From: a virus
Lineage: Duplodnaviria > Caudoviricetes
Virus record (IMG/VR): IMGVR_UViG_3300017651_000184
Location: 1-41,011 of that record
Length of the DNA stretch: 41,011 bases
Strand: one strand, 5' to 3'
The notes under the pieces were generated by a model, which worked only from the letters and a program-made list of their open reading frames with translations, was not told the DNA's origin and did not search any database. Made by a program: the position numbers and the translations under genes. Positions 1 to 41,011 of the stretch are shown here, piece by piece (position 1 is the stretch's first letter; every line of letters begins with the position of its first letter).

Positions 1-1443
1 ATGCAAGCGCAGTCCAAGGCGGGGAGACTAACGGAGCTGGTTCTAAGGCTCGTTGATACCGTTCGGGGCGTTTGGCCTGGCTATGGCCACGACCGCCTGA
101 CGTCCGACGCCCGACACGCTGTCATGGAAGCATTCGGGGTTACGGCAAAAGCAGACTCCGGTCTAGTGGGTCCGCGGGTCGCCGTCCTCGTTCCAAGGCC
201 TGGCACGACGCACACATTGCTTCGCGTCCGTCCTGGTCTGTCGGTGCACTCGCTGAGGTTGGTTTCAATGCAGGCCGTCGCCGAGGTCGCCCTTGAGGGG
301 GAGGGCGCAACCCTGCCTCCTGGGGTATTCAAGGCGGCCTGCCATGTCTTTGCGCTGGTAGGCGTCTTCAATCGCGCGGACTGGCAAGACGGTGGGGAGC
401 GGTGGGTGTGGAATGTGGCGGAGGTGCTCGAGGAAGTAGATGCTGAATGGGCCTATAGTTGGCTGCCCGAACTTCTTCGTGAGGTAAATGCAGTCCTTCT
501 GCGCCTTCCTGTCGGTGATGGCGACACCCTGGGGCCCAATGAAGTTCCAGCGCTGCCTTACTCGGGGTCGTCTCTAGCCCTTGAGGTCGCGCGCTCATCT
601 TGGGAGGATGGTAAGTACGGACGCGCCGCAGCCTGGTACTTGCGAGCGGAGCGGCTAGCGCGCACGTCGGGAGAAATCGATCACTTGGTACGCGCGAAGC
701 TCGGAGCGGGGTGGGTGCACATCCAGCAAGGTGAGTACGCCCGCGCATGGGATTGCCTTCGGGCCGGAGAGGACCTCGCGAGGAATCATAAGCTTCACAC
801 CCTTGAAGGGGTGGCGTGCAACGACCTGTGCGCCCTCGCAATCTTGCAGAATCGAGCCACGGATGTGCGCGAGTACACCCGACGGGCGCGAGCGGCCTTC
901 GGCAATGGAAATCGACGTCTCGTTCGCCTCTGCCACAACACCGCGTATTTCTGGATGGAAGCTGGCAGGTACTCAAGCGCGCTACCGGTATTCGCAGCAT
1001 TGGCGCGCCTGTGCGCTGTCCATGTTGATGCGGAGTTGTGGCCGTTGGTGCAGGGAGCGCTCGGACGCGCCGCAGCCGGGGTGGGGAACAGGGAGTGGTT
1101 CCTACGGGTGTGGGTGGAATCGCTGGCGGAACTATCCCACGATGGAGCTGGAGGGAGGGCCCCGGACGCTCTGCTAGACCTGGCGGATGGGGCGCTAATG
1201 TTGGGTGAAGTCAGCTTGGCCAGAGGTGCCGCATGTGTCGCTCTAAGACTGGCCGAACTTCGCGATCAACCCCATCTAGTTGTCGCAGCGCACGCTGCGC
1301 TGGAGAGAGCGGAAGCGCCAGGGGGTACTGCCACCCAGGCGCTTAAGTCGAGCTCGGAGGACGAAGATCTATCCGCTGAGCTGGTAGAGGCGTTGGGGAC
1401 ATTGGACGGGCGAGCAGGGAGGCTCCCCCTGCTCGCCAGCTAG
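1..1443 (+). CDS. TPR-repeat protein with N-terminal degenerate ImmA/IrrE-like domain (putative peptide receptor/regulator)
   Basis: Residues ~190-440 show TPR-like helical repeats (GKYGRAAAWYLRAERLA; LGAGWVHIQQGEYARAWDCL; HNTAYFWMEAGRYSSALPVF). The N-terminal segment aligns by eye to the ImmA/IrrE pattern but lacks HExxH. The start is at the window edge. Confidence 0.7.
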   Translation: MQAQSKAGRLTELVLRLVDTVRGVWPGYGHDRLTSDARHAVMEAFGVTAKADSGLVGPRVAVLVPRPGTTHTLLRVRPGLSVHSLRLVSMQAVAEVALEGEGATLPPGVFKAACHVFALVGVFNRADWQDGGERWVWNVAEVLEEVDAEWAYSWLPELLREVNAVLLRLPVGDGDTLGPNEVPALPYSGSSLALEVARSSWEDGKYGRAAAWYLRAERLARTSGEIDHLVRAKLGAGWVHIQQGEYARAWDCLRAGEDLARNHKLHTLEGVACNDLCALAILQNRATDVREYTRRARAAFGNGNRRLVRLCHNTAYFWMEAGRYSSALPVFAALARLCAVHVDAELWPLVQGALGRAAAGVGNREWFLRVWVESLAELSHDGAGGRAPDALLDLADGALMLGEVSLARGAACVALRLAELRDQPHLVVAAHAALERAEAPGGTATQALKSSSEDEDLSAELVEALGTLDGRAGRLPLLAS

Positions 1444-1458
1444 TCGAACGTGGAGGGC

Positions 1459-1686
1459 TTAACCCCCTCCGCTGACAACCCCAGTTCCATCCCTGCAGGC
1501 GTCGCAGGCGCTGTCCCCTGGAGCCGACGCGCTCTGGGTATCCCAACTGCTGTCCTTTCTGGTGCTGATGGAGTCGGTCGAGAGCTGCCGTGCCCCTGGG
1601 TGCACGGGGTTGGTGTCGGCGCAGGCGCCGACGACACAGGTGACAGCGAGAGCGGAGAGCGCGAGGAGGGTCCGCAGGCTCTTCAT
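1459..1686 (-). CDS. small lipoprotein-type pro-peptide 1 (75 aa)
   Basis: GGAG RBS; signal peptide with lipobox MKSLRTLLALSALAVTCVVGA-C; low-complexity linker; Gly-rich C-terminus GTGVVSGGG; paralogous to 1782-1964. Confidence 0.75.
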   Translation of the reverse strand: MKSLRTLLALSALAVTCVVGACADTNPVHPGARQLSTDSISTRKDSSWDTQSASAPGDSACDACRDGTGVVSGGG

Positions 1687-1781
1687 GTGGGGCTCCGGAA
1701 GTAGTGAGGATGGTGAGGGTGACGCGCTCGCGGCGGATCTCGCAGTGAGCCTACGCGAGCGCGTTCCGGCGTTACGTCAGC

Positions 1782-1964
1782 TCAGCAGTCCCCGCCGGAT
1801 CCGACAGTGCCACCGTTGTCCCCGCACCCAGTGGTGTCCGAAGGGATTACGCCCTCCGTCAGGGTCGGCGCCACCGGACGAGACGGCTCCGAATTCGCGC
1901 AGGCGCCGACGACGCAGATGATAGCGAGAGCGGAGAGCGCTAGGAGGGGTCGCAGGTTCTTCAT
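1782..1964 (-). CDS. small lipoprotein-type pro-peptide 2 (60 aa)
   Basis: GGAG RBS; ATG at 1964; MKNLRPLLALSALAIICVVGA-C nearly identical to the peptide 1 leader at DNA and protein level; C-terminus CGDNGGTVGSGGDC. Confidence 0.75.
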   Translation of the reverse strand: MKNLRPLLALSALAIICVVGACANSEPSRPVAPTLTEGVIPSDTTGCGDNGGTVGSGGDC

Positions 1965-2043
1965 GTGGGGTCTCCAGAAGTGAGTAGGTAGGATGCGGTG
2001 CGTACCGCCGCGACAACATAGAATCTGAGGCCCGGCAACGACA

Positions 2044-2061
2044 CAGATTCGTGTCAATCTG
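2044..2061. promoter_or_regulatory. operator-like inverted repeat upstream of the peptide genes
   Basis: CAGATT-N6-AATCTG overlapping a minus-strand TTGACA; an extra AATCTG half-site at 2022-2027. Confidence 0.3.
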
Positions 2062-2227
2062 CGCCACCCTGTCCGTATGGGAGCGGACAGTCCTTGTTTA
2101 GTTTCTCGGAGAGCTGCCCGAGACTAGTGGACGTACGCCTCGTCGCGGCGGGGTGACCATAGGCAGCGGCTCGTAGTGCGTTCGGGATCTATTCGGTGTG
2201 GGCGGGGTACCGTTAACTTAACGACAG

Positions 2228-3157
2228 ATGCCAAAGATCGGGCTATCCACGCATACGATTAGGGTTCGACAGAGGTACAAGCGCGGCGACTCGTTCGAGT
2301 TCCTCGGGTCCTTCGGCGAAAGGCATTCCCTTTATGAGGTGGCGCACGAGTTGCTCACCTTGCTCGCCGCAGGCCACACTCACAACGAGCAGCAGCAGAA
2401 CCTTCTCCACATCCCTCGTCTTGAGTCAGACGGGGAGTCGATATGGGGGCTCATCGAGGCCGGAGAGCACGGCTTTGGCTCTCGACTCGTGAACGTGAAG
2501 ACGAAGAAGGATTCATATAAGCGCTCCCCGGATGATGCGGAGATGGTTCCGCACTACTTCCTCCTTAACCTTCCGGCGGACACGAATAAGGGGCTGCTGA
2601 TCCTGCAGCGGTTTGGCTCTCGAGGCGTGCAGGTCCAGTTCTCTAGGGCGCTTCAGGGGGCCGTTACAGAGACTGCTCCGCGGTATATTCTCGACATCAA
2701 TCCTCATGTGCCGCACGAAGTTATGAAGTACCTATTGGAGGGGCGCCTGAAGGGGCTTACCTTCACGCGGTATGGCCTGCCGGAAGAAATCGCGGATGCT
2801 GTCGGGCTTGGGGGGAAGGTTGAGGAGCAGGTTAAAGTTCGCACGATTATCGACGCGCCGAGGAACCGATTTCTCCCTCGGCAGAAGTGGATTCGAGATC
2901 TGTTGGAGAACAAGCGGAGCTTCTACGAGGTTCGAAACGAACTCGGCTTCGAGGCAGAGAGCATCTCCGTCACGGTCGATTACTCTGGTAGCCGGCGGAC
3001 TGTGGACTTCACGAATCCCGAGAGGATAACGCCTCACATCGATGTCTCTGACAGGGTGGTCACTGGACCTAACGGCCATCCAGAGTTCGACAGCATCCAT
3101 GACTACTCGAAGGACCTTCTTCGGAACCTAGCAAAAGAAATCGGCAGGCAGAGATAA
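2228..3157 (+). CDS. hypothetical soluble protein, gene 1 of a putative two-gene defence operon
   Basis: 309 aa ORF, visibly lower GC than the phage genes; conserved-looking motifs (GLIEAGEHG, YFLLNLP, LILQRFG); TAATG overlap with the next gene. Confidence 0.7.
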   Translation: MPKIGLSTHTIRVRQRYKRGDSFEFLGSFGERHSLYEVAHELLTLLAAGHTHNEQQQNLLHIPRLESDGESIWGLIEAGEHGFGSRLVNVKTKKDSYKRSPDDAEMVPHYFLLNLPADTNKGLLILQRFGSRGVQVQFSRALQGAVTETAPRYILDINPHVPHEVMKYLLEGRLKGLTFTRYGLPEEIADAVGLGGKVEEQVKVRTIIDAPRNRFLPRQKWIRDLLENKRSFYEVRNELGFEAESISVTVDYSGSRRTVDFTNPERITPHIDVSDRVVTGPNGHPEFDSIHDYSKDLLRNLAKEIGRQR

Positions 3158-3681
3158 TGCTCTCCAAAATCAACGTCTTAGATATCGTGAGGGATCACTT
3201 CCTCACGCTGAGAAAATACCAGTCTGATCGCTGGAGTGCTGAGGATTTCATCCTCTTCGTCGGCGTCCCACTCGCGGTCGCGGTCGCCATGCTTTACTTC
3301 GGCCTGGTCGTGAGCAAGGCAGCTGTGGACGTGCTCTTTACCGGTCTTTCGATCTTCGCTGGCCTGCTCTTCAACCTGTTGGTGATGGCGCACGGTATCA
3401 TTCGCAGCACCGTAGACGCCCCTCGCTATGAGGACGAAAAGCGGTTGCTACGAGAGCTGTATTCGAACATCTCGTATTCGATCCTAATCGCAATCGTGAT
3501 GCTGGGCGTGCTATTGATTCGCTACGTGACAGCGGAGCCGCGGGTGCTTTATGCGATTTCTTTTGCGACGTATTTCCTGATCGGGAACTTCCTACTGACT
3601 CTACTGATGATCCTGAAGCGAATTCACGTTGTGCTCCGTCAGGAGTTCGAGCCGGATCTCACCGGTCGAACTCTCAGATAG
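3157..3681 (+). CDS. 4-TM membrane protein, gene 2 of a putative defence operon
   Basis: Four hydrophobic helices; translationally coupled to 2228-3157. Confidence 0.75.
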   Translation: MLSKINVLDIVRDHFLTLRKYQSDRWSAEDFILFVGVPLAVAVAMLYFGLVVSKAAVDVLFTGLSIFAGLLFNLLVMAHGIIRSTVDAPRYEDEKRLLRELYSNISYSILIAIVMLGVLLIRYVTAEPRVLYAISFATYFLIGNFLLTLLMILKRIHVVLRQEFEPDLTGRTLR

Positions 3682-3804
3682 GAGAGCCATCCGCGCCTAT
3701 GACCTGGGGCGCGAGGCGAAGGCCCCCTCGCGTCCTCCCCAGCGCTCCCGCGCGCCATCCCGTCGGTTAGTAGAGCAGCCGTCCCACCATCGACCAACCG
3801 GCTC

Positions 3805-4380
3805 ATGCCCGCCTGCGCCCGTTGCGGTAACGCATACCCTGACGACTCGGCCCGCTGTCCGAACTGCAACTACAGCCCATCGCCACAGGCCCTGCAGGCT
3901 CCGGCGAGCCCGGCGGCACCCCCCAGCGGGAGGTACGTGGGGGCTGAGGCCGGATTCTGGTGGTCGCTCCTCCTCAAGGTGTTCGGCTGGTTGTCGCTCG
4001 TTCTCGGCCTGGTGGGCGGGATTGCGTGGTTCGCCGAGTTCGGCGTGATCGAGACACCCGGCTATCTCTACAGCACGGTCCAGGAAACAAACCCGTTGGG
4101 TGTCGCGTTCGCGTTCGGGATCGCGCTCCAGGGCATCGTCATCTGCGTCGTCTTCAACGCCCTCGCCGTCGTGATCGAGCACCTGATCGCTCTCCGTCAC
4201 GGCCAGGTCGTGGTCCGTCCGCGGGTTGCTATCGCGACGCCACTACGCGGTGATGGAGTGCCGGCCTCCTCGATCGTCGGGCACTGCGCGGAGTGCGGGA
4301 TCCCGCTTACCTCACGTGCCGCCCAGCGCCTCTCGGGGCACCTCTGGTGCGAGGAGCACTTCAACCAGCGGGTCGGATAG
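3805..4380 (+). CDS. zinc-ribbon membrane protein
   Basis: N-terminal CxxC-x10-CxxC, two TM helices, C-terminal CxxC...CxxH. Confidence 0.65.
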   Translation: MPACARCGNAYPDDSARCPNCNYSPSPQALQAPASPAAPPSGRYVGAEAGFWWSLLLKVFGWLSLVLGLVGGIAWFAEFGVIETPGYLYSTVQETNPLGVAFAFGIALQGIVICVVFNALAVVIEHLIALRHGQVVVRPRVAIATPLRGDGVPASSIVGHCAECGIPLTSRAAQRLSGHLWCEEHFNQRVG

Positions 4381-4520
4381 CACCTCGCCTGTCCCGCCGA
4401 CACCTGACCGCCCCCACCATGCGACGAATCCACTCCGTGCCCGCCCTCCAGTTCCTGCAGCTCGTCGGCTCCGTCCCGCCCTGCAACGTCGGGCGCGGCT
4501 GCGCCTGCCAGGGATAGGCT

Positions 4521-5489
4521 ATGGCTCTCCACCCCTGCCGCGAGTGCGGCAAGCAGGTTAGCACCGAGGCGGCGACCTGCCCTCAGTGCGGCGTGCCCGA
4601 GCCCACCCGAGACTATACGCCCCCGCCGCCGCCCGTCGCCCCCGCGGAAGAGATACGCCCGGCCGCCAGGCCGGACCGGGGCGCTGGCGAAGGCTCGGAG
4701 AAGTCTGGCAGCGGGATGGGGCGGCTCATCCCTGCCGGGATCGTCCTTGCGTTCGTCTTGTTCGCCGTCGTGATGATCTCCGCCCACTTGTCGGAGAGAT
4801 CCGCCGGCACCGTCTTCGGGGCCGCGTCTATGAACACGGAAGAGCGGTCTCGCCGGTTCGACAGCCTTCGTGCTCTGGAGATCCTGGCCCAGCCCGGCGC
4901 GGTGCCCGACTCGACCGTTCAGGAGCTTGAGCGCATCATCCACGGTCGCGCGATGGACATCCAGCACGACAGCCTCCATCGCCGTGCGGTGTCGATGGCT
5001 CTGGACTCGGCATCGGCCGCTCTCGAGGAGAAGGACAACGGCGTCGGCAACTACATCCGGGCCGAGCGGTTCCTGTCCACGCTCTACATGGTTCAGCCGC
5101 TGACTGAGCAGCAGGTGAGTCGGCGCGATGCGCTGCGGACGGCGGCGAATGCCGAGAGGGACCGAGGCGAGAAGGCCCAGCGGCAAGCAGACAGTGACCG
5201 GCAGATCGCTTCGATTCGCGACACCTCGATCTGCAAGGTGTCCGAAGCCCGCGCCCGCGCCATTCTGGACCGGATTCCGGGCTCCGCGATCGAGGTTCAG
5301 CGAGCCGCGGCATGCGAGCGCGTCCGGATCGGCATGACTCCCGACGAGGTTCGTGCGGCGTGGGGCAGGCCCCGTGACATCAACCGCAGCACCTACAGCT
5401 TCGGGGTGCACGAGCAGTGGGTGTACGGGGAGTGGGGGAGCAGCTATGTGTACTTCGAGAACGGTGTCGTGACCGCTACCCAGACCTGA
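4521..5489 (+). CDS. zinc-ribbon/TM protein with C-terminal BamE/SmpA-like domain
   Basis: MALHPCRECGKQVSTEAATCPQCG; one TM helix; C-terminal IGMTPDEVRAAWGRP...EQWVY...YVYFENGVV. Confidence 0.7.
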   Translation: MALHPCRECGKQVSTEAATCPQCGVPEPTRDYTPPPPPVAPAEEIRPAARPDRGAGEGSEKSGSGMGRLIPAGIVLAFVLFAVVMISAHLSERSAGTVFGAASMNTEERSRRFDSLRALEILAQPGAVPDSTVQELERIIHGRAMDIQHDSLHRRAVSMALDSASAALEEKDNGVGNYIRAERFLSTLYMVQPLTEQQVSRRDALRTAANAERDRGEKAQRQADSDRQIASIRDTSICKVSEARARAILDRIPGSAIEVQRAAACERVRIGMTPDEVRAAWGRPRDINRSTYSFGVHEQWVYGEWGSSYVYFENGVVTATQT

Positions 5490-5539
5490 GCCTCTTCGTT
5501 GTGGCCTTTCACTTGAGGCGGAGTGACCGGACGCTGCTG

Positions 5540-5791
5540 ATGCCCCTCCTCTCGCTCCTCCGCACCCCCACCTCCGAGCCCGGCCGGAGGTACAGCTACC
5601 ACCGGGCGATCCTGCTCGCCGCCGGCGCGGTCGTGCTCTACCTGATGCGGCCGGCCGTGCCGAGCCCCGAGGTGGTGGAGACGCACCGGTGGGTCGCCAC
5701 GGCCGTGCTGGGGATCGCGGTCGTGGGGCTGCTGGTGGCGGGGGCGGAGTGGGTGGTGCGCGGCAGGCGCAGGCGGAGGCCGGGCCGATGA
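5540..5791 (+). CDS. small 2-TM membrane protein
   Basis: Two hydrophobic segments and a basic C-tail; ATG at 5540 chosen as start. Confidence 0.5.
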   Translation: MPLLSLLRTPTSEPGRRYSYHRAILLAAGAVVLYLMRPAVPSPEVVETHRWVATAVLGIAVVGLLVAGAEWVVRGRRRRRPGR

Positions 5792-5802
5792 GTGGCTGCG
5801 GA

Positions 5803-5820
5803 TTATTCCCTGGAGCATAA
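5803..5820. promoter_or_regulatory. 18-bp palindromic site, degenerate copy
   Basis: Reverse complement TTATGCTCCAGGGAATAA matches TTATGCTCCAGAGCATAA at 16/18 positions. Confidence 0.5.
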
Positions 5821-5864
5821 AAGCGTCCCCGCGACGGGCCGAACACACGACGGCAACCTCATCG

Positions 5865-6410
5865 ATGCGATCCACATTCCGCCGCACAGCCGCGGCCGCC
5901 CTCCTCTTCCTGGTCGCGTGTGACGACCCCACGCGGCCGCGGTCTCAGACCGAGGGAACCTTCGAAGCGCAGATCACCGGGGACATCAATGTCTCGATGC
6001 GAGGATTCTCCGTGGATGGGGGGATCATAGGGTTCTCTCACATCGTCATGGGACGTGACCCGATGGGCTGGAAGCAACGCCCGGATACGCTGATCTACAT
6101 CACGTCCCGAACCTTCCTGCAGCGGGGTACGCACGAAATCCGGCCCTTCGAAGCATGGGACAACGTGCCCCTCGAGCAGCCGGTGGTCATCGCCTACGCC
6201 GTCGTTTCCGCACCGGGCGGGCGGCCCCGGTACATCTCCCTCGACGGTACCGTCACGATCACGAAGGTGACGCGTCGCGGGCGCGAGGGCACCTTCTCGT
6301 TCCGAGCCCCCCTTCAGTACTCGTCCGACCCCTCCAGGAGCATCACCGTTGAGGGTCGCTTCGAGACCCTGTACGAAGGGTTCTGGCCGCCGCGCGGATG
6401 GGAGATGTGA
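5865..6410 (+). CDS. lipoprotein, beta-rich, unknown function
   Basis: Signal peptide with lipobox MRSTFRRTAAAALLFLVA-C. Confidence 0.65.
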   Translation: MRSTFRRTAAAALLFLVACDDPTRPRSQTEGTFEAQITGDINVSMRGFSVDGGIIGFSHIVMGRDPMGWKQRPDTLIYITSRTFLQRGTHEIRPFEAWDNVPLEQPVVIAYAVVSAPGGRPRYISLDGTVTITKVTRRGREGTFSFRAPLQYSSDPSRSITVEGRFETLYEGFWPPRGWEM

Positions 6411-6415
6411 GCGGG

Positions 6416-6664
6416 ATGTCGTCGAGCGTCCGCCGTGCAGGTGGGCCTGCCCTGGCACTCGTCCTCGCCGCCTGCATGGCGCCCGTCGACGACGCCGACC
6501 TGCTGGTCTCCGCGCGGCTGCAGACCCAGGAGGTGTGCGTGGCCTACGACGACCTCCGCGGCCGGGACGAGGCGCTGCATGCGGCGCTCTTGGAGGACCC
6601 GCTCCACCAACGGGCGATGGAGCTGTGCGATGGGGTGGGCGAGCAAGGCAGCGTGGGGCGGTAG
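6416..6664 (+). CDS. small lipoprotein
   Basis: LALVLAA-C lipobox; start uncertain. Confidence 0.45.
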   Translation: MSSSVRRAGGPALALVLAACMAPVDDADLLVSARLQTQEVCVAYDDLRGRDEALHAALLEDPLHQRAMELCDGVGEQGSVGR

Positions 6665-6703
6665 AGAGCGGGTTGAAACCCTGAACTGAAGCCGAACGAG
6701 CAC

Positions 6704-7756
6704 ATGGCTGATGAGACGAAGCAGGTGACGAAGGGGCGGCGCCACACGACCACCGTCGAGGCTGGTCCGGAGCACCGGAACGGCGGGGGAGATGATCGGA
6801 AGCCCTGCTTCGTGATGATGCCGATCAGCGATCCGGAGGGGTACGCGAAGGGGCACTTCACGCGGGTGTACGAGGATATTTTCGCTCCGGCGATTCGCCA
6901 GGCGGGCTTCCGGCCGGTGCGGGCGGATGAGACGGTCGCGAGCAACTTGATTCACCTCGATATCCTCCGCCGCCTCCGAGAAGCGCCGATCGCGATTTGC
7001 GACTTAAGCAACCGGAACGGGAACGTCCTTTACGAGTTGGGATTTCGGCAAGCCTTCGATATGCCGACCGTGTTGGTGAAGGAAGTTGGGACGCCTGATC
7101 TCTTCGATGTCGCACCGCTGCGCGCGTACTCGTACCGACCGGCCCGGTTGTACCACGAGGTGTTGGATGATCAAGCCAAGATCCGAGACATGATTCTCGC
7201 GACGGTCGAGGAGGCTGAGGGGCAGTCCGGCGTGAACTCGCTGGTGCGCCTACTGGAACTGGAGCGGCCCGCGACGCCTGCGCAAGTGCGCGAAGCGGAG
7301 TCGGATCCTGCGCTTCAACTCGTACGTGCGGAACTCGCCGAGATGCGTACGGAGATGCGCAGACTCGCAATACGCTCTGCCGCGGCCCGAGAAAGTGTTG
7401 ATTCAGGTGGCCGGAGGCCGACGAGCGGTCCCCATGCCTTGCGTAACGACTTTCTCATAACGATCTCCAAGGTTCCCAGTGAACTCCTCGATGCGGCAAT
7501 AAGGGGTATCCAGAACCGGGCCCCTTTTCAGTCAATCGTCGTGCTGGGATCCACCACGCGTATTACACAGCTGCTCCTTCATACGGTGAGTCCGATGTCC
7601 ATCCTGGATGCTCGCCAATCATGGGCTGCCGCGAGTGCAGACTATGGGATCGAAACTATGGAGGTTCTATCTAACGACGCTCCTGCGGCGGAATCATCAA
7701 CCAACCTCCTTAGTCGCCTGCGCCAAGGCGAATTCCCTGTACCTCCGGCGGGATGA
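6704..7756 (+). CDS. nucleoside 2-deoxyribosyltransferase-like (TIR-like fold) domain protein
   Basis: CFVMMP...RADE...ICDLSNRNGNVLYELG motif set, followed by a coiled coil and an unknown C-terminal domain. Confidence 0.8.
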   Translation: MADETKQVTKGRRHTTTVEAGPEHRNGGGDDRKPCFVMMPISDPEGYAKGHFTRVYEDIFAPAIRQAGFRPVRADETVASNLIHLDILRRLREAPIAICDLSNRNGNVLYELGFRQAFDMPTVLVKEVGTPDLFDVAPLRAYSYRPARLYHEVLDDQAKIRDMILATVEEAEGQSGVNSLVRLLELERPATPAQVREAESDPALQLVRAELAEMRTEMRRLAIRSAAARESVDSGGRRPTSGPHALRNDFLITISKVPSELLDAAIRGIQNRAPFQSIVVLGSTTRITQLLLHTVSPMSILDARQSWAAASADYGIETMEVLSNDAPAAESSTNLLSRLRQGEFPVPPAG

Positions 7757-8181
7757 AATAGACGGATTGCGGCCTCCGCCACCCCGTCAACACCAAGGCG
7801 CACGGAGCCGGTATTCTCCCAATCATAACCTCGCGCGGTAGACGCAACTGCGATGCGATAGAGTTTCCCCGGCCGGTCGAGAAGGCCGACGCAACCCCCG
7901 CTGCTCTCACGAGCGACACTACGGCGGGCACGGATGAGGCCGGACCGGGGACCCATCAGAGAGGGAGGATCGTGAGTACGTACGACCTGGAGCACCGGGA
8001 GCCCGACTGCGCCGAGCACGCGGAGTATTCGGCGGGCGCGACCCCGAGGGCTACACCTGCACGCCGATCCGTGTGTTCGCCTGACGGACTCCTCCGCCTC
8101 GCTCAATCCCCAGCCACTCCGACACCTCCAGTCCCGACTCTCACCTTTCCGACAAGTTTCACTCTCTGTCCTGGAGCCACA

Positions 8182-10137
8182 ATGCGAAACGCACGCTGTT
8201 GGCCCCTTGCTAGTCGCCTCATCGTAGCGAGTGTCATCCTACTCACTTCAGGATGCGACCTGTTAGGTCTAGATGATAGTGGGAACCGCCGCTCACGTGG
8301 CATCACCCTATCCAAGAGTAATGCAGTTCCCGGTGAAGTTGTGATGGTACGAAACCTCTCGGCGGAAGCTGGCGGCACGGCGGTGGAGGTTGGGGCGACA
8401 ACTGTGGAACTTCTCGGGAGTGCGGATATTGGCCGGGCTGGCTTCGTTGTTCCCGAGCTGGCTCCAGCTGAATACAACGTGCGCGTTAGAACAGAGGCGG
8501 GTAAAACGCTGAATGCGGGTCGTCTCCAGGTTCGGCCTCCGACGCTTCTAGGGGGAAAGCCGGAGGTTGCGGTCGACTCGATGGAGGTATTGAGCACTCG
8601 GCTCCGGAGTAGCGTTGATCGACTCTTGAAGTCTGCATCTCTCGAAGCGGTCCCACAGTTCGAGAAGGCGAATACTCTCCCCCCTCTGGCAGGAGAAATG
8701 CTCGCGTCTCTTGAGCGAGGGCTCCAGCGTCTCACACCGGAAGAGCAGCGTCGGTTGGCACTAATGATCTCAGCAAACCCAGAGATCCTAAATGTACTTG
8801 AGATGGTCGGAAGGATCACCAGTGTGGAGCCGCCGGTGTTGCAAGCGGCATCGCATGCGGCGCCCGCGCCAACCTTGGTGCTTCGAGATACGAGTAGCTC
8901 CTTATCATTGGGAGTTGACCGAATTTGGCCTGAGCCTATACCTGCCGTACCGCCAGGGGCAAAGCTGGCGACCAAGACCTTCCCCCCCATCGGGGCTCCG
9001 ACTCTCGCGCAATCGATGACTGGTCAGGCAATCTCAGCAACGGTCGCCGCGCAAGCCTGCCGTTCTATGAAAGAGGGTTTAGAAGCGCTTGAGGAGGTCG
9101 CTATGTTCGTAAACATCGCATCTATCGCGGCGACAGCTGCTGCAGTTGGGACGGTAGGGGGCGCGACGCCCGGTGCCGTTGTGATTGCATACATGGCAGT
9201 AGCCACAAATCTGACTTTGATTTACCTGAATACACGGCCATTCCTTCTGGACAACAGCTCGCTCGAAATTCGAGTTTCCCCGGTGCGAGTTAAGGCTGGT
9301 TCGTCAAATGGAGTCATGACAGCTCGTGTAAGGCGAGTGAGTCCAGTGAGCGGTTTAGGCGCCGTTGCAGGAGTGACTCTGGCGATGCCTGGTGTGAATG
9401 GCGCCCTGTCAAATAGTGCCGGAGCCGCCATCCAGATGTTCTCGACCGCAAGTCGGGATTTGCTAGATTGGCTAGCGCACCCTGGCGTGCGAAGCGCGTT
9501 GGCCGATTTGGGGGCTGGTTCAGCCTCCAGCCGACTTGTCAGTGAAATTGCGAAGGTGGATGAAGCGCTTCAGTTGTCAACGCCCTTCGCGGAAGAGACC
9601 CCGCTCACTTTCCAAGGGATCGAGATCCAACCGCAACCGGAGTGGTCGGTTGGCGGTCCATCCAACACGCTAAGCCGCCGAATAATTGTTGTCGACATGC
9701 CAACGGATACAACGATCGAATTGAGTGCCAGGATCCGGTCGCCAGATTCGGACTGCAGCGCCGCCATCTCACGACATAGCTTAGCTCAGGGAATCAACGG
9801 ATTCCGAATCGACGGTTCGTTCCCGCCGGTCATCATGGCACTCGTATTTCCAACGGTTATCATCAATGTGCCCGGCGTAACGACGACTGGCAGAGTGGAG
9901 TTCGTGGATCGTGAAGGTGATGTGATGCAGCTCGAGGCTACGGTCGCCGGCGTGAATACGGTTGTCTATGACTTGTCCGTCGACGGTGTGAAAAGCGGGT
10001 CGGTTCCCATAAGTGTGGTGTGCCCCGCTGGCGATCACACTCACTGCAGGCCTGGACCGTATCTCTTGCGTGCAGTGCTCATCGACAGGCACGGCAATCG
10101 GAGTAAGCCTGCCGAGCAATTCTTCTTTGCGGAGTAA
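8182..10137 (+). CDS. large lipoprotein with Ig/IPT-like domains and a central hydrophobic helical hairpin
   Basis: GGAG RBS before ATG 8182; lipobox LLTSG-C; IPT-like segment (AVPGEVVMV...FVVPELAPAEYNVRV); visibly lower GC. Confidence 0.65.
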   Translation: MRNARCWPLASRLIVASVILLTSGCDLLGLDDSGNRRSRGITLSKSNAVPGEVVMVRNLSAEAGGTAVEVGATTVELLGSADIGRAGFVVPELAPAEYNVRVRTEAGKTLNAGRLQVRPPTLLGGKPEVAVDSMEVLSTRLRSSVDRLLKSASLEAVPQFEKANTLPPLAGEMLASLERGLQRLTPEEQRRLALMISANPEILNVLEMVGRITSVEPPVLQAASHAAPAPTLVLRDTSSSLSLGVDRIWPEPIPAVPPGAKLATKTFPPIGAPTLAQSMTGQAISATVAAQACRSMKEGLEALEEVAMFVNIASIAATAAAVGTVGGATPGAVVIAYMAVATNLTLIYLNTRPFLLDNSSLEIRVSPVRVKAGSSNGVMTARVRRVSPVSGLGAVAGVTLAMPGVNGALSNSAGAAIQMFSTASRDLLDWLAHPGVRSALADLGAGSASSRLVSEIAKVDEALQLSTPFAEETPLTFQGIEIQPQPEWSVGGPSNTLSRRIIVVDMPTDTTIELSARIRSPDSDCSAAISRHSLAQGINGFRIDGSFPPVIMALVFPTVIINVPGVTTTGRVEFVDREGDVMQLEATVAGVNTVVYDLSVDGVKSGSVPISVVCPAGDHTHCRPGPYLLRAVLIDRHGNRSKPAEQFFFAE

Positions 10138-10344
10138 TGGGTGGAGTCCGCTGGGTGGAGGCAGGGGGCCAAGGCCATGGCGGCGTCCCCCTCACAAGGG
10201 GTCGAGAATTCGGCCGTGCCGCCGGCACGCCCAGGAGAGCCTGAACACCAACGGGCGGCCCCTCCCTGGAGCCGCCCGCGCTGTATCCGCATCCCGCCTC
10301 ATCGTACCCCACCTCTCCGCCTCACCGCCCTGGGAGGGGCCAGT

Positions 10345-10362
10345 TTATGCTCCAGAGCATAA
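10345..10362. promoter_or_regulatory. 18-bp palindromic site TTATGCTCCAGAGCATAA
   Basis: Perfect 8-bp arms; identical to 35419-35436; immediately after the last phage gene. Confidence 0.6.
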
Positions 10363-10365
10363 TCC

Positions 10366-10758
10366 TCAGGCCGGATCCCTCCACGCCCGCCACCCGAACA
10401 GCCGCACCGCCAGGTAGGCGAGTCCCCGCCGCCACCGGGGTACCCCCTCCGCAGCCATCACCACCCGAAACAGCCGGTCCGCCTCGGCCCGCGTCCACGT
10501 GCGGGCCGGCAGCGCCACGCCGGGCTCCGGGCACCCGCCGCAGCGGTACAGGAAGTCGTGCGCGAGTGGCGCGGCCAGCGACAGCTCCACGGGCCCGATC
10601 AGCCACCAGCACACCCGGGGAATGCTCGCCGCGTCGAACTCGAAGCCCCGGGGGATCCGGAGCCGGAATCGCCCGTCGCGGACCACGTAGCCCCGCTCCA
10701 GGCGCCAGGGCCCGGAGGGCCCGCGGTACGTCACCACGGGAGACGGCGCCGGGCTCAC
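10366..10758 (-). CDS. DUF1353 domain protein
   Basis: IPRGFEFDAASIPR...AHDFLY...RAEADRLF...AVRLFG signature; GTG overlaps the upstream stop. Confidence 0.8.
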   Translation of the reverse strand: MSPAPSPVVTYRGPSGPWRLERGYVVRDGRFRLRIPRGFEFDAASIPRVCWWLIGPVELSLAAPLAHDFLYRCGGCPEPGVALPARTWTRAEADRLFRVVMAAEGVPRWRRGLAYLAVRLFGWRAWRDPA

Positions 10759-11162
10759 GAGGGGTCCCTCCGCCGCGACCGGGGCACCGGCACCACCGTG
10801 CCGGCCCCCTGCGCCCGCACCCATTCGCAGACGGCCTCCAGCGTCGCGGTCTGAACCGCCTGCTCGCGCTGGATCTGCTCCATGGCCTGCGTCATCGCCC
10901 GGAGCGGCGGGATCACGTGGTCGGTGATGCGCTCGGCCTGGGCAAGCTGCGCGGCGCGGAGCGTCTCCACCTCGGCGCGGGCGGCGTCGGCGGTCTCGCG
11001 CGCCTGGATGTAGAGCGTCTCCAGGGCGGAGAGCTTCGCGCCCACGCCGTCGACGTCGCGGCGGGAGGCGAAGCTGCGCTGGAGCCGAAGCTCGAGCGCG
11101 GCGATCAGCACTGCGCCGGCGAGGGCGACGGCGCTCCAGGGTACCTGCTGCCACCAGGTCAT
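10755..11162 (-). CDS. N-terminal TM + coiled-coil protein (holin-like, lysis position)
   Basis: One TM helix (WSAVALAGAVLIAAL) then an amphipathic coiled coil; end of the tail operon. Confidence 0.5.
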   Translation of the reverse strand: MTWWQQVPWSAVALAGAVLIAALELRLQRSFASRRDVDGVGAKLSALETLYIQARETADAARAEVETLRAAQLAQAERITDHVIPPLRAMTQAMEQIQREQAVQTATLEAVCEWVRAQGAGTVVPVPRSRRRDPS

Positions 11163-11169
11163 TCGTGCG

Positions 11170-11742
11170 CTACGGGGTAGGGGGCTCGCCGGGCCGCTCG
11201 CCGGCCCAGGCGTGGGGGAGGTGGGTGTCGGAGACAACGACGTCGCCCGGGAGGACGTCGATCATCGGCACCCGCAGCACCATCGCCTCGCCGACGGCGG
11301 CGCGGAGCTGGGCCTGGGCGAGCACCAGTGCCGCGGCCACGGGGTATTCAGGGGCGCTGCTTCGGAGCCCGGTAGCGGGGCAGTAAGGCGGCAGCAGTGC
11401 GTCGACGGTCTCGCAGCACGCGCCGCGGAGGTCGCCTCCTTGTGCGCAGCGAAGTACGTCGGCGGCGTAGACTCTGGGCTTGACGCTGGCTGGGAGCAGC
11501 CGGTACCTGGCGGCGGCCGTCGCGACCGATCCGTCCGCCGGGGTGACCAGCTCGCCCACGCCGGTCGGGTCCAGGGCGCCGACGTCGACGAGGACCTCGC
11601 CGCCGGGCAGTACCGCCGCCACCCGGACGCCGCGCTGCAGGAGGTCCGCCGGCGTGGACGGCCGCTCCGGATCGTCCCCGATCTCGGGCTCCACCGCCCA
11701 TGCCGCCCACGCCGCTGCGCTGAACAGCTCGAAGTGCGGCAT
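11170..11742 (-). CDS. hypothetical phage protein
   Basis: TGATG-coupled ORF (MPHFELFSAAAW...). Confidence 0.55.
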   Translation of the reverse strand: MPHFELFSAAAWAAWAVEPEIGDDPERPSTPADLLQRGVRVAAVLPGGEVLVDVGALDPTGVGELVTPADGSVATAAARYRLLPASVKPRVYAADVLRCAQGGDLRGACCETVDALLPPYCPATGLRSSAPEYPVAAALVLAQAQLRAAVGEAMVLRVPMIDVLPGDVVVSDTHLPHAWAGERPGEPPTP

Positions 11743-13022
11743 CAGACCTCCCCGTGCAGGCGGCCGTCCGGGCGGAGCCGGTCCGCCGTGTAGGCCAACT
11801 CCTCGAAGATGCTGGCGCCGTTGGTGGGAGACGACGAGAGGTCGCCAAGTCGGACGGCCACCATGCGCAGCAGCCCCATCGAGCAGGGCGAGGATCCCGT
11901 CGCGGATCCGAAATGCAGCTCGGGGGCGCTCCACGCCGGGGCGACGCCGCCGGCCGGCGCCGCGGTGCTACCCTGAACGAGAGTCCCCCCACCGACCCGC
12001 ACGGCGCTGCGGCGTGCGCCCGTGTCGTACAGGACTCCGGCATACTGCACGCGGTCGCCCGGCTGAATCGTGACGCCGACCGAGTGCGAGTTCCCCACCC
12101 CCGCGGCATCGTTGTACGTGGTCGTGAGGAACAAGCCGTTGTGCTGGTAGACGTACAGCCGCCCCGGGGCGGTCGACGGCGATGTCGCACCGAACTGCAT
12201 GACGACCGAGGAGCCAAGGCCCGCCCCGTTCGGCTGGCGCGCGACGTAGTCGAGATACCACGCAAGCGGTTGCTTGCGCGCGAGCCCGGTGAAGCTGAGC
12301 GTGTCCGCGAGGCGCGCCCCCGTGGTCCGGATCCGGGAGGACTCGGCGGGCGCGGCCTCGACCTGGAGCGTCGTGAGGCGTAGGCCACCCGGGAGCTGGT
12401 CCGGATACCGAACGAAACCGGCCTCCTGGCGCGCGACGGAGCTGGCCGTCGTGACCGTGGCGCTGAAGCGGTACACGTTGGTCCCGCGGAGCCGCCGGAT
12501 CCGGACCGCTCCCGCCAGCACCTCGCCGCAGAAGAACGTGAAGTGGCTCGCGGCCTGCCCGGCCGACGCGCTCCGGACCACCGGGACTGACCCGTCGTCC
12601 AGCTCGGCGTCCACCGAGATCGTGTAGGTGGTGGAGCCGGCGAGGGGCACGACCTGATAGGCGTACTCCGTCGACGCCGAACGGGGGAGTCGAATCCCTC
12701 CCGACAGGCCCCCGGAGGTCCAACCCCCATCCGTCACACCCCCGGAGCGGAAGGTATACGAGGCGGCGCCGCCCTCCGGCGCGGGGACGAGGTTAGTCGC
12801 CGCACGCTCCACCACCGCGGCCTGCCGCAGCTCGCCGTCGACGTCCACCCACTCGAATCGGGGGGTCCTGGCGGGGACGGTCCGGACCACGCCCAGCATG
12901 TCGACGGCGGTCCCGATGGTGGAGCGTGCGAACGCGACGTCCCGGAGGCCCACCACGGGGCGGATCCCCTCCCCGAGGGCGGGCGATACCGCGGCCAGGA
13001 TGGAGCTGGAGGTGATCGCCAC
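11742..13022 (-). CDS. virion fibre/spike protein with carbohydrate-binding-like beta domains
   Basis: FARSTIGT...PRFEW...VERAATNLV and QVEAAPAESSRIRT...RLAD motifs typical of phage fibre/head-spike proteins; LamG-like C-terminus. Confidence 0.65.
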   Translation of the reverse strand: MAITSSSILAAVSPALGEGIRPVVGLRDVAFARSTIGTAVDMLGVVRTVPARTPRFEWVDVDGELRQAAVVERAATNLVPAPEGGAASYTFRSGGVTDGGWTSGGLSGGIRLPRSASTEYAYQVVPLAGSTTYTISVDAELDDGSVPVVRSASAGQAASHFTFFCGEVLAGAVRIRRLRGTNVYRFSATVTTASSVARQEAGFVRYPDQLPGGLRLTTLQVEAAPAESSRIRTTGARLADTLSFTGLARKQPLAWYLDYVARQPNGAGLGSSVVMQFGATSPSTAPGRLYVYQHNGLFLTTTYNDAAGVGNSHSVGVTIQPGDRVQYAGVLYDTGARRSAVRVGGGTLVQGSTAAPAGGVAPAWSAPELHFGSATGSSPCSMGLLRMVAVRLGDLSSSPTNGASIFEELAYTADRLRPDGRLHGEV

Positions 13023-13025
13023 GGC

Positions 13026-13430
13026 CTACCCCTCCGCCTGGGCCTGCGGGTATCCCACCAGGACGGCCGGCTCCGGGTCAATCCCCAGCACCGCCAACAC
13101 CTCGGGGCGGTCCTGGTACACCTCCCGGAGCTGCGCCTGGTGGAGCGCGCGAAACGGTGCCACCTCCCGCTCTCGGGCCCCGTCGTGATGCGCAGCCCAC
13201 GCGGCAAGTCCCGCATCCCGCGCGGCGGCGGCCGTCAGTGCGTCATCGTCCGCGAGCGCCAGCGTCCAGGCGTCCGCCATCGGGAGGGCGTAGACCTCCA
13301 CGACCCCCGGGGGGGCGGCGAGCATCGCCTCGCGGAGGGCCATCTCAGCTTCGTACTCAGCCACGTTCGCGCGGGCGATGAGTTCCTGTGGCGACTCCGC
13401 CGGTGCGGGCGGGATCTCAGTCGGGATCAT
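13026..13430 (-). CDS. hypothetical phage protein
   Basis: Acidic helical ORF in the tail operon. Confidence 0.55.
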   Translation of the reverse strand: MIPTEIPPAPAESPQELIARANVAEYEAEMALREAMLAAPPGVVEVYALPMADAWTLALADDDALTAAAARDAGLAAWAAHHDGAREREVAPFRALHQAQLREVYQDRPEVLAVLGIDPEPAVLVGYPQAQAEG

Positions 13431-13830
13431 GCATCTGCTCCTGCAGGGCGTAGGCGGCGGCCGTCTCCGCTGCGATCAGCGCGGCGACCATCGGTGCGGG
13501 GGCGCCGAGGTACTGAGCTGCGGCGGATCGCAGCAGGATCCCGGCGCGGTCCAGGTCCCCGAGGCACCCGCCGCACAGGTAGTCGTGCGGCGCCTCGGGA
13601 ATCATCGACACGTCCACCAGCTCCATAGCCAGGCGCTCCCGGCAGCAGCGGGCGCAGTAGATGGGCTCAGGCTCCGGGTTCCACGGCTCCGCGAGCGGGC
13701 CTTCATCGTTGCCTGCCAGGGCCACGAAGGTGGCCGGCGCTACCATCGGGCCGAGGTCATCCGCCCACGCTTCCATGTCCAGGAGCGCATCGGCCATCGT
13801 GCGCGGGCGCCAGGGGGTAGATTCGCTCAT
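13417..13830 (-). CDS. hypothetical phage protein with two CxxC motifs
   Basis: CARC and CGGC; ATGA overlap with the tail-tip gene. Confidence 0.55.
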   Translation of the reverse strand: MSESTPWRPRTMADALLDMEAWADDLGPMVAPATFVALAGNDEGPLAEPWNPEPEPIYCARCCRERLAMELVDVSMIPEAPHDYLCGGCLGDLDRAGILLRSAAAQYLGAPAPMVAALIAAETAAAYALQEQMHDPD

Positions 13831-16800
13831 GTACCAGTTTTCGCCTCAAAAGGGACAGGGTTCAGCCCCATCGAGCGCCAGATAGGCGCGGCGGTCGTCC
13901 CCCACTTGACCGCGTTGCGGATAAGCGAGCCGCCGTTTCCGGTTGTCTCGACTACGACCACCCGGAACGACGAGCCGGGGCCCACGCCGTCGAGCAGTAT
14001 CTCGATCTTGTCGCTGAACTGCAGGCCCCCCGAGGGGTTGTAGTTGACGTACGTGCGCGTCGCGCGAAGCGCTTCGCCAAAACCGTTGTTGACGAAGACG
14101 TTGAGCCGGAGGGTCGACGGTGTGTAGTCGCCGCCTAGTCCTCCCACGGGGCGTGCGAATTGGAGGGTCCCGCTCACCTCCACGGTGTACCGATCATCCC
14201 ACGCCTCTTCCGCGGTGCTCTTCACCGCGTACTCGCCGCTGAAGGTGGCCGTCTGCGTGGCGACGCTATCCACGGCGGTGCGGAGCCGCAGGCGCGCCGT
14301 GAAACCGTTCGTGTCCTGGTTGATGGCCTCGCACACCTGGCCGTATGCGTTGCCATCGAGGTCCGGGTGGTGGGACAGGCCCCCCGCCAGGAACGCGATC
14401 AGGTAGGTCCCCGGGAACGCCGGCTCGAACGTTACGCCCTGGCCGTCCACCACCATCCCAGCCCGGAGGCCGCGAGAGATCGTCAACGCTTCGATGGTGG
14501 ACTGCGTCGCGATCTGGAACTCGCCCGCGAAGGTCGTGTCGGCCAACTTCCCCCCGCGACTCACCTTGTCGAACGTACCGCCACCCGGCACCGCTGCGCC
14601 GCCGTCGATCCCGGTCCGCAGGAACTTGTTGGAGGGGTTGATCGCGTCGAGCGCCAGGTTGGCCCCGTCGCGCGCAGCCGGGCCCCCGGCGAGGCTGGTG
14701 AGCGGGTCGCCGGTCCGCATCAGATAGCGGTTCGGATCTCCGCTTACCTGCTGGTCCGCTAACACGTAGCCGTCCGGCCCGGCGAGCTTCAGCTCGGGGC
14801 GCATCTGGCCGATGGGGATGGGGAGCTTGACCCGGAAGTCGGGTCCGAGGCCGTTGTCGCCCCGCAGCCCGCCGCGCTCGATCTGCTCGAACGAGTAGCC
14901 GGTCGGACCGTGCAGCGCCGGCATGATCTGCCGTATCGTCGGGTTTAGGAGGTCCGCAGTCCCCGTGGCGTCGCGGACGACCGACGAGGTCTGCGGGCTG
15001 TACGGCGAGCCCGCCGCGGCGCCGGAGTAGAGATCCACCTCGGCCGCGGGCTTGCCCTTCGAACCGCCCGTCCCGAGCAGGCCGTCCAGGATGGGCGGCA
15101 TGGCGTCGGTGACGATGTCCGACGAGAAGGCCCCCACGCGCACCTGGGCGTAGACCCTGCGCTCGTACGCCTTGTGCCCGGTGACGACGACGGTCGCCGG
15201 CAGGGGCGAGGCCGTCCAGGTGTCCGGCGGGGCCTGCTCCGGCTCGATGCTCAGCCGGGACCACGTCCGCCACTCCATCGTCCCCACCGCGTCGCCGGGA
15301 TCTCCCTCCAACCAGAAGTGCCCGGCCGACCCCGGCGTGCTCGCGAGGTACAGGTTGGCGACCGGCCGCCGCGGCACGGGAAGGGTGGGGTCCCGGGGCA
15401 TGACGTCGACGGCGTCCACCGCCCGGAGTTTGCCCGCGATCTCTGCGACGACCTGGAACCGCGCCGGGGGGCTCCCGGCGGTGGGGCGCTGGATCGTCCA
15501 GGTGACAGACGGGGTTGTCGCCGGGTTCGCAGTCGGCATCATCGACTGCGAACCGACCGGGTTGAGCGCGCCCAAGCCGGGCGCGCTCGGCGTTACGAGT
15601 ACCGGCCCGAAGGGGTACGGATCAGTCACGAACACCTGCGCGACGTACTGAGTCGCCGTGGCCGTGACGTCGATGTGGATGCCGAGCGGGACCGTGTCGC
15701 GGCCCTGCTCTGGGATCTCTGCGAAGACGGGGTCCGAGACCCATCCGCTCTTTTCGATGACGAACTCCGCCTGCCCCGAACCCCCAAGCGCACCGCCACG
15801 GCTGAACTTCCAGGTCGCGGGGCTCCCCGAGGCGACCCCCTGGGCCGGGCCCTCGATCCGCGCGCCGCTCCCCCGCACCGCCACCAGGCGCACGGTGGCG
15901 TCCGAGGGCTCGGCGGTGACCTGGACGGCCACCACCGTCGCGGTCGTGTCCCCGGCGACGATCCTCGCCGTGCCGCGCGTGAGCTTCGGGATCTCCGGAT
16001 CCTGCGCCGGAACGTCGACGGCGTCGCTGTCCTTGACGCGGCCGTTTGCGCGGGCGGTGAACGTGACCCGCCCGGGAGGTGAGCCGAAGGCCGGGCGTTC
16101 GATGGAGAACGCGACGGCGCTGGTGGTGTCGAGATCGGCAGTCGGCCAGAGCTTCCGCTCCAGCGCTGGACCGATCGGTCCCACGGCCACGCCGGCCGCC
16201 GCGACGGTCACGGAGTCGGGGCCCTGGGGGTACGGGTCCGCCACGTAGACGAGCACGTTGACGTGCGTGGCCGTGGTAGAGGACACGCGGGCGAGCGTCG
16301 ACAGGTACACGGTGTCCCGCCCCTCCTCCGGGATCTCCACCATGTCGACGTCGGGGGTGGCGCCGGTGAGGGTCGCGCGAAACTCCACCTCGCCCGGCCC
16401 CCCGAGCGCTGCGCCGCGCCGGAACCGCCAGGTGCGCCCGCTGGGCACGGCGACGCCCTCCGCATCCCCAGCGATCCGCGAGGCGCTCCCCCGCACCTCC
16501 ACCAGCGCCACCGTCGCCCCGGGGGGCGACGCGGTGACCTCGACCTCGATCTCCGTCGCGCTGGTGGAAATCACCCGCGCCACACACGTCGCGAAGACCA
16601 GCGGCGCCGGGTCCTGCGCCGGCACGTCGATGGCGTCGACCCCGTCCACCCGGCCCGGTGTAGTCGCGACGAATGACACGCGCCGGATACCGCTTCCGGC
16701 CGGGCCACGAGTGATGGTGAAGTCGGCGGTGCCGGCCTGCGCCCGCGACGCGCCGGGCGTGAGGGTCCGCGAGGCAGGCCCCACGTTGGCGCCGTACGGG

Positions 16801-18458
16801 CCCACCGGGCGCACGGTCACGCTCCCCGTCCCGCCCGGGTAGGGATCCCACACGCGCACGCGGACCGGGATCTCCGTGGCCGTGCCGGGCAGCTGTTCGA
16901 TCTCGACGGCGAGCGGGTACGTATCCCGCCCCTGCTCCGTGATGGGGACGATGAGGATGTCCGAGACCCACCCCTCCCGCTCCACCGCGAACTCCACCTC
17001 GCCCCCGCCGCCTCTCGCCGCTCCCCGCTGGAAGGTCCACACGGTCTCCGTGGGCGATGCGACGCCCACGGCCGGGCCGCCCGTCCGCGCGGCGCTCCCC
17101 CGTACCGCCACCAATCGGACCGTGGCGCCGATCGGCTCCAGCACGTCCACGCGCACCGGCACGTGCGTGGCGGTCGGAGTCGTGATCCGCGCCTCGCCCC
17201 GTGCGTACAGGATCGGGGCCTCGGAGGGTCGGAAAATCGACGGCTGGACCCCACGGAGGAGGTAGTCGCGATAGGGGCCGCTGAGCCGCTCGACGAGGGT
17301 CAGCGTCGTGACCCTCTCCTCCGGCGTGATCCGCCAGCGGTACGCGGCCACGGCGCCGATCTGCGGCGTGTCGTACCACGCGTTGGGCGCGAGCTGGTAG
17401 GCATCTCCCAGCTCCACCGGCCACCAGAGCCGGAGGTCCACCTCGTGCTGCGCGCCGGGGGTGGAGAGCGCACGAAGCGCCGAGAGAGAGAGGTCTCGCG
17501 CCTCCGCCGGGGTGTTGATGGGCGACTCGTCGGCCTCGACGATCTCCATCGCCAGCCGGCCGTGCAGGGCGATCGAGGCGGGATCGGTTTCGGTGACCGA
17601 TTCTCGCTTCCCCGTGGAGGTTCGGTGGTAGCTGACGGTGACCGCGTTCCGGATCGGGTCGTCGTCCACCTCCAGTCGGCGGACGGCGAGGAGGTCGTCG
17701 GGCCCGAAGGTGTGGACCGGGGTAGTAGACCCGGAGTCGAGCTGAAAGAGGGTGAGGCGAAATGCGCCATGCGCCTGGGACCACCGGAGGCGCACGTCCC
17801 ATCCCCGACCCTGCGCGAGCGTGCGGAGCGCCTCGAGGACGGACGTCCCGGCGGCCTGCTTGTACGGGGTGATGGACCAGGCGGGATTGCCGATCACCTG
17901 GAGCGGCACGGCTGCGAAGCCCCACCGATCCAGGATCTGCCGCATGAGGGTCTGGATGGGCGTGCCCGACGCCGCGCCGTACTCCTCCTCCACTTCGATC
18001 TGGGTCCGGAGTAGGCGACGCCCGTAGTCCGCCGCCTCGATCCGCACCTCGTTCTGGTCGCCCCCGAGGTCGAAGACGTGGGAACGGCCGATGAAGATCG
18101 GCTTCCACGCGCCCGTGCCGGGCGGGGTGCCCGTGGCGTGGGTGGCGACGATGACCTGCACTTCGCGCGAGAGGGAGAGCAGTGGGCCGTACGATCCACC
18201 CGGTGTCCGGTTCAGCGGTGAATCGGACCGGAGCGGCGAGAGGCTCGTCTCGTAGACCTCGCGGGCGATGCGGAGCGAGCACGTCGCCGTCATGTCGTCC
18301 ACGCTCTCCCCGCCCTCCACCTCCAGCACCCGGTCGGTGCTGTCGAGCGCGCAGAGGTCGCGCAGAACGCCGCTCGCGTCCTCCACGAGCACGCGTTGCG
18401 ACACCTGGTAGTCGACGGCCGAGAGGAGATTCCGCTCGGCTGCGGTGGTCTGGCGCAT
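13827..18458 (-). CDS. large tail tip/hub protein with three tandem ~200-aa beta-rich repeats
   Basis: Likely start MRQTT at 18458 (TGATG overlap); N-terminal hub-like domain; positioned after the tape measure and Dit-like genes. Confidence 0.8.
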   Translation of the reverse strand: MRQTTAAERNLLSAVDYQVSQRVLVEDASGVLRDLCALDSTDRVLEVEGGESVDDMTATCSLRIAREVYETSLSPLRSDSPLNRTPGGSYGPLLSLSREVQVIVATHATGTPPGTGAWKPIFIGRSHVFDLGGDQNEVRIEAADYGRRLLRTQIEVEEEYGAASGTPIQTLMRQILDRWGFAAVPLQVIGNPAWSITPYKQAAGTSVLEALRTLAQGRGWDVRLRWSQAHGAFRLTLFQLDSGSTTPVHTFGPDDLLAVRRLEVDDDPIRNAVTVSYHRTSTGKRESVTETDPASIALHGRLAMEIVEADESPINTPAEARDLSLSALRALSTPGAQHEVDLRLWWPVELGDAYQLAPNAWYDTPQIGAVAAYRWRITPEERVTTLTLVERLSGPYRDYLLRGVQPSIFRPSEAPILYARGEARITTPTATHVPVRVDVLEPIGATVRLVAVRGSAARTGGPAVGVASPTETVWTFQRGAARGGGGEVEFAVEREGWVSDILIVPITEQGRDTYPLAVEIEQLPGTATEIPVRVRVWDPYPGGTGSVTVRPVGPYGANVGPASRTLTPGASRAQAGTADFTITRGPAGSGIRRVSFVATTPGRVDGVDAIDVPAQDPAPLVFATCVARVISTSATEIEVEVTASPPGATVALVEVRGSASRIAGDAEGVAVPSGRTWRFRRGAALGGPGEVEFRATLTGATPDVDMVEIPEEGRDTVYLSTLARVSSTTATHVNVLVYVADPYPQGPDSVTVAAAGVAVGPIGPALERKLWPTADLDTTSAVAFSIERPAFGSPPGRVTFTARANGRVKDSDAVDVPAQDPEIPKLTRGTARIVAGDTTATVVAVQVTAEPSDATVRLVAVRGSGARIEGPAQGVASGSPATWKFSRGGALGGSGQAEFVIEKSGWVSDPVFAEIPEQGRDTVPLGIHIDVTATATQYVAQVFVTDPYPFGPVLVTPSAPGLGALNPVGSQSMMPTANPATTPSVTWTIQRPTAGSPPARFQVVAEIAGKLRAVDAVDVMPRDPTLPVPRRPVANLYLASTPGSAGHFWLEGDPGDAVGTMEWRTWSRLSIEPEQAPPDTWTASPLPATVVVTGHKAYERRVYAQVRVGAFSSDIVTDAMPPILDGLLGTGGSKGKPAAEVDLYSGAAAGSPYSPQTSSVVRDATGTADLLNPTIRQIMPALHGPTGYSFEQIERGGLRGDNGLGPDFRVKLPIPIGQMRPELKLAGPDGYVLADQQVSGDPNRYLMRTGDPLTSLAGGPAARDGANLALDAINPSNKFLRTGIDGGAAVPGGGTFDKVSRGGKLADTTFAGEFQIATQSTIEALTISRGLRAGMVVDGQGVTFEPAFPGTYLIAFLAGGLSHHPDLDGNAYGQVCEAINQDTNGFTARLRLRTAVDSVATQTATFSGEYAVKSTAEEAWDDRYTVEVSGTLQFARPVGGLGGDYTPSTLRLNVFVNNGFGEALRATRTYVNYNPSGGLQFSDKIEILLDGVGPGSSFRVVVVETTGNGGSLIRNAVKWGTTAAPIWRSMGLNPVPFEAKTGT
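15389..17204 (-). repeat. three intragenic repeats of ~610 bp
   Basis: Each unit carries VRGSA/VRGSG, W.F.RG, EQGRDT/EEGRDT, DPYP and DA.DV...DP; boundaries approximate. Confidence 0.85.
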
Positions 18459-18796
18459 CAGGTCTCTCGCAACGTGAAGTCGAACACGCTGAGCGCTCCA
18501 CCCTTCCGGGTGAGGAGCTGGACGGGGCGCATCTCCACGTGGCACTGCCGCGCCACCCCGCCCGCCAGGTCGCCGCTCGCGCTGACGACGGCCTTTCGGA
18601 GCTCCACCTCCAGAGCCGCGGCGGCCGCGGGGAGCATCGCCACGGTCTTCGCGGTGAGCGTCCACTTCGCCGCGCGGCGCGTGGAGAGCATTCGGCCGGA
18701 GATCGCCACGGTCCGGTGGGCCCCGTCGTCCACGTCGCGGGTCGCCTGGTCTCGCGCGATCGGCACCGTCACCCCGTTGACGGCCAGGGCGGGCAT
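18458..18796 (-). CDS. distal tail protein-like
   Basis: MPALAVNGVTVP...FDFTLRET; coupled to the tape-measure stop. Confidence 0.6.
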   Translation of the reverse strand: MPALAVNGVTVPIARDQATRDVDDGAHRTVAISGRMLSTRRAAKWTLTAKTVAMLPAAAAALEVELRKAVVSASGDLAGGVARQCHVEMRPVQLLTRKGGALSVFDFTLRET

Positions 18797-21700
18797 CAGG
18801 GCATGGTGGGCAGGGCGTGACGGAGGCCGAGGGGGTCGCCCTGGATGCTCAAGCGATCCTTGATCTCGCGGACGACGTCGCGCGCGATCTCCTTCGAGTT
18901 GCGGCCGGCGCCGTGGATGACGATGGCACCCTCCGAGATCTCGACGGGCTGCGGCGGCTGGGCGACGCGGTGGGGCTGCGACGACGAGGACGGGCCCGCC
19001 GTGGCCTCGTAGCGCGCCAAGGCGGCGTTGAAGACGCGAAAGCCTTCGGGCACGTTGCGCATCTGCTCGTTGACCCGGGCGGCCGTATCCCCCACGCGCT
19101 CCAGAGCATCCTCCCAGGAGAGGTTCTGGAGCTCCTTGCGTCCCCGGGCCAGCTCGCGCGCGCCTTCGCCGAACGACTCCCCCAGGTTCATCAGCCCCTG
19201 TCCCACCTTGGTGATGCCGTCCTGCCGGCCCGGGAGCAGCGCGTCCACCGCCTTCCCGATGGCCCGGATCAGCCACCCGATGGCGGTGGCGGTGCCCTGG
19301 GCGATGCGGAAAAAGATCTCTCCCACCCAGGTCCCGGCGATGCCGATGGCGCGGAAGACGGGGAAGAGGGCCTTCAGGATCGGCGAGAGGGCCTTCCCCA
19401 GGATCTCCCCCATCATGCGGAGGGGCTCCGTCAGTGCGGCCAGGGGCGCCTGCAGGCCCTCCAGCGCGCCCTCCAGGACCGTCCCGACCAGGCTGAGCGG
19501 GGTGAACTGGCTGGCGATGTCGAGCCCGACCCCCTTGAACGCCTGGGCGGCCTGGGTGAACATGTCGTTCGGCCGGTTGAACGCCTGCTTGACGGCCTCC
19601 CACCGGATCGCGAGCTCACGGCCCCGGCGGTCGATGCGCTCGAACGTCTCGGCCAGCGCCACTCCGTCGAGGTGCTGCGGGGCGGGCTGGAAGCGCATCG
19701 CCTGCTCGGCCGCGAGGCGGTGCGCGGCGGGCGAGCCCGCCGAGATCCCCGTGGGTGCCATGGACATGGTCCATGCGCCCGTCGCCGCGTCCTTGACCCC
19801 CCGAACCGCAGCAGTCCCCGCCGCAAAGGCTCCGAGAGCGCCCTCCTTGGCGGCCCAACCCCGCGCGATCCCGCCCATCCTGGCCGCGCGCCCGTACATC
19901 TCGCTCTCGACCTGGAGGAGCTCCGCACGGCGAAGCGCCACGAGCGCGGCGGTGCCGGCCGGGGCGGCGCGTCCCTCCTCCTTCAGCTTCGCGACCGCGT
20001 CCGTGAGGGACTTGATCTCCGACCGGAGCGCCTGAGCCCGGTTGTACGACGTCTTTAGCCCCTCGGAGAGGTCGTCCGGGTCGTCGACCCCGAGCCCCAT
20101 GCGCCGCAAGGAGTGGTGGCGCTGCAGCGCCTCGTTCAGGCGGTCCAGCGCACTGGCCGCGCCGGCGGTGAGGTCGGTGGTCCCTGGTTTGTTGTTCTCG
20201 TCTTCTAGGAGTTGAAGTTCCAGAATCGCTCCCCTGGCGACGCCGATGTTGTTGATAAGACTGTCCAGCTCCTTGCGGGCTTCCGTGTACTTGGGGTTGT
20301 CCTTCTCCGTCTCCTTGGGTGTTGCGTAGGGGGTGAAATCCGCGCGTCCAAACCCGCCCCCGGCGATGGGCGGGGCCTCGAATGTCACGACCTTTTCAGG
20401 AATCTCAGCTATCGCCCGCTCTCGTTCAGCCCGCTCGAACTCCAGTTCCAGGAGCTTCGACTGGAGGTCCGCCTTGCTGAGCGCCAGGATACTGAGCCGG
20501 AAGGAATCCGCGGCATCGGTCGCCTCCTCGATCCGGCTCTTCGTCGTGGCGAAGTACGTCCCGAGCGCCGTCAGCGCCGTGATCGCCAGCCCTACCGGCC
20601 CCCCGAACGCCGCCAGCGCACGGCTCCCGAACGCGGTGGCGGCGGCCAGTGCCCGAGCGCCGAGAGTCGCCCGGCCGAGCGCGGCGGTGTGGGCGGCGGT
20701 GGCTGCCGCCGCGCCCCGGCTCGCCGCGGCGGATCCCTGCTGTGCGGCGGTCAGGGCCCGCGTGGCGCCCGCCAGGCTCGCCTTGACCCGCGCCTCCTGG
20801 ACTCCCAGGGTAGCGAGCTCGCGCGTCGCGGCACTTACGGCGCGGGTCGCCGCGGCGCGGCGCTGAAGCTCCCGCTCCACGGCCGCACCTCCCAGCGGTG
20901 CCAGCGACGAGATCGGCACGCGCGCCGCCTGCGCTTCGACCGCGCGGGCCGCGGTGAGCTTGGCGAGCGCTTCCTGGCGTGAGACCTGGATCGCCGCCTG
21001 CGTCGCCCGCATGCTGCTCACCGTGGCCGCCGCCTCGCGCTCCTTCGCCCGCGCCACCTGCAGGGCGGCGGCCGCCTCGGCCTGCGCGGCCATGGTGGCC
21101 GTGGCTGCCATCTGCCGCTCCGCCCTCGCGGCCTCGAAGGCCGCGGCTGCGTGGCGCACCCGCGCGGCCGTCGCCGTGCCGAGCGCCGCCGTGAACCGGC
21201 CCGCGAGGGCCCCACCGGCGATCGCCATGACCCGGTGGACCGTGTCGATGTTCTTCGCCAGACCGGCGGCCCCGGCGCCGATCGCCTCGAACGTGCTCTT
21301 CAGCGCGGGAAGCGCAGGCGTGCCGGCCGCGATGGCCAGCTTGTAGATCTCGTCCGTCGTGTTGTCGAGCGCGTTCGACGTGGTCGACGCCGCCCGCTCC
21401 ATCGTCTCCATGTGGGCGAGCAGGCGGTCCAGGAACTCGACCGGGCCGCTCACCTGTTTGTTGATTTCCTCCGGGGAGATGGTGCCGAACGTCTCCTTGA
21501 TCGCCCGTGCCACGACGGGGGCCTGCGTGATGATCGGTTTCAAGTCCTCCATCAGCAGCTTGGGCCTCGTCGTCATCTGCATGAGCTGCACGATGACGCC
21601 CTGGAGCTGCTCGGGCCCGCCCGCCCCGACTGCGATGGCGTTGCTGAACTCCCGAAGCGCCCGCTGGGTGCGTGCGGCCCCCAGTTCCACCGCCTGCAGG

Positions 21701-22272
21701 CGGATTGAGCCTTCGATCGCCTCCTTGAATCCGATGCCCGGCAGCTCCGCGATCCCCTCGAGGATGGCGAGCTGGCGGCTTGCGGCGAACGCGTTCTGCG
21801 AGACGACCCCGATCCCCTTCGCCAGCCTCTCGTACGTCATGGCCGCGCCGCCGACCCCGACCGCCGTCCCGACGGCCGTCAGCCCACCGGCCGCTTGGAA
21901 GAGCCCGCGCGTGAGCCCCCCGACGGCCGTGACACCCCGCTCGACCGTCGATGTAGCGGTGTCCACCCCGCGCGCCGCCACCTGACCGGCCGGGCCCAGG
22001 CTGCGCATCGCCTCGTCCATGCGACGGATCGCCTGGCTCGCCCGGTTGACCGGCGCGGTCGCGCGCTCGGCGGCGACTCCCACCGCGCCCGCCAGTCCCG
22101 CCGGAGAGAGGGTGGAGGCGGGGAGCTGGAGTCCCCGGACGAAGCGGGCGTTCTGCGCCTCGATCCGCCGACCCACCTGCGCGAATCGCTGCTCAGTGTT
22201 CGCCAGCACACGGTTGATGTGGCTGTCGTCACCGCTGATCTGGACGAGTAGCTCCGAGAGCCTGTATCCCAC
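18796..22272 (-). CDS. tape measure protein
   Basis: Long Ala/Gly-rich helical ORF beginning VGYRLSELLVQISGD; follows the tail chaperones. Confidence 0.9.
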   Translation of the reverse strand: MGYRLSELLVQISGDDSHINRVLANTEQRFAQVGRRIEAQNARFVRGLQLPASTLSPAGLAGAVGVAAERATAPVNRASQAIRRMDEAMRSLGPAGQVAARGVDTATSTVERGVTAVGGLTRGLFQAAGGLTAVGTAVGVGGAAMTYERLAKGIGVVSQNAFAASRQLAILEGIAELPGIGFKEAIEGSIRLQAVELGAARTQRALREFSNAIAVGAGGPEQLQGVIVQLMQMTTRPKLLMEDLKPIITQAPVVARAIKETFGTISPEEINKQVSGPVEFLDRLLAHMETMERAASTTSNALDNTTDEIYKLAIAAGTPALPALKSTFEAIGAGAAGLAKNIDTVHRVMAIAGGALAGRFTAALGTATAARVRHAAAAFEAARAERQMAATATMAAQAEAAAALQVARAKEREAAATVSSMRATQAAIQVSRQEALAKLTAARAVEAQAARVPISSLAPLGGAAVERELQRRAAATRAVSAATRELATLGVQEARVKASLAGATRALTAAQQGSAAASRGAAAATAAHTAALGRATLGARALAAATAFGSRALAAFGGPVGLAITALTALGTYFATTKSRIEEATDAADSFRLSILALSKADLQSKLLELEFERAERERAIAEIPEKVVTFEAPPIAGGGFGRADFTPYATPKETEKDNPKYTEARKELDSLINNIGVARGAILELQLLEDENNKPGTTDLTAGAASALDRLNEALQRHHSLRRMGLGVDDPDDLSEGLKTSYNRAQALRSEIKSLTDAVAKLKEEGRAAPAGTAALVALRRAELLQVESEMYGRAARMGGIARGWAAKEGALGAFAAGTAAVRGVKDAATGAWTMSMAPTGISAGSPAAHRLAAEQAMRFQPAPQHLDGVALAETFERIDRRGRELAIRWEAVKQAFNRPNDMFTQAAQAFKGVGLDIASQFTPLSLVGTVLEGALEGLQAPLAALTEPLRMMGEILGKALSPILKALFPVFRAIGIAGTWVGEIFFRIAQGTATAIGWLIRAIGKAVDALLPGRQDGITKVGQGLMNLGESFGEGARELARGRKELQNLSWEDALERVGDTAARVNEQMRNVPEGFRVFNAALARYEATAGPSSSSQPHRVAQPPQPVEISEGAIVIHGAGRNSKEIARDVVREIKDRLSIQGDPLGLRHALPTMP

Positions 22273-22335
22273 GTTGTCCTCGGGTTGAGACCTCCCCCCC
22301 CGCGCGTGCGGGGGCGGTTGGTGCACCAGCACCGG

Positions 22336-22689
22336 CTATGTGTCCTCGATGTCCTCCACTTCGATCGTGAGGCCGAAGGCGGCGGCGAGCGCCTGGAGGG
22401 TCGACTCCGCGCCCCCCTCGGATTCTCCCTCCCGGAGGGAGGGGAAGAAGTGCTCGGGGCCAAGTGCTTCTCCGCCCAATCCGCCCATCGCATTCATGGC
22501 CGCCGCCGCGACCGTCCCGGTCCGGTAGTCCCGCCGCCGCTCCTGGTCCCGGCACCTCTCCAGGAGCGCCGTCGTCATCCGCGGCGATTGACGCCAGAAC
22601 TCGTCGTCGCTCAAGCCCAGGTCGAACCGGGCGATCGCCCAGATCGTCAGGAGCGGCGGCGGCTCGGGCCTCTCTTCGGGGGCAAAGGG
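22336..22689 (-). CDS. tail assembly chaperone GT-type extension (-1 frame)
   Basis: LGLSDDEFWRQSPRM motif typical of gpT; reached through slippery site CCCTTTG at 22689-22683. Confidence 0.75.
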   Translation of the reverse strand, partial: PFAPEERPEPPPLLTIWAIARFDLGLSDDEFWRQSPRMTTALLERCRDQERRRDYRTGTVAAAAMNAMGGLGGEALGPEHFFPSLREGESEGGAESTLQALAAAFGLTIEVEDIEDT

Positions 22690-23063
22690 GCCTCGCCCGC
22701 GGCGCCCTCCTCGGCTTCGAGGGACGCCGCCACGGCGTCGAGGTCCACGCCCATGGCCTCGAAGATCCGCTCGAGCGCGTACCCGGCGTTCCGGACCTCG
22801 AGCAGGTGCTCCTCCACCCACTCCGGGGTGAGTTCGGGGTCTTCGTGGCGCAGCGCCTCGCAGAGCACCACGGGGAGCATGTCGATGTCCCACGGCGTCC
22901 CGCTGGCGGGAGACCGCATGTCGAAGCCGGTCGCCGCCTTGATCCGCCGGATGGCCCCCCAGGAGAAGAGGAGCGTCCGGGGCCGATCGAGCACGATGGC
23001 GACCGGATCGTAGGGAATGGGGTTCTGCGCCGCGGGGGTGCTTGGGGTCTGCATGGTTTCCAT
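22647..23063 (-). CDS. tail assembly chaperone (gpG-like)
   Basis: Between tail tube and tape measure; slippery heptamer near the 3' end. Confidence 0.8.
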   Translation of the reverse strand: METMQTPSTPAAQNPIPYDPVAIVLDRPRTLLFSWGAIRRIKAATGFDMRSPASGTPWDIDMLPVVLCEALRHEDPELTPEWVEEHLLEVRNAGYALERIFEAMGVDLDAVAASLEAEEGAAGEAPLPPKRGPSRRRS

Positions 23064-23081
23064 GGGGCGGTCGGCCGCCTC

Positions 23082-23534
23082 TTACGAGGAGGCCAGGGTC
23101 GGGGCGATCGGCCCCGTGGGCCGGAAGTTCGCCTTGAACTTGAGGGGGTCCTTCGGCCCGCCCGCCTGTGGGGCGAACGTGACGAAGGCCTTGAACGGCA
23201 GCGTCAGCTTCTGGCCGCCGTTGGCGCCGGCGGGAACTTCGATCTTGAAGTTCCTCGCCTCCCCCGACTTCGCGACGGCGAGCAGCCCCGCGGTCCCATC
23301 GTGCGTGGCATTCGAGGGCATCCAGTTGCCCTCGACTTCGAACTCCCCGTGCTCCTGGATGCCGGTGCTGATGAACTCCTCCGACGTGCTGTCGTAGTTG
23401 GTCACGTCGACGGTCCCCGCGCCGAAACTCGGCAGCCCGATCGACGTGAGTTCCGCCACCGGCGCGAACACTTCGATCCCGGTCGCGGGGGCGTCCCCCA
23501 TGAGCAGCTTGGTCCCTCGAGCGATACGAGCCAT
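23082..23534 (-). CDS. major tail tube protein
   Basis: GTKLLMGD...VDVTNYDS..EEFI.G...GEFEVEGNW, lambda gpV-N-like pattern. Confidence 0.85.
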   Translation of the reverse strand: MARIARGTKLLMGDAPATGIEVFAPVAELTSIGLPSFGAGTVDVTNYDSTSEEFISTGIQEHGEFEVEGNWMPSNATHDGTAGLLAVAKSGEARNFKIEVPAGANGGQKLTLPFKAFVTFAPQAGGPKDPLKFKANFRPTGPIAPTLASS

Positions 23535-23535
23535 C

Positions 23536-23751
23536 TCAGCACTCCTTGCGGCTGTCGTTGTGGGTCCGGACGTGCTCGCGGATGCGATCCTCGTCCGTCG
23601 ATTCGAACGGACACGACCCGCACCCGAACACGTGCCCCGAACCCCACGGCCGCGAGGTCCACGGGGCGGTGGGCGCGTCGCCCTCCGCCGGCGAGGGCAC
23701 GGGCGGCTCCTGGGCCCCGGCGTGGGAGCGGTCCCTCGGCGGCTTGGTCAC
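23536..23751 (-). CDS. small protein with a classical C2H2 zinc finger
   Basis: CGSCPFESTDEDRIREHVRTH; GTGA overlap and GAGGAG RBS. Confidence 0.6.
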   Translation of the reverse strand: MTKPPRDRSHAGAQEPPVPSPAEGDAPTAPWTSRPWGSGHVFGCGSCPFESTDEDRIREHVRTHNDSRKEC

Positions 23752-24212
23752 GGCTCCTCTGGGTTGTTCTCGCGGGTGATGTAGGTGATGACCAGGTCCT
23801 GCCGGGCGGCGCCGTAGATCCGGCTGCCCGTGTAGCTTTCCCAGGCAGTTCCGTCCTCCTGGACGTCTTCGACGAGGGCCGCGAGCACCGGGTCCGTCGT
23901 CACGACGCGGATCGCCCACGTCGTGAGCGGGTCGAGGAGCGTGGCGACCGGTGGGCCCGCAACGGTGGTCACGACGCGGCTCTCGATGCTCACCGGCAGC
24001 GCGCGGCGCACGGCCCCGTCGTGGTCGTCCCGGTCGCACGTCTCCCGGCCACTGGTCGCTGGGGTCGGGTAGACCGCCAGCGCCGGGAGGCTGTCGTCTT
24101 CCAGCGGCAGCTCGGGATAGCGATGGACGGTCAGGCCCGGAGGGCCGCCCGACGCGCCGAGCGCCTCGGCGATGCGCTGGAGGATGCGCTCCCGGATGCT
24201 CACGCCCTCCAT
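23748..24212 (-). CDS. tail terminator (gpU-like)
   Basis: SIRERILQRIAEAL...LPALAVY; positioned before the tail tube. Confidence 0.7.
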   Translation of the reverse strand: MEGVSIRERILQRIAEALGASGGPPGLTVHRYPELPLEDDSLPALAVYPTPATSGRETCDRDDHDGAVRRALPVSIESRVVTTVAGPPVATLLDPLTTWAIRVVTTDPVLAALVEDVQEDGTAWESYTGSRIYGAARQDLVITYITRENNPEEP

Positions 24213-24214
24213 CG

Positions 24215-24526
24215 TCACGCCTCCAGAAGAGCGACGTCCGTCAGCGCCGGATCCGTCGGACGGCGGAGCGCCCGGTGGATCCGGTAGGGAACCCCGTTCA
24301 CGGAGATCTCGGCGCGCGAGGTGAGGGAGGAGGCCGGCAGGGTCCCCGTCGCGATCGTGAGCACGGCCCCGTCGACGATCACCTCCATCCGCTCCAGGAC
24401 CTCCAGGTCGGAGGTGCCGAGGTGGCCCCAGGTCTCGTGCTCCACATCGCCCACCGTGCAGCGCACGCGGGCGCCGCCGGAGTCGCGGATGAGGTCCTCC
24501 CAGAGCGCCGCGTCGCCGAGACTCAC
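24215..24526 (-). CDS. head-tail joining protein (gpFII-like)
   Basis: ~103 aa beta protein ending ISVNGVPYRI...TDVALL; synteny. Confidence 0.65.
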   Translation of the reverse strand: MSLGDAALWEDLIRDSGGARVRCTVGDVEHETWGHLGTSDLEVLERMEVIVDGAVLTIATGTLPASSLTSRAEISVNGVPYRIHRALRRPTDPALTDVALLEA

Positions 24527-24927
24527 TGCGCGCCCGCCCGCTTCCGGGTGGTGCGCACCACCGGCCCCACCGGCTCCGCCTCGACGGCGGGGGCGGACTC
24601 CCCCACGGGAGCGGCCTGCTCCGAGTCGGACGACTCCACCCCCGCGGCGAGTGCCGGTGCGATCTCCGTAGCGGGCTCGCGCTCTTCCTCCCCCTGCGGC
24701 AAGGCGTCTCCATCCACCACCGGCCCCACCGGCTCCGCCTCGACGGCGGGGGCGGCATCGACGGGGACGGTGACCCCCCGGCGGTCGAAGCTGCGCGCCC
24801 AATCCAGCCGGACGTCGGCCTCCTGCTCGGGGCAGTCCGGGCCGTAATCCACGCCCCCGTAGGAAGCGTTTCGAACGAAGCGCCTCCGGACGGTCCGCTC
24901 CGGCGCGCGTGAGATCTCGACAGGCAT
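24523..24927 (-). CDS. hypothetical head-associated protein
   Basis: GGAGG RBS; follows the capsid gene; internal duplication APAVEAEPVGPVV (~39-bp DNA direct repeat). Confidence 0.6.
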   Translation of the reverse strand: MPVEISRAPERTVRRRFVRNASYGGVDYGPDCPEQEADVRLDWARSFDRRGVTVPVDAAPAVEAEPVGPVVDGDALPQGEEEREPATEIAPALAAGVESSDSEQAAPVGESAPAVEAEPVGPVVRTTRKRAGAQ

Positions 24928-24978
24928 CGGTCCTCCGTAGCGGGGTGGCTAAACCGCCCCGCGGCTCGAGTGGAGGTC

Positions 24979-27432
24979 TTACGAGGCGGTGAGGCCCGTC
25001 CCCTTGGCGAACGCCTCGGGGTAGCGGATCGCGACGTCGACCATGGCGAAGACGATCACGCGGATCAGCCCGCGCCCGCCCCGGGTGAAGGGGTCCACCA
25101 GGATCTCCATGGCGCCCCACTCCCCGATGAGAACGTGCTCCCAGACGCCGAAGATGATGCCGTGCTCGTTCGACCCGGTGCCCAGGGTCTTCGAGAGCTG
25201 GTTGCTCGCCAGGGCCCGGTAGCCGTTCATCTCCCCGTTCTCGACGTTGCCCGTCCAGAGCGGCATGCCATTGGTCCCGTCGAAATACTGCGTGTTCTTC
25301 GCGGCCCCCCGGACGGTCGGCGTGGTCACGTAGCCCATCGCGCCGATGTCGGCGTCGTCCTCGGCGATGGCTGTCTCCATCGCGATCACCTTCGCCCGGC
25401 TGATGGCCCCGCCCATCGGCACGACGTTCACTCCCGAGGCGTTGTAGATGCCGGTGGGCTGGTTGTTCGCGCCGGTCCCGTGCAGCCCCGCGCGGTCGAT
25501 CCCGCGGGCGGTGATCGCCGAGAGGTCGCGGCGAACGAACTGCTCGACGTTGATGACCGACTGCGCGAGCAGGGTGCGGCTGAAGCTAGTGATGCTGCGC
25601 CCGTTCTTCGGGCTCATGTTCACCTGCCCGGTGTCGGCGTCGCTGTCGCCGCTGTCGTTCTCGGAACTCTCGGGCACCCACTCGAACGTCCCCGACCCGG
25701 TCTGCTTCGGGAAGCTCACGTTCCCCTGCAGCCCCGGCAGGAACGTGGCGCCCATGCGGTTGAGCACCATCCGGGTCCGGAGCATGTCGATGAAGGAGCC
25801 GGGCTCCGTGTAGACCAGCTCCTTCCCCGACGCCGACCCGGTCGTGGTGAGGGCGGCGCGGCGCTCGAGTTCCGTGTCTACCCCGGAGAACTCACGCGGG
25901 AGGGTTCCCAGGTTGGTGGGAACGAGAATCCCCTTGGAGGCCCCGCCCCGGCCGAGCTTCCGGTCGAGCTCCTGGTGGATCTCCATCTCGAACCCGGCCG
26001 CGGCCTCGTTGCGACCGGCCATGGCGTTGATGAGGCGGGTGAGCGAGTACCGCTTGTTCTCGGCGGGGGTGAGGTTGACCAGGGGCTGCGGGGACGGCAG
26101 CACGGCCGCCGGCTCGCCCTTCAGGCCCAGGATCCGGGCCCCCGCCGCGTTGACGGAGATCCCCTCCTCGATCCACGCGCCCGCCTTGTCGGCCATGCCG
26201 TGTGCCGCACACAGCGCCGAGATTCCCTGTGCGCGCTTCCGCTCAGCGGCGAGGGCGTCGACCCCCACCGCGACAACCCCCGCCGGGGCCGCCGTGTCCA
26301 CTCCGGACATGGTGTTCTCCTTGCCCTGGTCGAGGGCCGTAGGTACTTCGGGGGAGAGAAATGCCACCGGAGCGTCCCCGTCCGCTCCGGTGCTGGGATA
26401 GAACGTCACTGCCACGGCCGGTCCGTCGCTCTGAACGTCCACCGCGGCCACGACCACCGGGGCGACTCCGCCGAGAACGGCCGGCGCAGGGGGGGTACTC
26501 ACGATCTCCACCGCGGCGGCCGGGGTCGCGTCTGCCGCCGGGGCGGCCGGACGCTCGGCGCGGGCGGCCGCACTGCGGCGCTTCCTGGAGACGCCCAGCT
26601 CGGAAAGGACCTCGTCCAGAGTGGCGATGCGATGCGCTGCGCCGGCCGCCACCGCGCGCTTTGCGGTGAGTGCGCGGCCCTCGCCGAACCCGTTCCGGAC
26701 CGCCTCCTCCGGCACTCCCATGTTGCGGGAGACGGCGGCGACGAACTGGTCGTAGTAGTCGTTGATTTCCTCCTGGGCGTGCTCGCGAGCCTCGCGCGAG
26801 AGCGGCTCCAGGGGGCTCCCTTCGGCCTTGAACCTCCCGGCCTTGATGATCGTTGCGCTCCCGCCCTCGTTGGCGAGGAAGCGGGACCAGTCGATGTGGA
26901 CCGTGTAGACGCCGATGTTGGCCGACAGGCTCGACGGGCTCACCACCACCTCGTGCGCGCTGGAGCCGAGGTAGTACATGGCGCTGCATCCGAGGCCGGA
27001 GACGACCGTGGTGATACGCTTCTCCGACCGCGCATCGAAGATCTCCTTCGCCGCCTCATCCACGCCGCTCACCGTCCCCCCGGGAGAATCGGCGTCGATG
27101 ATGATGTGGCCGACCTCGGAGTCGTCCAGGGCGGCCCGGAACGAGGCCATGAAGTCGGAGAGGGAGGCGAACCCGCTGGACTTCTGCATCGAGGTCGCGC
27201 GCCGGGCGATGGTCCCGTAGAGCGGAATCACCGCCACCCCGGCCGGCGCGGCGGCCCCACGGCCGCGCCTGGCCTCCGCCTCGGCCACGACGGCCTGCAC
27301 ATCGTCCTCGGCCACCACTCCCCCGGCGGCGCGTAGCTCCAGGATGGCCAGGAACTGCTGGAGCTTCTCCGGGCGGATCGCCCAGTGCTCGCCCTCCATC
27401 GCGCGCAGGATCGCATCAACACGAGCCGGCAT
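24979..27432 (-). CDS. S49 prohead protease fused to scaffold and HK97-fold major capsid protein
   Basis: N-terminal DSPGG, SAMYYLGS, IGVY, AGRFK (S49); C-terminal capsid motifs (NQPTGI, IIFGVW, VDPFT, DVAIRYPEAF); internal RBS and ATG at 26310. Confidence 0.9.
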   Translation of the reverse strand: MPARVDAILRAMEGEHWAIRPEKLQQFLAILELRAAGGVVAEDDVQAVVAEAEARRGRGAAAPAGVAVIPLYGTIARRATSMQKSSGFASLSDFMASFRAALDDSEVGHIIIDADSPGGTVSGVDEAAKEIFDARSEKRITTVVSGLGCSAMYYLGSSAHEVVVSPSSLSANIGVYTVHIDWSRFLANEGGSATIIKAGRFKAEGSPLEPLSREAREHAQEEINDYYDQFVAAVSRNMGVPEEAVRNGFGEGRALTAKRAVAAGAAHRIATLDEVLSELGVSRKRRSAAARAERPAAPAADATPAAAVEIVSTPPAPAVLGGVAPVVVAAVDVQSDGPAVAVTFYPSTGADGDAPVAFLSPEVPTALDQGKENTMSGVDTAAPAGVVAVGVDALAAERKRAQGISALCAAHGMADKAGAWIEEGISVNAAGARILGLKGEPAAVLPSPQPLVNLTPAENKRYSLTRLINAMAGRNEAAAGFEMEIHQELDRKLGRGGASKGILVPTNLGTLPREFSGVDTELERRAALTTTGSASGKELVYTEPGSFIDMLRTRMVLNRMGATFLPGLQGNVSFPKQTGSGTFEWVPESSENDSGDSDADTGQVNMSPKNGRSITSFSRTLLAQSVINVEQFVRRDLSAITARGIDRAGLHGTGANNQPTGIYNASGVNVVPMGGAISRAKVIAMETAIAEDDADIGAMGYVTTPTVRGAAKNTQYFDGTNGMPLWTGNVENGEMNGYRALASNQLSKTLGTGSNEHGIIFGVWEHVLIGEWGAMEILVDPFTRGGRGLIRVIVFAMVDVAIRYPEAFAKGTGLTAS

Positions 27433-27447
27433 CGGTCCTCCTCGGGT

Positions 27448-28974
27448 TCAGGCGCCCTGCGCCAGTCGGAGCGCGCGGCCTTCCTGCTCTTCGCCGGAGC
27501 CGCCATCGCTTTCGGTGTCGTGGTAGACCACGACGAGCTTGCCGCCTTCGGTCCGGATCTCGACACCGTACTCTTCCATCAGCGCCCGTTCTCTCGCCCG
27601 GTCGATCAGCACGTCCTCGAAGTCGTAGCCCAGGTCGGCGCAGATCATGGAGAGGCTCGTGACGCCGATCTCCAGCTCGCCGCGCCGAGCGAGGATGTCC
27701 TTCAACGGGTCCACCCAGGGCCAGCGGCGCCCTCGGTGGCGCGCCTCCATCCACTCCGCGGGGTTGTAGGAGGGGAGACGGATCGCCCCGGCCGTGAGCG
27801 CGTAGGTGAGCCAGCGCCGGTAGACCCGCCGGTGGAAGCGCCGGATCATCCACCCCTGGAGGAGCTTCCAGACGTCTCGCTCCTTCAGCTCCCCCTGCCG
27901 GATGCTGGAGAACGAAACCCCCTCCAGGTCGCCGGCCAGCGTGTTGTAGTAGGTGCGGATCCCACTGGCGACGCTGCGCAGGATGGCCTTGTCGAACTGC
28001 GGGAACGCGGACGTCGGGTGCTGGGGGTCCCAAGCCTCGAAGCGCCACCCGGGGGGGAGGCGCTCCAGCCGCCCGGGGTCGGCCTGCATGCGAGCCGGCT
28101 CCTTGGCGCCCGGGGTGACGGCAACGTGGTCGCCCTCCTGGACGAAGAAGCCCATTTTCGCCGCCGCGGTGCGTGCGGCGATCAGCTCGGCCTCGCGGTA
28201 GCCCCGGAGCATCCGAGCGTCCAGCAGGACCGGTGTGAACCAGGGGAGCCCACGCCCCGCGCCCGGTCGGCCCGGGATATAGAGGTGGACGATGTCCTCC
28301 GCCGGGACCGGCACCCGGCGGGTCCTGCGCCGCCCACCCTGGTAGTCGTATGGGTGGTCGCTCCAGACGTGGTAGACCTTCGGCCGCCCCCACCGGTCCT
28401 GAGTGATCCCCATGCGGGTGGAGTCCTCGCCGTCGCCGCCGGCCCCGTCGTCGTACGTTTCGTCGAGCTGATCCGCATCCAGCACCTGGAGGGCGAAGCC
28501 GAAGCGGTTCCGGAAGCCGGGAAGCATCCGGACCAGAACCTCGCCGTCCTGGGGCACCGTGCGCGCACAGAGCTGTTCGATCTCCTCCCGGCAGAGCATC
28601 CCGTCCGCCGAGGCGTGCTCCGCCTCGCTCCACTCCCTCCACCCCCGCTCAAGCTCGGTGTTGGCCTCGCGGTTCAGCTTCCCGGCCTGCTCCCCCACCC
28701 TCGCCTGCGTCAGGATGCCGTCCGCCCCGACGATGTTCTCTTCGCAGAGGCCGGTGAAGCGCGCGAAATGGGAGTTGTTCCCGACCATCTCGCGGGAGCG
28801 GTTCCGCAGCGTGCGCATCCCTTGACGAACCGCGGAGTCGGCGCTCTGCGTGCTGGTGAGCCAGTCGGCGGTGAGCCGCGACTGCTGCGCGCCGGCAAAT
28901 GCAAAGGCGGAGGGGTGCCCTCCGTCCTCGCGCTCCAGGCGCAACTGCGCGGCGGCCGCGAACGGGTTACCCAC
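27448..28974 (-). CDS. portal protein, lambda family
   Basis: LRNRSREMVGNN, DGEVLVR, RGLPW, FSSIRQG, WVDPLKD. Confidence 0.92.
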   Translation of the reverse strand: MGNPFAAAAQLRLEREDGGHPSAFAFAGAQQSRLTADWLTSTQSADSAVRQGMRTLRNRSREMVGNNSHFARFTGLCEENIVGADGILTQARVGEQAGKLNREANTELERGWREWSEAEHASADGMLCREEIEQLCARTVPQDGEVLVRMLPGFRNRFGFALQVLDADQLDETYDDGAGGDGEDSTRMGITQDRWGRPKVYHVWSDHPYDYQGGRRRTRRVPVPAEDIVHLYIPGRPGAGRGLPWFTPVLLDARMLRGYREAELIAARTAAAKMGFFVQEGDHVAVTPGAKEPARMQADPGRLERLPPGWRFEAWDPQHPTSAFPQFDKAILRSVASGIRTYYNTLAGDLEGVSFSSIRQGELKERDVWKLLQGWMIRRFHRRVYRRWLTYALTAGAIRLPSYNPAEWMEARHRGRRWPWVDPLKDILARRGELEIGVTSLSMICADLGYDFEDVLIDRARERALMEEYGVEIRTEGGKLVVVYHDTESDGGSGEEQEGRALRLAQGA

Positions 28975-29287
28975 GCCGCGCGCCCCGCTTGCTCAGCAGG
29001 TAAAGCCCTTCGCGGGCGATGGTCCCCAGGAAGCCGAAGCCGAAGAGGGCGAGGAGGAGGAGGCCCGCCGAGATCGGCCAGACCTGCCACACCAGGAGCG
29101 AGGCGACTCCCCAGGTGAGGAGCGCCCATCCGCTCAGCAGAGCAATCGCTGCCAGCAGCTCGGGGAAGGCCTGCGCGAGCGCGTACCGGACACCCTGCAC
29201 GCGCCGCCGCACCGCCGTCCGGGCCGAGCGAAACCGCTCGCCGAGGCGTCCCGGTAGGGCTCGCAGTCGCTCAGTACGGCTGGACAA
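28967..29287 (-). CDS. small membrane protein preceding the portal
   Basis: Two TM segments; overlaps both neighbours. Confidence 0.55.
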   Translation of the reverse strand: MSSRTERLRALPGRLGERFRSARTAVRRRVQGVRYALAQAFPELLAAIALLSGWALLTWGVASLLVWQVWPISAGLLLLALFGFGFLGTIAREGLYLLSKRGARRG

Positions 29288-29825
29288 ACTCCACCTCGAC
29301 AGAGGAGAAGAAGCCCTGCGCGCCGCCCTGCTCCTGCCGCACCAGGTCCTCGTACCGGGCCTTCAGCTTCCAAAGCTCCGGAATCGGGATCCGGCGGACC
29401 TGCTTCCCGTCGATCTGGAACTCCTCCACGTCCTTGGAGAGTCGCCCCTCGAGCTTCGCGTTGATGGCTTCGAGCGCACGCTCGGCGTGGCTGCGGCCGT
29501 CGGTGAGCGCGAGGAAGTCCGGCTCGATCGTGACCCGGCCCTCGCCCAGGCGCACCCGGGCGAGGCCACGTTCGGCGTAGCGGATCCAGCGGTAGGAGCC
29601 TGCGGGGAGCGCAGCGGAGGCGGAGGCGGGGACGCGGATCTCGTGCGTGGTACCGGAGTCAGTGGCAGTGAGGTCGAGCGAGCCAGGGCCCCGCAGGGCG
29701 TACTTGAGCACCCACCCGTCCCGCGGGGCGTGGGCCGGGTCCTCGATGTCCCACGCCCAGTCGAAACCGGCGGTCAGGCTCGCGGGTTCGGTACCGTCCA
29801 GTCGAGTAAAGACGCGCTCGCGCAT
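29271..29825 (-). CDS. head completion protein (gpW-like C-terminus with N-terminal beta domain)
   Basis: RSHAERALEAINAKLEGR...FQIDGKQVRRIPIPELWKLKARY. Confidence 0.75.
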   Translation of the reverse strand: MRERVFTRLDGTEPASLTAGFDWAWDIEDPAHAPRDGWVLKYALRGPGSLDLTATDSGTTHEIRVPASASAALPAGSYRWIRYAERGLARVRLGEGRVTIEPDFLALTDGRSHAERALEAINAKLEGRLSKDVEEFQIDGKQVRRIPIPELWKLKARYEDLVRQEQGGAQGFFSSVEVEFVQPY

Positions 29826-29847
29826 GGGAAGCTGGAGGGGTAGATAA

Positions 29848-29895
29848 CAGAAAAGGGCCCGCACCGGCTGTCGCCGTGGTGCGGGCCCTTTTCTG
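29848..29895 (-). terminator. intrinsic terminator with bulged CGGC-GACA-GCCG apex
   Basis: 18-bp perfect arms CAGAAAAGGGCCCGCACC / GGTGCGGGCCCTTTTCTG with T-tracts on both strands. Confidence 0.8.
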
Positions 29896-29967
29896 GACCT
29901 CAGATCCGGGGGCGGCCTGGGGCCGCTGTTGTGCTACGTCGACGCGAAGGCGCCGGTTGTTGCGTGG

Positions 29968-29996
29968 AAGCTACGGGCGACGGCCCCCAGCGTCAA
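29968..29996 (-). promoter_or_regulatory. sigma70-type promoter
   Basis: TTGACG-17 bp-TAGCTT, about 70 nt upstream of the terminator. Confidence 0.6.
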
Positions 29997-30685
29997 GGAT
30001 TCTGCGACCCCCCACCCCCGGCCGGCATTTCCGCGACGAGCCGCTCGCTTTCCAGCTCCAACTCAATCCAGTGGACCGTGAGATCGACGAGGCGCTTCAG
30101 GTGGTTGACGTCCTTATCGCCCCATGTCCGGATGTAGTGCGTCTCGTCATTGCCCAGCCAGATGGCCCGCTCGGCCACCGCTTTAACCCGTGGGTCCGGG
30201 ATGTAGTCCTTGATGCACCGGCCAAGTGCCTTTGCCTTGATCATCTCGGCATCGTCGGGGTTCCGCGCGATGGCGTAGTCCTTTACCAGAAACTCCAGCG
30301 CCTTTCGGTGACCCATTCCGACGAGCTGGGAGAGCCCGTTCGCCTCCGCGGCAAGCGCTTCGTTGTAGACGCTGATGAACTGCGGCGAAAGATCTCCGAT
30401 GGTCTGGGAGAAAGTCCGCGCACGCGGAACGCGAGGGTACACACCGAGCGGCCTGTGCATCATGGCGTCCATGCTGTAGATCCACCTCCCCACAAATACC
30501 CCCTGACACTGCCGATTCGTGCACTGGTACGCCGCGAAAAAGTCGCCAAACTCGTCGTTGATGGTGGCGGACCCGATCATCTTCGGAACGACACTCGTGC
30601 CGCAGAGCGGACACTCCGCGGGATCGCTTTCGTACTTCACCGCACACTGGCTTCCAACCAGATTCCTTACATCGATACGCGGCAT
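29993..30685 (-). CDS. DUF4145 (HEPN-like) protein, moron
   Basis: CPLC...YQCTNRQC, YNEA...GMGHRKALEFLVKD, WLGNDETH; GGAGG RBS; lower GC; inserted between terL and the gpW-like gene. Confidence 0.8.
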   Translation of the reverse strand: MPRIDVRNLVGSQCAVKYESDPAECPLCGTSVVPKMIGSATINDEFGDFFAAYQCTNRQCQGVFVGRWIYSMDAMMHRPLGVYPRVPRARTFSQTIGDLSPQFISVYNEALAAEANGLSQLVGMGHRKALEFLVKDYAIARNPDDAEMIKAKALGRCIKDYIPDPRVKAVAERAIWLGNDETHYIRTWGDKDVNHLKRLVDLTVHWIELELESERLVAEMPAGGGGSQNP

Positions 30686-30783
30686 AAAATGACCTCCAGG
30701 GCCCGAGTCGATTGATGGCGTTCCCAACGGAGTTCGGAATTTATTTGGATACTGATGGGATCGCCAAGTGAGCTGTGCAGGCG

Positions 30784-32730
30784 TCACCAATTCATCACGA
30801 ATCCCGCCGGCTCAACCGGGTCCTCATCCTGCTCTGCGGTCACTGCCGGTCGGGGTCGCCCTGCAGCCGCCCTCGCCCTCGCGCCCTCCTTCCGCACCTC
30901 CTCCAGCCAGTAGGGCAGGTTCTCCGTGTACGCCGGGCCCAGGAAGAGGAAGGCCGCGTAGTTCATGTAGGTGAGGTCGATCGCCTCGTTGCGCTCGGCC
31001 ACCTGCTTGTAGACACGCTCCATCCGGCCATGGCCATTCCGCTCCTGCACGACGCGCTCGGCCGCGAACTGCTCGAAGAAGTTGGCGTCCATCCCGTCCA
31101 CCACGCTCCGTGGCTGGCAGAAGTGGATGTACTTCGGCCCCGGGTGCTGGCGCTGCAGGCGGGGGAGGATGCCGTCCTTCAGGCTCCAACTCGCGAGCGA
31201 GACCGGCCGCACCCCGTGCTTGTTGCGCCTCTTCGGCTGGGTGAAGACCTCCTTCGCCCGCGAGTCCATGCCGCGGACTGCGAAGACGCCGCGCCCCTCG
31301 CGCAGTCGCACGAAGGGGTAGACAGCCTCCGGGCCCTTGTACTGGGCGTCGATGAAGGCGTGCCGAATGTGGAGGGTGGCACCGCTCTCGTGCTGGTACC
31401 CGCGGGTGAGCACCGCTTCCAACTGCGCCCACACCTCCGGCAGTTCCGGGTCCCCGTGTAGGCGCTGGTGGGTGATGAACCAGGCCTCTTCCCCTACTCC
31501 CCAGCCGACGACCGCCGCCTCGAGCCGGTTCTTCTGCACGTCCACCGCCGCGGTGAGCACGGCCACACCGGCGGGCACCTCGGCCGGATACTCCGCCAGG
31601 CGGCTCCGCAGGTCGGAGGGGTCCAGCGTCTCGGACGGCTCCTTCCAGAGTTCGCCCAGCTTCAGGTTCACGAACGCCTTCAGCTTCTCGTGATCACCCT
31701 GGGCGTCGAGCCACTCCTCGGCCAGGTCCTGCAGGCGCACGAAGTGGCTGTACGCCGCCCAGCAGTGGAAGGAGGCGATCCCCCGGAAAGGTTTCTCGGC
31801 GCGCCACTCCCCCTTCGCCTCAGCGGCCCAGCGCTGCGCATCGTTCCAGCACGTCCCGCAGTGCTCGCAGACGTAGCAGGCCGTCTCCGGGTAGTGCCGG
31901 ACCACCCGCGTGCCGCCGCCCTCCACCTCCTCGACGTCCTGCTCCCACTGGACCTGCTTCCACTTCAGGACCTGGAACTCCCCGCAGTCGGGGCAGGGCA
32001 CCCAGCGGCGACGCTTGTCGCCCGATTCGTACTCCTGGGCGATGCGGGACTCGCCTTCGTTGGTCCCCGTAGAGGCGATGAAGATCTTGGCGCGCCGGAC
32101 GTTCTGCGTGCGCTGCTTCGCCTGCGCGATCGCGTCGCCCTGTCCGTCCACGTCGCGCTTGTACTTGTCGACCTCGTCGAGGAAGAGGTAGGCGATCGGC
32201 ATGGAGGCGAGTTCGGTCGCAGAGCCCGCCCATCCCACGAACAGGATCCCGCCCAGGAACTCCACCAGGAAGAGGGAGTTTCCGCCCTCTCTTCCTCCGC
32301 CACTCGCCACCTTCTCGCGAAGTGTCGCGGTGGACTGGATCATCGGGCGGAGCCGCTGCCGACTCCACTTCCGGGCGTCGCTCTCCGAGGGTCGCACCAC
32401 CAGCATCGACGCCGGCGCGACATCCATGGCCCAGCCGACGAAGTTGTTGCCGACCTCGGTCTTCGCGACCTGGGAGGAGGCCCACCAGACGACGGTACGC
32501 GCGGGGTGATCGGGGGAGAGACATTCCTGGATCTCCACCGCGTACGGTGCACGCGAGTTCCGCCACGGCCCCGGGCACCCCGGCGACTCCTTTCGGGAGA
32601 GGGTCCGACGCTGCTCCGCCCACTCGTGGACCAAGAGGTCCTCGTCGGGTGCCCACGCGTCGCCCACTGCTTGGAGGAGGTCGGAGACGTCGCAGAGGTC
32701 GATCTCGGCCGGGTCCGCGAACGCGATCAC
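30784..32730 (-). CDS. terminase large subunit, lambda GpA family
   Basis: SSQVAKTE Walker A, LFLDEVD Walker B, CPDC/CEHC, AAVDVQ, RNEAID. Confidence 0.95.
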   Translation of the reverse strand: MIAFADPAEIDLCDVSDLLQAVGDAWAPDEDLLVHEWAEQRRTLSRKESPGCPGPWRNSRAPYAVEIQECLSPDHPARTVVWWASSQVAKTEVGNNFVGWAMDVAPASMLVVRPSESDARKWSRQRLRPMIQSTATLREKVASGGGREGGNSLFLVEFLGGILFVGWAGSATELASMPIAYLFLDEVDKYKRDVDGQGDAIAQAKQRTQNVRRAKIFIASTGTNEGESRIAQEYESGDKRRRWVPCPDCGEFQVLKWKQVQWEQDVEEVEGGGTRVVRHYPETACYVCEHCGTCWNDAQRWAAEAKGEWRAEKPFRGIASFHCWAAYSHFVRLQDLAEEWLDAQGDHEKLKAFVNLKLGELWKEPSETLDPSDLRSRLAEYPAEVPAGVAVLTAAVDVQKNRLEAAVVGWGVGEEAWFITHQRLHGDPELPEVWAQLEAVLTRGYQHESGATLHIRHAFIDAQYKGPEAVYPFVRLREGRGVFAVRGMDSRAKEVFTQPKRRNKHGVRPVSLASWSLKDGILPRLQRQHPGPKYIHFCQPRSVVDGMDANFFEQFAAERVVQERNGHGRMERVYKQVAERNEAIDLTYMNYAAFLFLGPAYTENLPYWLEEVRKEGARARAAAGRPRPAVTAEQDEDPVEPAGFVMNW

Positions 32731-33347
32731 TCCGCCACCTCGTCACCGGCCATCGCCGCGGCTACCGCGGAGGCGAGTCCCGGGACGTCCCGGGCGAGCG
32801 CCTCACGAATCCGGCGAGTCTCGGCCCGGATGAGGGCGTGCACCCTCCGTGGATCGGTCTCGGCGGCACATTCGTCCGAGATCCGGTCCGCCAGATTGTC
32901 GAGCTGGTCGCCCGCTTCCTTGGTCGCCGTGGCCCAGGCGAACTTCACCGCCTCCCGGTCCACGGCCCTGCCAGCCCTCTTCAGGTAGTCGAGCCTGTGC
33001 TTCTTGGCGAGGTACACCTCCTTCTGTCGCAGCGCCTCGGCCTTGGAGATCCCGTCGCCCTCCGACTCCGCCGGCGCTCCGGGGGGAGGGGAACTTGAGC
33101 GGTTCCCCCGGTTCCCCTCGGCCGGCTTTCCGGTTTCCCCCTGCGTGGGTGGCGACGGCACCGCCTCACCGGAGCGCTCCGCCTCCCACAGTGCGTGCAG
33201 TCGGTCCGCGTCGAACGACCCGTCCTCCGCTTGAGGAACCCCGTGGCGTTGGAGCGCCTTTCGCACGGCGGCGGGTGAGCCTCCGGGGAGGCCCTCCGCG
33301 GTGCGGACACGAGCGTAGGGTTTGACGCCGAGACGGCCGAGCGGCAT
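32727..33347 (-). CDS. terminase small subunit (Nu1-like)
   Basis: Adjacent to terL; EVYLAKKHRLDY...G..VDREAV and LADRI...AAETD helical motifs. Confidence 0.8.
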   Translation of the reverse strand: MPLGRLGVKPYARVRTAEGLPGGSPAAVRKALQRHGVPQAEDGSFDADRLHALWEAERSGEAVPSPPTQGETGKPAEGNRGNRSSSPPPGAPAESEGDGISKAEALRQKEVYLAKKHRLDYLKRAGRAVDREAVKFAWATATKEAGDQLDNLADRISDECAAETDPRRVHALIRAETRRIREALARDVPGLASAVAAAMAGDEVAE

Positions 33348-33404
33348 GGACGATCCGGATGGGCGAAGAGAAGGGGAACCAGGTTTCAGGGGTCCACATG
33401 GCAG

Positions 33405-33453
33405 ACACGTCGGGGTCGTGCGATACCCGCGGCGCTTCGTTCCGGAAGGACCC
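33405..33453 (-). other. putative cos packaging site (cosQ/cosN-like)
   Basis: Minus strand GGGTCCT (identical to lambda cosQ) at 33453-33447, followed by CGGGTATCGCACGACCCCG, just upstream of terS. Confidence 0.55.
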
Positions 33454-33501
33454 GCCCGCCCAAAGTGGACAGGGTGGCGGGGGTGCCCGCGATGGGCCGC
33501 C

Positions 33502-33879
33502 TCACGGGCGATCCTCCGCCGGGGCAGCGCGCCTGCGACGCCGGCCCGGCCCCGTGGGCGCCGTGTGGGAAGCTGTGCGAGGCGCCGCTCCCGCTGCGAT
33601 GCTCTCCGCAGTCGCGTCCGGCGGCCAGACGATCTCGAACTCCGTGAGGAGGCCGCACACGGAGCAGCGCGGAGCGTAGAAGACCCGCCCTTCGCGGTAG
33701 TCCACGTGGACGTCGCTCACCAAGATCCGCCCGGTCTCCACCAGGCGCGCCCCGTGGATCGTTCCCAGGTACTGGCCGCAGGTGCGGGCGTAGCGCTCCC
33801 CCCGCTCCCGGTCCTCCAGCTTCTTCGCTCCGCAGTACAGCACGGACTTCACTCGTCCACCCGTCGGTTCGGCCAGCAT
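33502..33879 (-). CDS. Com-like zinc-ribbon protein
   Basis: YC-x17-CGQYLG...PRCSVCG..TEF resembles Mu Com (CxxCxxLL...CPRCG); start at 33879 or 33852. Confidence 0.55.
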   Translation of the reverse strand: MLAEPTGGRVKSVLYCGAKKLEDRERGERYARTCGQYLGTIHGARLVETGRILVSDVHVDYREGRVFYAPRCSVCGLLTEFEIVWPPDATAESIAAGAAPRTASHTAPTGPGRRRRRAAPAEDRP

Positions 33880-33895
33880 GAGTCTCTTGGGTACG

Positions 33896-33935
33896 AAAAG
33901 GGCTCTCCCCGCCTGTCGGCGTTGGGGAGAGCCCT
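33896..33935 (-). terminator. intrinsic terminator with bulged CGCC-GACA-GGCG apex
   Basis: Minus strand AGGGCTCTCCC-CAA-CGCC-GACA-GGCG-GGGAGAGCCCT-TTT. Confidence 0.75.
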
Positions 33936-34009
33936 CCGGGGAGCTTCGGTCCGTGCGTGTGCCCGCATGGACGGTGCTGCCGCCGGAGGGCATCTGTCAA
34001 GCCAGCCGA

Positions 34010-34747
34010 TCACCGGGCGGTCTGGATGGCCTTGTGGAACTCCTCCTGAAAGCGCTTCGGGTACTCCTTTCGCGCCGTACGGGTGACGGTGTCCACGAAC
34101 GCCAGCCGCCGCTCGAGGCGCGCCAGGGGGGTGAAGAGGAAGAGCACCCGCACGTGCATGTCCCTCGTCTTGCGGGTATCGCGGTCGCTCACGAGGCGCC
34201 GGCCTGCGCCTGGGCGCCGCTTGGTGGCCTTGGCTCCCACCCGCTGATAGATGCCCCCGGATCCGTCTGGGTTCCGGATCATCCATGTGCGACCCCGTCC
34301 CCGATAGACGAAGCGGGCCGTCGCCTGCTTTCCCCCCATCCGCTCGAACAGGTACGACTTCGGACGTTTGTTGCGAGGGATGACCCCCACCCGTAGCCCT
34401 CCCTGGGGCACGGCCAGGCGTGTCCCGGAGAGCGGGTGCTTGTCGCCCCCCGGCTCGTGCTGTGTGAAGACGTCGTTGCGCGCCCCACCGCCCGGTGTCT
34501 CCACGCGGATGATGCCCTTCAGGCGACGCTTGGTCGCCCAGTCGCCCCCGCGGATCTTGATGCTACGGTCGGCGAAGCCCGGCCGGCGCAGGGTGAATGC
34601 GCGCCGCATGTGTTGACGCTGGGCCCGCTGGCCGTCTACCAGCGTCGCGTTGATCGCCTTCGAAGTGGCGAAGGGGATCTGGTCGCGGTAGAGCGAGCGG
34701 AGCGCCTGGGAGACCGGGTCTGTGTGAGCTCGAAAGTGGATGATCAT
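34010..34747 (-). CDS. phage virion/tail completion protein (gpZ-like), basic
   Basis: QIPFATSKAINAT motif, Arg-rich; this family is often found upstream of terminase. Confidence 0.65.
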   Translation of the reverse strand: MIIHFRAHTDPVSQALRSLYRDQIPFATSKAINATLVDGQRAQRQHMRRAFTLRRPGFADRSIKIRGGDWATKRRLKGIIRVETPGGGARNDVFTQHEPGGDKHPLSGTRLAVPQGGLRVGVIPRNKRPKSYLFERMGGKQATARFVYRGRGRTWMIRNPDGSGGIYQRVGAKATKRRPGAGRRLVSDRDTRKTRDMHVRVLFLFTPLARLERRLAFVDTVTRTARKEYPKRFQEEFHKAIQTAR

Positions 34748-34759
34748 CCCCGATCGCCC

Positions 34760-34921
34760 TCAGAGCGACGACGCGCAGAGCGTGCGCGGCGGCCGCGCCT
34801 CGCAGCTCGAGGGGTGGGGCGCGGCCGTGGCCGTCCTCGGCTCCTCCGCCGTCGTGGCGGCATCGCAGGCGATCGCGGTCAGGGCGAGCGGGAGCACGAG
34901 CATCAGGTTTCGAAGCGACAT
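34760..34921 (-). CDS. small lipoprotein (53 aa)
   Basis: MSLRNLMLVLPLALTAIA-C lipobox. Confidence 0.55.
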   Translation of the reverse strand: MSLRNLMLVLPLALTAIACDAATTAEEPRTATAAPHPSSCEARPPRTLCASSL

Positions 34922-34938
34922 GGTCAGTCCATACAGGT

Positions 34939-35412
34939 TCACGTGATGGGCGCGCCCAGCGCCCGAAGTCCGATCGTCAGGTCCTCCACGCTCCACACCG
35001 TCAGCACGTGCCCGCCGGCGGCGCGCTCCGCCGTGTGCCAGGCCTTCTGGTGGCGCGAGAGGGTGTTCGTCCCCGCCTTCACCTCGATCCACACCCGGAG
35101 CCCCCACCGTGGATGCCGCGCGTACCGGTCGGGGATCCCGGGGGTCTGCTTCGACGCACGCGCCTGAGAGAGGCGGGTCACGTCGAAGCCGAACTGCAGG
35201 AGCGCCTGGTCCACCGCGTGCTCGACCCCTTTCTCGGGTTGCCCCCGCGGAGCGGCGGCGGCGCTCCTGGGCTCCTCCTGGGCCTCGACCTCCCCGCGGA
35301 TCCGCCGCGTCAGTTCCTGCCACTCCTCCGAGCCCTCGGCGTAGAACCCCCGCAGCTGCTGCAGCGCGGGCTCCGAGAGCGAGGCGAGGATGGCGGGGGA
35401 GGGGAGCGGCAT
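34939..35412 (-). CDS. VRR-NUC domain nuclease
   Basis: GIPD...WIEVK...LSRHQKAWH...VWSVED. Confidence 0.85.
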   Translation of the reverse strand: MPLPSPAILASLSEPALQQLRGFYAEGSEEWQELTRRIRGEVEAQEEPRSAAAAPRGQPEKGVEHAVDQALLQFGFDVTRLSQARASKQTPGIPDRYARHPRWGLRVWIEVKAGTNTLSRHQKAWHTAERAAGGHVLTVWSVEDLTIGLRALGAPIT

Positions 35413-35442
35413 CGGGCTTTATGCTCCAGAGCATAAAGCCCG
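35413..35442. promoter_or_regulatory. 30-bp inverted repeat containing the 18-bp palindrome
   Basis: CGGGCTTTATGCTC-CA-GAGCATAAAGCCCG; ends immediately before the VRR-NUC start codon. Confidence 0.6.
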
Positions 35443-35619
35443 GAGTTCCGCCGCCATCGCCTTCAGGCGCGCGGGCACCTCGGCGCCGCGTGCGGCCGGA
35501 TGGGGGCCGGTGATCAGCGGTCCCGTCCAGAGCCCAGGCAGCGCCTGCGAGGCGATCTTGCCGAAGGCGAGCACCACGTCGGGCCGCTCCTCGTCGAGGG
35601 CGAGCAGGTGGGCAGGCAT
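35419..35619 (-). CDS. short protein resembling the C-terminal part of a uracil-DNA glycosylase fold (possible remnant)
   Basis: PDVVLAFGKIA...PHPAAR; GGAGG RBS; only 66 aa. Confidence 0.4.
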   Translation of the reverse strand: MPAHLLALDEERPDVVLAFGKIASQALPGLWTGPLITGPHPAARGAEVPARLKAMAAELRALCSGA

Positions 35620-35788
35620 GGTCAGCGCACCTCCTGGTGGAGCTTCCGGTGGACGGCCGAGGCGAGGCCCGGCGCCCTGAAGGCGAGGCGCGCGCGGCGG
35701 CGCTCCACCACCAACCCAATCCACGGCCGCGCCGAGACTTCCGCTGCGCGGGGTGCCTCCGCACCACCAGCCCTCCGTTCAAGGCGCT

Positions 35789-36775
35789 TCAGCATGGGCG
35801 GACCTCCTCCCGGCCGACGAACGGCCGCGCGTCCTCACCGCGAGCCGCCACCCTGCGGAAGCGGCCCAGTCGGCTCACCAGACGGGACAGGTTGTCGGCC
35901 ATCTGCGCGTCTCGGGGATCCACTGCGCCGCCCCGGCCGACCGGCGTGTAGCGATCGAGGAGCTGGTTCGGGTCGGGGTTCTGGGTGACCAGCGTCGGCC
36001 GGGCGACGCGCCGGTTCAGGATCTGGAGCGCGATCCGCACGGTGTCGCTCGACACCTTGTCGCCGAAGAGCTCGTCCACCAGGAGTACGTCGGCGGTGAT
36101 GAGATGCTCGATAAGCGGCCACGTCTGCCCGCCGGCGTCGTACGTATCCTGTACCTTGGTCACGAACTCGCCGAAGTTCACGAACACCACCCCACCCGCT
36201 CCCGGCTGCACCCCGCCCTCCAGGAGCGCCCGCAGCACCAGGTGCGCGAGCGTGGTCTTCGCCGTCCCCGTGTCGCCCCAGAGCAGGAGGTTGCGTACGC
36301 TGGCGTACCGATCAGCCCGGCAGAGCACCTCGTCGGCGAAGGTGCGTGCGGCGTCCCGTGCCACCTCGCGCCCCTCAAAGGCGGCGAAGGCCTCCCAGGT
36401 GTAGCCGCCATACTCCCACGGGTCTCCGCCCGCCTGCTCCACCCGCTCGAGGATCCCCACCTCCTCGGCGCCACGCTTCACCTGGGGGGGGCGGTCGGCG
36501 TCGATCCGCGCCTGAAGCGCGAGGTCCTCCTGGACCCGCTCCGCCTCTGCCGCGGCCCTGCAGGTCGGGCAGTGCTCCGGATCGCCGGTGTCGAGCCTTC
36601 GCTCACCGGCGTACCACCGGGTGTGCACGAACTCCCCTGGCTCGGTCGCGCCCACCGGGTGGAGGCCGCGAACGTCGTCCGGCGCGAAGACGGGCTCCGT
36701 GTGGGTGCACCCGGGGGTCGCGCACTGAAGCCGGGCCGCCTCCTGCCCCACGTGGGTCGCCATCTCGTCGGCCAC
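35789..36775 (-). CDS. DnaC/IstB-like AAA+ helicase loader
   Basis: GDTGTAKT Walker A, LLVDEL Walker B, ILNRR...PTLVT.N; follows the initiator; start approximate. Confidence 0.85.
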   Translation of the reverse strand: MADEMATHVGQEAARLQCATPGCTHTEPVFAPDDVRGLHPVGATEPGEFVHTRWYAGERRLDTGDPEHCPTCRAAAEAERVQEDLALQARIDADRPPQVKRGAEEVGILERVEQAGGDPWEYGGYTWEAFAAFEGREVARDAARTFADEVLCRADRYASVRNLLLWGDTGTAKTTLAHLVLRALLEGGVQPGAGGVVFVNFGEFVTKVQDTYDAGGQTWPLIEHLITADVLLVDELFGDKVSSDTVRIALQILNRRVARPTLVTQNPDPNQLLDRYTPVGRGGAVDPRDAQMADNLSRLVSRLGRFRRVAARGEDARPFVGREEVRPC

Positions 36776-36794
36776 GCTCCGCCGGCGCGGGGCG

Positions 36795-37811
36795 TCAGCC
36801 CTCCGAGGGGAGCTCCACCCGCCGCTCGACCCTCCTCCTCGCTGATGGAGGGGCACCCCCGCCTCCGTCCGCCTTGCGCGCAGCGCGTCCTGCGCCGCTG
36901 CCAGTCCCTCCACCTCCAGAGCTGTTCCTCCGGCCGCGTCCTGCGTTGCGGATGTCATCTGCGCTCTCCTGTACGTAAGCCCGGAAGTGCCTTCCGGTGA
37001 TCGGTTTCCTCGTCAGTGCGAAATCGGACATGGCGGTGCGCAGTGCCCGGCGCCGCTCGTCCGGGTCCAGATCGCGGAGATCGGCGAGGCAGTCGCCGCC
37101 CCCGTCGTTGGGCCCGGTGAAGCCGGGCGGGTGGTACCAGCCCCAGATGTGGGCGGGCCAGTCGTGGGGGTGTTCTGCGGACGCGTCGAGCTGGTCGACG
37201 GCGCCGGAGTCGGAGCCGAGGTAAGCCCGGAGAAGTCCTTCTGCGGGTCCGCGCGTGCGCGCCGGAGGAGTAGGTGGAGGAGTAGTAGTATCTTCTAACC
37301 CCGGATAAGGAGCGCGCGCGTGAGGAGAGGGGTTTGACCCCTTGTTATTTGTGGGGTCAACGTTTGTCCCCCCTCCAGATGTGGGGTTAACGCTTGACCC
37401 CCCTCCCGGTGTGGGTCTAACCGCTCCCCGCGACCCGCTTGACCCCTCGCCCGATGTGGGGTCAACGGGGCTTATCCCCTCGTCTCCTGTGGGGTCAATC
37501 CCGCTTGACCCCCCTCCGGATGTGGGGGCAAATTCGTATGCCGGGGGCTTCCCCTGGCCCGTGTGCGGGTCCTGGTGGATGTACCGGCGGACCTTCAGCT
37601 CCCTGATCTTCCGACGCACCGTCTCCTCCGACGGGGCGCCGGGAAGGAGCCGGACGAACTCGTCGTGCGCGATGAGGTGGCGCCCCTCTCCGCGCGCGAA
37701 GATCGCCCATCCGATGACCCGCGCCTCCGCGGAGAGGGCAGCGTTCGCCATCATCTCCGCGGCGATGTCCGCCCGGCGCCGGCGTTCGGCCCTGCGTTGC
37801 GCGTCCGTCAC
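36795..37811 (-). CDS. phage replication initiator (lambda O-like architecture)
   Basis: N-terminal wHTH (LSAEARVIG...SEETVRRKIRELKVRRYI), central iteron-encoded linker, upstream of the loader. Confidence 0.8.
   Translation of the reverse strand: MTDAQRRAERRRRADIAAEMMANAALSAEARVIGWAIFARGEGRHLIAHDEFVRLLPGAPSEETVRRKIRELKVRRYIHQDPHTGQGKPPAYEFAPTSGGGSSGIDPTGDEGISPVDPTSGEGSSGSRGAVRPTPGGGSSVNPTSGGGTNVDPTNNKGSNPSPHARAPYPGLEDTTTPPPTPPARTRGPAEGLLRAYLGSDSGAVDQLDASAEHPHDWPAHIWGWYHPPGFTGPNDGGGDCLADLRDLDPDERRRALRTAMSDFALTRKPITGRHFRAYVQESADDIRNAGRGRRNSSGGGGTGSGAGRAARKADGGGGAPPSARRRVERRVELPSEG
37334..37531. repeat. six 27-bp iterons (replication origin)
   Basis: Consensus TTGACCCC-N8-TGTGGGGTCAA at 37334, 37364, 37394, 37439, 37472 and 37505. 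Confidence 0.85.
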
Positions 37812-37898
37812 CGCAGGGCCGCAAGCGGAAGGAGCGAGGCGTGCACCTCCGTATCCCGGTGCCCGCCAAATCGACGATGCGGGGCGATCACCACGCGC

Positions 37899-38417
37899 TC
37901 ACGCAGCCGCGACATAGCTCTCCATCTCCCGCTGGATGCGGTCGTGGTCGTCCGGGTGCAGGGCCCACAAGTGGCGCGGATTGCAGCAGAGCGTGCGGCG
38001 GTGGCGCACGGTGCAGGTGTGGTGGACCTCGTAGCCCTCGGGGATCGGGCCGATGGCGAGTTCGTGGACGTAGCGGTGGACCAGCAGGCAGCCGCCGCGG
38101 CGGCTGCGCCAGACCTTGCCGTAGGGGACGCGCCGGCTCTGGCCGGCCAACACCACGGCGCCGGTCCAGTACCAGCAACCATCCTCTGCCTCGGCGTCGA
38201 CCTTGGCCGCGAGCAGGGGGTCTAGGCGCCAGAGATCGGCGAGGACGATCGGGGCGTCCGGGTCCTCGGGCGGCGGGGGGAGGTCCGCCCAGGAGGGTGG
38301 GGGAGGGGAGCTTGGGGCGTGCGGAGGTACTACCGATGCGCTCCAGGGCAACACGAGCGCCCCCGCGTCCGACTGGACGGGGGGGGGTGAATCGAGGAGC
38401 GCAATAGAGTGTAACAC
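37899..38417 (-). CDS. HNH endonuclease
   Basis: GCWYWTGA...YG...VHRYVHE...GPIPEG..VHHTC...CCNPRHL; start uncertain. Confidence 0.85.
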   Translation of the reverse strand: MLHSIALLDSPPPVQSDAGALVLPWSASVVPPHAPSSPPPPSWADLPPPPEDPDAPIVLADLWRLDPLLAAKVDAEAEDGCWYWTGAVVLAGQSRRVPYGKVWRSRRGGCLLVHRYVHELAIGPIPEGYEVHHTCTVRHRRTLCCNPRHLWALHPDDHDRIQREMESYVAAA

Positions 38418-38586
38418 GCCGGTTTCCGCCGTTGAGCGTATGCTGTCAACGGCGCTGTCAACCGCGCTGTCAATCGACGGGAATTTCTTGCGGACCGACC
38501 CAACGCTACAGGCGGCAGGTTGCGCACACCACCTGGGTTATTCGTTGGTTGCGTCCGCAGTGGGTAGTCGGGATTCCCCCGGGGTT

Positions 38587-38633
38587 CACGCCTGATAAGC
38601 GTGAGGTCGGTAGTTCGACTCTACCCAGGCCCA
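38587..38633 (+). other. 3' half of tRNA-Ile(GAT), att core
   Basis: CACGC-CTGATAA-GCGTG anticodon arm, GGTAG-TTCGACT-CTACC T-arm, CAGGCCCA acceptor strand; no 5' half upstream. Confidence 0.88.
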
Positions 38634-38648
38634 CTAGATCTAAGTGAT

Positions 38649-38684
38649 AGCCCCGGTGCCATTTAAATGGTGTCGGGGCTTTCG
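38649..38684 (+). terminator. terminator hairpin after the tRNA core
   Basis: AGCCCCGGTGCCAT-TTAA-ATGGTGTCGGGGCT (imperfect stem) followed by a T-rich tail. Confidence 0.6.
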
Positions 38685-38740
38685 CTTGTTTCTACCTCTG
38701 CACCCTCAGGTGTCAATTGCGGTGTCAATTGGGCCCGGTT

Positions 38741-39958
38741 TCAGGCCGCCGGCCGTCCGAGGCGCCGCACCGCCTCCTGCATCTCATCGAACGAGACTTC
38801 ATCGTAGACCCGCCGCAACGTCTCGTGGTTGGTCCCGGTCAACGCCTCCTGTACCTTCGGCGGCAGCTCCCGGAACTCCCTGCGTCGAACTCCCGCACGC
38901 TTCTGGCCGTGAAACCCCAGCCCCTTCACGTCCACCCCGGCCCGCTCCTTCGCGCGCTGTAGCCACAGGTTCAGCACGTGGATGGAAACCGGCTGGCTCG
39001 GGTCCTCCTCGGCCGGGATCAACCAGGGGCTCCCCGGCACCCGCGGCGCCGCCTGGATGGCCGCCAGCGCCCGCGGAGTGAGCGGGGTAACGGCCTCGAT
39101 TCCGTTCTTGTCGTACTCCCCCCGCCAGGTCACCGCCCCCGCCCACAGGTCCAAATCCGCGAGCGCGATCTGACGCACGCTGTTCCTGCGGTGGATCGTC
39201 TCCCGGCACAGCTCCATCACCAGCGAGAAGCGCCAATTCGGCGAGTGCGTCAACAACGCTTCGTGCTGCTCTTCGGTCATGCTCGGGCGGTTGGGGTTCT
39301 TCTCCCGCGGCATCACCATCCCCTGCGCCTTGCGGCGCTCCCGGCTCCACGGATTCTTGGCGACGTGGTGCGGGTCCCCTTCGTTCGCTCCCTCGGCCCA
39401 GGACAGCACGGCGATCAGGAACTTCACATCGTACTCGATCACCCGATCCCGCACCGGGCCCAGACCCGCGATCTTCCCCGCCCGGCGCTCCGTGACGAAC
39501 TCGTCCCAATCCTTCCGGTCCAGCGATCCGGGCGCCCGCTCGGAACGGCGCTTCGGATCAGCGCGACCGTCGAAGAATTCCAGGAACATCGAAGCCGCGC
39601 GCCGGTCGTGGGCCTGCTTCCCCTTGCTCTTGCTCGGTGTCACTTCCGCGTGATAGAGGCGGATGAGGCGCCGGAGGGTGAGGACGACAGGGGCGGCGAC
39701 CATCTGGCCGAAGCGGTCGGCCAGGTCGTCGGCCTGGCGCTTCGCCTTCGTGCGGTCCCGGTGCCCGGTGGACATGCGCTTGCGGCGTTCCGCGGGCGCT
39801 CCTGTCTTGGGGTCCGGCACCGGCTGCCCTTCGTCGTCCAGGACGGGCTCTCTCCATTCCAGGAAGATGATCCCGCCCTTCCCCTTCTCGTAGGCGCGGA
39901 CCCAGTTCCGGCCGCGCTCCCCGGCGTTGTAGCTCCAGCATTCTTTCTTCTGTGCCAT
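38741..39958 (-). CDS. int: tyrosine recombinase/integrase
   Basis: ETIHRRNSVRQI (R), YDKNG (K), GFHGQKR, C-terminal RRVYD (Y); next to the att site; ATG at 39958 with GGAG RBS. Confidence 0.85.
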   Translation of the reverse strand: MAQKKECWSYNAGERGRNWVRAYEKGKGGIIFLEWREPVLDDEGQPVPDPKTGAPAERRKRMSTGHRDRTKAKRQADDLADRFGQMVAAPVVLTLRRLIRLYHAEVTPSKSKGKQAHDRRAASMFLEFFDGRADPKRRSERAPGSLDRKDWDEFVTERRAGKIAGLGPVRDRVIEYDVKFLIAVLSWAEGANEGDPHHVAKNPWSRERRKAQGMVMPREKNPNRPSMTEEQHEALLTHSPNWRFSLVMELCRETIHRRNSVRQIALADLDLWAGAVTWRGEYDKNGIEAVTPLTPRALAAIQAAPRVPGSPWLIPAEEDPSQPVSIHVLNLWLQRAKERAGVDVKGLGFHGQKRAGVRRREFRELPPKVQEALTGTNHETLRRVYDEVSFDEMQEAVRRLGRPAA

Positions 39959-39962
39959 CGTT

Positions 39963-40191
39963 TCAGTCTCCAGAAACGACGGCACGCGCAACCTGCACCC
40001 GCGAATTTACGCCATTCCGCGCATGCAGCACAAGTATTTCGGTCGCAAGGGGATGAGTCGGCTTGCGGGGTAACTCCGAAGCGATGAAGGCAGGGGCGGC
40101 TTCCGTCCCCACGTTGCGGAGCTGGCCGGAGCGGAAGAGGCGCCGGAGGTGGCCGTGCGTGTAGCCCGAGAGGCGGACCGCGCCGGCGAAG
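39963..40191 (-). pseudogene. excisionase-like HTH gene, 5'-truncated
   Basis: FAGAVRLSGYTHGHLRRLFRSGQLRNVG...ELPRKP; upstream sequence is replaced by an istB fragment. Confidence 0.65.
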
Positions 40192-40413
40192 TCCACCACT
40201 GCCACATCCTCTCCATCCGCGGCAACAGCTTCCGGATGCGGCATCACGCCGAGCTCTGGCACTCACTCCAGGGGGACTCGGCCTCCGCCTCGTCTCCCAA
40301 GCAGAGGGGCCGGAGAACAACCCGGGAGGGAACGACGTCCTGAGGCTCGTCCCCTCTGCCAGGTGGGACATTTTCAACCGCCGGACCTGGGACACTTTCG
40401 CCCGCCATTGACA
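40192..40413 (+). mobile_element. IS21-family remnant: istB 3' end and right terminal repeat
   Basis: HHCHILSIRGNSFRMR is an IstB C-terminal motif; the end 40362-40413 has tandem TGGGACA.TTTC...CGCC repeats terminating in TTGACA. Confidence 0.8.
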
Positions 40414-40507
40414 GCTTGCGGGCGGGGTGATACGAAATCCGTGCAAAAGGGTGAGGGATGCAGTAGAGTCGAGGGAGGAGCCGCTCTCCCTCGACTTGGA
40501 GGCACCC

Positions 40508-41011
40508 ATGTCGAAGCGCATCGAGTTGAAGGCACACCTGAGCACGGACGAGTTGTACACGCGCTACCGCTCCACGAAGGACACAGTGGAGCGAGCCCGC
40601 TGGCAGGCGTTGTGGATGCTCTCGCAGGGGATCTACCGGGAAGAGGTGGCCCAGCGCCTGGGCTATAGCGCAGAATGGGTGCGCCGCGTCGCTGCTCGCT
40701 ACAATGCCGGGGTGGAACGGATCGCCGACGGGCGGCACACGAACGGCGGTCATGGCCGGCTGCTCGATGAGGAGCAGTTCCAGGCATTGGAGCGTGCGCT
40801 GGAGAAGCCGTGCACCGACGGGACGCCCTGGAGTGGACCCAAGGTGGCACGCTGGATGAGCGAGAAGCTGGGCCGGGCCGTGGCGGCGCAGCGCGGCTGG
40901 GACTATCTGCGCCGTGCAGGGCAGACCCCGCAGCGCCCCCGGCCCCAGCATCAGGGTGCCGACCCCGAGGCGCAGTCCTGCTTTCAAGCGAGTCCTTCCC
41001 CGCGCGTTTGA
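40508..41011 (+). CDS. IS630-family transposase, N-terminal HTH ORF (element probably starts at TA 40431)
   Basis: ERARWQALWMLSQG...EVAQRLGYSAEWVRR...WSGPKVARW...GWDYLRRAG..PQRPRP; GGAGG RBS; DDE part not in the window. Confidence 0.85.
   Translation: MSKRIELKAHLSTDELYTRYRSTKDTVERARWQALWMLSQGIYREEVAQRLGYSAEWVRRVAARYNAGVERIADGRHTNGGHGRLLDEEQFQALERALEKPCTDGTPWSGPKVARWMSEKLGRAVAAQRGWDYLRRAGQTPQRPRPQHQGADPEAQSCFQASPSPRV

Follow-up and report, generated by a model that had tools for sequence, protein, structure and literature searches.

The mobile element ICEBs1 carries a repressor/Rap/Phr arrangement, ImmR-ImmA-RapI-PhrI, that is comparable to the one on the plasmid pLS20. In the Rco-Rap-Phr system of pLS20, the TPR protein Rap is an anti-repressor of an XRE repressor and the peptide in turn inhibits Rap (PMC3814332). 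The RRNPP signature, as outlined in PMC10075063, combines a propeptide of 10-100 aa, Sec-type export, a TPR receptor of 250-500 aa, and adjacency of the two genes, and an SPII lipobox is the minority form of export signal in RRNPP (211 of 2,734; PMC9765709). TPR-receptor peptide signaling and the control of phage lysis-lysogeny by peptides are described from Bacillota (PMC10075063, PMC9765709, PMC12700828), and the phylogeny of RRNPPA in PMC12700828 is set in Gram-positive hosts.

We analyzed a stretch of 41,011 nucleotides, here called the window. It is a phage record that encodes terminase, portal, capsid, tape measure, and integrase, and no tRNA genes were found in it. A cassette at its start shows the five points of the signature as set out in PMC10075063, with export by SPII. 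The receptor of 480 aa with TPRs and the precursors of 75 and 60 aa lie within the respective length ranges, the receptor and propeptide genes are adjacent with a 15-nt gap, and the export signal of the precursors consists of a basic N-region, a hydrophobic stretch, and a lipobox, as identified by a motif filter. The cassette appears to work like Rap/Phr, but we do not file it as an RRNPP member because descent from RRNPP is only a possibility and the host lineage is not Bacillota.

Cassette anatomy and the phage immunity region

The initial annotation had described a long TPR gene and two tiny genes on the opposite strand that share an RBS and a signal/lipobox segment and diverge in their linkers. 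All three ORFs are present (Table 1), and 15 nt separate the TPR stop from the first peptide stop. The shared RBS and signal region is a duplicated segment of 85 nt (89% identity), outside of which the linkers have diverged. Each precursor shows K/R close to its N-terminus, then a hydrophobic stretch, then VVGA-C, whose Cys is Cys22. The two Gly-rich tails are related as had been claimed; however, the register given for the second tail has to be shifted, since the family register yields the nine-mers GTGVVSGGG and NGGTVGSGG (the latter followed by DC), with D before each. The 11-bp inverted repeat at the 3′ end of the TPR gene is likely a terminator for the convergent TPR and precursor genes, and a related phage record, L135, has a 15-bp inverted repeat spanning its TPR stop. 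The cassette adjoins a low-GC accessory region.

Table 1. Features of the receptor-lipopeptide cassette, in window coordinates.
Feature	Position	Strand	Remarks
Upstream XRE repressor gene, 3′ end	1..56	+	L136 5199-5795; overlaps TPR start
TPR receptor gene, 480 aa	1..1443	+	No signal peptide by inspection
N-terminal domain of receptor, ~175-178 aa	1..534	+	Likely output domain
TPR region of receptor	556..1416	+	Groove positions W238, V271, D275, A278, R309, H312
Perfect 11-bp inverted repeat, TPR gene 3′ end	1409..1437		Likely terminator for convergent genes
Lipoprotein precursor 1, 75 aa, lipobox Cys22	1459..1686	-	Linker and tail orthologous to single L135 precursor
Predicted core 1, GTGVVSGGG	1462..1488	-	Preceded by R-D; family register
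RBS and signal-peptide segment, duplication copy 1	1619..1702	-	
18-bp inverted repeat between both precursor genes	1722..1764		
Lipoprotein precursor 2, 60 aa, lipobox Cys22	1782..1964	-	
Predicted core 2, NGGTVGSGG	1791..1817	-	D before, two Cys flanking; canonical family core
RBS and signal-peptide segment, duplication copy 2	1897..1981	-	

The ATG at base 1 of the window is the real start of the receptor because the L135 orthologue aligns with it from residue 1, with 56% identity over the 177 N-terminal residues and codon-position identities of 0.68/0.76/0.38. An alternative start at base 268, taken from a 391-aa database entry (P0004), is ruled out by this reading of L135. TPR matches to Pfam are weak and below cut-off (TPR_MalT, 2.4e-5), and the RRNPP models of NCBIfam and Pfam gave no match to the receptor. 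The AlphaFold model, built from a 134-row alignment, has pLDDT >90 across most of residues 200-470 and is confident for the C-terminal 280 residues. In a fold search it matches TPR superhelices, with eukaryotic LGN first (Z 22.1, rmsd 3.6, 291 aligned) and Rap and NprR lower, including RapH (Z 19.7, rmsd 8.7, 303 aligned) and RapI (Z 18.9, rmsd 4.1, 271 aligned).

The surroundings of the cassette can be read from a longer contig, L136, which is 100% identical to window positions 1-7419 and extends 5,739 bases further upstream (L136 base 5740 is window base 1). Here an XRE gene with matches to HTH_3 (1.8e-7) and to PHROG repressor families overlaps the TPR start by 56 nt. Two palindromes lie between it and a small gene in divergent orientation, which has a weak HTH_17 match (E 0.098) and is the first gene of an operon that also encodes an acyl carrier protein and recombination-like and SbcD-like products. 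The operator-like palindrome of the repressor was found only in this switch and not at the peptide genes. The order of a cro/xis-like gene, XRE repressor, TPR gene, and convergent lipopeptide gene is seen in L136 (the contig of the window), in L135, and in L001/L145, and the divergent gene has weak matches to HTH/excisionase models in L136 and L135 and none in L001. In the L001/L145 locus, an XRE gene and a TPR gene are accompanied by a convergent lipobox gene ending in GHIGGGVG, and the divergent side has Gam-like and HNH genes. Identity between the window and L135 is 45% for the repressor, 50% for the receptor, and 49% for precursor 1, with third codon positions the most diverged. In the receptor tree, the window and L135 form one clade; L001 falls elsewhere with weak support (0.69), so that repeated recruitment of the receptor is possible. 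Since the TPR gene overlaps an XRE repressor gene that faces a cro/xis-like gene, the cassette is placed in the phage immunity switch.

The N-terminal domain of the receptor (~175-178 aa) replaces the N-terminus of the family and is seen only in the three phage receptors. Between the window and L135 it is more conserved than the TPR part (56% vs 50% overall). A profile of the domain gave no convincing match in 71 host-family genomes, with 2 weak ones at E 0.004-0.007; a region search, which also missed P0004, found no further phage-type N-terminal domains, and three viral scans brought up no new phage-type locus. Long family members carry extra TPRs (one also a DUF932) and no telling output domain. 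From its position and joint conservation, the phage domain likely binds the repressor.

Residues 1-180 of the receptor have no Pfam match at E up to 10, so that no HTH was detected, and the model of the domain is of low confidence (pLDDT 51), with the order helix-helix-three strands-helix-helix. An ImmA/IrrE identity, suggested by eye, was unsupported by Pfam, Atlas, and PDB sequences. The domain could in principle be a working protease of the ImmA/IrrE type, gated by the TPR part and cleaving the repressor, as its position directly behind the XRE gene, the helix and strand order of the pLDDT 51 model, and a weak motif likeness in the L001 domain (8/300 shuffles scored as high) would suggest. 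However, the zinc motif HExxH of ImmA/IrrE (PF06114) is absent from all three phage N-terminal domains, the window domain scored like shuffles against the ImmA/IrrE motif (102/300 as high), and profile comparisons gave probabilities of 0.5% and 0.2%, a weak test with a three-sequence profile. Fold searches with the pLDDT-51 model, again a weak test, returned no ImmA/IrrE match (best Z 5.2). We therefore regard a protease as highly improbable and keep to a domain that likely binds the repressor.

The chromosomal receptor family and its nine-residue cores

Homologues of the receptor are TPR proteins of Longimicrobiaceae, with 1,073 clusters (50% identity) at E 1e-30 or better. By their titles, 33/33 genome loci belong to Gemmatimonadota, a diderm phylum, in a scan of 23/64 parts; the host of the phage itself is presumably of this lineage. 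In a phylum-wide sample, 3/151 genomes match, all three also in the family set (2/150 without the unpublished G026). The first five genomes contain 19-47 matches each at E 0.001, weak generic ones included, and five other genomes contain 12-21 matches each at E 1e-35. The module is not mainly a phage system but belongs to a family on Longimicrobiaceae chromosomes, where each genome has tens of paralogues. The case for phage control that the initial annotation made is stronger than the window by itself suggests, since the cassette comes after a repressor in 3/3 phage records.

To measure the linkage between receptor and peptide genes, strong matches were taken from the first five-genome set, except four in G003, with 140 non-redundant matches in all. 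A match was kept if its C-terminus was closed, its E value was 1e-30 or better, its model cover reached position 350, and 500 nt of sequence followed it. This applied to 130, and leaving out the window, L001, and the two frames of the frameshifted L033 gives 126. A convergent lipobox ORF is located no more than 300 nt away from 82 of these 126 receptors, at a median gap of 25 nt. Lipobox ORFs in other orientations are rare at the same receptors (1 tandem, 1 upstream on the same strand, and 2 divergent, with upstream room unfiltered). In held-out genomes, a convergent lipobox precursor is found at 56/81 receptors, with 2 for the tandem control. The conserved linkage of lipobox mini-ORFs to TPR homologues that the initial annotation had put forward as a check is therefore borne out in both sets. 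On the other side of the receptor gene, the nearest upstream genes of 53 chromosomal cassettes are mutually unrelated, and none is an XRE gene.

Family precursors have a median length of 72 aa with the Cys at 19, and contain a nine-residue unit of the form x-G-x-x-hydrophobic-G-S-G-x. This strict core occurs in 73/82 precursors and is C-terminal in 62, compared with a mean of 0.5 and a maximum of 3 when the mature parts are shuffled; 30/82 precursors have at least 2 cores. R stands before 34 of the 62 terminal cores, and internal cores most often follow D, so cleavage sites are suggested at these residues. Over the 7 variable positions, core agreement is 4.5 among repeats in one precursor and 2.2 between precursors, with 0.7 for the flanks of repeats. 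All terminal cores differ from one another (73/73). The core of L135, GGGVVSSGN, is in the same place as window core 1, and chromosomal cores similar to window core 2 occur in L059 and L128.

A leader followed by repeated Gly/Ser-rich cores is also the layout of RiPP precursors, and several precursor tails have Cys pairs. The small genes could accordingly encode RiPP precursors or, in a toxin-antitoxin arrangement, inhibitors of a toxic TPR protein, with no signaling in either case. However, no recurring modifying enzyme or exporter appears among the neighbors on the upstream side, which was the side scanned, of the 53 cassettes. In addition, 44/126 receptors lack a convergent precursor at a distance of up to 300 nt, an exported antitoxin would be separated from a cytoplasmic toxin, and PADLOC has no match for the window TPR protein. 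Both versions are very unlikely.

A more serious alternative accepts a true receptor-peptide pair and lets the phage listen to, or jam, the host paralogue network, altering host behavior and not its own switch. The many host paralogues with similar cores, the likeness of core 2 to the L059 and L128 cores, and the low-GC accessory region next to the cassette would all suit this. However, an XRE repressor gene precedes or overlaps the receptor gene in 3/3 phage copies and is upstream of 0/53 chromosomal cassettes scanned, and all three phage copies share the N-terminal domain whose profile is without a convincing match in the host-family genomes. We consider action on the host network unlikely, and that the receptor-peptide pair acts on this phage's own switch is probable.

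Co-variation between receptor groove and core

We scanned TPR columns against core positions by mutual information, and the top value was 0.40 compared with a maximum of 0.22 in 30 permutations. The top pair is model column 232 (D275 in the window) with core position 7, for which the counts are D/S 44, D/other 1, other/S 10, and other/other 18 after correction of the L066 core register. With the candidate columns left out of the tree, 6.7 independent pairs go the same way and 0 the opposite way of 10 (median p 0.016). Control traits had a median p of 1 in 4/6 cases, and one of the remaining two leaned in the same direction. Because the column 232/core 7 pair was picked after the scan, it was tested on five new held-out genomes, where the strict core is present in 48/56 precursors. 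The counts in the same order are 30, 0, 4, and 14 (Fisher p 6e-9), and independent pairs give 7.5 same and 0 opposite of 9 (median p 0.016). The held-out set is not fully independent, as some of its loci may be orthologous to those in the first. Substitutes at column 232 look size-matched to core 7, with Y/H accompanying G/A, G accompanying N, and S/E accompanying T.

The TPR register, from a Pfam TPR_2 match extended by hand, puts 6 of the top 8 column pairs on TPR positions 2, 5, 6 or 9 of three successive repeats, and the ligand-contacting concave face of TPRs is made up of positions 2, 5, 6, 9, 12, and 13 in the account of PMC1261162. In the window receptor, W238, V271, D275, A278, R309, and H312 map to the columns that co-vary with the core. 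Other signals were weaker. The acid-228/N-or-H-9 pair has a Fisher p of 5e-4 and is borderline by independent pairs (median p 0.06-0.07), and the Y266/F5 pair showed no replication in the held-out set (p 0.24). Mantel tests on the tree as a whole gave p 0.19 and 0.2, neither of them significant, and nearest-neighbor similarity is raised in flanks as well as in cores.

These measurements were made on chromosomal copies, and phage cassettes number three among the loci found. The window clade departs from most copies at two groove columns, with W instead of N at 195 and N instead of D at 270. For the cognate core in the window, the D-S rule (D275) favors core 2, which has S at position 7, and orthology favors precursor 1, with G at 7. 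Co-variation of the TPR protein with the tail, the other half of the check proposed at the outset, is observed for column 232 and core 7 in the first and held-out sets. Because the D275 column goes with core 7 in each set, also when independent pairs on the tree are compared, the alignments point to direct binding of the core in the TPR groove. The TPR protein and the lipopeptides are very probably a receptor-ligand pair.

A receptor-ligand pair could still serve a single cell. A lipid anchor holds a precursor at the membrane, and the core might report lipoprotein export or envelope damage within the same cell, acting as a stress or superinfection trigger and not as a population signal. The retention expected from the anchor speaks for this, as does the lipobox in 82/82 family precursors (the filter selected for a lipobox) compared with 211/2,734 in RRNPP. 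However, 73 different cores in 73 precursors and co-variation that is specific to the receptor suit address-like signals better, and the core repeats parallel the Phr duplications presented in PMC11343458. A cell-autonomous sensor is an unlikely reading, perhaps a shade below the host-network alternative.

Proposed mode of action and comparison with known systems

Contigs from the RNA libraries of two studies match parts of the repressor gene, the TPR gene, the precursor-2 region, and positions 2232-3352 at ≥99%; they are low-depth and strandless, with DNA carry-over possible. From the same two RNA runs, no contig fell on window positions 10200-30100 or on the early genes; since the runs had been chosen for the cassette and contigs indicate presence only, this absence is given no weight. 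Family-5 ABC peptide-binding proteins are encoded in 5/5 host-family genomes, so import of the core is plausible, if in a non-specific way.

We propose that a lysogen makes the repressor, the receptor, and the precursors, and that the precursors would be lipidated and exported by Sec/SPII. A protease would then free the nine-residue cores by cutting after R or D. The cores could re-enter cells via an oligopeptide permease and bind the groove of the cytoplasmic receptor, whose N-terminal domain would act on the XRE repressor encoded next to it. If the parallel with Rco/Rap/Phr of pLS20 applies, core-bound receptor would be kept off the repressor and dense lysogen populations would stay dormant. 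We lean towards reading the cassette as a peptide-controlled lysis/dormancy switch of a temperate soil phage, in which a Rap/Phr-like anti-repressor was recruited from a host signaling family. The direction, with the peptide favoring dormancy through inhibition of an anti-repressor, comes from the analogy and is a tentative assignment that could nearly as well go either way. More speculatively, phages of a diderm lineage may have evolved an arbitrium of their own, possibly repeatedly, by joining a host lipopeptide receptor to a new anti-repressor domain and wiring it to the repressor, with two signals, one for kin and one maybe directed to host or rival receptors.

A description of this TPR-lipopeptide family was not found in the literature searched, with subscription papers mostly outside its scope; the supplements of PMC10075063 and PMC9765709 could list relaxed-mode hits. 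A large and apparently separate Gemmatimonadota family would extend the peptide-signal design across an outer membrane, and lipoprotein anchoring is suggested as a way to signal in a diderm lineage. If true, this would be a host-wide lipopeptide language, with tens of receptor-peptide pairs in each genome and a readable groove-to-core code. It makes a prediction at the level of residues, namely S at core 7 where TPR position 6 is D, and G, T or N at core 7 where the D is replaced by a bulky or small residue. Because the cores are short and have a defined register, and because the three phage cassettes point to a repressor and promoter to assay, the proposal is directly testable.

Among known systems, the cassette resembles Rco-Rap-Phr of pLS20, as presented in PMC3814332, in having a mobile-element XRE repressor beside a TPR protein and an exported peptide, and it resembles Rap in that RapH and RapI are among the fold matches of the window receptor. 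In contrast to the pLS20 system, it belongs to a phage of a Gemmatimonadota lineage, its precursors have lipoboxes, its genes are convergent, its cores are nine-residue and Gly-rich, its N-terminal domain is unrelated, and LGN outscores Rap. With the arbitrium system AimR-AimP-AimX of Bacillus phages it shares a TPR receptor and a small exported peptide in a temperate phage, a likely role in lysis-lysogeny, and a location in the lysogeny control region (repressor, cro/xis-like gene, integrase). It differs from arbitrium in having no HTH detected in the receptor, a separate XRE repressor upstream, no aimX-like element identified, a host lineage outside Bacillota, and mostly chromosomal family members. 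The analogy drawn by the initial annotation needs changing in this respect: with no HTH detected in it, the receptor resembles Rap more than AimR. Finally, the family is similar to the chromosomal Rap-Phr expansions of Bacillus described in PMC9765709 and PMC11343458, which likewise combine numerous paralogues in a genome with orphan receptors and with propeptides whose cores are repeated. However, the SPII lipobox that is typical here is found in 211/2,734 there, by the figures in PMC9765709, and the core is repeated in 30/82 precursors of the Longimicrobiaceae family.

The low-GC pair and genes further along

Behind the cassette lie two coupled low-GC genes, where most of the contigs seen in two RNA libraries of different studies fall; these contigs are of low depth and strandless. 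PADLOC and NCBIfam comparisons gave no match for either gene, and the pair looks like a defence or exclusion unit expressed in the lysogen. Further along are two small accessory-region genes with lipobox-like N-termini, additional to the cassette precursors, a 350-aa protein gene, possibly also for defence, and a 721-aa ORF.

Features of the phage records (L136, the window's contig with 5,739 bases more upstream; L135, a second phage with the same gene order)
Feature	Position	Strand	Remarks
309-aa protein gene	window 2228-3157	+	low GC; phrog_15676 (unknown)
174-aa membrane protein gene	window 3157-3681	+	low GC; second of the pair
Two small genes	window 5865-6410, 6398-6664	+	
350-aa protein gene	window 6704-7756	+	phrog_3634, 2e-24; PADLOC TIR effector model, weak, 4e-6
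721-aa ORF	window 7972-10137	+	low GC; no Pfam, PHROG or PADLOC match
Integrase	within window 38741-41011		phrog_1, 3.5e-18
Transposase-like ORF with HTH	within window 38741-41011		last ORF of record
Acyl carrier protein gene	L136 3598-3870	-	PF00550, 3.6e-14
Two 12-nt palindromes	L136 5197-5232		
Cys pairs	window 1459-1520, 1782-1830; L135 11199-11260		
ORF upstream of precursor gene	L135 11558-12214	+	

Switch region and early operon

In the stretch that separates the cro-like gene from the repressor, two palindromes, GGCTTTCAAGCC and GGCTTTAAAGCC, stand side by side without a further match in the 46.7 kb scanned, and are likely operators. The acyl carrier protein gene belongs to the phage early operon, where it sits upstream of the recombination and SbcD-like genes. 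The integrase is far from the repressor gene and heads the replication-packaging strand; the early operon may be split by the attachment site.

Precursors and receptor arrangements

In the phage precursors, pairs of Cys precede or flank the cores and could form a disulfide loop that shapes or protects the signal. The N-terminal part of the L135 ORF carries a core-like stretch, RSGGTLGSGNR, followed by a signal-like segment. Eight chromosomal loci (L088, L089, L092, L094, L096, L110, L128 and L134) are triplets in which two receptor genes on the same strand enclose a single precursor gene. This precursor gene faces one of the receptor genes convergently and points away from the other, possibly giving one signal with two receptors. 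No precursor lies within 300 nt of the most conserved receptors (L003-L005, L007, L010-L013, L016, L017, L019, L022, L024, L032, L067, L081 and L099), which are candidate orphan or eavesdropping receptors.
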